A stretch of 64,000 bases of DNA from Squalus acanthias. Its lineage: Eukaryota. Below are positions 1-64,000 of the stretch, in pieces. How positions within the stretch are numbered: position 1 is the first letter of the stretch; each line of letters opens with the position of its first letter. The stretch spans positions 43,340,001-43,404,000 of the forward strand of contig CM059432.1 in assembly GCA_030390025.1 (NCBI GenBank), read 5' to 3'. The notes under the pieces were generated by a model. The model was not told the origin of the DNA. It did no database searches and saw nothing but the letters and a program-made list of their open reading frames with translations. A program made the position numbers and the translations under genes.

Positions 1-2325
1 CCTGATGGCCTACATCCTAGGGTCTTAAAAGAAGTGGCTGCAGAGATAGTAGATGCGTTGGTTGTAATCTACCAAAATTCCCTGGATTCTGGAGAGGTCC
101 CAGTGGATTGGAAAACCGCAAATGTAACGCCCCTATTCAAGAAAGGAGGGAAGCAAAAACCAGAAAACTATAGGCTAATTAGCCTACCATCTATTATTGG
201 GAAAATGCTGGAATCTATTATTAAGGAAGTAATAGCAGGACATTTAGAAAATTATAATACAATCAAGTCAACATGGTTTTATGAAAGGGAAATCGTGTTT
301 GACAAATTTACTAGAGTTCTTTGAGGATGTAACGAGTAGGGTGGATAAAGGGGAACCAGTAGATGTAGTGTATTTGAATTTCCAGAAGGCATTCGATAAG
401 GTGCCACATAAAAGGTTACTGCACAAGATAAGAGCTCACGGGGTTGGGGGTAATATATTAGCATGGATAGAGGATTGGCTAACTAACAGAAAACAAAGAA
501 TCGGGATAAATGGGTCATTTTCCGGTTGGCAAACTGTAACTAGTGGGGTGCCACAGGGATCAGTGCTGGGGCCTCAACTATTTACAATCTATATTAATGA
601 CTTGGATGAAGGGACCGTGTGTATTGTAGCCAAATTTGCTGATGAAACAAAGATAGGTGGGAAAGCAAGTTGTGAGGAGGACACAAAGGGCTGGATTTTG
701 TCTTGGGGTCGGGTTGGGGTCGTGTCATCCGCATTTCGTGTTTCCCCCCCGACTCCAGATTAATGTGGATGAATGATGCAATTTTCACTTAATTGGGCAA
801 TTGAGTTCCAGCATGTGGGAACCCATGAACTAATTAGTGGTTTCAGTCTGAAAGTCGCCTCTGATGATGTCATCATTGCTGCTGCCTGGTCTCAGAGACT
901 GACTGGATGTTGGTGAGAGAGGACCTGCCTGGCCTTTGCTGTGAGTGGGCCTGGATGCAAAATGGAGAGAGAGAGAGAGAGAAAGATTTTTTTCCATCCA
1001 AGTCCTCTCATAGCAAAGGCCATACAGTCTCTGAAGACATTCAATGCAGCAGCATCAGAGGCAACTTTCAGACCTAATACTACCTTCATCACATCTCCAT
1101 TGTAATAGTGGACCTGCAGCTGATAGTCAGCTATCCACTTGTGCTCCCGCCAGGTTTCACTGGAGTGTTTCACATCAGGCGTACTTCACGTCAGAAAAGG
1201 GTTAAACTAGCTAAAACGCTTCAAAATGGCATTACAGAGCCAATTTAGGGCTTGTTAAGGGCTTTAATGGCCTCTCCCGCCTCTTGGAGGCGGGACGGAG
1301 TCGGGAACGCCGCGACTGATTTTGTCAAAATTGCGTGGAGGCGGGATGGAGTCGGGATGGGGTCGGGATCCCCGACCCTGCAAATTTAACCCCCCACACG
1401 CCTCCAAACCCGACTCCATGGGTCATTCAAAATCCAGCCCAAAGAGTCTGCAAAGGGATATAGATAAGTTAAGTGAGTGGGCAAAAATTTGGCAGATGGA
1501 GTATAACGTGGGAAATTATGAGGTTATCCACTTTGGTAGGAAAAATAAAAAAGCAAATTATTATTTAAATGGAGAGAGACTACATAATGCTGCGGTACAG
1601 AGGGATCTGGGGGTCCTTGTACATGAAACACAAAAAGTTAGCATGCAGGTACAGCAAGTAATTAGGAAGGCAAATAGAATGTTGGCCTTTATTGCAAAGG
1701 GAATGGAGTATAAAAGCAGGGAAGTCCTGTTACAACTGTACAGGGTGCTGGTGAAACCACACCTGGAATACTGCATGCAATTTTGGTCTCCTTATTTAAG
1801 GAGGGATATACTTGCATTGGAGGCAGTTCAGAAAAGATTCACTAGGTTAATTCCTGAGATGAAGGGGTTGTCTTATGAAGAAAGGTTGAGCAGGTTGGGC
1901 CTATACTCATTGGAGTTTAGAAGAATGAGAGGTGATCGTATTGAAACATATAAGATTCTGAGGGGGCTTGACAGGGTAGATGCAGAGAGGATGTTTCCCC
2001 TCGTGGGGGAATCTAGAACTAGGGGGCACAGTTTCAGAATAAGGGGTCGCCCATTTAAAACGGAGATGAGGAGGAATTTCTTCTCTCAGAGGGTCGTGAA
2101 TCTTTGGAATTCTCTACCCCAGAGAGCTGTGGAGGCGGAGTCATTGAATATATTCAAGGTGGAGATAGACATATATTTGAGCTACAGGGGAGTCAAGGGT
2201 TATGGGGAGCGGGCGGGAAAGTGGCGTTGAGGCCAAGATCAGATCAGCCATGATCTTATTGAATGGCGCGGCAGGCTCGAGGGGCCGAATGGCCTACTCC
2301 TGCTCCTATTTCTTATGTTCTTATG
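1..2325 (+). mobile_element. CR1 LINE, 3' part of ORF2 (RT) and 3' tail, split by a MITE at 688-1440
   Basis: ORFs 34-324, 281-763 and 1322-2230 carry CR1 RT motifs (WKTANVTPLFKKG, KAFDKVPH, GVPQGSVLGP, KFADET, HLEYCMQFWSP). The element ends in TTCTTATGTTCTTATG. Frameshifted. Confidence 0.93.
688..1440. mobile_element. Non-autonomous Harbinger-type DNA transposon (MITE)
   Basis: Perfect 13-bp TIRs (GGGCTGGATTTTG / CAAAATCCAGCCC) and a 3-bp TSD AAA. Removing it restores the CR1 frame (EEDTK-SLQRDID). A partial second copy starts at 60324. Confidence 0.88.
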
Positions 2326-5170
2326 AGCTTATCGTGGATGATTGCATCGACATCATGGCCCTGACAGAAACTTGGTTGGGAGATGATGACATCTTACCCT
2401 TAAATGAAGCCTCCCCACCTGGCTATACTTTCCACCACTTGCCCTGCTCAGACTGCCGTGGTGGTGGTGTGGCTCTCATCACCAAATGATGCCTTCGTCT
2501 GTCCACCTACTCCTCCGATACTTTCTCCTCATTTGAGCATCTCACCTTATTCCAGCCCTCTCACCTCTCATTTAAAATTATTGTTCTCTACCGCCCACCC
2601 AAGTACCATAGAAATGTTATTACCGAGATATCATCGCTGCTTTCCTCCCTCATTCTCGGTGATTTCAACCTCCATCTCAATTCATCATGCTCTCTCTCCT
2701 CTGAGTTCACTAGCCTCCTATCCTCCCTTAATCTCTCCCTCCATGTAAACTCCCCAACCCATATTCACGGCCATCCCTTCGACCTTGCCATCCATCGTGG
2801 CCTTGCTACTCCCAGCGTGTCAATAGCAGACAAGGCCATCTCTGACCACTTCCTCGTATCGCTCGCCACCCACACACCCCTTCCGCCCATCGCACAATCC
2901 TACTTCCTTCTGTATCAGCCCCTGGAAAAAACTCTCTCCCAACTCTCGTACAACTGCACTTATGAAATCCCAACTGCCTTTGGCCCTCCATTCACCATGA
3001 CATTTCTGCAGCTACCGATCTGTCAACCACACCCTCACCACCACCTTTGATGCTCTAGTCCCTATTAAAATAATTACTCGCTCTCACCCTGGTCGTTCCC
3101 CCTGGTACGGCCCTCATCTTCACTCCCTTAAGTCCAAGGGATGCAGACTTGAATGGATATGGTGGACAACTGGTTTAGCCATTCACCGCCAGATCTAGCT
3201 GGACCACATAAAGCATTATCGGGTCCTGCTCTCGTCTGCCAAAATTGCTCACTGTTCCAGAATCATTCTGGAATGCAAAGATAAACCCCGGCTCCTATTC
3301 TCTACTGCTAACCGTCTTCTTAAACCCATCTCCCCTGTCTCCTCCACCCTCACCTCCGACAACAAGTGTGAGGAGCTCATGAACTTCTTTGTCTCTAAGA
3401 TTGAGACCATCCGTTCAGCTGCCTCTGCCACTTCCCTTCCTTCCCCTAGCCCACCGGGCCAAACTAACTCTAAGTTTCACCCCTGCCCTAGCCCTGAGCT
3501 CACATCTTTCTCCAGTTTCTCTCCGATCTCCACTCATGACCTCTCCATGCTCATCTTGTCCATGAGACCCACTTCCTGCTTCCTCGACCCTATTCCCACC
3601 AAACTGCTGACCACCCAACTTCCTTTTCTGGCTCCCATGTTAGCTGACACTGTTAACGGTTCTCTCTCCTCAGGTACTGTCCCCTCTCCCTCAAATCTGC
3701 CATCATCACCCCTCTCCTCAAAAAAAACCCTTGACCCCTCTGTCCTTGCAAACTACCACCCGATCTCCAACCTCCCTTTCTTCTCCAAAGTCATTGAACG
3801 TGTTGTCGCCTCCCAAATCCGTGCTCACCTTTCCCGCTAAGCCATGTTTGAATCCCTCCAATCAGGTTCCCGCCCTTGCCACAGTACCGAAACGGCTCTC
3901 ATCAAAGTCACAAATGTCATCCTTTGTGACCGTGACAAAGGTAAACTATCCCTCCTCATCCTTCTTGACCACTCCATCCTGCTCCAACACCTCTCCACCG
4001 TCGTCCAGCTGGGTGGGACAGCACTCGCCTGGTTCCATTCTTATCTATCTAATTGTAGCCAGAGAATCACCTGCAATGGCTTCTCTTCTCGCTCCCGCAT
4101 CGTTACCTCTGGTGTCCCCCAAGGATCTATCCTTGGCCCCCCTCCTATTTCTCATCTACACGCTGCCCCTTGGCGACATCATCCGAAAACACAGCATCAG
4201 TTTCCACATGTACGCTGATGACACCCAGCTCTACCTCATCACCACTTCTCTCGACCCCTCCACGGTCTCTAAATTGTCAGGCTGCTTGTCCGACATCCAG
4301 TTCTGGATGAGCAGAAACTTTCTCCAATTAAGTATTGGGAAGACCGAAGCCGTTGTTTTCGGTCCCTGCCACAAACTCCGTTTCCTAGCCACTGACTCCA
4401 TCCCTCCCCCTAACATCTGTCTGAGGCTGAACCACACTGTTTGCAACCTTGGTGTCATATTTGACCCTGAAATGAGCTTCTGACCACATATCCGCGGCAT
4501 AACTAAGACTGCCTATTTCCACCTCCATATCATCGCCCGTCTCCGCCCTTGCCTCAGCTCATCCGCTGCTGAAACCCTCATCCATGCCTTTGTTACCTCT
4601 AGACTTGACTATTCCAACGCACGCCTGGCCGGCCTCCCCACATTCTACACTATGTAAACTTGAGGTCATCCAAAACTCGGCTGCCCATGTCCTAACTCGC
4701 ACCAAGTCCCATTCACCCTCACCCCTGTGCTCGCTGACCTACATTGGCTCTCGGTTAAGCATCGCCTCTTTCAAAATTCTCATCCTTGTTTTCAAATCCC
4801 TCCAGGGCCTCACCCCTCCCTATCTCTGTAATCTCTTCCAGCCCCACAATCCCTCTGAGATATCTGCACTCCTCTAATTCTGCCCTCCTGAGCATCCCTG
4901 ATTATAATCGCTCAACCATTGGTGGCTGTGCCTTCTGTTGTCTAGGCCCTAAGCTCTGGAATTCCCTGCCTAAACATCTCCACCTCTCTATATCTTTCCT
5001 CCTTTAAGACGCCCCTTAAAACTCTTTGAACAAGCTTTTGGTCACCTGCCCTAATTTCTCTTTATGTGGCTCGGTGTCAAATTTTTTGTCTTATAATACT
5101 CCTGCGAAATGCCTTGGGACGTTTTACTATGTTAAAGGCGCTATATAAATACAAGTTGTTGTTGTTGTTG
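2326..5170 (+). mobile_element. L2 LINE, 5'-truncated, decayed ORF2 (APE + RT)
   Basis: Motifs DIMALTETWL, GGGVALI, SCFLDPIPT, HSTETALIKV, GVPQGSILGP, MYADDTQLY. The 3' tail is AAGGCGCTATATAAATACAAG(TTG)n. Confidence 0.92.
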
Positions 5171-5445
5171 TAGAAGGACAAGGGCAGTGGGTGCATGGGA
5201 ATGCCACCACCTCCAAGTTTCCCTCTATGTCACACACCATCCTGACTTGGACAAATATCTCTATTCTTTCATTGTTGATGGGCAAGATCCTGGAACTGCC
5301 TCTCAACAGTATTGTGGGAGCACCTTCACCACATGGACTGCATTGTTTCAATAAGAAGGTCCACCGTCACCTTCTCAGGGGAAACTAGGAATGAGGAATA
5401 AATTCTGGACTTGCCAGTAGTGCCCACATCCTGAGAATTAATAAA
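5171..5445 (+). mobile_element. 3' fragment of a CR1/Zenon-like LINE family
   Basis: Similar to the 3' end of the longer copy at 53567-54598. Confidence 0.7.
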
Positions 5446-5458
5446 TAAAAGACATTAA

Positions 5459-6014
5459 GGGGTAGAAATTGGACCTCGCCGTGCTCATTTTACAGCTGTA
5501 AAACATGTGCAACGAGGCTCAAATTCGTCCAGTGTCCTGGGAAATGCCTGAGAAATGTCCAACCCAAAATTGGATCAAGCTATTTTTCAGCCATCTGGGG
5601 TTGTAGTCTAAAATAGGCGTTATGTCCCTTAAACCTGTAAATGAGGGGCCTAATGCCTGTTTTAGATTCCCTCACAGAAGGTGGACAGCGATGAATAGAG
5701 CAGGAGTCGGACTTGTTCCACTCAGGATTCTTTAGCCTCTGTGGCCCAAGCTGCAGCAGCCACAAATGAAAGGTAAGTTTTTTAAAACAAAATGAAAACA
5801 GAAACCTTCCTGTGGAGTCAGGAAGAGCAGGAATTCTCCCCCGACTCCACATTTGCCCGTCCCAACCCTCCTCCCTTTGGGCAGATGCTTCGAGACAAAC
5901 GGCCTGACATGCGCACTGCTCAAATCCAGTAAAGGCATGACAGGCGCCATCAGCTCGTCGTAAAATGTTAATGAGGCCCGAGGCCCAATTCGGGCCCAGA
6001 TGGATTTTTACCCC
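5459..6014. mobile_element. Harbinger-type MITE
   Basis: Imperfect TIRs (GGGGTAGAAAT / ATTTTTACCCC) and TSD TAA on both sides. Confidence 0.75.
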
Positions 6015-7789
6015 TAAATCTTCAGGGAAAAAAACTCAGCATAATTTAGTTTATTTAAATGTTATTCAAAATAATGTAAAATCCATATTACTTAAGCGAT
6101 CTAAAGGCATATTAGTTAAAGTAATATTTTGGGAAATTTTGTTGGTTCGTCTTGTTTTGTCTATTTGCATTTTCCTGTGTTTCCTAGCAAAATTAAGCAT
6201 GCATTTTAAATTATTTGAAGTAATATGACGTGTTTAGTCATTTATTTGACTGTATAATTTCATAAATTTACTTTTGATTTTAATTATCTGTATTCAATTA
6301 TACGAGAGCCGTACGTTCATCAGGATCAAGGTTGTCCTTTCCTTGGTATTCACGTGATGTGGTGAGTGTGTTCTAATCCCTGCAACACATGGTAATTTTT
6401 TCATTCTCTCTGCTTCCACCTGTTCCATGGTCCAGTGGAGGACTGCAAATCCTATCAGGGGACTGCAGCATCGCCGAGCCTGTTTTTTGGCTCAAGTCCA
6501 TCACATGTGCAGTCAGGCTGTGAGTGTGGAGCCAGCTGCTTACAAACGATCGTGTTATCAGATGACGGATGGCTTCATATCAGGTGTTTAAACTGACGAG
6601 CCGACCCATCTGGTAAATGATTCTGGAAGTCTGGCCTGCTTGATGAATGGATAAAGTGACAATGCCAATCAGCACAACCCCTATAGTCTCCACTACGTGC
6701 TCTATACCTATAAACAAGTACATCTTCAGTATCCTTTTTATTAATCTTGCTGTCATATAACATAAACTATTTCAGAAGAATAACTTGATGTGACATATGA
6801 TACTGACAGAGATCAATTTAATAAGCTTAAAGTTCCACATATTCTAAATGTCTACCCACCAGCAGCAAGCACCAGGAGATAAAGTGATAAAGACAGTTAA
6901 AAAAGAGTCAGATGATTTATTTTTCCATAAAGAGATTGGCTTTTGCATAATAAAGTGAGTTAAATTCTCATCCAATATGTGTCCCTCTTAAAAGTTACTA
7001 TAGATGTATGTATAGAATTCTATTCTGCAGCTGATTGGAAGGGTGAGAAATTATCGGTTTCTGAAGATCAGATTATTAAGTGTAAAGATGAAGAAATCTA
7101 TATATTTTATGTCAATTTCACTGCATCCTTTACCTATTCTTAATTAGTTTCAAACCTAGAATGGTTACAGCCACTTCTATTAAGTGAAGATCTGCTTTTA
7201 AAGAACTTTACTTTCCAATCTATTGTCGACAGTAGAATTCAGCTGATGTGATTGAAATGTCTATTGTCAGCAGAGGAAAAGTAGACAAAGGCTTTTTATA
7301 TATAGTATTCTGAAAATAAAGAGAAAATTCAGTTCACTATAAAGCACATATTAAACATGCAGATCCCTATCCACAGTGGGCAACAGATTCATACAGTCTC
7401 TGTGGCATTTCCTTTCATTTGTTTGCATCAATTTTAACTGGGATGGCTGAGGGTGAATGGCACATTAATTCCCGCTGGCATCATGTGCCCATTCATCCCA
7501 CATAAACTAGCATTTTGATCGAAGTGTTAAAGTGCATTAGAAGTACTATTAAAATGGAATTTAATTTTTTATCCAGCAATACTCAAATCCACTTCATGTC
7601 ACCAAATAAAATGCATGTTTAACATTGTGCAGTGAGTTCCTATTTAGATTAGCACTGGTACCAGAACATAAAGCAATAATAACATTTTACCTAGTGTGTT
7701 TGATGAGTGAAATCAAATTAGTGAAAAAAAATCACGTCAATGTAGTTCATTAAGTTGAACAGTTAATATAATCAGATATCTATTTCTAA

Positions 7790-10510
7790 TAATAGGAACA
7801 GGAGTAGACCATTCAGCTCCTCAAACTTGTTCCGCCATTCAATTAGATCATGGTTGCTCTCTGCTCAACTCCATTTATCCTCCTTTTCTCCATATCCTTT
7901 GATACCCTTACCCAACAAATCGATCTCAGTCTTGAAAATTTCAATTGACCCAGCATCTGCAGCTTTTTGAGAGAGGATTCCAGAATTCCACTACTCTTTG
8001 TGTGAAAAAGTGTTTCTTTATTTCACTCCTAAATGGGCTTGTTCTAACTTTAAGATTATGCCGACTTGTTCTGGATTTCCACACCACAGGAAATAGTCTC
8101 TGGCCTAGAAATTCATTGGCGTCGTGCTCATTTCGCAGACATAAAATGGGCACCTAAGCGTCCAATATGGCAGGTGGTGCACCCATGCCGGTCTCGCATT
8201 GGATGTGCACCACCTGCCATATTGGATCAGGCACTTCCGTAGGTGTCCAGGGCACACACCAGAAGTATTCAAAACGGTGATTAAAATAATTAAATAAGGG
8301 CCCTATGCATGTTGTAGGACCCTTTTGTGAAATGTGGTTGCCTCAGCGCATGACTTACCATGTGATAAACTCATTCAGCAAATCGTGGCGCTAATAGGCA
8401 GCAAGGACCCTTCAACAGTGCTATTTAAAGGCCTCAGCCATTACATACAGGTTCGTTGCTATTTTATCCTTTTAGGCTGCTGGTTAACTTTTGGGCATTT
8501 TTTTAGTTTTATTTTATCACTTCTACAACTGATTTCTGACTTCTGAGAAGCGGTTTCTGCTGGTTTCTGCTGCACTGTTTTTGGCTGCTTTCAAAACAGT
8601 TTTGCTGCAATCATGGGTGGTCTAGTAGGGCTGCCTTTAGGGCTGGAGAATGAGGGGGAGCAGCCAAGAAGACAGGAGAGAGCAGGAGCAGCTGGAACAA
8701 GAGGGAGGAGGAGGAGAGCTCTGCGCAGGAGGCCACACCCACAGCAGGTCTTCAGGGAGCACTTCTTCTACCTGAACTTCACTGAGGAGCAATGTCTCAG
8801 GTGCCTTTGCTTCATAAAGGAGCTATCGCCAAATTATGTCACTTGCTGCAGCCACAACTCTGCTGAGTTCATTGAACTTCTTTCGGCATTGCAACAACAA
8901 CTTACATTTATATGAAGTGCCTTTAATGTAGTAAAATGTCCCAAGGCGCTTCACAGGAGCGTTATTAGACAAAATCTGACATTGAACCACATCAGGAGAT
9001 ATTAAGACAGGTTACCAAAAGCTTGGTCTAGGAGGTATGTTTTAAGGAGCGACTTAAAGGAGGAGAGAGAGCTAGAGATTCAGAAGGTTTTAGGAGGGAA
9101 TTCGAGAGCTTAGAGCCTACACATCTGAAGACACGGCCACCAATGGAGGGGGCGAAGAAAATCAGGGATGGACAATAGGCCAGAATTGGAGGAATGCAGA
9201 GATCTCGGCGGGATGTAGGGCTGGTGGAGGTTACAGTGATAGGGAGGGGTGAGGCCATGGAGGGATTTGAACACAAGGATGAGAATTTTAAATTTGAGAT
9301 GTTGCTGGACCGGGAGCCAATGTAGCTCAGCGAGCACGAGCATAAGGTGTGAACGAGACTTGGTGTGAGTTAGGATACGGGCTGCAGAGTTTTGGATGAG
9401 CTCAAGGTTACGGAGGGTGGAAGATGGGAGGCCGGCCAGAAGACCATTGGAATAGTCAAGCCTGGAGGTAACATAAGCATGGATGAGGGTGTCAGTAGCG
9501 GATGGATTGAGGCAGGGACGGAGGGGGCCATGTCATTAAAGCTAAGCTCCTGGCATTGACCTCCTCAATGATTTCTTCCCACTGGCGGTGGAGATGTTTT
9601 CTGGAGGGCTCTCTGCCTTCTGGGGCGAACAGGATTTTCCTCCTCCTGTCCATTGCCTGGACCAGGGCCTCCAATGCAGCATCGGAGAACTGGGTTCCCT
9701 GTCTGGACATCTTCTAGCCATTTTTCAAGTTTCCTTGTTGTCTGTAGCCAGAGTGCATCTCCCCTTTAAGAGATGTGGCTGCCTTTAAGTGGTGTCAGTG
9801 AAGCCAGGTTTCTGCGTTCCCCCAGGCATGCAGTTAATGAATAGTGTGGGTGGTACTGGATGCACGCCTGAATCATTTTAATGAGGTCCAAGCACCAATT
9901 TCCCTAAACCTCTCCGCCTCTCTACCTCTTTCCTCCTTTAAGACGCTCCTTAAAACCTTCCTCTTTGACCAAGCATTTGCTCACCTGCCCTAATTTATCC
10001 TTATGTGGATCAGTGTCAAATTTTTTGTCTTAAAATACTCCTGTGCAGCGCCTTGGGACGTTTTACTACGTTAAAGGCGCTATATAAATACAAGTTGTTG
10101 TTGTTGTAGTAGTCTCTGGGATCATGTGAACAGGTTCTTTCAGCGCGCACCATCCCCTGTGTGCTCATTTTCAGGCGCAATCAAATTTCACAGCCTCTTT
10201 ATCTACCCTATGAAATCCTTCTATTAATTTAAAGACCTTGATTAGATCACCCCTTGACCTTCTAAACATAGAGGGAATCAAGGGATATGGGGATCGGGCG
10301 AGAAAGTGGAGTTGAGTTCGAAGATCAGCCATGATCTTATTGAATGGCGGAGCAGGCTTCAGGGGCTGTATGGCCTATTCCTGCTCCTATTTCTTATGTT
10401 CTTAAACAAAGTTTATGCAGCCTGTCCTAATAATTTAGCCCTTTAAGCCCTTGTATCATTCTGGTGAATCAGCGCTAGGCCCCCTCCAAGGTCAATATAT
10501 CCTTCCTGCT
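7790..10510 (-). mobile_element. CR1 3' fragment interrupted by nested insertions
   Basis: Minus-strand peptide SRTSRHNLKVRTSPFRSEIKKHFFTQRVVEFWN at 7941-8100. It resumes at 10196. A second, plus-strand CR1 tail is inserted at ~10270-10402. Confidence 0.75.
8102..10195. mobile_element. Decayed Harbinger derivative with transposase and Myb remnants and nested L2 pieces
   Basis: TIR-like ends (GGCCTAGAAATT / AATTTCACAGCC) and TSD TCT. The + ORF 8613-8915 resembles the N-terminus of the transposase at 35287-36447. The - ORF 9492-9710 is Myb/SANT-like (FSDAALEALV...WEEI). L2 3' fragments lie at ~8892-9525 (-) and ~9898-10110 (+). Confidence 0.75.
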
Positions 10511-10962
10511 GGTTTACAGATCTAACATAACAAATTAGGCGTTGACCAAATTGTGCCAACTTGTACTTTATCCATCACTAGTTGTAAGAATTTACAGTAA
10601 ATAAACCTGTCTCACACCGTCACAGTTGACCATACGTTAATATCATTATGGTGTTGGAGATCTGTATTATCAGTTTTAGAGCCTCAACATCCATCCTCCT
10701 CTAGCAAATTAAAAGTGCTTTAAAAAACAGATCCTGCTATCTTATAGAAAGGGAATGTTGGCAAAACTTGTAACTCGTTGGGACAGTACCATAACTTTGG
10801 TGAAAATAACGACTGATAATAAACCAATTTTAAAATTGTTTGTGAATTTATACAATTTAGATGTGGGTTAACAGTATCAGGGAATGAATTTTTTTCCCTG
10901 AGCAGTAGAGATGAGAATTGATATTTTCTTGAGATTCTATTTTGGTTTTATGAGGCCTGAAA

Positions 10963-10998
<36 letters not shown>

Positions 10999-11000
<2 letters not shown>

Positions 11001-11213
11001 ACGTAATAAAGACTCACTACGCACTTGAACATAAAGCAAGGCTTTAATCAACTTGTAACAAAACATGGAGGTCTAGTTAGCAGTCACTAGCTTCCTGTTT
11101 CCAGATTGTCTCTGCCCAAGGTGGGCCCATGCCTGAGTATTTATACTCCCTGGACGGCGCCCCAGCTGGCCGCCCAGTAGCACTTCCTGAGTTGTTACTT
11201 GCGATTTATGACA
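10999..11213 (-). repeat. 3' LTR of Gypsy element
   Basis: Direct repeat of 15289-15503, preceded by a PPT on the minus strand. Confidence 0.95.
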
Positions 11214-11259
11214 TTCTTCCTCCCTAAAAGGTTTGGAAGTCCAGTCTTCCTTTAACGGA

Positions 11260-12264
11260 CTAGGCGGACCAGAAATAGCCGTAGACGTTTAGCTCTCTGC
11301 TTGTGACTGGAAGGCACGTCTCCCCGGACCGTGTCCTGGTCCCTGGGTCGCTTGGCCCGTACCGGTAAGTCAGTAGAGTCCGCGTCATCTTGATCATCCT
11401 GTGGAGGACTGGGAATATTATGACTCCGGGTGCGGGTCCCCACAGGTGCTGAGCTGGCCTCATCCCAGGTCGTGGCTGGAGATTGTCCGGCGTCCTGGTT
11501 TCGGGTGGCCATCCTACGGGGAGCGTCCAGCTCCCTGAGTTGATCCGGTAGCGTTGCCGGCAGATCCCCCGATGTCCCAGGCGGGGCGTCATTTTCATAG
11601 GGGTGCGGAGTGTTGATATCATTGTCGGGGATCCTTCATCATTCGGGCCCGTGTGACCGGTTGGGCAGGGAGCCAGATCTCGGAGCGAGACGGTGGTCTC
11701 CCGGCCATCAGGGTACCGTACGTGCGCATACGTGGGGTTTACCTCCGTTAACTCCACCTCGTCAACGAGAGGGTCGTTTTTGGCAGACCGGACGAACCTC
11801 CGGAGTAGCACCGGGCCTGGAGCCACCAACCATGACGGTAGAGACGTCCCATGTGTAGAGTGACGCCGGAATTTGAAGAATCGCTCATGAGGCGTGACAT
11901 TAGTAGATGTGGAGAGAAGAGACCTGATAGAGTGTAACGCGTCGGGGAGCACCGTTTCCCACTGCTGGTCCGGCAGGTTGCGTAACCTTAGTGCCAGACA
12001 GACAGCGTTCCAGATGATGGCATTGTATCGTTCAACCTGTCCGTTACCGATTGGGTGATATGGTGTCGTCCTACTTGAGGCGATTCCCCGTTGGGAGAGA
12101 TAACTTTTAAGTTCACTCGACATAAAGGAGGGACCCCGATCAGTGTGGATAAAATTGGCCGTCCCGCAAAGGGAAAAGACCTGATCGAGGCATTTAATTA
12201 CCGTAGAGGTAAGCATATTAGGGCAGGGGAAGGCGAAGGGAAAGCGTGAATACTCGTCCACCAT
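11260..12264 (-). pseudogene. Gypsy integrase core and C-terminus, frameshifted from the upstream ORF
   Basis: Motifs VDEYSRF, HTDRGPSF, NGQVERYN. The frame break at ~12265 falls inside the integrase core, so it is probably a small deletion. Confidence 0.85.
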
Positions 12265-15188
12265 CGTAGGTAGGTGTTCCTTGTCGACGAAGGCAATGGC
12301 CCTTTAAAGTCTATGCTGAGCCTCTGCATAGGCTGCATTGCATGTATGAGTAAGCCATCTGATGGGCGAAAGAATTGTGGTTTCAATTCTGCACAAATCC
12401 TACAGGAGGAGCATGTTTTCTTTACGTCCTCGGTTGAAAATGGTAGATTTTTGGAGCGCACAAAGTGCAACATGCGGGTCACACCAGGATGGCATAAGTC
12501 CATATGCAAATCCGCCAGAGTCGACGTTGACATTGAGGAGCAAAATGCCCGTGTGAAGGTATCTGGGGCCACGTTCTGTTTGCCGGGTCGGTAACAGATA
12601 GTATATCCAAAGGCAGCCAGCTCCATCCTCCAGAGTTGAATTTTATTATTTTTGATTTTCGTGCGCCTCCGGTTATCCAACATGAAGGCCACAGAGCGCT
12701 GGTCAGTTATAAGCGTAAAATGACGCCGAGCAAGAAAATGACCCCATTGGCGTACAGCCTCGATGATGGCCGTAGCCTCCTTCTCGACAGGGGGGTAATG
12801 GAGCTCGCTACCCTGCAAGGTTCTGGATAGGAATGCCACGGGTCGGCCACCTTGATTCAAGGTAGCGGAGATCGCCACCTCCGATGCATCGCATTCGACC
12901 ACAAAAGGAAGATTTTCGTAAATGGAGCGAAGCGTGGCTTTCTCCAGCTGTCGTTTGAGGAGGTTGAAGGCAGAAATAGCCGTAGCTTCCAATGGAAAAG
13001 ACTTCGCATGGAGCAGGGGCTGTATTTTATCGGAGAAGTGTGGTATCCATTTTGCGTAATAAGCAAACATGCCAAGTGCCCGACGAAGAGAGCCGAGGTT
13101 CGTCGGGGGAGGGAGCTCCTGAAGTGGACGAAGTCGTTCTGGGTCCGGTTTAATAACACCGTTGCCCACCCAGTAGCCAAGAATGTTCACCGATGGCACC
13201 GACTTCACCGATTTGGATTCGTTTAACGTTAAGTGGCGACGGCGGAGTACGTCAAAAAATCGCTGAAGATTGACGTCATGCTCCTTTTGATCATGGCCGG
13301 CAATAGTGATATTGTCTAAATACGGAAAGGTATCCGTCAAGTTCTCTTGCCGGACTAGGCCATCCATGGCCCGTTGGAAGACGGCCACCCCATTGGTGAC
13401 CCCGAATGGAAGGCGGCGAAACTGGAAAAGCCGACCATTGGCCTCAAAGGCCGTATACTTCTTGTCGGAGTCTTGCAGTGGCACTTGATGGTACGCGCTT
13501 TTTAAATCGAAGGTCGAGAATACCTTGTATTTGGCAAGGTTGTTGACCATGTCATCTATGCGTGGCAGCGGGTAGGCATCCAGATCGGTATATAGATTAA
13601 TAGTCTGCGAATAATCGATACACAGACGTTTTTTATGTTGTTTTAAGGGATTCCTCACGATGACGACCTGAGCCCGCCAGGGAGATGAACATGGCTCGAT
13701 AATACCGTCGACTAAAAGGCGAGAGATTTCCGCCTCAATAAACGCTCGATCGTCTTGGCTAAAGCGCCGCGATTTGGTGGCTATGGGTTTACAGCGGGGG
13801 GGAAGATTGGCAAACAGGGAGGGTTCACCGAGTAAGGCCGCCGAGAGTGCACAAAACGGCACCTTAGAAATGGTAAGCTCCGGCCTTGACCCTCCAAACT
13901 CAAAAGTGATCTTCTTGTGCTGCTTCTGGAAGTCCTGTCCCAGAAGCACATCGCTGCATAAGTTTGCGAGTACTCCGAGCCGGGTGGAGAGATACGTGCG
14001 GCCGTTGAGGATGAGGTTGACCAGACAGAAGCCAGAAGAATTGGTGGTCAGAGTCGTCAGAGCCATTGCAATCTCCCTGTCCGAGGGATAAATGTGCAGT
14101 TTTAACCTGTTGACAGCCCGCTTACTAATGAAGCTGTCAGAGCTGCAGGAGTCGATTAGCGCGCTTAGAGTGTGCCCACTTACTGAAACCTTCGTGTCTG
14201 CATGGGACAAACTTTGGGGAAAAACAGCCATGATGGGAGGAGGGGCAATTTTCCCTTCGGCAACTGTAGCCTTAACAGTAGTTCTTGGGGGAGGAGCAGC
14301 TCCATAGATAGCAGCTGTGAAGCTAACAGGAGCTCTCGACCGGTATACTTTAGAGGAGCGGCCTTTCTTGTTAGCAAAGGCCCGTGACTGGCATACCTTG
14401 GAAAAGTGTCCTTTCTTGCTGCAATGATTGCAGGTTACATTACGAGCCGGGCAAAATTTTCTGTGATGGCACGCCCCTCCACAAAAGAAACACTTTCTTC
14501 CTGATTGCCAGGATGCTGCTAGGGCGGGGTCGTCATCAGCGAAGGCCTCTAGGGTAGGGTCGTCGTCCGTTAGAGTAGAGTCAACAACAGTGGGGGCATC
14601 CGCCCAAGACCTACCGAAAGACTCATTAAAGGAGATAGCCGCCGCCCGTGCACGTGGTGGGAGATAAGTGTCTGCATTTTTCTTGGCCAAGTCCAAGGAA
14701 CACGCCTGGTCATAAGCAGCCCGTAAATTGAGGGTTTTATTTTCCAGCAGGCGCTGACGTATAAAAGGGGACGCGATTCCATTGATAAAGAAATCGCGGA
14801 TTAGTTCCTCTTGATACTGTTCAGCTGTAACTGCTTTAAGGTTACAATCCTTGCTGAGCCTGCGAAGTTTCTGGAGAAATTCATCGAGTGATTCCCCAGG
14901 CTGCTGCCGAGTTGTGGCCAGTAGGTGTCGAGCAAATATTTCATTTGGGGACTTGACATATAGCTGCTGTAAGATTTCGATAGCAGTGTCATAGACTATA
15001 CAGTCCTCAATATAATCATACACATGAGGAGACACGTAGTTGATAAGCATTCGTAACTTATTAGGGACATCCGCCCCACATTCTTCAAGAAAGTTGCTAA
15101 AGGTACGAAACCAATGCTTCCATACCTTCGCTGCCGCAGGTGCATTCGGGTCCAGGTCGAGACGAGCGGGTCTAAGGAGTTTTTCCAT
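12198..15188 (-). CDS. Gypsy Gag-Pol polyprotein (gag, zinc knuckles, protease, RT, RNase H, IN N-terminus)
   Basis: 996-aa ORF with CFFCGGACH..C and CNHCSKKGHFSKVC knuckles, ALIDSCS protease, YLDNI RT motif, CDAS RNase H and H..H..C..C integrase zinc finger. It shifts frame shortly after SIDFKGP. Confidence 0.93.
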   Translation of the reverse strand: MEKLLRPARLDLDPNAPAAAKVWKHWFRTFSNFLEECGADVPNKLRMLINYVSPHVYDYIEDCIVYDTAIEILQQLYVKSPNEIFARHLLATTRQQPGESLDEFLQKLRRLSKDCNLKAVTAEQYQEELIRDFFINGIASPFIRQRLLENKTLNLRAAYDQACSLDLAKKNADTYLPPRARAAAISFNESFGRSWADAPTVVDSTLTDDDPTLEAFADDDPALAASWQSGRKCFFCGGACHHRKFCPARNVTCNHCSKKGHFSKVCQSRAFANKKGRSSKVYRSRAPVSFTAAIYGAAPPPRTTVKATVAEGKIAPPPIMAVFPQSLSHADTKVSVSGHTLSALIDSCSSDSFISKRAVNRLKLHIYPSDREIAMALTTLTTNSSGFCLVNLILNGRTYLSTRLGVLANLCSDVLLGQDFQKQHKKITFEFGGSRPELTISKVPFCALSAALLGEPSLFANLPPRCKPIATKSRRFSQDDRAFIEAEISRLLVDGIIEPCSSPWRAQVVIVRNPLKQHKKRLCIDYSQTINLYTDLDAYPLPRIDDMVNNLAKYKVFSTFDLKSAYHQVPLQDSDKKYTAFEANGRLFQFRRLPFGVTNGVAVFQRAMDGLVRQENLTDTFPYLDNITIAGHDQKEHDVNLQRFFDVLRRRHLTLNESKSVKSVPSVNILGYWVGNGVIKPDPERLRPLQELPPPTNLGSLRRALGMFAYYAKWIPHFSDKIQPLLHAKSFPLEATAISAFNLLKRQLEKATLRSIYENLPFVVECDASEVAISATLNQGGRPVAFLSRTLQGSELHYPPVEKEATAIIEAVRQWGHFLARRHFTLITDQRSVAFMLDNRRRTKIKNNKIQLWRMELAAFGYTICYRPGKQNVAPDTFTRAFCSSMSTSTLADLHMDLCHPGVTRMLHFVRSKNLPFSTEDVKKTCSSCRICAELKPQFFRPSDGLLIHAMQPMQRLSIDFKGPLPSSTRNTYLRWWTSIHAFPSPSPALICLPLR

Positions 15189-15288
15189 GATGTATCAGTT
15201 TCTTGCCCTAGTTCCCTTCTGTGGTTCGAGTTGCAGCTGGTTGTTCCGAATCACCCAAAGCGTGGAGACGATATCAAGTTGATTAAAT

Positions 15289-15503
15289 TGACGTAATAAA
15301 GACTCACTACGCACTTGAACATAAAGCAAGGCTTTAATCAACTTGTAACAAAACATGGAGGTCTAGTTAGCAGTCACTAGCTTCCTGTTTCCAGATTGTC
15401 TCTGCCCAAGGTGGGCCCATGCCTGAGTATTTATACTCCCTGGACGGCGCCCCAGCTGGCCGCCCAGTAGTACTTCCTGAGTTCTTACTTGCGATTTATG
15501 ACA
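15289..15503 (-). repeat. 5' LTR of Gypsy element
   Basis: Direct repeat of 10999-11213. TATAAA and ATTAAA are present on the minus strand. Confidence 0.95.
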
Positions 15504-16983
15504 TATATATATATATATACACACACGTTTGATTGTGACCCTGGTAATCAAGGCTGATTTACCAACTTCCCGGATTATTAAGGGCATGGACACTACCCTT
15601 TACAACCCCACCCCCACTCCCACCAGGGACTGGAGATTTACTCACCACCACACTATTAAGAATCAGCTACATATTTCATATTAGTGCAGCAAGGAACTCA
15701 GACCACATTCCTCCCCCAGTTAGTCCTCCAGGGCTTGGATTCCCACACATTAATCACCAGTATGAAGTGGCACTCACAAGAGCTCGGGAGCAAGAAATCA
15801 CAGGCACACAGCCCGTGACTTTGTGACCATTTTTTTAACAGTGGAAGATTGCAGGCTGAGCAGCTATGATGTGCTGTCTATGCCCACTGTGGACATGGTA
15901 AAATGAAATTGGCCTCAATGATAGCAAGGGGTCCATTTTTCTCTTTAGTAAGAAATAGATAACACCATTTTCTGTCAATTTTAAAGGGCACAGAAAACGT
16001 TAGCTTGGTCGTGATTTCCCTGCAGTTTGTATCATGAAGCACAAATTTAACGGTGGCGATGACAGAAAACCGGCCAATTATGATCCACCTGGAATACTGT
16101 TCCTTTCACAGATTTCAATCAACTAACTAATCACTTAACCAGTATACATGATGACTAGTCAAACCATTTATAAAACCGGGACAGAGAAATGATAGTTCAT
16201 GGTACAATCAATAAAAGAATTGATCTTCTTATTGGCAGAGGTGAGATAACTATCAAACTGCAGAGACAAAGAATGGAGAAAAATATAGCAGACCAGGTGT
16301 GTTCAGGGAGAAATGGAAGGAAGTCCAGAAGATGCTCCTCAACATCAAAAATGATCATCAAGGTAAGGGTAAAATATTCATGTAAAATATTATCAAAGGC
16401 CATATATGGAAATGATGAATGTATATGGACTATATGTTGAGTAGTTTTTAATTTGTCAATTTGTCCTCTCTTAATAGGGTCAGATGGACATCTACATGGT
16501 TTATAAATTTAAAGGGCTAATTTTGATTGACACTGAAAAATGTCAAAATTTTAAAAAGCCACTTCACTCTACCTTAATCTATTCTGCTTTTATTGTTGAA
16601 GGCAAAAGTGGCAAATGATCAGAGGGCAAGAGCTTTTAAGAGAAACAATTAACAGCATATAAGAACAGACTTATTCGGTTAATAAGGGAGGCTTTCAATG
16701 GCTTTGGGTCTGATGAGATTGGAAAAGCATACAGACATATATTCTGTGCGTTGTTCCAAAACCTACATCACTGTGTCCATATACACTGATTTTTCCACAT
16801 AGTTCATATAATAACAATCCAATACCCAAATGGATGTGCGTTTTTGTACTCATAATGTCCCATCTGTTCCTTTCACAGAGCAAGGAGAATCAACTAGTTT
16901 CTAGTGCCAAGGAAGTCAACAACAACTATTACCATTCACACTTACATGCAGCATCAGCACAGATACAGACACCTGCAACCTTT

Positions 16984-17440
16984 AAAGAAAAAAAAGAAAG
17001 ACTTGCATTTATATAGCGCCTTTCATGACCATCGGACGTCTCAAAGCACTTTACAGTCAATGAAGTACTTTTGAAGTGGAGTCACTGTTGTAATGTGGGA
17101 AACGCGGCAGTCAATTTGTGCACAGCAAGATCCCACAAACAGCAATGCGATAATGACCAGATAATCTGATTTTGTTATGTTGGTTGAGGGATAAATATTG
17201 ACCAGGACACCGGGGATAAATCCCCTACTCTTCTTCGAAATAGTGCCATGGGATCTTTTACGTCCACCTGAGAGAGCAGACGGGGCCTCGGTTTAACATC
17301 TCATCCGAAAGACGTCACCTCCGACAATGCAGCACTCCCTCAGCACTGCACTGGAGTGTCAGCCTAGCTTTATGTGCTCAAGTCCCTGGAGTGGGACTTG
17401 AACCCACAACCTGCTGACTCAGAGGCGAGTGTGCTACTTA
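16984..17440 (-). mobile_element. tRNA-headed SINE with Deu-like core and L2-like tail (SacSINE1/DeuSINE-like)
   Basis: B-box GGTTCAAGTCC on minus, core GTCGGAGGTGACGTCTTTCGGATGAGATGTTAAACCGAGG, and tail AAGGCGCTATATAAATGCAAG shared with L2. Confidence 0.82.
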
Positions 17441-19169
17441 GAACTAATGTGGAAAAAGAAGCATTAGGTGAAGTGGATGGCACTGGAGATGAAGGAGCGG
17501 AAGAGGTGCAGACTGATGCGAACCAAGTGTAGGGCAGTGGCCTGGTGCCCCTCTTGAGTTCTATTGATATATGGACCTTACTGGGCTTGCTTGCCAACAG
17601 AGGATATTATAACGCGTGGATACTGTTAAGCAGTCTCTATACAATCCATATCCACAGCACTGGAAGATGATCTGAATAGGTTGCTTCAAGTAGGCATTGA
17701 CAACTTCAGTTTGCTTAGTTAATACATACAGGCAGCCATGAGGGAAGGTTTCAGAGAGATCACAGCTGCCCACTGTTCTACATTAAGTGGGATTATGGAG
17801 CTTCAGCTGTGCAGAAGCAAGGAGCAACCCTATGTCAGTGGCAGTTCTCATAGCCCTGCATAAGTAACTGCATGTAATGTATTGACAAGCAATGATTCCA
17901 GGGTGATTTGAACACATGAGTCTTCTGGCATTGATGAAGAAACATCAGACGAAATCGCAGTCACAAATAAGTGAGCCTTATGTATCCCATGCAGCTAGCC
18001 ATTTGGCTGAAGGGCCATTCACCACTGCTACTTCCTTAGCTAGGGGGGTATTTAGGAGTAAAGTATTTGAAGAATAGAAACAAAGAAGTTCAAGTACCAG
18101 AAATACATCAGAAAAACAAATGTTGAATACTAAAGCAGCACAAGACAAGCGGTGACCAACAACAAAAAAATTACTTTCAGTATATCTTTCAGTCTCATGT
18201 TCTATTTTGGTGCAGTAAAGAACATTGTTCAGAAGTAAAACAAACTGAAAATTAACCAGAAAAAGCAACTACTGGCTCTGTTATAAAAAATATGGGGCTG
18301 ACATTCCACTCCCATGTGCTGAGTGCAGAGGGAGCAGAGAACTGGGGTTGGATTTCTACTTCCCTCAGGTTTCCAGATGGGCATGCTCTGAAGGTACATG
18401 GAGAATTGCAATGCTCTGTGGTGCAAGTCTTATCAGTGCATTCATTTGGGAGAGTGTTAGGAGTGTGTCATTGCTTCCCAGGAATTCTGCTGTACCTTTA
18501 AATGCTGGAGCAAAGCACAAGCTTGCAGGTGTAGAGGCACCGAAAGTAGTTTTGAAACTGCCCGTCCTAACTTTTAGTGAAGATTAGTCTTGGCTTTTGG
18601 CCCATTTTGGTTTTGTTGCACCATTGCTTGTTTCTTTCGATTGGATCAATTTGTTCCCTTTTGTTTAATTTCAACATAATTGCTGCACTCCTTGCATTCA
18701 AAATACTTTGCCGGACATAGAATGCATGTTAACAGACTCCTGCCTTATTTTAGCACAATGAAAATGTCCAATTTCAAACTTTTCTACCAACAGGATGTGC
18801 AGCTGCTCAGGAAATCCTACTCTACCCCTCCTCCCAACGTGTGTGCTCAACGCAGCACATAAATCATGTTGGGAGTGCACGAGAACTATGTAAATGAGGA
18901 TATATAGGAAAAACCAAAGTGCACCGGCAGTATGAAATGCACTGGCACCCCAATGCCCCCCAAACAAATGATAACTGTAGTGCTAACAGCCCTTTGTAAG
19001 CTGCTGGTATACCCCACCAAGCTCAGCAATCTCTGACCCCACCATGAGCAATACTTAAATCAAATTATTGTAAGAGGTTTGAGGACAGGCACATGCAATG
19101 CCTCTGACATCAGCAATTCCAGCACTGATCCCAGTGCTGCGCTGCTGGGACTGAATTATCAGTTCCAAT

Positions 19170-21294
19170 AGCTGGAATTTTTACATTGAAGAGAATGCTG
19201 GTTTGCAAGTGGGTGGGCAGTTAAAAGCGCTGAAATTGACAGCGTGTTGGGAAGCCGCCTTCAAGCCGTCAACTTCCGCCTTTAACTCCGACGCGTTTCT
19301 CAGCACGCCGGAGATCCGCTCAGGAGAGGAAGGCGACCTAATTAAAGAGAGATTGTTAACAGGCTATTAACAGGTTTTTTTCACCTGATGTTGCAGCTTT
19401 TACTGGCTGTGCACGGGATTCACGGGCTTCCTGAACCTTACCTGTGAAAGCAAGGCGAGAGCTCAGCGGCCATTGTGCAAGTTGAACAATTGACAGTTGA
19501 ACTTCTTCGCCTCAGGCTCCTTCCAGGGATCTGCAGCAGACATTTGCAGGATCTCGCAGTCAGCCACACACAAATGCATCTGACGAGGACTCTCCACTGC
19601 TGCCCGTCTCCACCATCTGCTTTTGCTCACTTGTGATCTTGAGACACCAGGTGACAACCCTACCCTCTCTCTCACTGGACCCACCAACATGTGCGTATCT
19701 GACTGGCACTGGGTGTGCATAGGTTGTGTGATGGTGCAACTTTTTTAAAATTCATTCATGGGACGTGGATGTTGCCAGCAAGGCCAGCATTTATTGCCCA
19801 TCCCTAATTGCCCTCGAGAAGGTGGTGGTGAACCACCTTTTTGAATGCAACTGAGTGGCTTGCTAAGGCCATTTCAGAGGCCAGTTAAGAGTCAACCACA
19901 TTGCTGTGGGTCTGGAGTCACATATAGGCCAGAATGGGTAATGACAGCAGATTTCCTTCCCTAAAGGACATTAGTGTCCCTCAGAGACCGCGGCTTCCTC
20001 TGAGGAGTTGTCTTCCTCATCTGGCTGGACAGTGAGGGGTCGTTGGGGGGGGGGGGGGGCGGGGAGGCACTTGATGGACCTGTGGGAGAGTAAAGACATG
20101 AATTAGAACTGTTATGATAAGAATGTTTAACGTTACCATTATGCAGAAGATCATATTACACTGACTGCTGACATCATGTCATCATGAGTGACTGTTGTAT
20201 GCCATGTGGCTGTATGATATTTAATTCTGTCACCAGGTAGCTGGGAGGTCCCCCTCTCTCCAACTCCCACTGCCAGCACCTCCGCAAATCCACTTATGCC
20301 CAGCTCCTCCTCCTCTGCTACAGCTAATGGCGTGATAATTGGAGGGCCACCTCTGGTTCTCTGCCTCTCCCTGTTGTTCCGTGCTGTGCTCTCCTGCAAG
20401 GAAACAAGAGACCTTTGAATGAAAGTCATGGAATGAGTGTAAGAGATGGTTGGGCTACATCTGTAGAGGGTGACTATGAGGGAGTGGCATGACATTGCCA
20501 AATGGCCTCCTTCTGTGGTGTTAATTATTATGATTCTATGATTGCATTAGGCTGAGGGTGAGTGTCGGTGGTGGATACTCAGATCAGGATGTGAGTAGGT
20601 GCATAGACAGTGAGGGGTGGGTTCACATGCAAGGTAGGTTAGTGTGAGAAGTGATGTGCAGGAGTAGGCTTGGGAAGGCAGAGTAATGGGGTTGGGATGT
20701 AGTTGAATGTGGCATTGTACTCACCTTTCCTGACCTCATGAGGGCAGTAAATCTCTTCCTGCACTGGATCCAGGACCTGGTGACCACACTCCTGCTGCTC
20801 ACTTCTTCCGTGATCTCCAGCCATGTCTCTTTGTCTCTGCCGTCGGCCTCTTCCTCCCATCACCAGGGAAGAGGACCTCCCTGCAGACTCTTACTCCCTG
20901 GAGCAGGATTTCCAGGGAGGCATCACTAAATCTGGGAGCAGCTTTTTGGCTCTGTGCCTGCATTTTTGCTTAACAATCTTTATAAAACTTTATATTCCAA
21001 CAACGAGCTTAGTCTCACAACAATCCACTGTGTCCCCCATCAACCTCTGCAGCACCTCCACCAACCTTCAACTGTCATCTGTGCAATGCTCCTTTAAATA
21101 GCTGAGCTGAAGTCGAGTCATCCGTGACGTCATCAGACCCGCCCCAGTTAATTGGCCAGGAAAGCCGCATAATTGATTCAATTGCAGTGGCTTAATTAAA
21201 AAGCCACTGCACAATGCGCTAATAGAACGTCCGGGATACTGACCCGTTGCACAAACCCCGCACCCAACCCGACGGAAAGGTAAAAATTCAGCCC
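19170..21294 (-). mobile_element. Non-autonomous Harbinger derivative with Myb-gene remnants
   Basis: TIR-like ends (AGCTGGAATTTTTAC / GTAAAAATTCAGCCC) and TSD AAT. The minus-strand remnant ARNNRERQRTRGGPP resembles Myb exon 2. A nested LINE fragment lies at ~19740-19975. Confidence 0.7.
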
Positions 21295-21974
21295 AATGTT
21301 TCAGAGTGAAAGCATTATAGAGTAAGTTTTGTGAGGTTTATTGAAATTAGTCATCAGAAAATCGGAAGCACCACGAATCGAGCGAGCAGATCTCCATTCC
21401 CAAATTCTCTGATCTGTGCTTCCATTGAGTGAGACTCCAAGCCTGGAGTGGAGACTCACAAAATTCTCCAATTTGGTATAAAAGTTGTCTACAATTGTTC
21501 ATTTTGGGTTTATTCATGAAAACCTTATTTCAGATTCCTTACGCTGGGAATTTCCTTGGCTATTCTGACGCTCCGCTGCTGTAAATGAGGTTTCAGCTGA
21601 AGTTATGGCAGCCGAGTGGAAGAACCCCTGAGGAAATTCCTACCATTAATGTTTATCCTTTTAAGAAAGTAAATAAATAAAATCAAATGAAGACAAAATT
21701 GTTAGTTATATAAAATTCGATTTTTCTTTTATAGGATGTTTTGCACAATTTTGGCAACTGGTGAGTATCTGCCATCTGTAAGTACATCTGTAAGTCATCA
21801 CAGGTTTCAGTCTGCTATATTAAGCATAATACTGGAGCACTGTGATACCACATGCCCACCTTATATGCACTTTAGCAGGGCTGCTATTCCTGGTAACATG
21901 AACAGGAAAATGATATGTGACCCCTACCAGAAAATAATGTGCACTATTAGAAGCTACCGGGGAATAAAATCATG

Positions 21975-22400
21975 ACTTGCATTTATATAGCGCCTTTCAC
22001 GACCTCAGGACATCCCAAAGCACTGTACAGCCAATTAAGTACTTTTGAAGTGTAAGAAACGCGGCAGCCAATTTGCGCACAGCAAGGTCCCACAAACAGC
22101 AATGTGATAATGACCAGATAATTTGGTTTAGTAATGTTGGTTGAAGGATAAATATTGGCCAGGACACCAGGGAGAATCCCCCCTGCTCTTATTCAAAACA
22201 GTGCCATGGGATGTTTTACATCTACCTGAGAGGGAAGATGAGGTCTCCGTTTAACGTCTCATCCGAAAGACGGCACCTCCGACAGCGCAGCACTCCCTCA
22301 ATACTGCACTGGAGTGTCAGCCTAGGTTTTGTGCTCAAGTCTCAGAAGTGAGACTTGAGCCCACAACCTTCTGACTCAGAGAGCCACAGCTAACACGGCT
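21975..22400 (-). mobile_element. Second copy of the Deu-core tRNA SINE
   Basis: Highly similar to 16984-17440. Confidence 0.82.
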
Positions 22401-25378
22401 AGTATCAGGTAGAGGTCAGCTCATTTATAGTCTGGAGTATGCAGTGCCTATGGAGCTGTGTTGTCCCTTGTGGACCCAAGAGAGGTCCCTGTGGCATTAA
22501 AGATGAAGGCACTGATGATTTTCAAATTAACACCCAGATAAAAATATACTCCCAGAAATGGTATCAGTAAAAGTGACCATGAAGCTGTCAGATTGTCATT
22601 AAATACCAATTGGTTCACAAATGTCCTTTAGGGAAGAAAGCCTGTTGTCCTTACCAGTTCTGGTCTATATGTGACTCCAATCCCACACCAAAGTGGTTGG
22701 CTTTTAACTGTCCTCTGAAGTGGCCAGGCAAGTCACCCAGTTGTATCAAACTACTACAACTGCAGTGATTCAAGAAGAATATGGCCCACCACCACCTTCT
22801 CAGGAAAACAAGGGATGGCCAACAAGGGATGGCCAGCCTTGCCCACATCCTGAGAATACATTTTTTTAAATCTGCAAATAAACAGGAAACCAATCTACAG
22901 ATGCCAACTACTCACCAGTTATATTCTTAACTCAGTTTGACCCCTACTGGTCAGATATAGTAGGGGTGATTCCATGGTTGGGTGTTCCCCGCATGGAGCG
23001 CTGCCAGGAAATTGCAGACCCGCAGTGCCTGATTTTCCATCCATTTATTTCCTTACCAGCCCATCCTAGTGTCATCACAAATCAATCAGAACTCTTACAT
23101 GACAATGTGCCTGGCTTCTTCCCCACCCTAAATGAAGCTTCCCCAGTACACTAGTTTGACATTTCCATTTGTCATGCTGTCATACATTATATCAATTTAA
23201 AGGACCATTTTGTCCTGTGATCCCATGTCTGTTGGGAACTCGATTGAGACCGCCCAAACTCATTTTCCTTAGACCTTTAACAGCTATGGAGGAAGAAAAC
23301 ATCATTCCATCTGGTTGGGTTGGATTCCATCCCAGGTTCCAAAGGTGAAAACACAGTGTTCTAATCTACTGTACAGCCCAATCCCCAATATCATATCAAG
23401 CTTACCACATGGAAGGGCAGAGCTTTAACAACACTGTGCTGTAAAATGGCATATAGATACACCATTACTATTCCAAATGTAAAAACAAATTATCATAAAT
23501 GTATGACCCTACAGGCTGTAGTTGTTTTGACAATTACATTTATCTCAGGAGAGATAAGGCCTAATTGCATTATCATAGAATCATGGCTGATTGTCAATTT
23601 TTTTCCATTTAGCTTTTCCCCCTTAGTTTGTTAAAGCGAAGGTGCCATACGCTATTTGAATTCAATAATACCCTGATGGATGATACATTTTCCCAACAGA
23701 CTAGCCACCAGTATAAATACTGAATTAGGAATGATAGACCATCAATCATATCTGCTTCAAACAGTTCTGTGTCTCAGGATCATTTGTTATACATTAAATC
23801 AGTTTGAAAAGATATCAGCACTCCAGTAATTTAAAAGTGGACTGTCTTTGACTCAGTAATATGTAACTCTATTACTGCAGAAAATAATATTTAAAAGCTC
23901 TAAATTACACTTAATAAACTCTTGAATGAATGATTCCTTTTCTACTTTACCTTTTCTAAAAATAAGTTATCACATTAAGCTCCATGCATTACTAATGAGC
24001 TACTTGTGTCATTTATAACATAGGATCTTTGTTATCTATTTGTTTTATGCATATGCAGTGCATATTAGTATTATGAACAGTGTTATCTCCTTAACCCTTA
24101 ATAGTACCCTTGGACCTACTCTTGGTAATTTCATAACTGGCATACCACCATACATTCTTACTTCACAGGAAAACACTTAACTATTTAACTATTTTAATAG
24201 CCTTCGGCAATAACTCACTGTACATTTTTAAAAATTATCTATGGTTTGTGTTGTTCCATTTATTCCACAATTTACTGAAATGTATAAGGATTGATGAATT
24301 TAGTTTCCTGGAATTTCCACAGGGGTTCTTCGGTAGGAGATTGTGGAACCCATGGAGAAATTATGTAAACGGTTAAAAGTGGCTGTTTACGCCAATTTTT
24401 TGGGGGCTTTACCAATCTCCCACTGAAGTTACAGTAGGAGATTGGGAGAACCCTGTGGAAATTTAAGGGCAATGTTCCTATTCTCTGCTCATGTAGGATG
24501 TAGATAGCAGATACATTTTAAGAAGGTGAGAACAGGTTTGGGGTTATAAGAATGGGGGTGGACTTAGATGGTCAAATACTTCACAGGACATGTTGGTGTT
24601 TCCTTTGGGCTGGAGGAGAGTGAGACAAATGCTGTCTGTGAAAGGCAGCAGGCTAGAGTTGACTAATGGAGATGTGATGCTGAATAAATATTCTGGAGTC
24701 TTGCTTGACTGCCTTTGGGGATCAGGGACTATTTATGCAGAACTTCCCTCAGGAGATTAAATGGAAGGGGGTAACATCCATGATAATGTAGCTAGTACCT
24801 AATCTATGGACGGAGCAGGCTTGGTGCACTGAATGTCCTTTTCCTGTTACATGCCTTCTTACATTCTTATCTCCTGGATGTGGCAGAGGCCAAAAACAAA
24901 ACTATTTACTCAGGGGATATGGTTTCACTTTAATCGCACATTCTAGATAGAATGTGTCTTGAAGGAATCCAAACTAAATTATGGCATGCCACATATCTTC
25001 AGTCAATAGAAATAAAAATCGTGAGAGATGTAAAACAGGCTGCCAACTCACTATTACTCATTTTACATATTGCACAAAGTCAAAATTGCCCCCAGTGACT
25101 ATTACCATCAGTACAAATCAAAAAGTCAAAGTATGAATGCTGATATTAACAGTAATGGGGGAATTCGGCACTGAAATTTTAATCCATCTGGAAAAGAAAC
25201 AACATTTGAAAATAACACAAAAATATTCAAAAATGATCAAGCAAGAATTTTATCCATAAAAAATCAAACTGATTATTTAATGCTTTGCAGTGTATCACTG
25301 ATAATAGTGGGCTTAGATTAATATCTGAACACTCTGCCCACAGCATTGTGTGCTTGATATGAAACCTCAGTTGCCATA

Positions 25379-28300
25379 TGTGATATCTTGAGACACAGCA
25401 TGTATATACAACAGCACAACATGGCTTCCAGTAAGAACTGTACTGCACATGGCTTTATTATTATATACATCAGTAGTCCACCAGGTGGCTCTATTACACT
25501 TCTCCCTCCTTATTGAAGAAGTTAATCATAACAAATAATCATTGTACATGACTTGCATGGTATACACAACTCTTGGTATACATTTCTCAAATGGAACCCA
25601 TTTTATGTTTACAAATTCTACTATAGAATTCTGTAACACAAACAAAAGATATGAACTTATTTTCCATATTTACAGATTGAACTTAACCACTGGTTATCTG
25701 TTTCAAAGAGGATACCTTCTTTCTTGAACAGAACTTTCGGATCTTGTTGTAGGAGTTTGATTCATTCTAGGCTGAGCCTGCGGAGAATTTTTCTCCAAGG
25801 GCTGACCTTGATCTACATTTGGACTCTTTACACTTTCAGACTGTTTGTCTGCCTGACTCAGGCTCAGACTTAAATTCTAACTTTGTCTTGGACTTGTTTC
25901 TGGTACATCTGATGTAGAATTTGTTACTGGTACTCTACTTGTAACAAGATTATCTGACTCATCAGAATAAATTGAATCATCCCAACTTTCAACTCCTTCT
26001 ACATCTGTAGGTAAGATATGATCAATGTGAACAAACCTAACCTTTCCATGATCAAACATCTTGACCAAATATGTGCGAGGGCCACGTATCTTCACTACTC
26101 TTCCTGGGAACCACTTTAACCATTTATGGTGATGGTTCTTCACTCTAATCTTCTGGTTCAACTTCACACTTCTCTCTCTAACTCTACCTTTATCATGACT
26201 CTCTTTCTGCCTTGATTGTTTCTCTTCTACGGATTGTGCCAAGTTTGGCTTTAACAACGAGAACCTGGTTCATGGCTGTCGTTTGAGAAACAACTCTGTT
26301 GGTTTTCTACCAGTAGTGGTATGAGAAGTATTCCAATAGGTAATCAGAAAATTTGCCAGTTTGTGGTCCAATGACAACTGACGTTTCTTTGGATTTGGAT
26401 CCAACATTTGCTTGATGAGGGCACGTTTGACAATTTGTACTGTGCGCTCTGCTGCACCATTTGAAGCAGGGTGGTACGGTGGAACTTTGGTATGTTTCAC
26501 ACCATTTCTGCTCATGAACTGTGTGAACTCTTCTGAACAAAATTGCGGCCCATTATCAGACACAATTTCTTCTGGGAGGCCGTATGAAGAAAACTCTTCA
26601 CAAATTATCTAGTGTTTTGCTTGTTGTTATTATCCGCATCGGAAACACCTCTACCCACTTCGAGTGACTATCCATCACTATGAACAATTGCTGACCTTCT
26701 AGCTCAGCAAAATCTACATGTAACCTCTGCCACACTCTAGGAGGCCATTTCCATGGCTGTAATGGTACTGATGGTGGTTTCTTGCTCACCGATTGACATG
26801 TTGTACACTGACTGACTATGTACTCTATCTCTTTATCTAAACCTGGCCACCGTAAGTAACTGCATGCAAAACTCTTGGTCAAGCACATTCCCAGATGCTG
26901 GTCATGAAGATCTCCTAACAATTTAGACCTGAACCTATTTGGGATAACCACTCTTGCTGCCCACATGATACAATCTTTATCCACTGACAATTCATTCCTA
27001 CGAACGAAGTATGGATGTATATCTTCCTCTGATACCTGGTTTGGCCTCCATTTGCAATGTAATCATATACCTTTGACATAATTGGGTCACGTTTGGTTGC
27101 CCTACTAATCTCTTCAGCTGTGACTGGCAGCTCATCCATGTGTGAAATAGAACACTTCTTCCTTATTGGGTGTAACTTGTGATGGGGATGGCAATGTGGA
27201 CATAGCATCTGCATTACTGTGATCAGCTGATCGTCTGTACTCAATGTCATACATATACACAGACAAAACCTAAGCCCACCTCTGCATTCGGGCTGCAGCT
27301 AAGGTTGGAACTGGGGACTTTGGATGGAGGATTGCTATCAGGGGCTTATGGTCAGTAACTATGGTAAATTTACGACCAAACAAGTATTTGTGAAACTTCT
27401 TGACCCCAAAAATCAATGACAAAGATTCCCTTTCAATCTGCACATAATTCCGCTCACTGGCCCTGAGAGTATGTAAAGCAAAAGCAACTAGTCTCTCCTC
27501 CCCAATATCTAGTACATGAGAGATCACTGCCCCAACTCCATAAGGAGAGGTGTCACACGCTAACTTGATCTCCTTAGATACATCATAGTGAACCAACATG
27601 GTACTCTCTACTAACTGACTTTTACGCTCTTTGAATGCTGTGTTGCATTCTTTTGACCACTTCCAAGGGACCTGTTTTCTCAACAGCTCATTCAGTGGAT
27701 GTAACAATGTAGCCAAGTTTAGAAGGAACTTTCCATAATAATTCAAAAGACCCAAAAATGATCGAAGTTCAGAGACATTCTTGGGAGTGGGTGCACTTCT
27801 GATTGCATCCAGCTTTCCCTTGGTTGGATGTCTACTCTGTGGCCTAAGTACTCCACTGAGTTTTGAAACAACTCACACTTGTGAGCTGTCACTCATACTC
27901 CGTGCTTCTCTAGCTGTTTGAGCACTTCATTCAACACCTCATCATGGATTTGCCTGTTTGGTGCTGAAATGAGTATGTCATCCAAATAACACACTACCCT
28001 TCAATCCCTAGCAAAATTTGTTTCATCACCCCCTGGAATATGTCGGGGGCAGAAGACACTCCAAATGGTAGCCTATTGAACTGATATAGGCGTCGGTGAG
28101 TATTTATAGTCAAGCATGACTTGAACTCTTCATCTAACTCAAGTTGTAGGTAGACATTTGTTAGATCTAACTTCGAAAAGATCTGGCCATCTGTCAGCGT
28201 TGTGAACAAATCTTCCACATTTGGCAACGTATTGGGTAGATTACACTCTAGAACCTGGTTTACGGTTACCTTATAATCACCACACAACCATACCTTACCA

Positions 28301-30076
28301 TCTGACTTAGGTACAACAACAATGGGTGTAGCTCAATTACTCAGATCTACCTTAGAGATAATGTTGTCAGTTTCTAGTCTTTTGAGTTCTTGCTCAACTT
28401 TCTCCTTGAGTGCGTATGGTACAGGACGTGGCTTGCAGTAAACTGGTCTTGCGTCCTTCTGCGCTCTGACACTCTCATTGAAGTCTTGGATCGGACTGCC
28501 CGTTTCGCTGAACACCTTCGGATACTGCTTGATGACATCATTTTTCGATGCAAAGTTCGCTTCCACACGAAAAATCTAATTCCAATCCAGCTTCAGTGAT
28601 CCCAACCAATTTCTACCTATCAAGGCAGGCTTGTCTCCTGCCACTAATATGAGAGGCAAGCTCTGACACTGATCCTTGTATTTCACTGACATGGTGACAC
28701 TTCCTACTACAGGGATTTGCTCTCCTGAGTAGCCTTGCAGCTTTACCTTCGATTTCTCTAGTCGATAATCATGCAACTTGTCGCGATATAGTGATTCCGG
28801 TATTTTGTCACGGATGCACCAGTGTCGATTTCCATGAGTATCCTGGTTCCTGCGACATCTACTTGGATGACGATACCTCGTGAATCGCTGTTAGATACCT
28901 TCGTGCTCCTGATGACGTGAATCTCCAGAAACTCCTCGTCCTGCTGCTTCTCTTCGACGGTATGTAGTGTCTGGTGATATCTACTTCTAGCATTGCCAGT
29001 CGGTTTACTCTTCTGTCGGCACGCCTTCACAAGATGCCCAGTTTTCTTGCAGTAGAAACACTCTGCCTTCATATATGGACAGCTTTGTGCAATGTGTTGT
29101 CCCAGGCACCAATAGCACAATTTCAATGCACTGTTATCTTGGCCAGTTGCTGAGGCCTTGGGACCCAACTGCCTTTTACTTTTAGCCTGCAGCCGATTCA
29201 CCTCAGTTGTCTGATGACTGGAAATGGCGCGGAACTCTCGAGAGTATCAGTCCGCCATATCCATTGACATAGCTGTCTGACAAGCTAAGTCAAAAGTCAA
29301 GTTAGGGGTTGTCAACAATTTACTTCTGATACGTTCATTTTTCAACCCACAAACAAAGTGGTCACGCAAAGCTCGGTCCTGAAAGTTTCCAAAATGACAG
29401 TGAATGGATAGCTTTTTTAAAGCTACAATGATACTGATACCCTCATCATTTAATTGATCACGTGTTCCAAAACGATAACTTTCAGCAATTTCCAGGGGCT
29501 CAGGACGGTAGTGCTGTTTTAACTTGGTTAGAATCTCCTTCAGTGGCGTGTCCTTCAGCTTGGAAGGAACAAGCAAATTTTTTAGAGTTTCATACACCTG
29601 CTTCAGTCAAAAAAAAGCCCGTTTCATTTCTAAAACCGCCCGGTTATGGTTTACATCATCGGGGACTTCGACAATACTATTCACAGTGAAAAACATTTCT
29701 AGCCGCTTCACGTACGCTCCGAAAGTCTCTCGGTTGCGATGGAACTCACCCAAGCGCCCTATTATTCCCATAGGCGCGGCCATCTGGAATCTGGCAATGT
29801 CGACAGTTCAGCCACGTGTGCTCGAAATTTACCTCGGATTTTTAAATTTTTCTGCAAAACAAAGAACCTCTAACAGTCCCTCCGTCGATTGGCAGGATTA
29901 TCCTCCAACAAAAATTTCAGCTAGGGAATCCACAATCATATCCTCATCACCAATTCTGTGATATCTTGAGACAAGGCATATATAAACAATAGCTCAACAT
30001 GGCTTCCGGTAAGAACTGTACTGCATATGGCTTTATTATTATATACATCAATAGTCCACCAAGTGGCTCTATTACA
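25379..30076 (-). mobile_element. Decayed Ty3/Gypsy LTR retrotransposon (Mag-like) with 120-bp LTRs
   Basis: LTRs at 25379-25498 and 29957-30076 (TG...CA), TSD CCATA/CCAGA, PBS TGGTGATGAGGAT, PPT AAGGAGGGAGAAG. Fragmented gag (CFYCKKTGH), PR (EIDTGAS), RT (CGDYKVTVN), RH and IN (SDNGPQF, SNGAAERTV). Confidence 0.92.
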
Positions 30077-30977
30077 CCAGAGTCAGAAACACAGGAGCAA
30101 TCCATCAAGCATTTACTTATACTTACGGTTGAATGTAATTTCAAAAAAGGTTCCTCAATATTTCTGTAAAGCATATCAATTGCATACCAAATGATGTAGT
30201 TGCTTCAGCATATTTCAAAAGTGCATTTGTACTGTGGTTTCTCTATTGCAACCTGATTATAGGGCATAGACTGAAAGGTTACTGAAGCATTCTGTCACTG
30301 AGTAGAACATTTTTTCAAACCCATTAGGCTGCAATCTGGCTTGAAGTAGCTTTAAAGACTTGTTTCCAATAGCAGTTCTGAAAGGAGTGCAACATTTTAA
30401 TTTGAGGTTGCTAATACTGTACTGGAATTCTACTACTGATAAATGGTATTGCTCTATATATGTGTCTGTAAGAGTTGTTTTTTAATCAATTAAAATAAAA
30501 TGGGGAGCTCCCCTCATAGCTTGATGAGTTAATGCTTCACATAATGTGGTTCTGATCCATGCCAACCAGTATGGTTCCAGGGTTAGTATTTGATCTATGC
30601 TGTGGTACACCACAGTTTGCCTCAGTGCCCCCAGATGAGAAAGGTGAAAAATCAGCCTGCGTTCCCACTCCTGTCCAGTGAACCATGCTAAATAAAGCAC
30701 AAGTGTAAACATTGAGTGAGGATTCGGTTTGGTTCTGATGCCTTCTGTGGTTGAATATCCTGACACTCACCCTGCTGGCTTCACACTTGCCCCATAGCTG
30801 TTAAAATAAGCACTTAAGAATTTGATTCATAGCGCTTCACTGCACCACTTTCAGGGTTTGGATGCTTCCCTTGTGTATCCGCGACCAGAACTGTATGCAG
30901 TTCAAAATATGGTCTAAACAAAGCACAAAATGGCCTCAGCATGACGGTCTCAGAGTTAAACTTGATTGATTTACAAT

Positions 30978-31735
30978 GGCCCAGAAATTAAACAGTGAGT
31001 GTTCGCGCGGGGTAAGGCTTCCCCGCGATATCTCACTCTGCGCCTACCTTTTTCCTCCGGGCCCACACGAACTTTAGTTTCAAGGCCAGTCCCACATGCA
31101 GCTGTGCAGTGCTTGCGTGACCCAGAGACGCAATTAGTTTGTGCGAGCTCTGGGATCACGTGATTCAGTTAGAGCCAATGGCAGCACACCATCTTTCATT
31201 CATAGTTTTCACAGCAAGAGCTGTCAAAGCTATGAATCCTACACACCCCCAAAAGAACAGCTAAACCTCAATTAAATTTAAAAAAGCCATCACATTAATA
31301 AAATAAGTATAGTTAAATAAATTAACCACTTTAAACAAAAAATTAAATTTTTCAAAATTTTTTTAAATCTTTTTAAAAGTTATAAAAATAAACTTACCTT
31401 TCTTTAAAGTCTCTAAAAAAGATAAACCTGTTGAAAAAAATGTAAAATAATACTTAATTAACTACTTACCTTGTTAAAAGAGGGTCTTACGCCTCCTTTC
31501 TTCATGTATAAAATCTTCCATGCTTACCTGCGCGTTCAAAGCTGCAAAAATAACTAAGTGCACTGCGTGCGCGCAGCCTGTAGCGCGCACGCGGTTCACT
31601 TAGGAACCGCCCCCTTTTGAATTCACGAAGTGCCGGTTTCCCGCGCATGCGCAGTGCATGCAGGAAACCGGCAATTGGAGACCTAAAACGCGAGAGTACA
31701 CAGTACTCTCGCGTATTAGGTCTAATTTTCGGGCC
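30978..31735. mobile_element. Harbinger-type MITE inserted in an old minus-strand CR1 fragment
   Basis: TIRs (GGCCCAGAAATTA / TAATTTTCGGGCC) and TSD AAT/ATT. The flanks carry CR1-like text (CRAAINKANRML). Confidence 0.7.
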
Positions 31736-32019
31736 ATTATAGCTCAGCATTCTGTTTGCTTTGTTAATTGCTGCTCTGCAATGATTGGACATGCTCAGAA
31801 TCTACTACCACTCCCAGATATATTTCAGCCTCTCCCTCAGTTAGTTTGACACCATTCATTAAGCAAGCATGTCTCCCATTTTTTTTTCCAATGTGTAAGA
31901 CTTTGGACTTAGTTGCATTGAATTTCATTTGCCACTGTTCTGCAGACCTAATTCTTCATCAAACTCTACTGCCCCTAAAGTTTATTTTGTGAATTCTGTG
32001 AATTTAAATGATTTACATT

Positions 32020-32619
32020 AGGGGGAATTTTAACTGGGAGCCGGATACGAGTGGAGTGAGTGCCAAATACACATGACATTGGAAGCGTAAGGCCCGAGCA
32101 AATTTAACTCCCAGGCCTCATCTGCATGTCGTTGATCAACTGCTCGCCCAAAACGGTGATGAAGCGGGAGCTACATCTCGGGTGGCAGGAGGACACTGGT
32201 TAGCATCAAAGGAAGGCTCGCCGGCAAGAAGGTAAGTCGCAGGGTGGAGGGTTTGAGAGCACATCTGCTGCTCTTGGCCCCACAAGGAAAGTAAAAAAAA
32301 AACGTATTTTCAATGGCCTCTTCTGGTCGCAGATCCTCTTCCCGCGGTCTTCACCTGGCGGGAAAGCTGCAGCAACTTGTCCACTCAAGCCAGAGTTAAC
32401 ATTTCAGTCGGGCCCGATGATGTGATCGAATCCGGATCTACTTATTTAAAAGAGGACCCCGCTGGCTTCAGGAAGGTTCCTTTGCCACCTGCTCAGAAGA
32501 ATAGCTTACAATGGAAGATGGGAGGTTCCCGGCGGAATGTCAGTCGGTAAGTCATCCAGTCAAATTTAACTGCCTACCCTCCCAGTTTCTGCCAGATGAG
32601 AATGGTTAAAATCACCCCC
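32020..32619. mobile_element. Harbinger-type MITE
   Basis: TIR-like ends (AGGGGGAATTTTAAC / GTTAAAATCACCCCC) and TSD ATT. Confidence 0.65.
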
Positions 32620-33154
32620 ATTGTATTTCTGAATCCAGGTCATTTATGCAGATTAACTACATTAGGGGTCCCAGCACCCATTCGTGCTGCACGCCATTCA
32701 GTACGTCTCCACAGTCAGACATCACTCCCCTAACCAGTACCTGTTGTTTCCACTCTTTCAACTAATTACATATCCACCTCCAAGTTTCACTTAGAATACT
32801 TAGGGGGAAAAAGCGCCCCGTTTGGGGCGCAAATATCGTCCGGGTGCAAAAATTAGCGCCTGGCGCTAATTATCGCCACTGACTGGAAACTTCACTTTTA
32901 ACGCCCCAGGAGGTGAGTGGAGCGCTAAATCAGGCGCTGCACACCTGTCTTAAGGCACAAAGGCCGAGCAGTGAGGCGCTAACTCAGCGCGCGAGCGCAG
33001 CGCAGGTGCTGCCAGTTAGCGAGGGAACACAGACACACTGGCGCCAGCCAGTTCTTAAAGGGGGGGGGGGCATCTTGCTCCCCAGCCACACCCTGCTCAT
33101 TGCAGCATTGAATCTCGGCCTGGAGAGACCTGTGAATCCATTTTGCTGCCAAGG

Positions 33155-34974
33155 ATGGAGAGGGTGAGAGAACGAGCTCAGCGCTTCACCGAGCGGGCCT
33201 TGGATGCTCTGGTTGGTGCGGTGGAGCGCAGAAGATCTATACTCTTCCCTGAGAGTGGCAGGAGGCCTTTGCCACGCGAGTACAGAAGAGTGTGGAGGGA
33301 GGTGGCTCAGAGCGTCTCCTCCAGGAGCATGGTGCCCAGGACCCATGTTCAATGCCGCAAAAAGTTCAACGACCTCACTCGGGTCGTCAGGGTGAGTGGC
33401 TTTTTCTCAATACCTCTCCATCCCTCCATCTCAACCTCACTCTATGGCCAGAGGGTCTTAAAACCCCAATGCACAACACTCATCCAACACCTATGGCCCT
33501 TTCATGAAACACACACACACATTCCACACTTTGCATACAGTAAGGGCTATTCACCTATGGGAGGCACATCAGGCAAGACCATGGCTGTATACAGTAAGGG
33601 CTATTCACCTATGGGAGGCACATCAGGCAAGACCATGGCTGTATATTTACTCAGATGCTGTCCTTTTTCTTGCAGACCAAGCTGGCGCATAATAGGAGAC
33701 AGCAGCAATGGACAGGTGGAGGGCGGCCTCAGCTGCAACCCCTCAGCGATCTTGAGGAGCGCGTCCACAGGATTGTGGCAAGCCGGGTGATCGGTCCCGT
33801 CGCCACTGGAGACGCCGACCCCGTTCTGGACAGCAATGGTAAGGTCATCACCTTTTTGTCCTCTGTCCTTCCACTTGTCCCTCACAACACCAGCCTTTGA
33901 CACTTTCAATCCAACTTACTAACTCGCTGCACTTATTCCTCCCTTACTGCCACCCTGTCCTCATGCTAAAGCCACTCTTGTACCTCCCTGCTTTCAGATG
34001 GTGATTCACCAGCTGAGGAGACGGGCCCTGAAGCTGCCAGTGGGAGTGAAGCTGCAGCCGAGGAGGAAGAGGAAGCCGGAGCATCAGTGCCACCCTCTCC
34101 CGAGGAAGCCCATACCCACACTGGGAACACGCCTTCCCTGGATGGGAGCAGGGGGGAAGGGTCTGATGAGGGTGAAGCTCCAGGACCCAGCGGGCTGCAG
34201 CAACGCCATGGGGGTAGGGAAGAACGGGGGCCTTCTCCCCAGAGGGAGAGTATGCCAGCGACTCCTACTGCAATGGACGCAGAGGAGGAGCGGCTGATCA
34301 CAGAAATGAACACCCAGGCGGTGGGCATGCACACTGAGCTCATGGGTGCAGTGGGAAGGGTGCCCGAATGCATTGAGTCACTGGCAAGGAGTGTGGAGCA
34401 CTTCGCTGTAGCACGGGCGGATGCCACACTAACGCTTAGTGCTGCAATTCAGTCACTGACTGCCGTGATCTCATCTCTGACTGCTCTCATGCAGACTCAG
34501 ATTGAGGCCACGCGAGCACTGACTGCTGCCATCCTCGATGGTTCGTTCATATTTCCCCGGGGCTCTCACCGCGCCGCAGCAGGCCAGCAATCTGTGCTCC
34601 AGCAGATTGCTCCGGATGCTGAAGTGCTGCCCCGTGGGAGTGCCAGTGTGTCGGTCGAGCAGGGAGTTGCTGTCCTCTCTCACGGTGACAGCATTCCTGC
34701 TGCCAACACTGTCACTTCTCCACTGCACTTGCCACCGCCTGTAGGAGAGACTGCTGCCGCCCATGCAGAGTTGGTGCAGTCTGCAGCCGGGCCCTCCAGG
34801 CCCAGAACTGGTCGAGGCCGTCATTCAGGGGCATCTGCAGTGTCAGGGTCTGACAATCAGCAGCCTTCCACCAGCCTTGCTGCAGCCACTGAGGTCCCAT
34901 TACGGAGGAGCAGTAGGGTTAGAAGGGGGGAAGTGCGCAAGGGAAGGAGATCACCCTCGAAGGGCAAAAAGTAG
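33155..34974 (+). CDS. Harbinger Myb/SANT-like DNA-binding protein, 3 exons (33155-33391, 33676-33838, 33998-34974), ~458 aa
   Basis: Exon 1 reads RFTERALDALV...WREVAQSV...RTHVQCRKKFNDL. Donors GTGAGT and GTAAGG and pyrimidine-rich CAG acceptors join in frame (phases 0 and 1) with no stop. The C-terminus is basic. Confidence 0.85.
33535..33642 (+). repeat. Perfect 54-bp tandem duplication in Myb intron 1
   Basis: ATACAGTAAGGGCTATTCACCTATGGGAGGCACATCAGGCAAGACCATGGCTGT twice. Confidence 0.9.
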
Positions 34975-35286
34975 GAGGTGTGACAAAATGCTGGTCATTT
35001 TTTTATTAAAGGCCAAGGTTCGTGGTCCAACTTTTGTCTAGTGTTTTGGACATTATCTCCAGGTTGTGAGAACCAGTTATGTTAATGACTGTTTTTTTGT
35101 GTTTATTTCTATGAGTTTGTCATGAGGAAATGACACACACAGAGTTTGTAAAATAAATAAGTTTTTGTATTCAAAATATACATGTTTGGTGTTTGGAATC
35201 ATTGGTGCCTTGGCCGGCTTAGGGGTTGCGTGCTGGGTTCATTGATGTTGTTAGCAATGACAGAAGCCATTTCCACAGCAGGGGCC

Positions 35287-36447
35287 CTAGAAGCGGCTTG
35301 CTATCAGCCGATGACGGACGGCCCTTGCAGTTTCACCATTGTGGGCCGCCCTCCCGCCTTGGTGCTGCTGATGATCATCCTCCTCATCCTCTTCCTCCTC
35401 TTCCTCCTCCTCCTCTGGTGGTGCTCCAAGGCCTGGTGGCATTGGCTGGGTCCTGACGATTGCCATGTTATGCAACATGCAGCACACAACTACGAAGTTG
35501 GATACTCGCCCAGGCGAGTACTGCAGGGCTCCTCCAGAATGGTCGAGACAGCGGAACCGTTGCTTCAGCACGCCGATTGTGCGCTCAATGATGTTCCTGT
35601 TAGCTTGATGGCTCTCGTTGTACCGCAGCTCAGCAGGGGTGTTGGGCGTACGGAGCGGTGTCATCAGCCAGGTGCTCAATGGATACCCCTTGTCCCCAAG
35701 AAGCCAACCAACTGGCTGATGCGGTGCCTCGAAAAGTTCTGCCACAGTAGTCTGGCGCAGGATGAAAGCATCGTGGCAGCTGCCAGGATAGTGGGCATTG
35801 ACAGCGAGTATCAGCTGTCTGTGGTCACAGACCAACTGAACATTCAAGGAATGGAACCCCTTTCTGTTCCGGAAATCCTCGGCATTCTCATGTGGAGTAC
35901 GCAAAGCCACATGCGTGCAGTCAATGTCGCCCTGCACCATGGGGAAGCCCGCTATCCTCGCAAAGCCCAGAGCGCGGTCACACTGCTTGTCTAGGGTCAT
36001 GGGGAAAGAGATGAACTCTCGTCTCCTTTTAAAGAGGGCATTTGTGACCTGCCGGATGCAGCAATGCACCGCGAACTGGGAGATATTGGCGAGGTCCCCA
36101 GCAGCAGCTTGAAATGAGCCAGTAGCATAGAAGTTGAGAGCCACTGTGACCTTCACTGCCACCGACAGAGACGTCCTGGACCTCAGTTGAGGCTGCAGAT
36201 CTGGCTGCAGCAGGTGGCAGAGCTCAGTGACCACCTCCTTGCTGAATCGCAGCCTTCGCAAACACAGCTCCTCAGACATATGAATGTAGGAGAGCTGTTC
36301 ACGATATACCCTGGGAGGGTAAGCTCTCCTGTACAGACGCCTGTTGGCCCTCCTCCGTCTGGCCATCATTGCCACTCTCTCTCTGCGTCTCTGTGTCCTC
36401 CGATTCAGCTGGAGCAGGACGACGCCCCCATTCAGTGCAGCCCCCAT
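35287..36447 (-). CDS. Harbinger DDE transposase (HARBI1-like), ~386 aa
   Basis: Uninterrupted ORF with IDCTHV, NRKGFHSLNVQ, PGSCHDAFIL, LLGDKGY, IERTIGVLKQRFRCL and CCMLHN. Likely ATG at 36447. Confidence 0.93.
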   Translation of the reverse strand: MGAALNGGVVLLQLNRRTQRRRERVAMMARRRRANRRLYRRAYPPRVYREQLSYIHMSEELCLRRLRFSKEVVTELCHLLQPDLQPQLRSRTSLSVAVKVTVALNFYATGSFQAAAGDLANISQFAVHCCIRQVTNALFKRRREFISFPMTLDKQCDRALGFARIAGFPMVQGDIDCTHVALRTPHENAEDFRNRKGFHSLNVQLVCDHRQLILAVNAHYPGSCHDAFILRQTTVAELFEAPHQPVGWLLGDKGYPLSTWLMTPLRTPNTPAELRYNESHQANRNIIERTIGVLKQRFRCLDHSGGALQYSPGRVSNFVVVCCMLHNMAIVRTQPMPPGLGAPPEEEEEEEEEDEEDDHQQHQGGRAAHNGETARAVRHRLIASRF

Positions 36448-39400
36448 AGTCTCTTTGCAAGCAAAGTTATGAAGGACAGCAACCAAAGTACCAGCGAAGT
36501 TAGGATCAGTAGGCAAAACTACCTCACAAAGCGTTGACTCAATGCAGAAGTCTCTCTTTCTCTCTCTCCGAATCTCTCTCTCTCTCTCAGAACGAGTGGT
36601 GCAAAAATGTCAACCACAGAAAAAGACAGGAAGAGGCCCCCTTTAAATAGCGCCCCCCCCAGCCCCACAGCGATTGATAGCGTTCCAGTCTTCCGGTCGT
36701 TGGATGCGCCAGGCGGTAAGGCAGGGGGCGCCACTCAATTTCTGCTCCGGGGCGCTACAAGGGCGTTGCACCATGGAATGACGTCACAATCTGCGCGCGC
36801 AGGTGGTCGCGGCGGTAAAGTTTAGCGCCGCCGCACAATGTCTAGTTAAGTTCCCGAGCGGCGCAAACATCGCTGCGCCCGGGCGCTAGCGGCTTTGCGC
36901 CCCATTAGCGCCCTCTTAAGGCGCTAACGGGAGGCGCAACCAACTGAATTTTTCCCCCTTACTGTCTTCAGCTTGTGCATTAGCTTTTCATGTGGCTCTT
37001 CATTGAAAGTCTTCTGAAAGTCTATCACTGCACCTGTTAACATCTACTTGGGGTGTAACTTCTTTGACAAAAAGTCAAAAGTTCGTAAGGCAGTATTTTC
37101 TCCTTCTGAAACTTTGTTGGCTGCCAGTTACTAGATTGTAATCATATAGATACTCCTCGATATTATTCCTAATGAATGATTTCATTATTTTGTCCATTAC
37201 AGAAGCAAGACTAATAGATCTGTTGTTGCCCAGGTCAGTTTTAGCATTTTGCTTATAAATAAGTACCAAATTATCAGGCAAGTTACAGCAGACTGCTCTT
37301 GTACATCTCCTAGCAGCCTGCTTTAGAGTTGTAATGACATAGGCTTTGGAGCAAGTTGTTTGGTTACTCTCTCTTCTGGGGAATGGGACAACCTGGGAAG
37401 GGACAGAAACAATTGAAAAATGGGGACCTTAAGAAAAACATAGTGGCAATATGTTGTAACTACTTCTGTGCATGGTTAACGAGAACACTTCCTGTTTCAG
37501 CTGAATGACGGAGTTGTCAAAAAAGTCTTTACAATGCTACTTGACACTGCTTTATACTTCCTTTTTTCAAATCATCATTTGAGCTTGCAAACTTTAACTA
37601 TATTTATAGGAGTCTAATGCTTCATTTATTTATTCCTGAACAAGGTGCTGCATTTAGAATAACTGAGTTGCTATATTTTTTATTTTTTAGAATATATACA
37701 TATATATATTTGCTAAGATGCTGAATTACTATTGTGCTGAATTACCATGAGAAATGATTGGGACACAGCAGGAAATATTAAGAAAATTTTAAATCATGAT
37801 AATTAATCTTTGTTATAAATTTGTGTGGCCCAAATAGAGACTGCTATAGTCCTCAAAGGAAACAAATCACCTCTAGGTGAAGAGATGAAGATCAAATAAC
37901 ATGATATAGCTTAATAAGTTCATTTGACACTTATAGTGGCACCAATATTACTTGCATGTCAGTCAGAGAAAAAATGCTATCAAATCCAGTTACCCGATTC
38001 ACAAGATTTACCCCAAGTGCAAGACCTCTAGTTAATAATGTAATTGCCTGCATTAAGATTTATTCACCAAACCTGTTAATATAAAGATGATCACCAATGG
38101 GTGCAGTAGTGCAATTTCAATTAAATAATAGAGATTAATCGGCTTCTGTAATATTCATCAGGTTGACTAAAGGCAGCTAGCTACTAACAGCAGACCTGAT
38201 TTAATCTCTCTGTAATAGGCACAGTGCTTTGTTACAGTAGCTATTATCATATTATTTATTAAATGTCTGCCTGCGTCAATCTCTCAGAAAAGCGATTTGT
38301 GAGATGCCATATGGTAGTACTTATTATTACAACAAAATCGAAAAAGCAGACACACACAAATCAACTATATGACATGGTGATTTTTTTCAGAATGTTGTCA
38401 GTAATTACCAATTGGCAAAGCGATAGCAGAGCTTCATAACCGGAAAATTGAGGACTCTTATTCAGATGTGAATCAAACGTAAAGTACATCAAAAATGTAG
38501 GCTGCAATGCTTACTTCATTAGACACCCATGTATCAAAAACAATTTCCACTAACCAACAATAATATGTTTCATTTAACTTGTCTGCTAGAAGCTAAAAGA
38601 ATTAACTGAAAGCAAACATTTGCAGTGGCAACAACACACTGCAGATTAATGAAACATGCAGTAGCTTCTTTTCCATTGTTTTAATTGTTAGGTTACTGGT
38701 TACCCCCACCCACCGAAGAGTAACTGCTCATTAAGGGAGGAATCATTTCCCCTTATGGTGTTCTGGAATGTATATGCTTAAGTGAAGAGTCTCGCTTTCT
38801 GTATTAGTGATATGTTCATTTGCCATGCAAAAGTGGAAGTGATATTCCAGCCGAAAGGTATATTTTTACAGTACTTCATGACCAGAACGTGCAGCTTCAA
38901 TGGACAAACTGGTTACTGTTCCAGACAGATTGACAAGTCATCATAGAGTCATAACGGCACAGAAGGAGGCCATTCGGCCCATCGAGTCCGTGCCGGACCC
39001 GTTACAGTTTGGCTGCACCAGGAATATTTTAGAGCCTTCTTCAGTTTTTACTTGATTCCAAAAAAATATTGAATTAGGAAATGCTTTGAAATCACATATG
39101 ATTACTTAGTTGTGCTTTATAATACTCAAAAATGTAACATTCTATTTGACCACAAGACCTAAAGCTGCGGAAGACATTCAGTACTGAAAAGTTAACAAGC
39201 TGCCTTTACACAGTATTGCTAGTTTTTGGGGCCAAAACCCGATGGGCCTGTGATCCCGGCAATATGCCAGGAATCGGCCTTCACCGCTGACCCTGACAGA
39301 TCCTCCAAGATCAGGAGCAGTTTTTTTTTTATTCATTCATGGGATGTGGGTGTCGCTGGCAAGGCCAGCATTTATTGCCCGTCCCTAATTGCCCTCGAGA

Positions 39401-39466
39401 AGGTGGTGGTGAGCCGCCTTCTTGAACCGCTGCAGTCCGTGTGGTGAAGTCCGTCACTCTGGTCGT

Positions 39467-41818
39467 TTACGCGGCGCTTTCTTCGTGCACGCGCACGTAA
39501 CGCTCTCGCCACTCTCCCGTGTTTTCCTGTTTGGTGAGGCGCTTGCCTCTCTTGCAGTGCACGACCAATAGGTACACTACAATTATTACCTGGCATACAA
39601 CTAAAATGTGGGAGGCTATTCTAATCCAGGAAGGCACTTCAATATTGGTGAACTGATCCCACCACGGTGGGATTACTATGTCTAGGATCTCTGACCCTAT
39701 CTCGACAGTCTTTTGCTCAAGGGTATAAAAATGTTTCTGCGAAACCGCTACGGCTTTCAAAAGCTTGGTGAGGTGTTCAGGGAGAGGGGGAATGATGTAT
39801 CCGAAATGCGCGACAAATCGCTGCAAGTCGGTGAAATTCTCTTTTACTGTAAGATGAACAGTGGATGGTTCAGGGATTGGGACAATTCGCTGCTGTGCCA
39901 CTTGAACTTCAGCCCTGGGTTTAAAACAGAAACTGCTGTCACTCACCGGACACCGGCTACGGTTTCCATGCTGGTAGTGTTGCGCTGCAGTGGTAACGCA
40001 ATATGTTCCACCCCCTATGTATGCCACCTGCGGAGGCACATGATCTTGTGCCATTGCCTCCATGGTGCAATTCATGGGCTTGGCGCCAGCCATTCTGAAC
40101 CCGCACTGTGGTGATAAAAAGGCATTCAAGTGCTGGGGACACAGGTTTATGTGTGCTCCCCTGTCACGACAACCAGAGAGATCTGTACCTGTCATCGTTT
40201 GCTCCCAGCGGATGACGTAAGGTGGGACCGCTGCGTAGCGAATGTGGGATCCCCCCTGAATGACACCAATGTTCTCTACCCGATACACCGGGGCGGGCTT
40301 TGCTGTGTCGCCCAAAACCGGTATACGTAAGACTATACCCATAATGGTATGGTTTGACCGTCCGCAGTCCACGGGGACTGGGTATGCTTCTGAGGCTAGC
40401 CTGAGCTGGCACGGGCTTAATGCGTTCTGAAAAGGGTGGAGCGCCTGCAGGTGTTTGTTACTTATCTAGGACGGGACCAAACCTTGTTTTAAATCCTCCA
40501 AATTACTGCGGCCCTCGCCCAGTAACCACGCCCCGTATAGTACGCACACCTCGTTCTGCGCAGCTTGATCGGATGCATTCCGATCTTCCCTAATCAGGGC
40601 ATTTACCGTACGCGCATGTTTCTCCAGCTCAGCTATGATTTCTTTTAAGTGGATCGTCATGGCCTGGTCTTCATGTAACCCAGACCCTACCACCTTATTT
40701 TCGTCTGTAAGGATATTCTTCAATTGGGTTTTTAAACCATTAATCTGGGTCTGCAACTCCACGTTATCTAGAGCGTTGACCACAGATGTCCCTGTATTGA
40801 AAGCGGTGAACATGTCGTTCACAACACCCCTTCTTTGTCTCCCCACCTGGCCCAAAACTTCGTGTGGTGTGGTGTACAAGCTTGTCTTGTCAATCTCTGC
40901 AAAATCAAACTCGTAGAATTGTCTAAACATGTTGGTCAACAGGACTTGATATAACTGTTCCGTCTCTTTGGGGCACCACTCTGGCAACCGCACCTCGGTG
41001 AGATTTAAAATCACCGAGGCCACCGCGTAATGTACCCCCTGAAATAGTATCTGGTCTGTGGGGACCAGTACCAAACCATTCCCGGGTCCCTTACTGGTTT
41101 TAGGGCACCCTTCTTCCTGAGCCAAAACTACCGGAATCGTGGGCGGGGCCTTGCGTGGGCGCGTAATGAGTTCAGTGGTGTTTACCGGGATCGGAGAGTA
41201 TGGGGCTCCGCACCCCCTGGTGCTTACATCCCACCTCATCCCCTGCCCGTTATCCTGCCACTGATTCACGAAAAATATGGATATGCCTTTGGGGCAAACG
41301 TGCTTTGACCCCCACATACATACATAGATTCCCTCATCCGGTTCCCACCATTTGTCCCAACAGACTCTCAATTGTCCGTTAGTCCCCGTAATTGTCCGAT
41401 GGGTATTATTACCCAATCGCTCCCATTCAACCGAAGAATTCCTCATATTTCTGCTCAGCTTTCGTAGCCACCACCATCGGCTCAATGGGACATTCCCATT
41501 ACAAGTCAAACAAATCCGTTTGCCGACGGTGATGCTGACTCTGGGTGCGATGATCCTCACTTTGGGGCACATCAAAGAAGTCTCTTTATAGGCAAATCCC
41601 GATGTACTGGAATATTCAGTTGAATTCGTTCCCAGCCATCCTGGCCACCTTCCTTTGTGGAAATAAGTGGCGATCTCCTCAGCCTCTCGCCTCCCGGTCC
41701 CATCCACCGCGATGGGGGCTGTGTCCCCGGAGCATCCAAACACCACGACATCCTTGGTGCGGCCTCGATAGGCCAATCCACATCCAAATGCCGCGAGCAC
41801 TACCAGAATCCGTTCCAT
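39467..41818 (-). pseudogene. env: Envelope glycoprotein (~783 codons) with one in-frame TAG at 40466-40468
   Basis: Signal peptide MERILVVLAAFGCGLA, Ig-like motif, furin site RQRR, fusion-peptide-like GVVNDMFTAFNTGTSVVNAL, heptad repeat, Cys-rich region, TM ILVVCQVIIVVYLLVV and basic tail. ORFs 40466-41935 and 39467-40372 share a frame with 31 open codons between them. Confidence 0.85.
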
Positions 41819-42087
41819 CCTTCCTTGGTTCCTGTGATCAGATAGAATGAGGTAGCCAGCCTCCCAAGAGTCTCTGGCTTTTGTGAAGGATGAGCGGGTC
41901 CCCTGACCTCGCCTCACGTAAAAAGACATGTGCACTGGATAGACCTTTCAACTAAACCTAATCTAAACTCCCATCATTTATCTTTTACTTATCAAATTAA
42001 ACTATCAAACTTACAAACTTACAAACTATAAAACTTATCACTTATCTTATAAACTGTACAGCGCCACCCGTTCCCAGGGCGGCCTAC

Positions 42088-43200
42088 CTAAATTCTGTGA
42101 AGGCGGCCACGAGTTTTTCCCAACGGTGGGAGGGCACCGACCCCTTCCTTTGATCTGCCGCAGCCTGTCTCTGCTGCGCTGTGACTGGGCTCTCCCTGGG
42201 CTGCCTTAGCCTTCAACCTACGCTTTGGGACACTCTGGGGACTTGACCATATCTTCCTGGGCTGGGGTGTCCGACTTGACCTACGGGGAGCTACCGGGGG
42301 CAAGAACTCCAGAACCGACGGACCGGGTTTCGAGACTTCCACCGTCGCGACCTGTGGTCCCACCACAGCCGCTGGCTCCGCCTCCCCTAGCTCCGCCTCC
42401 CTGAACTCGGGATCTGCAGTCTCTGGCACCGCCCTACTTGGCCCAGTAGGCGGCCCTTCACTCGCAGTCCCTACCTCCCCCGAGGGCAAGACTCCCAAGG
42501 CGGACGGACTGGGTTCTGAGACTTCCATCGCCACGTCCTGTGGTCCCGCCACAGCCGCTGGCTCCGCCTCCCCTAGCTCCGCCCCCCTGAGTTCGGGACC
42601 TGCAGCTTCTGCTTCCACCTTGTGTGGACCTCCGCACGCAGTCCCTATCTTCCCTTTACTTGAATCGGGGGCGAACCCTTCGTCCTCCGATCCCAGCTCC
42701 TCTTCGCTCGGGTCACTATCTTGGTCAAGCTCCTTGAACTCTTCCTCATCTGACTCCCAACCCCAATAAAGGATCCTACATTTTGCTAGGATGTCCTCTC
42801 CCCTGATGCAAGCTGCTTTGCCAGCCTGCGTGCCCTGCGGTCCTACCCGGGGCTGCGAGTCCCCACTCGCAGGTTTGGCCCCTGTGGTTGGCCCTTGTGC
42901 ACCCGGCTTATACAGCTTGCACTGGTTAAAATCCTCATACTTCCTGCTTCTGGCTACCCTGCAGGCTGCTTTTATCTCTCTAAGCTGCCCTTCTAGCCCA
43001 TCTATTTTCCCCATTAAGCGGGCGTTCTCCTCCCGTAAGGCCTGCTCTCTAAGCTGCCCTTCTAGCCCGTCTACTTTCCCCATTAAGCGGGCGTTCTCCT
43101 CCCGCAGGGCCTGCTCTTTTAACCTGGCCTCCTTACAGGAGACCCCCTCCTGTGCATGTCTTTTAAAAGGACACAGGTAGGCAGGCTGCGTGGGCTCTAG
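42088..43200 (-). CDS. ORFX: unknown coiled-coil plus acidic/Pro-Ala-rich protein, in frame with gag through a UGA-CUAG stop
   Basis: Open for 370 codons from the codon right after the gag stop. Contains a 2x23-aa coiled-coil repeat, a 2x ~38-aa AELGEAEPAAV repeat and a basic C-terminus. No pol motifs. Confidence 0.65.
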   Translation of the reverse strand, partial: LEPTQPAYLCPFKRHAQEGVSCKEARLKEQALREENARLMGKVDGLEGQLREQALREENARLMGKIDGLEGQLREIKAACRVARSRKYEDFNQCKLYKPGAQGPTTGAKPASGDSQPRVGPQGTQAGKAACIRGEDILAKCRILYWGWESDEEEFKELDQDSDPSEEELGSEDEGFAPDSSKGKIGTACGGPHKVEAEAAGPELRGAELGEAEPAAVAGPQDVAMEVSEPSPSALGVLPSGEVGTASEGPPTGPSRAVPETADPEFREAELGEAEPAAVVGPQVATVEVSKPGPSVLEFLPPVAPRRSSRTPQPRKIWSSPQSVPKRRLKAKAAQGEPSHSAAETGCGRSKEGVGALPPLGKTRGRLHRI

Positions 43201-45024
43201 TCATTGGGTACTGTTGGACGGGGCTGCGGCATCTGTGGGGCCGGTAGCGACTGCTACCCTTCCTTGCGAAATCATGAGGGTCCGCATGGCTCCCAGCATT
43301 GATTCTATCGCATCGGGATGGATATGCACACCAGCTCCCTTATCGGGGGCAGGCGCCTGGGCTCGGGCTGCGGGATTTTTATCCCTGGACTCTTTCCAAG
43401 GGTTCCTGCAGTTCTTGCGCCAGTGCCCTGTCTTTCCGCACCCGAAACAAGCATTACTGGCTTGTGGGACGCGATTTCCCTCCTGATGCCACTCCTTTTG
43501 AGCCGGGGCGGTGGGCCGTGCCTCATGCACCTTTCCCTTAAGGGGACGCGCCCCCGTGCTCCTTGTGTTACGGTATCCTACCGTGAGTCGATTTAAGACC
43601 GACTCCTCTGTTGTGGCGGGGTTAGTGGGATCAAACCACGCTTTTGCCTGCTCCCTGAAGGCTGGCAAACTGTTGGCTACTACACACCTGAGCCAATGAG
43701 TTAAACCAACGCCGTCCAAATAGGCGCGCTCTGGCGCCCCTGGGCAGCTACGCTGGTATACTGGCCACAGCCTGTCGGCGAAAACCTTCAGGAGTTCTCC
43801 CTCCATCTGCACTGTCTGTCCCAATCTAACGAACGGACCTTCATTGTCCGCCCCCAACACTTCCAGGACCTCGTCCCTTAATTCCCCATAGGTATGATCT
43901 CCCCTTTTGCTCGCGTCTGAGAGACACTGTAGGACCGAGCTGTCTAATGAGAACAGCAGCATTTTTGCCTTTTCCCCATCGTCGCAGCCGTTAATGGCTG
44001 CGGTCTGCTCTACCTCCCTGAAATGTACGGAAGGGTCGTCTGACTCGGACAGCTTCCGTATGTGACTGATCATAGCCCTCAGCTGGTGTGCATTATGCGG
44101 CAACACAAGCTGGCTGAGGAGATACCCCGCTTCCCCACCTTCTCCGTTCGGGCCCCTCTTGATACCCGTGACCGGACACAACGGTCCCGGCTTCACTACT
44201 ACTTCAGGGGATTGTACTACCTCGGGGACCTCTTCCTCTACTTCTACCACTTCCTCCCTTACCCAGGTTGCCGAATAGCTGGGTGGCGCGGAGGGCACAG
44301 TGGCAAATACCTCCTCTGCTTTGTTTGGTAGGGATTTTTTGAATTCCCCACCCACCAGCGGCTGGTGTGCTGACGGGCTGATAAGGCACACCATGCCGTG
44401 CGCTTTATTCAGGGCCTCTTTAAGGTTCCCTATCTCTCTCTGGCAGACGCTGTGGTCGGCCCCCTCATGTTTATCTTCAAGGGCCATCTTATATGCCGCC
44501 CTAACTCCCTTCAAGCTTTCTTCTTGGGCTTTTATTTGAGCAGCTAGGCGGGCACATCGTTCCCTGATTCTGCCCTCATTTAATTTTGCCTCAGTGAACT
44601 GGCACTCGAGGTAATCTATTTTAGCCTCATGGTGGTTGGCTACTATCTGGCGTTCCTGATGCAACGCATTTAAAGACGCGATGAGCTGCTGCCCCCCCGC
44701 AACCTTTTCCTCCATCTCCACCACCAAACCCGTGATCTGAGCTGCCTGCGCTACGATGACCTGGTCCGAAAGCTGGACTTGCCTTTTATAACACATCAGC
44801 CAGACCGCTTTCTCTACCGATTTTCTGTGCTCTTTACTGCCTGTCCACCTGATGGCTGCGTCTAGCGGACGCTTATCCACCAGCAGGTCACTTATCCATC
44901 TCTTAGTCAAATTAACCTTACCAAACACATAATCGGCTATTCTCTCTTCCATAACATTTCGCCCATTCATACCAGGGTCTAACACATTACTTTCTCGCTG
45001 CCAGTGTCCCTTCGTGGTCGCCAT
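43201..45024 (-). CDS. gag: Gag (N-terminal helical/coiled-coil region, capsid-like region, CCHC nucleocapsid)
   Basis: 607-aa open ORF directly after the LTR, with zinc knuckle CFGCGKTGHWRKNC and capsid-like DDPSVHFREVEQTAAINGCDDGEKAKMLLFSL. The first ATG overlaps the PBS, so the true start may be a downstream Met. Confidence 0.88.
   Translation of the reverse strand: MATTKGHWQRESNVLDPGMNGRNVMEERIADYVFGKVNLTKRWISDLLVDKRPLDAAIRWTGSKEHRKSVEKAVWLMCYKRQVQLSDQVIVAQAAQITGLVVEMEEKVAGGQQLIASLNALHQERQIVANHHEAKIDYLECQFTEAKLNEGRIRERCARLAAQIKAQEESLKGVRAAYKMALEDKHEGADHSVCQREIGNLKEALNKAHGMVCLISPSAHQPLVGGEFKKSLPNKAEEVFATVPSAPPSYSATWVREEVVEVEEEVPEVVQSPEVVVKPGPLCPVTGIKRGPNGEGGEAGYLLSQLVLPHNAHQLRAMISHIRKLSESDDPSVHFREVEQTAAINGCDDGEKAKMLLFSLDSSVLQCLSDASKRGDHTYGELRDEVLEVLGADNEGPFVRLGQTVQMEGELLKVFADRLWPVYQRSCPGAPERAYLDGVGLTHWLRCVVANSLPAFREQAKAWFDPTNPATTEESVLNRLTVGYRNTRSTGARPLKGKVHEARPTAPAQKEWHQEGNRVPQASNACFGCGKTGHWRKNCRNPWKESRDKNPAARAQAPAPDKGAGVHIHPDAIESMLGAMRTLMISQGRVAVATGPTDAAAPSNSTQ
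45006..45023 (-). promoter_or_regulatory. Primer-binding site complementary to tRNA-Arg(UCG)
   Basis: Minus strand TGGCGACCACGAAGGGAC. The plus strand GTCCCTTCGTGGTCG-CCA matches the 3' 18 nt of vertebrate tRNA-Arg-TCG as I recall it. Confidence 0.85.
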
Positions 45025-45028
45025 TATC

Positions 45029-47526
45029 TGTAAGGGGGTTTCGCCTGGCTCTGTGCTTAGCCTGGGTGCTAGTGCGAGGTTAGGCCTTGTTGCCCGTTCT
45101 GGTCTCCAGCCAGCCTGGTAGCACTAGACACCTGTGAGTGGTTCGACCCACTCGCCCTTACGGTTCTGACACTGGACTTAGGTGCGAGAGCAGTAAATGC
45201 AGAGAAAAACTCAGGTAGACCCGGTTGAATAGTACGAAATGGAAAATCTTTATTGCATATTATTCAAGATTACGAAATACATGTCATAAGCACAGATTAA
45301 TGACAGTACAAACTTACATACATTTATGCAACTAGGTTTAGGGAAACGAGGAACGCACGACACATCGTAAAAGGGGACACACATTATAATTATCCTTAAA
45401 ACAAAAACCCTCCCCTATCAATACCTGTCCTAATCTAGATCTGTAGGATCAAGAACCATGCTCACTACTCGTGATAACTCGGAGAATTCTAAAACGATGC
45501 TCGGATGTTTTCACCACAGCACCTGACTATTCACGTGTTGATCAGGGGTCTCTGTACCCCACTTGTTTACTCGCTTTGCTCCGGCTAGCAGGCTGGACCG
45601 TCTGCTGTCATGAAGATCTGTGTTGACCTCGGAACTCTGATAAAACTCAAAGAAGAGTCTTCCTGTGCCCGACACCGGTTGGCAGTAGAATTCGTGTGGT
45701 AACCTGTAAATGTTCTTTATAGTTCGGGCGCGGTCGGGGTTTACTGATCGCGGCGACACGTGTAGTCGTCTTGGGTCCGGCTGTAGAACTCAAAGAAAAG
45801 TCTTTCTGGACCGACACCAGTTAGCCGGTAGAATTCAAAGAAGAGTCTTTATATTTACGGGCGCGGTCGGGGTTTACTGACCGCGGCGGCACGTGTAGTC
45901 GTCTTGTTCTTCTTGTCTTGTTTCGTTTCATTGGGCCTTCGGGTCCCTACACCGTTTACCGACCCTCAGGATGGTGCACCCGCATACCGGCCTTTGCAGC
46001 CCAGCTCTTCACAGATCTTCGCGGCAAGCCACGAGGTTGACTCCCGGAAGATCAGCGGACCAAGAGCTCGGTGGGCCGCAAACGAGAGCCAGGGGTCGAA
46101 TCAAGAGAAAGATGGACGTTTGTTTACTACAGTTATAGTACTGTAATTCTTTATCTCCCGCCCAATCTTAATGTTCATCTTTTGTCATGTTTTTGGCGCT
46201 CAAACTCCTTGTATGGGGTGGTACTTGTCGTTAATGGGTTTCGGTGATACCTGTAACTGTCTAAGTACCCGTTAATATTTCTCCCATTATGGAACCGGTT
46301 AGGAGTCTCCCTGGAGGGGTTTTGGGGCCCTCCGAATTCTTGCTGTGAGTACCCGCGAACGGCTCTCTCATCATAGAGCCGTGGGGAATTTGCGTATCAA
46401 TGTCTTTGGATGGGCCCTTAATTGCCCAGTACAATAGCCCTCGTTTGTGCATGGAAAACCGATTCCAGCACTTATATTCTCTTAGGTGTACAAAATGCAA
46501 AACGATCGCGTCTTGTCTTATTTCATTATGCTGAGTACTGTCCGATCTTGCTGAAATGTTTATTGAAATGCCATCTTGTCTGCCTACTGAAAAGTCTAGA
46601 AACTTCTGCCACGAGGCGCGGCGGCCATTTTACAGGCTGCTTGTGTCCGTTTTTGAACCTGACAGCATTTTGCTGAAATAAAGCTGTTTTTACGAAACTG
46701 TATGGGCTAAAAATTCGGCTGCTTGCGCCTCCCGTTAGCGCCTTAAGAGGGCGCTAATGGGGCGCAAAGCAGCTAACGCCCAGGCGCAGCGCCGCCCACG
46801 CCTCCCGCAAAATTCAGCGGGAGGTTAGCGGTGGCACCAGCCGGTAGCGCCCTGTGGCGCTGCGCCGCCGGCGATGACGTCATCGCCGTGCGCAGCACCC
46901 CGCTCGCGCTCCAGCCGCGATCTTTAGTCGCGCCCCCTGATTTACCGCCAGACGCTATGTGCGATGGGTTCAGGGGGGCGTACGTGCGGCCAGGGCGGCG
47001 ATATTTAAAGGGGAGGTGGCAGGCGGCCATTTTTGTTGCTGGCCGCCTGCCAGCACCTGCCCCCGTTGCTGTCCCCGGCCCCCGTGAAGCCCCCCCACCG
47101 TGAAGTGCCAGCTGCACTCCAAGAGCCCGGCACTTCTCTTGAGTGCCGGGCTCTTTTGCCAGCACTCCCGATCCCTGGGGGCCCAGCTGGGCCCCGGTTC
47201 GCGATGCGCAGGGCCCCTCCCCTTTAAGAAGGGGAGGAAGGCCTGCAATACCGCGGCGCGACGTGCTGCAGCGCCTGGCGCTGCGGCACGTAGCGCCAGG
47301 ATATTCCCTCGCAGCGCCCCAAGAGGGATGCGGGGTGCTTCCAGTAGCGCCCCGCTTCCCTCTTGGGGCGCAACCACTGAAGTTCCGGCGCGGGGGCGCT
47401 AATTTTTTCGGGGCGCTAAACGTAGCGCCCCGGCGAGGTTAGCGCCCCAAATGGGGCAATACTCAATTTTTAGCCCTATGTCTCTATCTCGTTATTTCGA
47501 AATCGTGATAATTTGCGAATTCTACA
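45029..47526 (-). repeat. Putative 5' LTR (~1.72 kb after removing the MITE)
   Basis: Starts TGTAG exactly at the LINE junction and ends TTACA 5 nt before the PBS. AATAAA on minus at 45249-45254. No second copy is available to confirm it. Confidence 0.72.
46704..47476. mobile_element. Harbinger MITE related to the 32803-36958 element, inserted in the ERV LTR
   Basis: TIRs (GGGCTAAAAATT / AATTTTTAGCCC) and TSD TAT. It shares TTGCGCCTCCCGTTAGCGCCTTAAGAGGGCGCTAATGGGGCGCAAAGC with the reverse complement of the autonomous element's right end. Confidence 0.9.
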
Positions 47527-47614
47527 CTGCAGCCACGGTACGCCGGTGGTGGAGGGAGTGAATGTTTAAGGTGGTGGATGGGGTGTCAATCAAGCGGGCT
47601 GCTTTGTCTTGGAT

Positions 47615-50352
47615 TGAAGGGATAATTACAAGTCCTTGCCCTTCTTGGGCTACCCCAGATCAGGCGTATTCCCCAGACGTTCCCCTTCAACTAGAGTTAG
47701 AGATAGCCGAATCCTCTCAGACGCTTAATTGGGTCTAAAGGTTCAGACTATCTCTCCCTAAAGGAAAGGAACAGCCTAAAGATGTTACCATCCTTCGGAT
47801 AGCACTTTTTACAAGTTTAACTAGACTGTAATCTTCCGGATATTATGAGGGTCCGGAAAACCCCCCAGAATTCTGCAACTCCTCTCAAAGGCGTGTACAG
47901 AAATTGAGTTTGCGAGATTGATACAGAAATACTCTTGGAGACAATTTAAAAAATATATAGATTTATTAAAGAACCGACATTTAGTTAACAGCTGGTATTG
48001 CATTCGCAACTTTAACTGTTCAAAATACAAATAGCTTACATTTCTTATCAGAGATCCTTATTCTCAAATCTTAACTTTGTTACATTTCCACACTTCTACT
48101 TATTTCTTAATCCAGAATATCCACCAAAATCAAATACCTTGATTACCCGAGACTCAGAGTTGTAGGCCTACAGAGTGGTTCTGAAGGCAAGAATCGCTCT
48201 GCCCCTTCCCAGCGACTTCTGACTCTCTATCTGAAAAGCTCTATTTTTATACCTTTTTTAGTGGTATGTTCTTTGAAGTTTTCTGCTGATGTAAGCTAAT
48301 TATCTCCAGCCATTCTTTATTGAATTCTTTTCTATTCTTACTGTCATTTCAGCTGCCAACTTTTAGAATTCTGTCTCTACCTTTAGGTGTTTCAAAAACT
48401 TATCATTTTTATGGTTATTATTGATTTATCTATTTGATGCTATTCTTAGGAAGTCTTTCTATTGAATTCTTAACTCCCTTTAGCTGCTTGTTAGCAGATG
48501 TCGTGTCTCCTAACTATTCCATTTTCAATACAAACACAATGTAATTGCTTGGTGTCATCTATTGATATTATATCTTCAAAGTGTTTTTTAGGTATCTTTT
48601 ACAACTTGTAAATTAAAAACGCTTCATCTAGGGTGTTCTTTGCATTTCTTAGCTATTTCAATTGGTTGCATATTTAATTGTGTTTCCTGTCTTATTTGAT
48701 GTTACTTTTACAAAGGCACATGGTTTTTTTAATGTTCTGTGCACCTGTTCGACGTGTTAGATTTTAACACTTTACTTGGGCATTGCTATTGTTTTGGTAC
48801 CAAACCACAGACTCCTTGGAACCAACTCTTTGCTTCTCCAATAGGGCCTTTGTCTTTGTATTTACAAACCAATTCCCATTTCAAAGCTTGTTTGGTGCTT
48901 ACAGCTTTTGTTATCAACTGTTCTTATCTCAAAAGCCTGTATTGTGTTTGCAGCCTGTGTCCCTGAGTCTTTCCAGACTTTTAAACCCAGTATGTAATGT
49001 ATTAATAATATCAGAAATCTGTTCATAGGATGGTGTATTTTTCTGAAATATGGCTATTCCATTACACCTGAAGATGTTACCATCCTTCGGATAGCACTTT
49101 TAACAAGTTTAACTAGACTGTAACCTTCCGGATATTATGAGGGTCCGGAAAACCCCCCCAGAATTCTGCAACTCCTCACAAAAGAGTGTACAGAAATTGA
49201 GTTCGTGAGGTTGATACAGAAATACTCTGTGAGATCATTTTAAAAATATATAGAGTTATTAAAGAACCGACATGTAGTTAACAGCTTTTGATTTCAATCG
49301 CAACTTTAACAGTCCAAACTACAAATAGCTTACATTTCTTATCAGAGATCCTTACTCTCAAATCTTAACTTCGTTACATTTCCCCACTTCTACTTATTTC
49401 TTAATCCAGAATATCCACCAAAATCAAATACCTTGATTACCCGAGACTCAAAGAGTTGTAGGCCTACAGAGTGGTTCTGAAGGCAAGAATCGCTCTGACC
49501 CTTCCAGCGACTTCTGACTTTCTATCTGAAAAGCTCTATTTTTATACCTTTTTTAAGTGGTTTATCCTTTGAAGTTTTCTGCTGATGTAAGCTAAATATC
49601 TCTAGCCATACCGTTGTTGACTTCTTTCTATTCTTACTGTTAATTCAGCTGTTAGCTTTCAGAATTCTGTCTCTGTATAGGTGTTTCAAAAATCTTATCA
49701 TATAAAATAGTTAGTACAGATTTATCTCTTTGATGCAATTCTTTCGAAGGTCTTCAATTCAATTCTTAATATTGGCTTAACTGCTTGTATTTCAGACTTC
49801 TCGTCTCCTTGTGTTCCAAGTTTAACACATAAACAATGTGATTGCTTGGTACATCTATTGATATAATATTTTCAAAGTGTTCTGTAGGTAACTTTTACAA
49901 TATGTAAATCAAAACACTTCATCTAGGGTGTTCTTTGCATTTCTTAGCTATTTCAATTGGTTGTATATATATTCTTGTTTCCTGTTTCATTTGATGTTAC
50001 TTTTACAAAGGCACATGGTTTGTTAATGTTCTGTTTTTCTGTTCGACATGTTAGCTTTTAACACTTTACTTGGGCATTGCTATTGTGTTGGTTCCAAACT
50101 ACAGACACCTTGGAACCAACTCTTTGCTTCTTCAATAGGCCATTGTGTCAGTGTCAATAACCAATCTTTATCTCAAAAGCCTGTATGGTGTTTACAGCTT
50201 TGTGACTCATCTTATCACAGAAGCCTGTATTTACAGCTTGTGTCGTTGAGGCTTTTAGATTTTTAACCCTAGTTTGTCATGTTTTAATAAAATCAGAATT
50301 TTGTTCATAGGATGGTGTATTTTTCTGAATAGGTTTGGCTCATTCCTTTACA
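47615..50352 (-). repeat. Two tandem diverged LTR-like units (47615-49066 and ~49067-50352)
   Basis: ~1.29-kb direct repeat. Each unit begins TGTAA on minus and has TATAAAAA. The block ends CA and has TSD-like GGAT/AGAT flanks. Confidence 0.7.
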
Positions 50353-51479
50353 AGATGTTGTTCACATGTAACGATCAGGAGCAGTTCTCTATTTTGTTTG
50401 CCTCTGGCAGATGCCAACGCTACTAGAAACACATCTTAGACATCTGCCGGCTTCTGGAGGCCACAAAATGTGACTTACTGTGTCCATTTTGGGGATGGGT
50501 AGTGTTAGTGCCATTCTCAGCGAGTGCAAAGTTAGGTCTCCTTCATAAGGGAACCTCATTTAATTTTTTTAACTTCCCTGGGAGCTTCTTTCAGGGATCC
50601 AGGCCAAGCACCTGACCTAGGCCATCAGTTGGGACCCATTGACACCAGTTAGCAGCTTGGTATTCCTGATCTTGTTAGGCGTACCAGTCAACAATCTGAC
50701 TGAGCAGCCGGGAATGTGGGAACTCCGAAATTTAGTCCCCTTCCTTGCATCTGCCCCTCTTATGCAGCTGCCCTTGTAAGAAGCAGGTGGAGACTCCGCT
50801 TTTGTCAGTGCCAGGCAGGGATTCTATCACAAGGCCAAGTCCCAACGTATCCAGGTCCCAACCGAACTCGTGGTCCTTCTGCCACACTTCTGCCAGAGCC
50901 ACGGTGCACTGGAAGGGGCTGCGGAGCCTTGGCCCTTTTATTTCTAGAAACCAAAACTACAAACAGATTACAAGTTGAAATAAGAAAAATTACAAGCATT
51001 TAACAAAATATGGTCCAGGTATAAACATTATTTAAATCTAAAATTTACAAAAATTATTTTTTTACAAAAAAGAACAATCACACAATGCTTTCACATTGAT
51101 ATAGTAATAAGATACAGAAGGGAAGTCTCATCTTCAGGTCAGAGTTCCAGTGAACTTCCACCCGCCTTTCTATATCTGCCCTGTCCCAACCCATTTTCCA
51201 ATGTTGGGCTCATTACATATACGTGGCGAGCTTCCAGCAGGAATCCTGCTGTCAAGAGAGAGGATGCCAGTGTGTGTAAGGAAACTCCGGCGGTACTGCA
51301 GTGAGACGCCGCTGCAGCACTAGAAGAGGTGTCAAGGGACCTTATAAGGGCAGAAGCACGCTGAAGATTGAAATAAAGGCCAAGATGAAGATCTTCGACA
51401 TGTAAGTGTCTTTGTCTAATTGGAGGGAGAGGAGACCACTACAGGGCCCACTCCCTCTATTGGGGAGAACACAGAGCCT

Positions 51480-51825
51480 TTTTTTTTATTCATTCGTGGG
51501 ATGTGGGCGCCATTGGCAAGACCAGCATTTATTGTCCATTTATTGTGTGGCACGAATGTTACTTGCCACTTATCAAGCCAAGCCTGAATGTCGTCCAGGT
51601 CTTGTTGCATGCGGGCATGGACTGCTTAATTATCTGAGGAGTTGCAAATGGAAGTGAACACTGTGCAATCATCTGCGAACATCCCCACTCCTGACCCTAT
51701 GATGGAGGGAAGGTCATTGATGGAGCCGCTGAAGATGGTTGGGCCTAGGACTCTGCCCTGAGGAACTCTTGCAGCAATGTCTTGGGGCTGTGATGATTGG
51801 CCTCTAATAACCACAACCATCTTCC
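51480..51825 (-). mobile_element. CR1/Zenon-like LINE fragments
   Basis: Peptides VPQGRVLGPTIF, MFADDCTVF, QQDLDDIQAW. Confidence 0.8.
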
Positions 51826-52559
51826 TTACCTCTGTTACCTCGTCAAATAATTATATGCGGCTTGTCAAGCACACATGTCCCTTGTGATATCTGTGTTGGC
51901 TATTTTCTCTTTATCTAGATACATGGTATTTTCATCCTTAAAGACTGCTCCAATTCTGGTCTTAAAATTTTTCCTATAACAGATTTTAACTGATTTAACC
52001 TGCAATTATGTGGATTATCTTGTACTCGCTTTTTAAAAATGGCTACTGCATTGGCCATTCTCCAGACCTCTGGCACACCTCCATACTCAACAGAGCCCTG
52101 AATTATAATTTCTAAAGCCGCGACAATTTCCTCCTTCAGGATCCTAGGATGTATCCTGTTGGGCCCTGGAGCCTTTTCTTCCTTTAGTGTACTAACCTAT
52201 CTAAAATTTTCCTTTTATCCATCATAATGTTGCTCATCTCATTTTCAACCACCTCAGTATTCACCTCCTCTCTCATATCCTTCTGTTTAATAAAGTTGAT
52301 GCATGTTGATGTCCTGACTGAAAAGATTAGGAACTGTAACATATACACTGAAAAATTGTTGAATAATAATACAATAGTTGCTTATTTGGAAAATATTCAT
52401 TACATCTTAAAAGTGATAGATTGCTCATGCTAGAATTCTAATATTAGCAATTCTATTACCTACAATGACAATTAAATTATACTACTCCTGTAATGGATGC
52501 TGCATTATTTTTGAGCAATCAAACTATTTTCCCTCCATTTTTCCCCTGTTTTCTCCCCA

Positions 52560-52937
52560 CTCAGAGAAGGTTAAGGGGAGATCTGATAGAAGTGTTCAAA
52601 CTCATGAAGGGTTTTGATAGAGTAAATAAGGAGAAGCTGTTTTCAGTGGCAGAAGTGTCGGTATCCAGAGAACACAGATTTAAGGTAATTGACAAAAGAA
52701 CCAGAGGCAACAGGAGGAAAATAAAATTTACACAGCGAGTTGCTATGATCCTGAAAGGGTGGTGGAAGCAAATCCAATAGTCATTTTCAAAAGGGAATTG
52801 GATAAATACTTGAAGGGGAAAGATTTTCAGGGCTATGGGGAAAGAGCAGGGTAGTGGGACTAATTGGATAGCTCTTTCAAAGAGCCGGCACAGGCACAAT
52901 GGGCCAAATGGCCTCCTTCTGTGCTGTATCATTCTAT
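52560..52937 (+). mobile_element. CR1 3' fragment
   Basis: RRLRGDLIEVFKLMKGFDRV and a tail ending in ATTCTATG. Confidence 0.8.
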
Positions 52938-53214
52938 GAAGACTGAAGACACTGATTCATTCTGCAGTACAGTTCCATCACTGTCAGCAGCCCCCCAGTA
53001 TTTTACACAAGTGGCAATTCTTCAAGTGTGAATCTAGACGGTAAAGCTATGACAATGGGGTGGGGGGGGGCGGTAGTTGAGGGTGAAGGTGGGGGTGTGT
53101 GGAGCTGACAGATGATTTTTATGGGAGGCCCATTTCCCGTTACACCACAGCCAACCTACTTAACAAAATAATCTAGACAATAATTACAGAAACAAACCAT
53201 TCAAATTTATATCT

Positions 53215-54830
53215 GGTGAAACCCTCGTCCATGCCTTTGTTACCTCTAGACTTGACTATTCTAATGTTCTCCTGGTCGGCCTCCCATCTTCCACCCTACA
53301 AAAACTTGAGGTCATCCAAAACTCTGCTGCCATATCCTAACTCGCACCAAGTCCCGTTCACCCATCGCCCCTGTGCTCTCTGACCTACATTGAGTCCCAG
53401 ACCGGCAACGTCTCAATTTTAAAATTCTCATCCTTGTTTTCAAATCCTTTCACGGCCTCGCCCCTCCCTATCTCTGTAACCTCCTCCAGCCCTACAACCC
53501 TCCGAGATCTCTGCACTCCTTCAATTCTGGTCTCTTGCGCATCACTGATTTTAATCGCTCCACCAGGAAGATGGTTGTGGTGGTTGGAGGTCAATCATCA
53601 CAGCCCCAGGACATCGCTGCAAGAGTTCCTCAGGGCAGTGTCCTAGCCCCAACCATCTTCAGCTGTTTCCCTCCAACATAAGGTCAGAAATGGGGATGTT
53701 CACTGATGACTGCAGTGTTCAGTGCCATTCGCAACTCCTCAGATAATGAAGCAATCCATGCCCGCATGCAACAAGACCTGGACGACATTCAGGCTTGGGC
53801 TGATAAGTGGCAAGTAACATTCACGCCACACAACTGCCAAGCAATGACTATCTCCAACAAGCAAGAGTCTAACCACCGCACCTTGACATTCAACAGCATT
53901 ACCATTACCGAATCCCCCACCATCAACATCTTGGGGGTCACCATTGACCAGAAACTTAACTGAACGAGCCACATAAATACTGTGGCAACAAGAGCAGGTC
54001 ACAGGCTAGGTATTCTGCAGCGAGTGTCTCATCTCCTGACTCCCCAAAGTCTTTCCACCATCTACAAGGCACAAGCCAAGAGTGTGATGGAATACTCTCC
54101 ACTTGCCTGGATGAGTGCAGCTCCAACAACACTCAAGAAGCTCAACACCATCCAGGACAAAGCAGCCCACTTGATTGGCACCCAATCCACCACCTTAAAC
54201 ATCCACTCCCTCCACCACCGGCATGCCGTGGCTGCAGTGTGTACCATCTACAAGATGCACTGCAGCAACTCACCAAGGCTTCTTCGGCATCACCTTCCAA
54301 ACCCACAATCTCTACCTCCTAGAAGGACAAGGGCAGCAGGCGCATGGGAACACCACCACCTCCAAGTTCCCCTCCAAGTCACACACCATCCTGACTTGGA
54401 TGTATATCGCCGTTGCTTCATCGTCGCTGGTTCAAAATCCTGTAACTTCCTCCCTAACAGCACTGTGGGAGTACCTTCACCGCATGGACTGCAGCGGTTC
54501 AAGGCAGCTCACCACCACCTTCTCAAGGACAATTAGGGATGAGCAATAAATGCTGGCCTTGCCAGCGACGCCCACATCCCATGAACGAATAAAAAAAACA
54601 TTGGCGGCCATGCCTTCAGCTGCCAAGGTCCTAAGCTTTGGAATTCCCTCTCTAAACCTCTCTTCCTTTCAGACACCCCTTCGAACCTATCTCTTTGACC
54701 AAGCTTTTGGTCACCTGCCCTAATTTCTCCTTATGTGGCTCAGTGTCAAACTTTGTTTAATAACACTCTTGTGAAGCACCGTGGGATGTTTTACTATGTT
54801 AAAGGCGCTATATAAATACAAGTTGTTGTT
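53215..54830 (+). mobile_element. L2 3' fragment split by a CR1/Zenon-like LINE
   Basis: L2 text ([12 protein letters not shown]) runs to ~53563, resumes at ~54599 and ends (TTG)n. Confidence 0.82.
53567..54598 (+). mobile_element. 5'-truncated CR1/Zenon-like LINE (RT C-terminus and 3' tail)
   Basis: VPQGSVL, ILGVTIDQKLN, IYKAQAKSVMEYSPLAW, SLHHRHAVAAVCTIYKMHC, and an A-rich end. Confidence 0.85.
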
Positions 54831-55544
54831 GTATCCACAGCTAACAACATTTAAATGAACCTTTAATTGCTTTTACAGAAACTAAGTGTAAAGCAAACCA
54901 TTTGCAACTGAATCAACCAAAAGAGTGTTTTGTAACTTTTACATGTTAAACAGATTGACTAATAATAATATGCCCTGGCTCAGTGGAATGATGGTACAGT
55001 TCCTCAGTACACACCCAGGATCTGTAGTTGTTCAATGTCACTTAAAATTTCCTGTTTTACATGCTAATTTTATTTATATCTTCACATTTGTTTGGTTGGC
55101 TTGAGTATGTCAGGAGGAGTTAAAATTTAGAATGGGAATTCCATATTTTGGATCCATGAATCTGTACCTCAATTCCAGATTACATTGCAAATGTTCCACT
55201 TTTCAGTTTTTAGTTTTCTGAGCCATTATAACTATGCTAAAAATAAACAAACCAAAAGCTCCAAAGTTGCACTTATCTCAACTAGTCACATTTATCCTCC
55301 AAATCAAAATAAAGCTGAATGGAATAGATTTGGAAACACCCAAGAAGATCCAAGTTAGGCCACATTCAGATCAAATTAGAATTGGAAAGGAATCTTCAAC
55401 TCATCCCCACTGTTTATCTGTAATATTGATTCAACTAACTTCCAAATAAAATATTTCAAATAGTGTAAATATGCATCAATGTATCCTGCTTGTAAATGCC
55501 ATGTTGGGAATATGGGACGATTCCTCTCTGCGTTCTCACCCAAA

Positions 55545-55910
55545 AGCGTTCACTCCCTCCACCATCGGCGCACCATGGCTGCAGGGTACTGCATCTACAA
55601 GATGCACTGCAGCAATTCGCCAAGGCTTCTTCGAAAGCACCTCTCAAACCCACAACCTCTACCACCTAGAAGGACAATGGCAGCAGGCGCATGGGTACAC
55701 CACCACCTCCAAGTTCCCCTCAAGTCACACACCATCCTGACTAGGGAGTATATCGCCATTCCTTCATGGTCTCTGGGTCAACACCCTGGAACTCACTGTC
55801 TAACAGCACTGTGGGAGTACCTTCACCACACAGACTGCAGCGGTTCAAGAAGTCGGCTCACCACCACCTTCTCAAGGGCAATTAGGGATGGACAATAAAT
55901 GCTGGCCTTG
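55545..55910 (+). mobile_element. CR1/Zenon-like LINE 3' fragment
   Basis: Similar to 54200-54565. Confidence 0.8.
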
Positions 55911-57680
55911 CCTGGGCTCCAAGCTCTGCGCAGACCCCATGCAATGTTGGAGGCGGAATCCTCCACGCTCCTTGACATTGCCACGGGACTCTTTGGCAGA
56001 CTTGCCATTGCACCTACCAATTCGATATGCATGCCCAATACCCACCTTCTGAAGGCTGCCCCATTGAGGTCCTAATCTGAGTCCTGTGTAGCAGAACTCG
56101 CACGCGAACTCGCCCTCTGGGGAGCTGGCCCCCGAGCTACCCTTTCCCCCTGGCCTTGCTGCAGCCCACAGCTTCACCCTGTACAGATCCCACTACTACA
56201 CTAGCCTCTAAAGTACACGCAGTGCCAGTTCCTGAGCTGGTGTCTGTGAGTGACAGATGCAGTGACGCCGTGTCTTCTTCTTCTTCTCCCCCCTCGCTCT
56301 CGTGCATCACCTCGGGGACAGGCTGGTCTGGTGCTTGTTGTTGATTATCTGAAAGCAGAAAGGCACAAGAGTCGGGTTATGGTGAGGGGAGGGAGGGGGG
56401 AAGCAAGATATCCATGCATACAGCACCAGCAGCTTGAAAGTGAGAAGAGATTGTGGGCTGAGGGGGAATTGGGATGTGAGAAGAAGGATTAGGTATGAGC
56501 ATACTGTTGTTGTGCCCAAGGAGTTTAACCTCACTGGTTGCCACGGACTCTATGATCTGCCACTTAATGATGTCCAGCACGCTCTCCTCCAGCTGGCTGA
56601 GGTTGTGGATGTCAGCCTGCCCCCCACCTGTCTGCTGTTGCTCCCTCCAGTTAGGCGCGACCTTGGCCTGCAAGAGAGAGAGAAGTGTGTGAGTGGGTGT
56701 GGTGCAATGTGTTTGGGTGATGTGCCTGCCATAGTTGAATAGCTGTCGGTGTGTGCAAGGTGTGAGATGTGGGTGTGAGTGTTGCAGCAGTGGTAAGGTT
56801 GTGAGGGTGAAGTGAAGCTCTGATTGTGATGTCTGAGTGGTGATAGGTAGAGATTGTTGGTAGGTGAATGCTGGGGGTGTGGTGCACTGAGTAGTGTGTG
56901 AGGCTTGTGGTGCAGATGGTGGGTGCCCAACCCGCCTCCATGCCATCTTCCCAGGAGGCGGGTAGCTGTTCCGCACCGGGTCCCGTCTCCTTGGCGGCGG
57001 GAAGGGATTAAAGCCTATTAACTGCCTGTTAACAGGTAGTTAACAGGCAGAAAATAGGATTATCCCCTTTTTGCCCTCACAAGTGCGGACTTCCCGAAGG
57101 CTCCGAAATCCGCCAGGTCAGCGAGGCGAGTAGGGGGTCTGCGGGGGTCGGGGGGGGGGGGCAAAGGTGTGCTGTGAAGGTAAGTGATGGGTGCAAGTGT
57201 GGAGAGGTGAGTATCTGAGGTAAGTGCAAAGTGTTAGTAAAAGTGTACTTACTTTTGTTTCTTCCTGCAGGCTTCAATCAGTGGGTATCCGGAGAGTCTC
57301 GCACCTCCGCGTTGGAGATGAGAGATGGCCGTTGCATTCTCCAATGCAACAACCATCTCATTTCTGCAAAAGAAAGATGTTTGATGAGGTCTTGAAATCA
57401 AGACCTCATCAAACTATAGAGAATGTCAGTGTTTGACAGCTTCACAGAGCTGTCAAACGATGACAATTCATCTGTCAAAAATTTTTGACAGATGAAACGT
57501 CATACGTTGACGTTATCTGCAACCGGCTTTCCCTTAATTGGCCTGCTAAGCCCGCTGGGCGGGCTTAACAAGGTCAATCAAGGGAAAATAGTGTGGGTTG
57601 GCCAGAAGTTGTTGGAGGCAGGACTGAAACCCAAGTGGGAGTCCCGCCTTCAAAAGCTCCCAATTGGCAAAATCACCCCC
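55911..57680 (-). mobile_element. Harbinger-derived remnants (Myb exon 2/3-like) and a MITE-like end
   Basis: AKVAPNWREQQQTGGGQADIHNLSQLEESVL and MHIELVGAMASLP resemble the 33155-34974 protein. The region ends GGCAAAATCACCCC. Confidence 0.6.
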
Positions 57681-57900
57681 TTAGCTCCTAGCTCCTGATA
57701 CTCTCCAAACAGGACCTCTTGCCTACTCTTTCCTATGTTGTTGGTACCAACATGGCCCACAATGACTGGATCCTCCCCCTCCCTCTCTAATATTCTTTCA
57801 CGCCGGTTCGTGATGTCTCTCATCCTAGAATCAGGTAGGCAACATACCATAGGGGATTTTTAATCATGCTTACAAAGGATGCTATCTGTCCCCCTAATTA
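57681..57900 (-). mobile_element. CR1 ORF1 SGNH-esterase fragment
   Basis: VCCLPDSRMRDI...PVIVGHVGTNNIGK. Confidence 0.72.
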
Positions 57901-60136
57901 TTGAATCCCCCAAAACTACCACATTATGCTTCCCCCTCCTCCTCCTCATCCCCCCAAGGTGCCTTGGTCAGCATTCTGGCTGTCCTTCCGACAATCTTTA
58001 TCCTTCATCTCACAGATAGCAAGTACCTTGTGCCTGTTGGATAGGATCAGTTTCTGCGGATACTCGTTCTCTAATCTAAAGGGATATGGGAACAACAACA
58101 ACTTACATTTATATAGCACCTTTAACGCAGTAAAACAGCTCAAGGTGCTTCACAGGAGCGTTATCAAACAAAACAGGGTAAATAAATGTAATTGGAACTA
58201 TTTGCTCACTTGTAGCGCAGACGATGCCACAGACTGGTTGGGCCGAATGGCCTGTTTTCATATTGTAACTTCTATGTATGTGTGTGTAACTACACCAAGC
58301 TCACTGGCATGAAAACATTACCTCCACAATATATATTACAACATAAAACAGATAGACGCGTGTGATTACAAAGCTTCTATTATCTTTTTATTTAAATAGC
58401 AAACCCACCACTTCACCATGATGAGTATTTTGGATCTAACTGAGTTAAGCAGAATGTAACGCCACGTTCTCGCCCATTTGCGTCTGACAGTGGGACAGTC
58501 ACCCACATGATAGATTCATTCTTGTGTCTGTCACTCAAGCTCTATCAGCTGGCTTCGAGGTGTGCGTGAATAATTAAAAAGCTACCTCTGGAAGGATGAT
58601 GGTATGGCATACCAGCATTTAAAAATAAATAAGATTTTTTAAAAGGATACCATTCCTTTAGTATATAGCAAGGCCTAAAATCTGTGGCCAGTAGATCTGG
58701 AAATTAAGCCCTGGTATCTCCAGGTTTATGTCAAGGATTCTGGGATGCTTGTCGGGCTATTTTCAAGTGTTTTTACTTCAGCTGCAGAGGGTGGTTGAAA
58801 GAGGGATTGTGGCAAATTGGATTTTGCCTAAATTGAATTAACTGGATTTTTAGACTATTTCTCTAGCATTTTTCCCAACAATAAACTAGCAGCCTGAAAC
58901 CAGGCTGGTTATAATGGTAATTTAAAGTGCTAATTAGTTATTCAAAGGGAGGATCATTATGTACAATCTCCAACATTTTGGGCTATTGTAAGAAGATGGC
59001 TCATTCTGACACCTGATGGTCCAGGTGTCATTCCATTCCATTCGCATAGCAGGAGGGCTTAGCTAAGTGAGACATGTGGGAACCTTCTGCTCCCATATCA
59101 AAAGAGTCGGTTGTCACAGACTTAAGCTGAATTCCCAAAGGACTCTCTCTCAAGACTCAGAATGCTCTGTGTTTTCTCTCTCTCATACTCAGAATGTCCT
59201 GTGTTTTCACAGCAGCAGCTGTATTTTAAAAGTCTGAACCAGTTTAACTTTGGAATCTTAGTTACGGAACGTGAACCCATGTTTAGAGAGTTTATAAGTT
59301 GCGTCTTTATTATTTTTCATGAGTGAGGAGCATAGGAAAATGTATTGTTCCTACTGTTCGAAAGTGTGTTCCATTCATTCATAAGCCAGCCATTATTCTG
59401 AAGCTGTGTTTTGTTTCGATAGAGTGCTTTTCAGTCCACTTTTCATGAAAAGAATAACATTTACCTGGTGGCACATGCAATATTTCAATAACCAGTATAT
59501 GGAGTAAGCGTTCTCGGTTACAATTCCTGGGTCATGCTATTGTGTATCTAGGTAGTGGACAGACTCTGGGTCATAGAGAATGCAAGGTCTGCTCACAGAA
59601 GCGACTGGTGACGCTGAACTGGAGTGAATAGCTTGCGCACAAGGCCAAAAATTGTGACAGAAATGGAGGAATAATTACAGCAGCTGTGTTTTGTTTTATT
59701 TATACCCATCATTTGAAAACTACACTTGTTCACATAAAGATTTATTTACCGCAAATGTATATATAAATCTTTACACAAACAATATTCACGAATTTTGAAT
59801 ATAAACAAAGAAAGGGTAGATGCTGTAATCATTGCTGCCGTGGGTAAGGAAAACAGTCTATTTATTTTTCAAGAACCAATCAAAAAACAATTGCTTCATT
59901 GCCTTAGAGCAGAATTCTTACAAACTTTTTCCCAAATTCTTTCACTAGAAGTACTCCTCTCCCGCTTACATATCTCAACACTCCATCTTGCAAACAGTTT
60001 AACCTTTGACTCACCACGACAAAACCACAGGAAATCTGCTGATATATACTGTTTGCCTAGCGTGCATTTTCTTGGTCACAAATTGGGTTTTATAGTTACC
60101 TATCTGCAAATAAATTTCTGTGTCATTCTTAAACCT

Positions 60137-60585
60137 CATGATGCGGAGATGCCAGCGTTGGACTGGGGTGGACAAAAATGAGAAGTCGCACAACACCAGG
60201 TAGTCCAACAGATTTATTTAAAATTACAAGCTTTTGGAGATATCCTGCCCCTTCTTCAGGTAAAGTTACACTGAGTGAATCTACAAAAGTTCACAATATA
60301 AACACAGATACTACAGAGATACAGGGCTGGATTTTGTCTTGGGGTCGGGTTGGGGTCGTGTAATCCGCATTTCGTGTTTCCCCCCCGACTCCAGACTAAT
60401 GTGGGTGCCTGATGCAATTTTCACTTAATTGGGCAATTGAGTTGGAGCATGTGGGAACCCATGAACTAATTAGTGTTTTCAGTCTGAAAGTCGCCTCTGA
60501 TGATGTCATCATTACTGACTGCCAAGTCTCAGAGACTGTTGGTGAGAGAGGACTTGCCTGGCTTTTGATGTGAGTGGACCTGGAT

Positions 60586-60620
<35 letters not shown>

Positions 60621-60627
60621 CAGAGAC

Positions 60628-60661
<34 letters not shown>

Positions 60662-61133
60662 CATTCGAGACACACGACAACGCAAAATCATCGAGCAGAA
60701 ACTGATAGCCAAGTTCCGCACTCATGAGGACGGCCTCAATAGGGATATCGGGTTCATGTCACGCTACAGAACGTGACTTGACATCGTTGTCTGTCTTTCC
60801 AGTTTTTTAAAAAACAAACACAAAAAAACAAACCCAAAATACAAACCCCAAAAATACGGAGAGAGAGGAAGGGGCATGGAGAGAGATCGGCTACAGACAG
60901 CAGGATTTGACACGTTGGACCCCCTGGGACACATCTCATTGTCTTGGCTGTGCTCTTGGTGTGTCTTTGATGTAAGGAAAGATTGTATCTCTGTAGTATC
61001 TGTGTTTATATTGTGAACTTTTGTAGATTCACTCAGTGTAACTTTACCTGAAGAAGGGGCAGGATAGCTCCGAAAGCTTGTAATTTTAAATAAATCTGTT
61101 GGACAATAACCTGGTGTTGTGCGGCTTCTCATT
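60137..61133 (+). mobile_element. Penelope-like element remnant with inverted pseudo-LTRs, interrupted by a partial MITE (60324-~60590) and (GA/GACA)n
   Basis: GIY-YIG C-terminus IRDTRQRKIIEQKLIAKFRTHEDGLNRD at 60663-60776. Inverted repeat 60177-60323 vs 60984-61133. CATTCTTAAACCT occurs at both flanks. Confidence 0.8.
61047..61082 (+). ncRNA. Minimal hammerhead-ribozyme-like motif in the Penelope pLTR
   Basis: CTGAAGA, stem II (GGGGC/GCTCC), GAAA, palindromic AAGCTT. The inverted copy at 60225-60260 has GAAA changed to AAAA. Confidence 0.62.
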
Positions 61134-61989
61134 CTTAAACCTGATAGGCACAAATTTCACATTCTTAAAAGATTAACTAACTCAAAACTGTCAGGTAGGG
61201 AATGTATCCATGAGCAGGTAGGAAGCAGGAATGAAAACCACCAATCATGAAGTTCAACAAATTATGGCGGTGAAATTCGACGTCAGTGGTAACACAAAAT
61301 GGGCGATAGTGAATCGACAGACAATTTTACACCCTATCTGATTTTTTTATCACCCCTGACTATAATACTAGGCCAGAGCCTGCTGTATTATGAGAAGAGA
61401 GGGTGGGCTGCATTCTTCAGCTGAGGTAAACAGGTCACAAGGTGTAAGGCTCCCTTAGCTGCAAAGAGATGGTGGGTGTGTTTTCTTCTGTTCCTGTTGG
61501 AATAGGAAAAAAACATTAAATGCCTCCTGAGGCAAATATCTGCAACATCTACGAAGGCAATGGGCCCTAAACAGTGCCAGAAATAATCTCTTTTAAACTG
61601 CTCACTGAAAAGAGAAAGAGGAAATTCGAAATGGAGAAGCCTGATGAACAAGGCCTCCACTATAATAAGGAGCAATTGCATAACTTCAAAAGGATTTGTT
61701 TTCCTATTTATCTGATGACAAAGATAAAAGTATGTTTATTATTTTAAAATAAACAGCTGTATGAAAATGTATTTCGTGGTATAATACTCTCCTTATAAAC
61801 AAGCATATCATCCAAATTACAGTGAGTAACACCACAGGAGATACACTACATTTGTAATAATTGTGAATTTCAAATATTTTAACACAACTAATAATCCTTT
61901 ATACATTTAACATGGTGAAGGAAAATTGTCAATTGGTATACATGTGTCTGTATACCATATCAAGAACAAAAATTGCATTTTTCAACCCG

Positions 61990-64000
61990 AGCCATTCAAT
62001 ACTTTTCCACTTTTTCCCCCTCTTTTCCTTTTCTCTCTATCCCTCCCTGACTGGTCTCTCCTGTCATCATGCCTCCTTTCATCTCTCCTCTCTTGGATAC
62101 TCTGCCCTCCCAAATCCCTCCCCCAACCCTTCATTACTCTTCGACCTTCCTACTCTCCTGCCACCGTCCCAGGCTTGACTCCCTCTTAGCTAAGCCTATA
62201 GCTTCCCTCTGTGCCTCTCTTGAAATTCTACGAAGGGCCCATCGAGCCACTCGTCACTGCCTCCTTACGAGTAGCAACCCAAACTGTCCCATCCTATACT
62301 CTCGACGACCTTCCCGCCCAGCGCGCCCACTGGGGGCAAATCTTGCCAATCTCCTCCCCATCCAACTCATCCCCCCCAGCACTGACCCTGTGGATGCTGG
62401 CAGTGGGTCAGCCATCACCGACCCTCTCCGCATCTCCCTCCAGAATGGCCGTTCACTTGCGAACAAGGCCCTTGCCATCCAGGAGCTTATTGTGGATGAT
62501 TGCATCGACATCATGGCCCTCACGGAAACTTGGCTGAAGGGTGATGACACCTTATCCTTAAATGAAGCCTCCCTGCCTGGCTATACTTTCCACCACTTGC
62601 CCCGTTCAGACCGCTGTGGTGGCGGTGTGGCTCTCATCACCAAATCACACCTTGGTCTTTCCCCCTATTCCTCTGGCACTTTCTCCTCCTTTGAGCATCT
62701 TACCTTGTTCCACCCCTCTCACCTCATTTAAAAATCTCGTTCTCTACCGCCCACCCAAGTAACATAGAAATTTTATTACCGAGATATCTTCACTGCTTTC
62801 CTCCCTCAGCCTCTGCACTGAGCGACTTCTCATCCTCGGTGATTTCAACCTCCATCTCAATTCATCATGCTCTCTCTCCTCTGAGTTCACTAGCCTCCTA
62901 TCCTCCCTTAATCTCTCCCTCCATGTAAAGTCGCCAACCCATATTCACGGCCACCTCCTCGACCTTGCCATCTCTCGTGGCCTCACTAATCCGATCGTGT
63001 CAATCGCAGATAAGGCCATCTCTGACCACTTCCTCGTATCGCTCTCCAACCACATCCCCCTTCCACCTCCCCCCACCCCCCCCCCACCCCCACCTCCCTG
63101 CAACACTACTTCCTTTTGCGTCCGGCCCTGGAAAAAACTCTCTCCCAACTCTCTTACAATGGCACTTATGAAATCCCAACTGTCCAGCCTTTGGCCCTCC
63201 ATCCACCATGACATTTCTGCAGCTACCGATCAGCTCAACCACCGCCACCTTTAATTCTGTTTAGGTTCCAGCTGGTTAATTTTCTTTTGTGGATTCATTA
63301 TTTTGTACATTATTTGACATTGCTCCCAAAATCTCCTCACCACCATCCTCTCTGCTGGTGTTCTCTTCACTGCTGGTCCTACCAGTCCACCATGTTGTTG
63401 TTTACCATCCATGCGAGCAAATAATCCAACTCATATTTACCCTCACCACCACCTTTGATGCCCTAGTCCCTATTTAAACAGTTACTCTCTCTCACCCTGG
63501 CTGTTCCCCCTGGTACGGCCCTCATCTTCACTCTCTTAAGTCCAAGGGATGCAGACTTGAATGGATATGGTGGACAACTGGTTTAGCCATTCACCGCCAG
63601 ATCTGGCTGGACCACATAAAGCATTATCGGGTCCTGCTCTCATCTGCCAAAATTGCTCACTATTCTAGAATCTTTCTGGAATGCAAAGCTAAACTTTGCT
63701 CCTATACTCTACTGCTAACCGTCTTCTTAAACTCCTCTCCCCTTTTCTCCTCCACCCTCACCTCCGACAACAAGTGTGAGGAGCTCATGGACTTCTTTGT
63801 CTCTAAGATTGAGACCATCCATTCAGCTGCCTCTGCCACTTCCCTTCCTTCCCCTAGCCCACTGGGCCAAACTTCCTCTAAGGTTCCCCCCTGCCCTAGC
63901 CCTGAACTCACATCTTTCTCCAGTTTCTCTCCGATCTTCCCTCACGACCTCTCCATGCGCATCTTGTCCATGAGACCCACTTCCTGCTCCCTCGACCCTA
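61990..64000 (+). mobile_element. L2 LINE, 5' region and endonuclease part of ORF2, running off the window
   Basis: ISLQNGRSLANK, DIMALTETWL, ILGDFNLH. Closely similar to 2326-3590. Confidence 0.9.

Follow-up and report, generated by a model that had tools for sequence, protein, structure and literature searches.

A pol-deleted derivative of an abundant endogenous retrovirus in the shark Squalus acanthias, probably multiplied with the help of its full-length relatives

How could a retroelement with gag and env and no pol have multiplied, and what occupies the place of the missing gene? The question is raised by a locus of the shark Squalus acanthias at positions 39452-47526 on the minus strand of the window, i.e., the whole 64,000-nt stretch of contig CM059432.1 that was analyzed. 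Its parts follow one another as 5' LTR, PBS, gag, an open frame called ORFX, a spacer and env. All pieces of the LTR-PBS(Arg)-gag-ORFX-env layout proposed in the initial annotation are present on this strand, and its statement that protease, RT, RNase H and integrase motifs are missing agrees with Pfam, by which none of these domains was found in any frame of the copy. The locus is very probably a 3'-truncated member of an amplified, trans-complemented deletion derivative of an abundant ~13.6-kb endogenous retrovirus.

Layout of the window copy and structure of ORFX

The features of the copy are listed in Table 1. The foreign insertion in the 5' LTR is bounded by terminal inverted repeats of 12 nt, and ATA is duplicated relative to the empty site in F2. 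It looks like a non-autonomous DNA transposon separate from the retroelement; this repeat element is also found beside or inside other copies. An AATAAA lies ~240 nt before the end of the 5' LTR, and the complement of the PBS is the 3' end of a host gene called tRNA-Arg(TCG) by ARAGORN.

Table 1. Features of the retroelement in the window (F1 and F2, full-length relatives)
Feature	Position	Strand	Remarks
5' LTR, overall	47526-45029	-	TGTAG at start, TTACA at end
5' LTR, first 50 nt	47477-47526	-	90-98% to both LTRs of F1 and F2
772-nt foreign insertion inside 5' LTR	46705-47476		missing from LTRs of F1 and F2
5' LTR, remainder	45029-46704	-	88-95% identical to F1 and F2 LTRs
PBS, 18 nt	45006-45023	-	starts 5 nt past LTR; two-base overlap with gag ATG
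gag	45024-43204	-	ATG at 45024; 607 codons, open; TGA at 43203-43201
gag stop TGA, then CTAG	43197-43203	-	candidate readthrough site; next ORF in gag frame
ORFX	43200-42091	-	370 codons, same frame as gag
Retained pol start, 32 nt (ORFX codons 1-11)	43169-43200	-	collinear with F2 until 5' junction
241-nt insert (ORFX codons 11-91)	42928-43168	-	unmatched in full-length relatives
Last 8 integrase codons and ~270-codon Pol C-terminal tail (ORFX codons 92-370)	42091-42927	-	collinear with F1 and F2
ORFX stop codon and spacer to env ATG	41819-42090	-	first 143 nt 66% A+T
env	39467-41818	-	783 codons and terminal stop (39469-39467); ATG 41818; in-frame stop 40466-40468
Breakpoint, end of homology to relatives	39452-39455	-	~15 nt past env stop

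The copy is incomplete: it is truncated just past env, lacks the ~430-nt post-env region with the polypurine tract and the entire 3' LTR, and a search across the whole window found no 3' LTR. Beyond the breakpoint lies an unrelated short repeat (39322-39449). With an interrupted LTR, a stop in env and a missing 3' end, the copy itself is, to judge from its sequence, inert.

The gag product has a single weak CCHC knuckle (zf-CCHC, E 0.0039, under the Pfam cut-off). The motif TGACTAG at its stop is conserved in 29 of 32 copies without pol and in 15 of 16 with it; a preprint (bioRxiv 10.1101/2021.04.18.440353) gives UGA CUAG as a consensus that favors readthrough. From this stop context alone, we infer readthrough into ORFX.

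ORFX had been taken for a non-pol frame filling the slot of pol. Aligned with the full-length relatives, it is instead an in-frame internal deletion of pol and not a foreign gene. Of its 370 codons, about 290 are collinear with the relatives' Pol frame, ~11 with its start and ~280 with its end (integrase end and tail), and the foreign part is limited to the 241 nt (43168-42928), i.e., an 80-codon insert, between them. Both junctions were read base by base against the full-length relatives. They resemble non-homologous joins without GT/AG.

The insert contains a 69-nt tandem duplication, and the ORFX frame is the only one open within it. An AF2 model of ORFX places a helix at residues 22-86 (pLDDT 85-97), hence the insert is predicted to encode a long helix. 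The Pol tail that follows, into which the integrase continues in frame in 6 of 11 pol-bearing copies, is mostly disordered in the AF2 model and has an internal repeat with 186-nt spacing. Its opposite strand also carries long open frames, a sign of a composition effect.

The pol-less family and its full-length relatives

With a 331-nt DNA probe laid over both ORFX junctions, all 40 scored matches, the best of 2,271 first-look candidates, span both junctions at 93-100% identity. With the 80-aa insert peptide, the 150 scored matches (the best of 2,714 candidates) are all at 85-100% identity, and 148 of them are without a stop. These candidate numbers, about 2,300-2,700 for the pol-less form, are rough, and the copies studied are the best-scoring matches to the window genes, not a random sample. 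Judged by these matches, the deletion structure recurs across many independent insertions. The other damage in the window copy (truncation, LTR interruption, env stop) might have suggested a one-off rearranged provirus with a deletion private to a single insertion, but the same junctions in 40/40 and 150/150 scored copies on many contigs, and paired LTRs on complete copies, leave this explanation virtually no chance, and it was rejected.

A complete pol-less copy measures 9,336 nt, with LTRs 99.1% identical and a 4-bp target duplication; four further pol-less LTR pairs are 98.4-99.3% identical. The initial annotation had looked to two LTRs and distinct target duplications in other copies: paired LTRs are indeed present in the complete copies, and the duplication was read at this one pol-less copy only. 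In one other copy (L002), the 3' LTR is absent from its predicted place, and in another (L020), the LTR comparison is ambiguous. The features are those of a non-autonomous LTR element: RT and IN are gone, and the cis elements, LTR and PBS, are kept. None of the runs containing the sequence is on record as RNA.

Multiplication as DNA, by segmental duplication or gene conversion and without helper reverse transcription, could be imagined for matches that lie close together on one contig, such as the pairs on C7, C11, C13 and C3234. It is, however, very improbable as the origin of the copies, which are spread over many contigs, including most of the large ones; the two LTRs of a copy (98.4-99.3% identical) resemble each other more closely than different copies do (about 93-97%), and a private 4-bp duplication surrounds the one complete copy examined.

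The genome also contains pol-bearing relatives of the kind that the initial annotation had proposed as helper. The full-length relatives, ~13.6 kb long, have LTR, PBS, gag and env in common with the pol-less form, and their pol encodes the domains RVP, RVT_1, RT_RNaseH_2, RNase_H, Integrase_H2C2 and rve. Together, this is the set of a retrovirus: gag, pol (PR-RT-RNase H-IN, with a tether and an added RNase H) and env. Many RT matches lie within open frames of about 1,495 aa, corresponding to a ~1,495-codon Pol frame. Four full-length copies have LTRs of 1.6-1.75 kb, with pairs 97.3-98.3% identical; a contrast in LTR age with the pol-less form compares 5 pol-less with 4 full-length copies and comes partly from partial LTRs. 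Three of these four copies show a 4-bp duplication, which was not resolved at the fourth. Family LTRs run from TGTAG to TTACA, and a purine-rich stretch precedes the 3' LTR in the relatives. When gag was compared with the host genome, the best 69 of 13,213 first-look candidates were scored, with identities of 89-100%. The insert is present in 5 of the 19 best gag matches and 3 of the 11 best env matches; the remainder carry pol.

Given the recurrent junctions, the near-identical LTR pairs and the full-length relatives, the view that the pol-less form contributes Gag and Env and relies on a helper with pol stands, and the pol-less copies most likely multiplied with enzymes borrowed from a full-length relative. 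The notion of a separately evolving, satellite-like lineage does not, because its gag and Pol-tail sequences branch among those of copies with pol. On the gag tree, the pol-less label has to change eight times for eight copies, at least seven of the changes being forced by well-supported branches; on the Pol-tail tree, it has to change eight times, at least five of them forced. The two forms are completely intermixed in both trees. The PBS occurs in two variants, both matching host tRNA-Arg(TCG) genes, and the second is common to a pol-less copy and its pol-bearing sister in the gag tree. The intermixing fits co-packaging and recombination; gene conversion between genomic copies could be an alternative source.

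The insert, its possible role and a proposed mechanism

Transduction of a piece of a host gene, in the manner of acutely transforming retroviruses, would make ORFX a fusion of Gag and host sequence with an activity taken from the host. It would suit an insert that is foreign to the full-length virus, with no match in it, and whose junctions look like non-homologous joins lacking GT/AG; Pfam also gives a weak coiled-coil match to Rab11-FIP3 (E 7.9e-6, 26.6 bits, cut-off 31.9). Such an origin is nevertheless unlikely. No protein of 203-648 aa shares the insert, and among 1.84 billion representative proteins no true relative was found, the six weak matches being generic repetitive coiled coils in unrelated proteins. 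The best 150 of the 2,714 genome matches are all in ORFX-type frames, hence no host source is seen among them. Family, structure and database searches gave no relative of the insert.

The insert appears to be under purifying selection. Among 32 copies ascertained by DNA, its pN/pS is 0.33 in the ORFX frame (codon bootstrap range 0.19-0.61; one of 2,000 bootstraps reached 1), versus 0.89 and 1.39 in the other two frames; none of the 32 copies has a stop, and one has a frame-breaking gap. The number of repeat units varies from one to three, and each variant is represented by several copies whose frames are open. The Pol tail has a dN/dS of 0.50, which may not reflect selection on the pol-less form, because the tail is interleaved with the tails of the helper.

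It is quite possible, if short of probable, that ORFX is a neutral leftover and Gag-deltaPol useless, its openness being due to the youth of the copies, a Pol tail refreshed time and again through recombination with helpers, in which it is under selection, and a 69-nt repeat that keeps the frame. This would accord with the ambiguous dN/dS and predicted disorder of the tail, with the long open frames on its opposite strand and with an insert for which no relative was found. On the other hand, the insert is confined to the pol-less form, yet it shows the low pN/pS in its own frame; it has no stop in any of the 32 copies, 148 of the 150 scored inserts are stop-free at identities down to 85%, and all three repeat variants are open. 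If selection maintains the helix insert, as it appears to, the fusion protein is probably of use to the defective genome, perhaps through cis-preferential packaging or competition with Gag-Pol.

Under the preferred explanation of a trans-complemented deletion derivative, a single ancestral event would have removed ~3.6 kb of pol (protease, RT, RNase H and integrase core) and left the 241-nt foreign piece in its place. As the reading frame was kept, ORFX would encode 11 Pol residues, the 80-residue helix and the last ~280 Pol residues. Transcription from the element's LTR would yield Gag, plus some Gag-deltaPol fusion through readthrough at UGA-CUAG. The pol-less RNA would be co-packaged with full-length RNA in particles holding the relatives' Gag-Pol, and tRNA-Arg-primed reverse transcription, followed by integration by the helper enzymes, would produce the 4-bp target duplication. 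Through frequent template switches during this co-packaging, gag, the Pol tail and env would go on being exchanged with those of the helper.

A further step, possible but rather doubtful, is that the helix-bearing Gag-deltaPol is an evolved protein of the defective genome, made by readthrough and carried into particles by Gag, that gives the pol-less RNA an advantage over the helper. The routes could be cis-preferential packaging, displacement of Gag-Pol or use of the integrase tail. The element would then be a "satellite retrovirus" that has an envelope and an adaptive gene of its own, persisting long enough for one-, two- and three-repeat variants to appear and making up about a quarter of a very large provirus family. 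The env frame is unbroken in one of five pol-less versus 6 of 11 pol-bearing copies, a small sample that gives no sign of selection keeping env in the pol-less form.

Comparison with known systems

Retroelements that are parasites of parasites are already known; the one here carries an unusual extra protein segment. To our knowledge, defective retroviral genomes that outcompete their helper are known mainly from the mouse (IAP 1-delta-1 and ETn). The shark example, found in a distant vertebrate, is of another kind, with gag and env both kept and a foreign helix apparently under purifying selection, and its interleaving with helper sequences is a footprint fitting co-packaging and recombination on a genome scale. 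It may serve as a natural system for asking how a parasite that lives on a retrovirus can evolve its own protein and what the long disordered C-terminal tail of Pol does, since the defective form has kept only this part of Pol. In annotation, it would account for thousands of "gag-unknown ORF-env" loci of this genome as a single family.

In replication-defective acutely transforming retroviruses, foreign sequence stands in the place of pol as an in-frame fusion to gag, with a helper supplying the enzymes; these are short-lived somatic variants carrying a recognizable host oncogene. The shark insert, in contrast, has no detectable source, and the form is fixed in the germ line in very many copies. 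The chicken EAV-HP family, whose copy number is far lower than that of the shark family, likewise has copies without the whole of pol that keep gag and env sequence. In its passages on EAV-HP, PMC3554524 reports copies with the entire pol absent and gag and env sequence present; the insertion described there, unlike the shark form, also lacks parts of gag and env, and these passages mention no in-frame pol remnant with a foreign insert.

A close parallel is mouse IAP 1-delta-1, a non-autonomous and very successful element in which an in-frame internal deletion also created a novel fusion ORF. According to a section of PMC6466679, it needs proteins supplied in trans by full-length relatives, and its fusion protein was reported to act in cis for retrotransposition. 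IAP 1-delta-1 has no env, has lost part of gag and pol and retains enzymatic parts of pol, whereas the form in this fish host has complete gag and env, no enzymatic pol domain and, in addition, a foreign helix of 80 codons. Mouse ETn is, similarly, a non-autonomous LTR element with a coding-competent relative, MusD, of shared LTRs; the same section states that ETn is mobilized by MusD and is no less active than this helper. ETn, however, has zero coding capacity, while the shark form keeps gag, env and a fusion ORF that is apparently selected.

The initial annotation had also linked env to lokiretroviruses and paramyxovirus F. The shark family resembles lokiretroviruses, which are endogenous retroviruses of fish and amphibians, in its gag-pol-env order, dual RNase H and an Env with basic cleavage site, heptad repeat and membrane anchor (PMC7947760); here, the N-terminus of env is signal-like, and the protein also has an RQRR site, a heptad-repeat helix and a C-terminal membrane span. 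The nearest non-elasmobranch RT relatives are in frogs and coelacanth, host groups that the abstract of PMC7947760 lists: among database Pol proteins, "NYNRIN-like" entries of frogs and coelacanth come nearest, at 42-45% identity, compared with about 30% for gamma-like Pol proteins. The link through F, or to lokiretroviruses as such, was not confirmed. Lokiretrovirus Env matches PF00523 (fusion glycoprotein F0) at 2.2e-7 (Wang and Han 2020, PMC7947760), whereas a C-terminal env fragment of the window reaches E 0.036 (12.8 bits, cut-off 29.8), and an intact 826-aa env homologue and its C-terminal parts are unmatched. No match was found among PDB sequences either, and the AF2 model of env (pLDDT 36) is too poor for structure searching. 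The words cartilaginous, shark and Chondrichthyes are absent from the main text of PMC7947760. Other copies of env are 95-97% identical to that of the window, many with frames open at about 826 aa, and its nearest relatives are those of a skate and a sawshark.

Anatomy and damage of the window copy

The element is encoded on the minus strand, and its layout was derived from stop-to-stop frames, translations and the raw sequence. These bear out the anatomy of the initial annotation, in which an LTR is followed by a primer-binding site (PBS) for tRNA-Arg, gag, a second open reading frame (ORFX) behind the gag stop, and env. By Pfam, no protease, reverse transcriptase (RT), RNase H or integrase domain is present anywhere in the element; the sole find across its frames is a weak CCHC knuckle in gag. 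Similarity to the relatives ends at ~39452 in the alignment, 15 nt past the end of env, and the whole window contains no 3′ LTR: this copy is truncated, which the initial annotation could not see.

Features of the pol-less element (window positions)
Feature	Position	Strand	Remarks
5′ LTR	47526-45029	minus	split by a foreign insertion at 47476-46705
Primer-binding site	45023-45006	minus	18 nt, starts 5 nt past the LTR
gag	45024-43204	minus	607 codons
gag stop	43203-43201	minus	TGA
ORFX	43200-42091	minus	370 codons, same frame as gag
Spacer	42090-41948	minus	143 nt, A+T 66%
env	41818-39467	minus	one in-frame stop, 40468-40466

The PBS shows complementarity to the 3′ terminus of a host tRNA gene, called tRNA-Arg(TCG) by ARAGORN. 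It overlaps the gag start codon by two bases (45006-45024), and Gag codons 1-7 are encoded by the PBS itself. No leader separates the PBS from gag, which leaves R/U5 or the interior of gag as the place of a packaging signal or splice donor. Two PBS variants exist in the family, each matching a different variant of the host tRNA-Arg(TCG) gene (copies L077, G000:C24, and L083, G000:C23). The second variant is common to one pol-less and one pol-bearing copy, which are sisters in the gag tree. The genome contains 431 occurrences of the word formed by its 3′ end, most of them in tandem arrays on one contig (G000:C26, 38.99-42.2 Mb), where the period is ~1,623 nt.

The insertion in the 5′ LTR is a GC-rich stretch of 772 nt. 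It looks like a non-autonomous DNA transposon because of its 12-nt terminal inverted repeats and of an ATA that is duplicated in comparison with the empty site of a relative. Two other pol-less copies (D1 and D2) have the same repeat within or next to them, and the full-length copy F1 has part of it. Directly upstream of the element, an AT-rich unit of ~1,295 nt is present in two tandem copies (47775-50330), 82-98% identical piecewise. A short interspersed repeat starting with a T-run (39322-39449 and 51479-51537) abuts the breakpoint of the element; it recurs in the window and also in sequence flanking other loci.

Full-length relatives and the origin of ORFX

In the 3.7-Gb host genome, gag, ORFX and env each give thousands of first-look candidates, and the matches show two layouts, with gag and env either ~1.25 kb or ~4.6 kb apart. 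The four long-form copies examined measure ~13.6 kb. Their LTRs, of 1.57-1.75 kb, have TG...CA termini and share 97.3-98.3% identity within each copy. Three of these copies, those with resolved LTR boundaries, show a 4-bp target duplication. Their pol, between gag and env, encodes RVP, RVT_1, RT_RNaseH_2, RNase_H, Integrase_H2C2 and rve domains, and many RT matches lie within open frames of ~1,495 aa. The family is young. It is also very large, with 13,213 gag, 10,019 env and 21,703 RT-RNase H first-look candidates; these counts are rough, and the last may span other families.

The window copy is collinear with the full-length copies across gag and for 32 nt beyond its stop codon. There follow 241 nt without counterpart (43168-42928), and collinearity resumes at the last eight codons of the integrase, to continue through a stretch of ~270 codons and env. 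Integrase runs into this stretch in frame in six of 11 distinct pol-bearing copies, and in a seventh until a late stop (three are frameshifted across the region and one is not assessable). Because of this continuity and of the long open RT frames, the stretch is the C-terminal tail of Pol. ORFX, collinear with both Pol ends of the full-length copies, is a Pol that lost its enzymatic core (~3.6 kb) in frame and has an 80-codon insert in its place. The slot of pol holds a remnant of pol plus an insert instead of the different ORF of the initial annotation. An origin of the pol-less form from a retrotransposed spliced RNA is rejected, as the insert is absent from the full-length copies and GT/AG is missing at the junctions.

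Both ORFX and its full-length counterpart end in this ~270-residue tail (42091-42900 in the window), which is acidic and proline-rich. AF2 predicts it to be mostly disordered; it contains an internal duplication spaced 186 nt, and no family match was found for it. The opposite strand of this region is likewise open, over 194 codons.

The insert is open in the ORFX frame only and holds a 69-nt tandem duplication. This unit of 23 codons is present once, twice or three times among the pol-less copies, giving open frames of ~347, 370 and 393 aa, and each repeat-number variant occurs at several loci. One long helix is predicted (AF2, residues 22-86, pLDDT 85-97). Against two full-length copies, BLASTN-short and TBLASTX give no match below E 0.04. 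A word-indexed search with ORFX residues 10-95 among proteins of 203-648 aa returned no match, and an exhaustive phmmer search of 1.84 billion representative proteins did not find the source of the insert, its six weak matches being all generic repetitive coiled coils. The sequences of the PDB contain nothing relevant, and the best scores in a protein atlas (0.78) are not informative. For two copies of ORFX residues 1-96, the complex prediction scores 0.02, which speaks neither for nor against self-association.

Abundance of the pol-less form and its relation to the helper

A 331-nt DNA probe over both junctions gave 2,271 first-look candidates; the 40 scored among them extend over both junctions without exception, at 93-100% identity. 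With the 80-aa insert peptide, 2,714 candidates were obtained; the 150 scored are 85-100% identical, 148 of them without a stop. Among the best matches to the window gag, probe typing assigns the insert to five of 19 other copies and pol to 14; for env, the insert is found in three of 11 and pol in eight. The resulting pol-less fraction of about one quarter, which comes from best-scoring matches and not from a random sample, agrees with the ratio of ~2,300-2,700 insert candidates to 8,774 ORFX/tail matches, themselves rough first-look counts.

One complete pol-less copy (9,336 nt) shows 95.8% collinear identity to the window, LTRs that are 99.1% identical and a private 4-bp duplication. In four further pol-less LTR pairs, some of them compared over only part of the LTR, the identities are 99.3, 99.0, 98.8 and 98.4%. 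Five extra copies yielded three clean comparisons: L020 is ambiguous, and in L002 the 3′ LTR is absent at the predicted place. All five clean pol-less values exceed all four full-length ones, which hints that the sampled pol-less insertions are younger, for only five versus four copies.

The initial annotation proposed that the pol-less form may be a lineage of its own, and such a lineage would cluster in trees. The pol-less copies cluster neither in the gag tree nor in that of the Pol tail, and this reading fails. Over 25 gag sequences (eight pol-less, 17 pol-bearing), the pol-less label needs eight changes, at least seven of them forced by well-supported branches, and the window gag is nearest (98%) to two pol-bearing copies. 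The Pol tail, directly beside the insert, also needs eight changes (16 pol-less, 10 pol-bearing copies), at least five of them forced. A deletion combined with foreign sequence is so complex that a second occurrence is very unlikely; as the two forms are nevertheless intermixed, frequent recombination between them seems the simplest reading. It is also expected if the RNAs of the two forms share particles, given the template switching that reverse transcriptase performs in retroviruses. Gene conversion among genomic copies is an alternative source of the intermixed trees. With recombination as the preferred reading, the pol-less form appears to be a partner of its helper in recombination rather than a lineage apart.

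Constraint, possible propagation and known systems

The insert, private to the pol-less form, is under constraint. As the first dN/dS sample, chosen by protein similarity, is biased downward, 32 copies ascertained by DNA similarity were used for the insert. They give a pN/pS of 0.33 in the ORFX frame (codon bootstrap 0.19-0.61, with one replicate in 2,000 reaching 1), versus 0.89 and 1.39 for the two alternative frames. Variable sites at codon positions 1, 2 and 3 number 24, 23 and 35; none of the copies has a stop, and one has a frame-breaking gap. The Pol tail has a dN/dS of 0.50 in the sample chosen by protein similarity, a value that is hardly informative on the pol-less form, given the exchange of the tail with the helpers. 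In small samples, gag is unbroken in five of eight pol-less and 10 of 16 pol-bearing copies, and env in one of five and six of 11, respectively.

TGACTAG, made up of the gag stop and the four bases behind it, is conserved in 29 of the 32 pol-less copies and in 15 of the 16 pol-bearing ones. UGA CUAG is given as a readthrough-favouring consensus in mammalian genes (bioRxiv 10.1101/2021.04.18.440353). With this context kept, in-frame readthrough is the most likely route to Gag-Pol in the helper and to Gag-deltaPol in the defective form. Matching sequence is present in six sequencing runs, none of which is on record as RNA (the mark "RNA?" is a guess). Contigs of two of them (X5 and X6) bridge the gag-insert junction, and the pol-bearing form occurs in the same runs, which indicates presence and not transcription.

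In the proposed cycle, transcription from the LTR would lead to Gag and some Gag-deltaPol, which would assemble together with the Gag-Pol of the helper and package the two RNAs. A tRNA-Arg would prime, and the helper enzymes would reverse-transcribe and integrate the defective genome. The parts directly observed are the structure, the common junctions, paired LTRs and, for one complete copy, the target duplication around them. The relative that is coding-competent and has the same cis elements, the interleaved trees, the constraint on the insert and the conserved stop context belong to them as well. The main idea of the initial annotation, a pol-less form that borrows Pol, is largely right and the finding is real. 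The best guess on the role of the fusion protein, though less likely than not, is that it favours the defective genome, as PMC6466679 reports for the IAP 1-delta-1 fusion protein.

Mouse IAP 1-delta-1 is the closest analogue in behaviour. Other cases of successful endogenous retrovirus (ERV) derivatives that are pol-less or non-coding are ETn/MusD and chicken EAV-HP (PMC3554524). In contrast to these, the Squalus acanthias element keeps gag and env whole, has lost every enzymatic domain and carries a foreign constrained helix. In the lokiretrovirus and shark ERV literature, covered largely as titles and abstracts, neither the family nor a pol-less derivative in cartilaginous fishes is described. 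A preprint attributes to cartilaginous fishes a high copy number of ERV RTs with low diversity, mostly of clade III; these could be the family of the present element.

Judging by the env sequences, membership in the lokiretroviruses is not confirmed. The sole F0 signal (E 0.036) comes from the window env fragment and is absent from an intact env homologue. The 826-aa env has no match among PDB sequences at E up to 10, and a single-sequence AF2 model of its C-terminal subunit is unusable (mean pLDDT 36). The nearest Pol proteins outside elasmobranchs are from frog and coelacanth, at 42-45% identity. Two env relatives are found in the databases, too few for a useful alignment: one from skate (78%) and one from sawshark (65%, a chimeric annotation). 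In the latter, P0013, annotated as "cadherin-related family member 5-like", the N-terminal ~160 residues correspond to the C-terminal part of the env family; its gene model is probably a fusion with an inserted provirus.

Follow-up and report, generated by a model that had tools for sequence, protein, structure and literature searches.

Paramyxovirus and pneumovirus F proteins rely on a separate attachment protein, and the receptor modules of coronavirus spikes are not known to be V/I-set immunoglobulin (Ig) domains. Cell attachment by lokiretrovirus-type envelopes, and by other F-like retroviral envelopes, still lacks an explanation, since F requires a partner that is missing from these viruses. 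In the accessible part of one source, foamy virus Env, F and spike are grouped as class Ib fusion proteins, and F is treated as a scaffold that accepts receptor modules at its N terminus or between its subunits (PMC11468914). Lokiretroviruses, as portrayed in the available sections of Wang and Han (PMC7947760), share with the element reported here an LTR-gag-pol-env layout with a tether plus RNase H in pol, as well as an Env with a signal peptide, furin site, fusion peptide, coiled coil, transmembrane segment and weak PF00523 likeness, but no Ig domain is mentioned in those sections of the text or supplement. Where their Env has an R-X-K-R-type site, the Env described below reads RQRR. Since the screen in the same partial source recovered lokiretroviruses from none of six cartilaginous-fish genomes, our element may belong to another lineage.

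The element lies in a 64,000-nucleotide stretch of the Squalus acanthias genome (contig CM059432.1, positions 43,340,001 to 43,404,000; hereafter the window). The gene of interest is the env of a high-copy LTR retrovirus made up of gag, a stop codon, a pol coding for PR, RT, tether, RNase H and IN, and env. A genome search returned 5885 candidate copies, and the 150 that were scored were each 94-100% identical. The window copy carries the following features:

45029..46704, minus strand: 5' LTR of the ~1.65 kb type, TG...CA, with the first ~47 nt absent here (blastn to two-LTR sibling copies)
45006..45023, minus strand: primer-binding site, 18/18 nt complementary to tRNA-Arg(TCG) plus CCA (match to a genomic tRNA)
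43201..45024, minus strand: gag, with a coiled-coil-like N part and one CCHC knuckle (zf-CCHC E 0.004)
42088..43200, minus strand: pol remnant, open frame (comparison with sibling copies)
41765..41821, minus strand: putative Env signal peptide (judged by eye from the sequence)
41570..41764, minus strand: pre-Ig segment of ~65 aa, conserved in the family, no assigned fold (sequence comparison)
41270..41563, minus strand: predicted Ig V/I-type domain, Env aa 87-184, with B-strand Cys107, C-strand Trp118 and F-strand Cys168 (profiles, predicted structure, alignment)
41108..41269, minus strand: Trp/Cys stretch and Pro/Thr-rich linker (sequence)
40469..41107, minus strand: likely fusion core, first part, with conserved start motif, fusion peptide and heptad region (alignment to an eel Env that starts here)
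40840-40829, minus strand: furin-type RQRR site (sequence)
40466..40468, minus strand: in-frame stop that breaks env in the window copy (sequence)
39467..40465, minus strand: likely fusion core, second part, with Cys-rich region and second heptad (Fusion_gly E 0.036)
39619-39563, minus strand: transmembrane helix (sequence)

Judged from these features, the window copy is dead: env is interrupted, ~3.6 kb of pol is deleted (PR, RT, RNase H and most of IN), and the element breaks off at ~39452-39465, just past env and without a 3' LTR. Among 20 copies fetched for comparison and selected for long open env frames, 7 share this type of pol deletion, one has another and 12 have a long pol, with a full-length sibling reading PR-RT-tether-RNase H-IN. 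Taken across copies, the element shows what is expected of a retrovirus-like LTR element, namely TG..CA LTRs, a short target duplication, a tRNA primer site and gag-pol-env. Its RT scores higher with MLV (211 bits) and foamy virus (195) than with Ty3 (143), which led us to reject a Ty3/Gypsy identity; a spumavirus identity was rejected on the Gag CCHC knuckle and the Arg primer. A search of viral contigs for a relative of the RT found none. Paired LTRs are 97.0-98.8% alike in 7 two-LTR copies, 4 of which are flanked by 4-bp target duplications; because shark substitution rates are slow, according to the accessible part of PMC4422223, this likeness need not mean very recent insertion.

Several further observations concern the provirus and its surroundings. 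UGA-CUAG is a known read-through context, and MLV instead uses UAG with a pseudoknot. Here, the gag frame stops at TGA, CTAG comes next, and pol continues in that frame (window 43198-43203); the window and 17 of 19 readable copies have this sequence, with CTGG in the other 2. The primer-binding site starts 5 nt past the LTR end and overlaps the first gag ATG (window 45006-45024), so that the first residues of Gag are encoded by the primer site. The copies that lost pol and kept env (7/20 fetched, with an open pol remnant) form a subfamily that was likely spread in trans, and a 69-nt duplicated coiled-coil-like unit sits at the deletion junction (window 42927-43169). No env splice joint was seen in the four contig sets (presumed RNA) that cover the element, sets which cannot show transcription. 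Elsewhere in the window, a Harbinger-type DNA transposon with a DDE_Tnp_4 transposase and a Myb/SANT gene occupies 33059-36609, and related arms lie either side of the provirus, at 36848-36965 and 46697-46814.

The Env reading frame opens with a Met at 41821 (ORF translation, minus strand). An initial annotation of this DNA had quoted the residues of a V/I-set Ig signature, and all of them occur exactly in this frame. Env residues 87-184 (window 41563-41270, minus strand) carry VSITVG (41539-41522), CLTC (41512-41501), RWWWL (41479-41465), QLRVCW (41374-41357) and DEGIYVC (41338-41318). The same annotation set the domain between the signal peptide and a Pro/Thr-rich linker; the linker does follow, and then the fusion module, but the signal peptide is not directly adjacent, as ~65 residues (aa 20-84) intervene. 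The pattern C-x(8-16)-W-x(30-65)-D-x-G-x-Y-x-C, defined post hoc with the Env sequence already known, was matched by 7 of 20000 shuffles of the 451-aa frame. The domain also has two sequons (N128 and N138) and extra Cys pairs, 104/154 and 85/176, that may form further disulfides.

None of 25 family members deviates at the B-strand Cys (C107) or the C-strand Trp (W118), and 24 retain the F-strand Tyr and Cys, while the Asp of the F-strand motif is kept in 7, with mostly Glu in its stead. Between three subfamilies, selection on the Ig domain is purifying, and its divergence outpaces that of the fusion core. Of the 27 between-subfamily pairs, the 15 that escape saturation give a dN/dS of 0.10-0.19 for the domain, and in 27/27 pairs, which are non-independent, its dN is higher than the core's.

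Structure prediction points to a V/I-type Ig sandwich for residues 87-184, in line with what had been proposed from the motif. An AlphaFold model built from a 38-row alignment (pLDDT 72.6, pTM 0.67) has eight strands in Ig order, forming a predicted two-sheet A-B-C-(C')-D-E-F-G sandwich, with Cys on the B strand, Trp on the C strand and D/E-x-G-x-Y-x-C on the F strand. Half of these rows come from distant Env families and may have biased the model toward Ig. Foldseek against PDB, which together with AlphaFold had been suggested as a check, gave a best E of 5.6e-6 at TM ~0.6, and the best 50 matches listed (E 5.6e-6 to 2.3e-5) are all chains of antibody, receptor or IgLON entries. A VIA structure comparison reached a best Z of 10.7 (rmsd 2.9 over 91 residues), with 214 chains at Z>=8; V-set and I-set matches fall within 1 Z of each other, and the model shows a short C' only. 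Identity to the solved Ig domains listed is 12-20%. The named viral fold matches are RL13, E3 CR1, poxvirus haemagglutinin, viral CD200 and IL-1 receptor-like proteins; no retroviral protein appears among the named rows of the best 50 viral matches, many rows of which are unnamed.

Sequence profiles agree, weakly, with the predicted fold. The expected Pfam hit appears at the level of the family, with 24/25 members matching Ig_3 at E<=1 (best 4.6e-4; 0.17 for the window Env as a single sequence), but not at the curated cut-off, since all single-sequence scores (12.8-20.5 bits) lie below 30. In the ESM Atlas, with a score of 0.93, 9 of the 10 best named matches belong to one clan, that of Ig (recognition 2368). 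The family profile aligns to the V domain of CRTAM in PDB over its whole length, with all landmarks in register (E 0.026), and its top match is an unrelated ArfGAP zinc finger (E 0.014). These family-only results used no distant rows and are therefore independent of the possible alignment bias. Folding the single sequence gave a poor model (pLDDT 48), whose best structural match, to pilins, had a Z of 6.4. When the front half of Env was compared with PDB by phmmer, a designed coiled coil was all that came back, and word-based protein searches found little.

The fusion module was initially taken for a class I fusogen of retroviral env. A class I-type module does follow the linker, although its likeness is not to the orthoretroviral type but to F and foamy Env, and we regard it as likely to be of this class Ib type. 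The assignment rests on sub-threshold matches from two libraries, Pfam (Fusion_gly, E 0.036, below cut-off, with 2 of 27 rows matching) and PDB (foamy Env as the top match of the fusion-core profile, E 0.076). The core begins at Env residue 239, upstream of the RQRR cut. The possibility that domain II of F had been mistaken for an extra domain was rejected, since that domain is made up of discontinuous stretches within the core.

Named relatives come from a skate (74-77%), six shark genera and one distant eel protein, and searches with distant Envs revealed further Env families in the genome. At least seven other distant families (~25% identical; from this genome or other sharks) bear an Ig-like domain. 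Families B, C, D, F, G and H and the L136 type have a related one at the same place in Env, with fusion cores ~20-26% identical to that of the window family (A). Families B, C, D, F and G alone yield a profile that also recognises H, and all 55 of its PDB matches are Ig-superfamily proteins (best E 1.4e-6, summed over several domains), as are 43 of 44 for another Env-domain profile. Family D lacks the C-strand Trp and family C the F-strand Cys. A tree built from 33 core segments places the other Ig-bearing families in one clade (95/84), and family A groups weakly (91/77) with family E and P0010/P0011, long-branch joins being flagged. The arms of family E and P0010/P0011 are not recognisably Ig (HHalign gives a probability of 12% across 30 columns, and 5-56 of 300 shuffles attain their profile scores), and the ESM Atlas yielded no match for the family E arm. 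P0010 and P0011, together with L053-L062, are related Envs with different Cys-rich N-terminal arms that have a CxxC only in common with family A.

Direct homology between the two groups of Ig domains is weak: HHalign gives A versus B-H a probability of 10%, the A profile recognises family F (0/300 shuffles) and not C, D or H, and the B-H profile fails to recognise A (97/300 shuffles). One capture followed by loss and two captures are thus both possible. Capture of a host Ig domain, as first proposed, is plausible, but it would be ancient, and the search for the nearest Ig-superfamily gene produced no identifiable donor: the 11 genome matches to the most canonical Env Ig were other Env copies or noise, and 30 host Ig loci (fetched from 150 listed) scored at most 8-11 bits against Env profiles. 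Recent capture by family A was rejected given the presence of an Ig-like domain at the same place in the distant families. By these comparisons, the Ig domain is ancient and widespread in cartilaginous-fish retroviruses.

Three database proteins from Chiloscyllium, Scyliorhinus and Heterodontus (P0024, P0028 and P0030) are intact Ig-bearing family-B Envs of 739-754 aa, 85-88% identical across three shark orders, and are candidates for a domesticated env. The automatic UniRef name of P0024 is "Ig-like domain-containing protein". On a strict first look, the family-B copies found in G000 have stops or frameshifts. Two other database gene models (P0004 and P0003) join Env pieces to a zinc-finger gene and to Niban-like, and are possibly annotation artefacts or exonised Env.

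We favour, with moderate confidence, the reading that the predicted Ig domain served as an attachment head integral to the fusion protein, which is itself likely of the paramyxovirus-F/foamy-Env type. What the analysis shows is the motif, its conservation in the family, the purifying selection, the proviral setting and the fold as predicted, and receptor binding is what we infer. The Ig domain is the sole variable globular part outside the core, its position on a stalk fits the F-scaffold design described in the accessible part of PMC11468914, and the copies compared contain no separate attachment gene, which together argue for an attachment head. The core itself does not require an Ig domain, as the N-termini of sister Env families without a recognisable one indicate. 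It is rather unlikely, by comparison, that the domain is structural, with attachment left to the pre-Ig segment or the core and the domain itself acting as a spacer, an aid to folding or a glycosylated cover of the fusion core. The conserved 65-aa segment ahead of the domain, which could instead be the binding part, would fit such a role, as would the two sequons and extra cysteines, the strong purifying selection without excess amino-acid change, and the absence of the canonical Trp in family D and Cys in family C. Nevertheless, the whole arm is absent from the eel relative, whose core follows straight after the signal peptide, and families that share a conserved core have radically different arms, a pattern that a specificity module would be expected to show.

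A role as immune decoy or modulator, comparable with that of Ig proteins in herpes-, pox- and adenoviruses, would account for the named viral fold matches, which are such proteins, and for the lymphocyte receptor CRTAM as the top sequence match among Ig proteins. Those viral proteins stand alone, however, and mimics usually resemble a host ligand, whereas this domain is remote from the solved Ig domains listed and has no near host gene, so that we hold this role to be improbable. More improbable still is that the motif resembles Ig by chance or convergence, within a viral beta-sandwich that does not descend from animal Ig-superfamily genes. A beta-sandwich core is also found in gammaretroviral receptor-binding domains, and the sequence scores are sub-threshold. 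F proteins, too, possess an Ig-fold domain II, according to the part of PMC11468914 available. Yet the canonical Cys, Trp and Tyr-corner residues are in register with CRTAM, the PDB matches of the two Env-domain profiles are almost without exception Ig-superfamily proteins, and domain II belongs within a core that starts here only at residue 239.

If the Ig domain is an attachment head, Env would be secreted, trimerise and be cut at RQRR, and the front half (pre-Ig segment, Ig domain and Pro/Thr stalk) would remain tied to the core after the cut because the core starts upstream of it. The Ig heads would then attach to a molecule on the cell surface, possibly an adhesion protein that is also of the Ig family, and by pulling on the core might release the fusion peptide, much as has been proposed for foamy Env with its inserted receptor-binding domain. 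An animal Ig-superfamily gene may have given rise to the domain in the distant past, on one occasion or two, with later exchange or erosion between Env families. It is a tentative further suggestion, and one we consider doubtful as a whole, that this is an undescribed cartilaginous-fish retroviral lineage with an F-type fusogen, a captured and exchangeable Ig receptor head and many Env families, one env of which was domesticated across three shark orders. With its candidate copies in the thousands and its many families, a single genome offers a natural series of module gain, exchange and loss, and the intact relative conserved among sharks may be a domesticated fusogen.

Our search of openly accessible papers and preprint texts found no description of an Ig domain in a retroviral Env, and the word "immunoglobulin" does not occur in the accessible portions of PMC9040795, PMC12440569, PMC10435555, PMC5210030, PMC13709493 and bioRxiv 2023.10.26.564294. 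Host V/I-set Ig domains (CRTAM, JAM-A, contactins, NCAM2, titin, TREM2) resemble the modelled domain in fold and core residues, but at 12-20% identity no family stands out as donor, and the Env domain has an extra CxxC and an E-strand Cys-Trp. The Ig proteins captured by DNA viruses (the CMV RL11 family, adenovirus E3 CR1, poxvirus haemagglutinin) are likewise viral surface Ig proteins of similar fold, but are separate membrane proteins not fused to a fusogen. Foamy-like fish elements, in the available text of PMC5210030, are without Cys-His motifs and use mostly a Lys primer, unlike the window element with its CCHC Gag and Arg primer. Paramyxovirus and pneumovirus F proteins have the F-type core that this Env likely shares. 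So does foamy Env gp130 (PMC11468914, in part; PDB 8rm0, 8rm1), which also has its own receptor-binding module, although that module, 330 aa long and of a novel fold, is inserted ahead of the furin site and is not, as here, a predicted 100-aa Ig domain N-terminal of the core. Coronavirus spikes, according to the same partial source, carry their receptor modules at the N terminus of an F-type core. After the foamy insert and coronavirus S1, an Ig head would make a third solution, and would be a clear example of a host module of the adhesion type used to build a retroviral envelope.

Follow-up and report, generated by a model that had tools for sequence, protein, structure and literature searches.

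The window analysed here, a 64,000-nt stretch of the Squalus acanthias genome, carries on its minus strand a retroviral element that lacks its 3′ end. The 5′ LTR (TG...CA) occupies 45029..47526; its first 50 nt (47526-47477) match both LTR starts of several other copies, including L031 and L034, and its end (...CTTACA), placed by comparing the 5′ and 3′ LTRs of copies L133 and L132, falls at window position 45029. This LTR contains a 768-nt insertion (46709-47476, minus strand) that is absent from most copies and found also in the 3′ LTR of L032; an alternative LTR start at 46704 with a tandem copy upstream was ruled out by this insertion within a longer LTR. The primer-binding site (45006..45023, minus strand) is complementary at 18 of 18 positions to the 3′ end (+CCA) of tRNA-Arg(UCG), for which a host gene, tRNA-Arg(tcg), is located at L136:1450-1523, and it overlaps gag codons 1-7.

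The gag ORF (43204..45024, or 43201..45024 with its stop, minus strand) has 607 codons and is intact. It encodes a CCHC zinc knuckle at 43405-43452 on the same strand (ACFGCGKTGHWRKNCR), recognised as zf-CCHC at aa 525-540 with an E value of 0.0036 that lies under the Pfam cut-off, and its product shares 59% and 47% identity with the homologous proteins P0001 and P0002, respectively, all three ending at the same Gln. On the same strand, env (39467..41947) is broken by a single in-frame TAG (40466-40468), and intact versions of 826 aa and 813 aa are found in copies L035 and L033. The element can be aligned with other copies only as far as 39452, so its 3′ untranslated part and 3′ LTR are missing as well. 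With env interrupted and the 3′ end lost, the window copy itself is dead.

At the end of gag the minus strand reads ...ACC CAA TGA CTA GAG CCC..., with TGA at 43203-43201 and CTAG at 43200-43197. Together (43197..43203) they form UGA-CUAG, which resembles a Beier-Grimm type II readthrough context. The frame after the TGA, referred to here as ORFX, is open from stop to stop (43200 to 42091, 370 codons), and each of the two alternative frames of these 1110 nt has 18 stops. ORFX includes a 331-aa ATG-started ORF (42088..43083, minus strand) in the same frame as the 607-aa gag, and the 39 codons between the TGA and this first in-frame ATG at 43083 are open and read LEPTQPAYLCPFKRHAQEGVSCKEARLKEQALREENARL. 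An earlier note on this DNA had described the same arrangement, down to the letters of the junction, and had proposed a Gag-ORFX fusion of about 978 aa; the length is correct (607 + 1 + 370 = 978), and the fusion itself is a predicted product. By chance a following frame would be in register one time in three, and CTAG would follow a given stop about once in 256. As read from the copies, descent is a better arbiter of the question than these odds, with the same heptamer preceding an in-frame protease in sister elements.

One such sister, L133 from the same genome, shares the gag end and the TGACTAG, after which 1496 in-frame codons span protease, RT, RNase H and integrase. Its frame after the TGA reads LEPAQPVYLCPLSYDAW...DTGAS, and its Pol ends in ...LPPLGKARGSLRRI followed by TAGGTAG, the same end as that of ORFX, whose TAG (42088-42090) is identical to the L133 pol stop. 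The RT of L133 finds its nearest solved structures in MLV/XMRV RT (E 1.9e-65), then foamy virus, then Ty3. Window positions 45094-43169 correspond to L133 35-1936 on the gag side at 87.6% DNA identity, and 42929-39452 to L133 5554-9055 across the Pol tail and env at 91% DNA identity, while the LTRs of the window lineage and of L133 are about 74-80% alike. Between the two blocks, 3617 nt of pol have been swapped in frame for 239 nt, a difference of 3378 nt, or 3 x 1126. The window copy is thus missing protease, RT and integrase, and has gag, env and the sequence flanking the deletion in common with its enzyme-bearing partner, like the non-autonomous, helper-dependent proviruses of the IAP 1-delta-1 and ETn/MusD kind.

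Because pol was replaced in frame relative to L133, ORFX consists of three parts: 11 codons of protease, an insert of 79 residues and the C-terminal 280 residues of Pol. The 11 codons (LEPTQPAYLCP, 43168..43200, minus strand), which the earlier note had suspected to be the residual start of pol, match LEPAQPVYLCP... in L133 and represent the retained start of pro; DNA homology to enzyme-bearing copies stops at 43169/43168. The insert that replaces pol in frame (42930..43167) is predicted to form one long helix and contains a tandem repeat of 69 nt, or 23 codons (42976-43113). The last 280 pol codons (42091..42929) comprise the end of the integrase C-terminal domain (NQCKLYKP) and a fast-evolving tail predicted with low confidence, which contains a 186-nt repeat (42294-42630; all on the minus strand); as protein, this part of ORFX aligns to the end of the 1496-aa L133 Pol. 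By its sequence ancestry, then, ORFX is not a foreign gene, and the idea of an added gene gives way to this three-part origin. The suggestion that a gag-pol recoding site was retained is borne out by sister copies that share the gag 3′ end and TGACTAG and continue without a frame change into protease, RT and integrase. In L133, L067 and L068, pro-pol continues the gag frame, and a single stop separates the zinc knuckle from the DTGA motif of the protease; the window copy has no protease.

Junctions located in the genome with fixed flanks carry the TGACTAG heptamer in 981 of 1074 cases. This level of retention (91%) is about that expected from neutral decay after insertion, and so it speaks only for the source copies. 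In an unselected sample, the first 60 junction matches on contig C1, 24 junctions were pol-bearing (LEPAQPVYLCPLSYDAW...DTGAS) and 36 were ORFX-bearing, the latter falling into several subfamilies; the pol-less form has therefore been amplified to many copies after the deletion, roughly 600 in the genome. Most pol-bearing junctions (16/24) are open through all 430 codons fetched, and a pol-bearing subfamily (4/24) has CTAA in place of CTAG. An in-frame TGA is likewise present in another gag lineage, whose protein is about 42% identical: among 30 of its loci, 19 read TGA-CTAG and 9 read TGA-CTGG, each followed by an in-frame protease, and 2 have lost the frame. Its members L067 and L068 encode RVP, RVT_1, RNase H and integrase domains. 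Between the two gag lineages, the stop and the next nine codons form the best-conserved 10-codon block in 200 codons, with a nucleotide identity of 0.90. Across the copies compared, the TGA-CTAG stop is a feature of the lineage.

The frame is likewise maintained. In the unselected sample, 33 of the 36 ORFX copies are open for at least 360 codons, conservation of the frame in other copies being one of the checks that the earlier note had proposed. Relative to the window copy, these copies show differences at 133-272 of the roughly 1070-1100 sites aligned, representing subfamilies up to about 24% apart, and when the changes were placed at random in the six tested copies with at least 217 changes, the frame stayed open in only 0-7 of 2000 trials. 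Coding signature is concentrated in the insert: codons 12-90 have a dN/dS of 0.29, compared with 0.55 and 1.56 in the shifted frames, and 26 of their 57 shared variants are synonymous against an expectation of 16.4 +/- 3.2, a number reached by 7 of 2000 random placements. For reference, the gag end has a dN/dS of 0.38 in the aligned comparison. The 280-codon Pol tail has a dN/dS of 0.87 (0.76 and 0.68 in the other frames), and no codon-level constraint was found in it, with 136 of 448 shared variants synonymous against 131.9 expected. Two observations were left out of this assessment: the indel tally from pairwise DNA alignments, which paired +1/-1 gaps make unreliable in the fast-evolving tail, and the lack of stop-creating shared variants among open copies, which follows from the choice of copies.

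These data bear on how ORFX might be translated. The TGA could be a plain Gag terminator. The remnant would then have its own route of synthesis, through splicing of a subgenomic mRNA or through internal initiation at Met40 or Met63, and the shared frame would be only a legacy of the in-frame deletion. Every open copy does have an in-frame Met at codon 40 or 63, and a pyrimidine run followed by CACAG|G lies 40-58 nt past the stop. Retroviral Env is made from spliced RNA, so splice signals must exist near ORFX, and we count this in favour of a separate product. No start codon is conserved in ORFX, however: among open copies, 16 have their first in-frame ATG at codon 40 and 36 at codon 63, codon 40 is Ile in the latter, and the ATG at 43083 carries T at -3. 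More tellingly, in the 36 of 52 open copies whose first Met is codon 63, the upstream codons 12-62 nevertheless evolve as coding sequence in the gag frame, with a dN/dS of 0.24, a near-far contrast drawn from few independent changes (about 7 synonymous and 7 non-synonymous per pair). Of the 28 shared variants in these codons, 14 are synonymous where 9.1 would be expected, a count reached by 79 of 2000 random placements. We consider a separate product unlikely. The coding signature of the insert extends to codons that, in most copies, precede the first ATG. Only readthrough or an entry point farther upstream would explain this, and readthrough is the most likely route of translation.

A different objection is that readthrough, if it still occurs, is an inherited by-product and that the remnant has no function, its open frame reflecting youth, copying from few intact sources, or exchange with enzyme-bearing copies in which the pol tail stays open for separate reasons. 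The unconstrained Pol tail fits this account, and exchange is possible there, as the tail is common to enzyme-bearing copies at about 91% DNA identity; splice signals for env may also explain why this DNA has been retained. Among the closest 30 copies, the comparison of shared and singleton variants was not significant, either for ORFX (OR 1.3, p 0.15) or for the 39-codon linker (10:8 vs 6:12, p 0.31). The insert is harder to accommodate: it is the most constrained part of ORFX (dN/dS 0.24-0.29; 7/2000 placements), and, since no copy outside the pol-less lineage has it, exchange with enzyme-bearing copies could not renew it. The ORF is open (33/36) even among subfamilies that diverge by up to about 24%. 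In addition, other deletion forms also run in frame to pol's own stop, namely L115 (423 codons, with the integrase C-terminal domain kept), L069 (364 codons) and L070 (547 codons). At least four deletion forms in two lineages are therefore all in frame to that stop, for which the probability by chance would be about 1 in 81 if they are independent. A functionless remnant is, in our estimate, as unlikely as a separate product.

Structure prediction from a single sequence models the insert as a helix at aa 22-86 with pLDDT values of 87-97. It has no match to the partner's pol beyond 10-12-nt words, and Foldseek against the PDB returned none at E up to 0.001. Searches with ORFX for homologous proteins of 203-648 aa recovered nothing; an exhaustive protein search recovered P0006, which consists of a relative's integrase end and tail (E 1.2e-29). 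A repetitive coiled coil, P0007 (E 5.9e-4), was set aside as most likely a repeat resemblance, and a Pfam hit to Rab11-FIP3 (26.6 bits) lies under the cut-off. No match above 0.78 was obtained in the Atlas search. Public proteins of 1064-3035 aa contained no longer fused Gag forms, which is weak evidence.

No RNA structure was evident downstream of the signal. Single-sequence folds of 57-130 nt after the stop were not better than shuffles (z -1.6 to +1.2), and RNAalifold on 40 distinct ORFX copies gave a hairpin at +17 to +64 with one-sided changes only and no two-sided compensatory pair. The type III context of MoMLV, in which UAG-G is followed by a pseudoknot about 8 nt downstream, was not found, as the stop is TGA followed by C and no fold stands out among structures modelled by tools that do not predict pseudoknots. 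Separately, +23..+29 in pol-bearing copies can pair over 7 bp with AGGUAGA near +76; the single U:A to C:G change there (in L070) is too thin to interpret. Short contigs from four sequencing runs (RNA or DNA) span the junction with no joint nearby, and speak neither for nor against expression or splicing. TGA is also the selenocysteine codon, and its identity is the sole point in favour of recoding as selenocysteine or through a variant genetic code. Rfam searches of 39000-47600 at E up to 1 found no SECIS element or other family, the two hits obtained being far under their gathering scores, and the remaining ORFs, both in the element and elsewhere in the window, are closed by ordinary stops, TGA included. 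We regard recoding of this kind as highly improbable.

Readthrough at such a context has precedent. UGACUA is a known readthrough hexamer, and UGACUAG is reported to give at least about 1.3% readthrough in human genes (PMC13517186). The same source describes UGA-CUA in alphaviruses and a triatovirus and the UGACUAG derivative as conserved in 23 human genes; retroviral junctions are not among the UGA-CUA cases given there. Judged by titles, a literature search for a retroviral UGA-CUAG gag junction returned no paper on one.

We conclude that the TGA-CTAG is probably the gag-pro stop kept in a pol-deleted ERV derivative, predicted to let a minority of ribosomes into the 370-codon pol remnant. 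The Gag-ORFX fusion is inferred because the frame is open across diverged subfamilies, a coding signature precedes the first ATG, and no start codon is conserved. Mechanistically, the UGA would occasionally be decoded by a near-cognate tRNA, with help from the CUAG context and perhaps also from the 30 conserved nt downstream, and would yield the 978-residue Gag-remnant fusion at minority level. Such a fusion could enter particles through its Gag part, as the partner's Gag-Pro-Pol would, and the retained start of pro may still carry the site where the partner's protease could cleave to release the remnant. Because pol-less copies have no enzymes, they are presumed to be mobilised in trans and would have to borrow the protease, RT and integrase of the partner. 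The fusion may favour copying of its own RNA, which is a guess by analogy with the mouse IAP 1-delta-1 element.

A stronger version of this reading, which we advance tentatively and would ourselves doubt as it stands, is that the pol-less lineage built a new readthrough cargo. A constrained dimer-type helix, fused to the Pol C-terminal tail, would ride on Gag at Gag-Pol stoichiometry into helper particles and there bias packaging, reverse transcription or integration towards the RNA of its own lineage. If true, the pol-less element would parasitise the virus at the molecular level, with the viral recoding signal serving as its delivery device.

In its textbook form, retroviral gag-pol readthrough involves UAG and a pseudoknot. 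The family described here would bring UGA-CUAG to the gag-pro junction of a retrovirus, where no structure is evident, and would thus be a simple natural system for examining how sequence context drives readthrough in a lower vertebrate. Taken as a whole, the sequences indicate a many-copy element that lost its enzymes and kept TGA-CTAG, in which a small share of ribosomes would likely run from Gag into the open pol remnant. Although the enzymes were deleted, repeated amplification has preserved the recoding site and the frame together with a new helical module. This suggests that the Pol C-terminal extension, or the fusion itself, has a role. For annotation, hundreds of “gag-only” gene models in cartilaginous-fish genomes may conceal a longer readthrough product.

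Among known retroviruses, a possible lineage for the family is that of the lokiretroviruses and snakehead-retrovirus-like ERVs; like them, it encodes a tether, the second RNase H-like domain, and its post-cleavage Env subunit is long. The RT of lokiretroviruses branches as sister to that of the canonical retroviruses. Lokiretroviruses are described as having an F-like Env (PMC7947760). PF00523, the paramyxovirus/pneumovirus F family, had no match at E up to 10 in the two intact Envs of the family, and the Atlas search with Env gave a weak Baculo_F lead with a score of only 0.75. The junction of snakehead retrovirus is UAGGGC (PMC13517186), in contrast to UGA-CUAG in the window family.

In layout, L133 resembles the type III gamma- and epsilonretroviruses MoMLV and WDSV, which also have gag and pro-pol in one frame and a single stop between the zinc knuckle and DTGA. 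The signals differ: MoMLV uses UAG-GGA with an H-type pseudoknot from +12 and WDSV uses UAG-GAU (PMC13517186), whereas here UGA is followed by CUAG or CUGG with no stand-out structure. UGA at the gag-pro junction is also found in the fish and frog retroviruses SSSV (UGAAGA), ZFERV (UGACGA) and RMEV (UGAAGU), for which readthrough is predicted; unlike in the window family, none of these contexts as given is CUAG (PMC13517186). The same hexamer or heptamer instead occurs at the alphavirus nsP3/nsP4 junction (UGA CUA ACC in SINV, UGA CUA GAC in ONNV) and in the human UGA-CUAG genes, with ONNV one base apart from the UGA CUA GAG of the window, and an intrinsic basal readthrough activity is reported for the UGA-CUA motif (PMC13517186). 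Those cases concern replicase or cellular genes, and alphaviruses often add a stem-loop from +9 to +16, whereas the window junction is a remnant of a retroviral gag-pol boundary.

The closest parallel in element biology is the mouse IAP 1-delta-1, likewise an internally deleted, non-autonomous provirus in which an in-frame deletion created a new gag-pol fusion (PMC6466679). It outnumbers its full-length partner in new insertions, and its fusion is reported to be cis-acting (PMC6466679). In IAP 1-delta-1, gag is joined directly to pol in a single ORF and env is absent; the window family, in contrast, would need stop readthrough to make its fusion, has lost all enzyme domains, has gained a helical module, and has kept env.

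The element in the window lies on the minus strand, with the gene order gag, a 370-codon open frame and env. Its gag (45024-43204, 607 codons, with a CCHC knuckle at residues 525-540) ends in a TGA (43203-43201) followed directly by CTAG, and the strand reads ...ACC CAA TGA CTA GAG CCC... across the junction. The 370 codons beyond the stop (43200-42091), hereafter ORFX and numbered from the first codon 3′ of the stop, are open in the gag frame; the other two frames contain 18 stops each across the same 1110 nt. The claim of the earlier note that the gag stop reads in frame into ORFX is thus borne out, and the 39-codon peptide ahead of the first ATG (43083) is exactly as it was given there. A domain search found no protease, reverse transcriptase (RT) or integrase in the window element, whose closest annotated Gag is an uncharacterised skate protein (59% identity). 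Searching the 3.7-Gb host genome with a 501-nt junction query returned 2820 candidates, of which 40 were scored, all 94–100% identical.

The 5′ LTR (47526-45029, minus strand) has TG...CA ends and is followed by a primer-binding site (45006-45023, minus strand) that complements the 3′ end, including CCA, of host tRNA-Arg(UCG) at 18 of 18 positions; the gene for this tRNA was found elsewhere in the genome (L136:1450-1523). The site begins 5 nt past the LTR end and overlaps the gag ATG from its second base onward, so LTR and gag have no leader between them. Homology to other copies ends at 39452, just past env (39467-41947, minus strand), and the window copy has no 3′ LTR. Its env is interrupted by a TAG (40466-40468) and is intact in other copies (L035:6570-9047), where a single 826-codon frame has RQRR near residue 395 as its cleavage site and a long subunit after it; this env gives only weak Ig_3 matches (E 0.18–0.5) and a Baculo_F lead (0.75). 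The LTR contains a 768-nt insertion (46709-47476, minus strand) that most copies lack; inside it are inverted repeats and an open frame of 221 codons (46773-47438, minus strand). A 95.6% identical insertion occupies the same site in the 3′ LTR of another locus (L032:9096-9862). On one contig of the same genome, junctions at 143657953, 143665676 and 143673394, and at 204985255 and 204993060, are spaced on one strand by 7.72–7.8 kb, as long as an LTR and an internal part together; these are tandem arrays of pol-less elements with common LTRs. The window also holds a Ty3/gypsy-like pol (10994-15504, minus strand; frames of 998 and 347 codons) with protease, RT, RNase H and integrase domains and a flanking pair of 221-nt repeats 99% identical, a DDE_Tnp_4 transposase frame (35287-36609, minus strand, E 8e-40), and two copies of a 1.29-kb tandem repeat (47775-50329).

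The origin of ORFX was traced by comparison with enzyme-bearing relatives. An unselected sample, the first 60 junction matches in the genome with the flanks fixed and the heptamer free, includes 24 enzyme-bearing copies: they share the gag end and TGACTAG and continue into LEPAQPVYLCPLSYDAWKRPLVEMEVEKQKGSYLLDTGAS..., a retroviral protease, with 16 open through all 430 codons fetched. The enzyme-bearing partner copy L133 encodes gag, TGA CTAG, 1496 open pro-pol codons ending ...LPPLGKARGSLRRI, then TAGGTAG and env. The window matches it at 87.6% over 45094-43169 (L133 35-1936) and at 91% over 42929-39452 (L133 5554-9055); between these matches, 3617 nt of L133 pol, from protease to integrase, are exchanged for 239 nt. 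The net difference of 3378 nt is 3 × 1126, so the frame is preserved. ORFX is therefore composed of 11 pro codons (LEPTQPAYLCP), a 79-residue insert and the final 280 Pol residues. The suggestion that LEPTQPAYLCP is the residual start of pol therefore holds, as the start of pro, and the identity of ORFX as a whole needs correcting.

The Pol tail is about 80% identical in protein to that of L133, and a public protein comprising the integrase C-terminal domain and tail of a relative (P0006) matches ORFX with E 1.2e-29, so the tail is part of pol in that relative. In a single-sequence structure model, the insert, which contains a 23-codon tandem repeat, is predicted as a single long helix (residues 22-86, pLDDT 87–97), and the tail is mostly below pLDDT 50. 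Protein homology searches, the partner's pol and Foldseek against the PDB revealed no source for the insert. Further deletion forms run in frame to pol's own stop in L115 (423 codons), L069 (364) and L070 (547). The integrase C-terminal domain ends in NQCKLYKP, encoded by a 25-nt block at 42903-42927 (minus strand) that is 100% identical across two lineages with Gags ~42% identical. L068 has three tandem copies of this block, and several independent pol deletions have it as their 3′ boundary (compare L067, L068 and L070). The block is a candidate recombination hot spot or cis-acting element.

TGACTAG is present at 981 of 1074 genome junctions recovered by a fixed-flank search, whose reversed-pattern control gave 0 matches; the first 100 listed comprise 86 TGACTAG, 9 TGACTAA, 2 TGACTGG, and one each of TAACTAA, TAACTAG and AGACTAG. 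Such retention (~91%) is expected from neutral decay after insertion, and hence indicates only that the source copies carried the heptamer. Conservation between lineages offers stronger sequence evidence. A second lineage was found with a public Gag (P0002) 47% identical to that of the window (9066 candidates, 71 scored), and 30 of its loci carry TGA-CTAG (19) or TGA-CTGG (9) or have lost the frame (2). In every TGA-CTAG or TGA-CTGG case the frame continues past the stop into LEPAQPVHLC...DTGA or LEAAQPVYLC...DTGA. Two of its members, L067 and L068, are full gag–TGA–pro/RT/RNase H/integrase–env elements whose RT is nearest, among solved structures, to MLV/XMRV RT. Between L133 and L067, no other 10-codon block in 200 codons is as well conserved as the stop and next nine codons (0.90 identity over all nucleotides, 0.80 at third positions). 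These comparisons identify the window TGA-CTAG as the family's putative gag-pro recoding site, in agreement with its earlier reading as a retained gag-pol signal. In an enzyme-bearing subfamily (L099, L103, L113 and L124) the junction is TGA-CTAA and the second post-stop codon is changed from Glu to Lys; pro-pol is open (430 codons) in two of the four, so the G at +7 is dispensable for propagation.

The remaining 36 of the 60 unselected junctions belong to pol-less copies, and in 33 of these the frame continues for 360 codons or more past the stop. Open lengths are 368–423 codons, so all net length changes are in frame. The unselected pol-less copies fall into several subfamilies and differ from the window copy at 133–272 of ~1070–1100 aligned sites. 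When the same changes were placed at random, the frame survived in 0–7 of 2000 trials for the six tested copies with at least 217 changes; for two copies carrying 181 and 133 changes it survived in 27 and 118 of 2000 trials, respectively.

Between 16 open copies near the window copy and 31 distant open copies, dN/dS is 0.24 for codons 12–62 and 0.29 for codons 12–90 (0.55 and 1.56 in shifted frames), a contrast that depends on few independent changes in the insert; it is 0.38 for the last 130 gag codons and 0.87 for the 280-codon tail (0.76 and 0.68 in shifted frames). Among variants shared by at least two of 52 open copies, 26 of 57 in codons 12–90 are synonymous, against 16.4 ± 3.2 expected from random placement (reached in 7 of 2000 placements), as are 14 of 28 in codons 12–62, against 9.1 (79 of 2000). 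The tail has no synonymous excess in these copies (136 of 448 shared variants, 131.9 expected); it stays open yet without codon-by-codon constraint. A shared-versus-singleton test in the 30 closest copies was significant for gag (OR 2.6, p 6e-16) and not for ORFX (OR 1.3, p 0.15) or the linker (p 0.31). Between-subfamily dS just past the stop (43084-43200; L071-L130) is low, at 0.04 for codons 1–11, where codons 1–7 are biased by the search pattern, and 0.12 for codons 12–39; the values for the tail and the gag end are 0.34 and 0.45. Outside codons 1–7, the low dS may reflect an element acting at the RNA level.

Of the open copies, 16 have their first in-frame Met at codon 40; the other 36 have Ile there and reach their first Met at codon 63. 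In most copies, therefore, ~50 constrained codons precede any ATG, directly behind the gag stop. Given the open frame, the coding signature, the late first Met and the in-frame deletion forms, readthrough from gag is the simplest predicted entry route to the remnant. Downstream of the stop, no RNA fold was better than shuffled sequence, the alignment fold showed one-sided changes only, and an Rfam search of the element returned no family and no SECIS. According to PMC13517186, UGACUAG alone may yield little over 1% readthrough. We infer that near-cognate decoding of UGA in the CUAG context would produce a minor 978-residue Gag–remnant fusion, which would join particles through Gag, like the partner's Gag-Pro-Pol. 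The retained pro start may preserve a cleavage site for the partner's protease, and enzyme-bearing copies would supply all enzymes. That the fusion might favour its own RNA is a guess only, by analogy with the mouse IAP 1-delta-1 fusion, reported in PMC6466679 to aid its own RNA. The fusion protein and its role, as put forward in the earlier note, are predictions.

Retroviral readthrough is classed as type III in PMC13517186, with UAG-GGA and a pseudoknot in MoMLV and UAG-GAU in WDSV; junction UGA is given there for SSSV (UGAAGA), ZFERV (UGACGA) and a toad ERV (UGAAGU). The accessible portion of PMC7947760 mentions neither readthrough, frameshift nor stop codon. By title, a literature search combining CUAG, readthrough, retrovirus and gag returned nothing on a retroviral UGA-CUAG junction, and by listing, a search on cartilaginous-fish ERVs returned nothing on this pol-less family. 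The window family would be of the same kind as known retroviral gag-pol readthrough, but with a type II context, and the window copy, like IAP 1-delta-1, is a deletion derivative, here retaining the readthrough junction. The combination would thus be a gag-pol readthrough site of type II context, kept in an IAP-1-delta-1-like deletion derivative.
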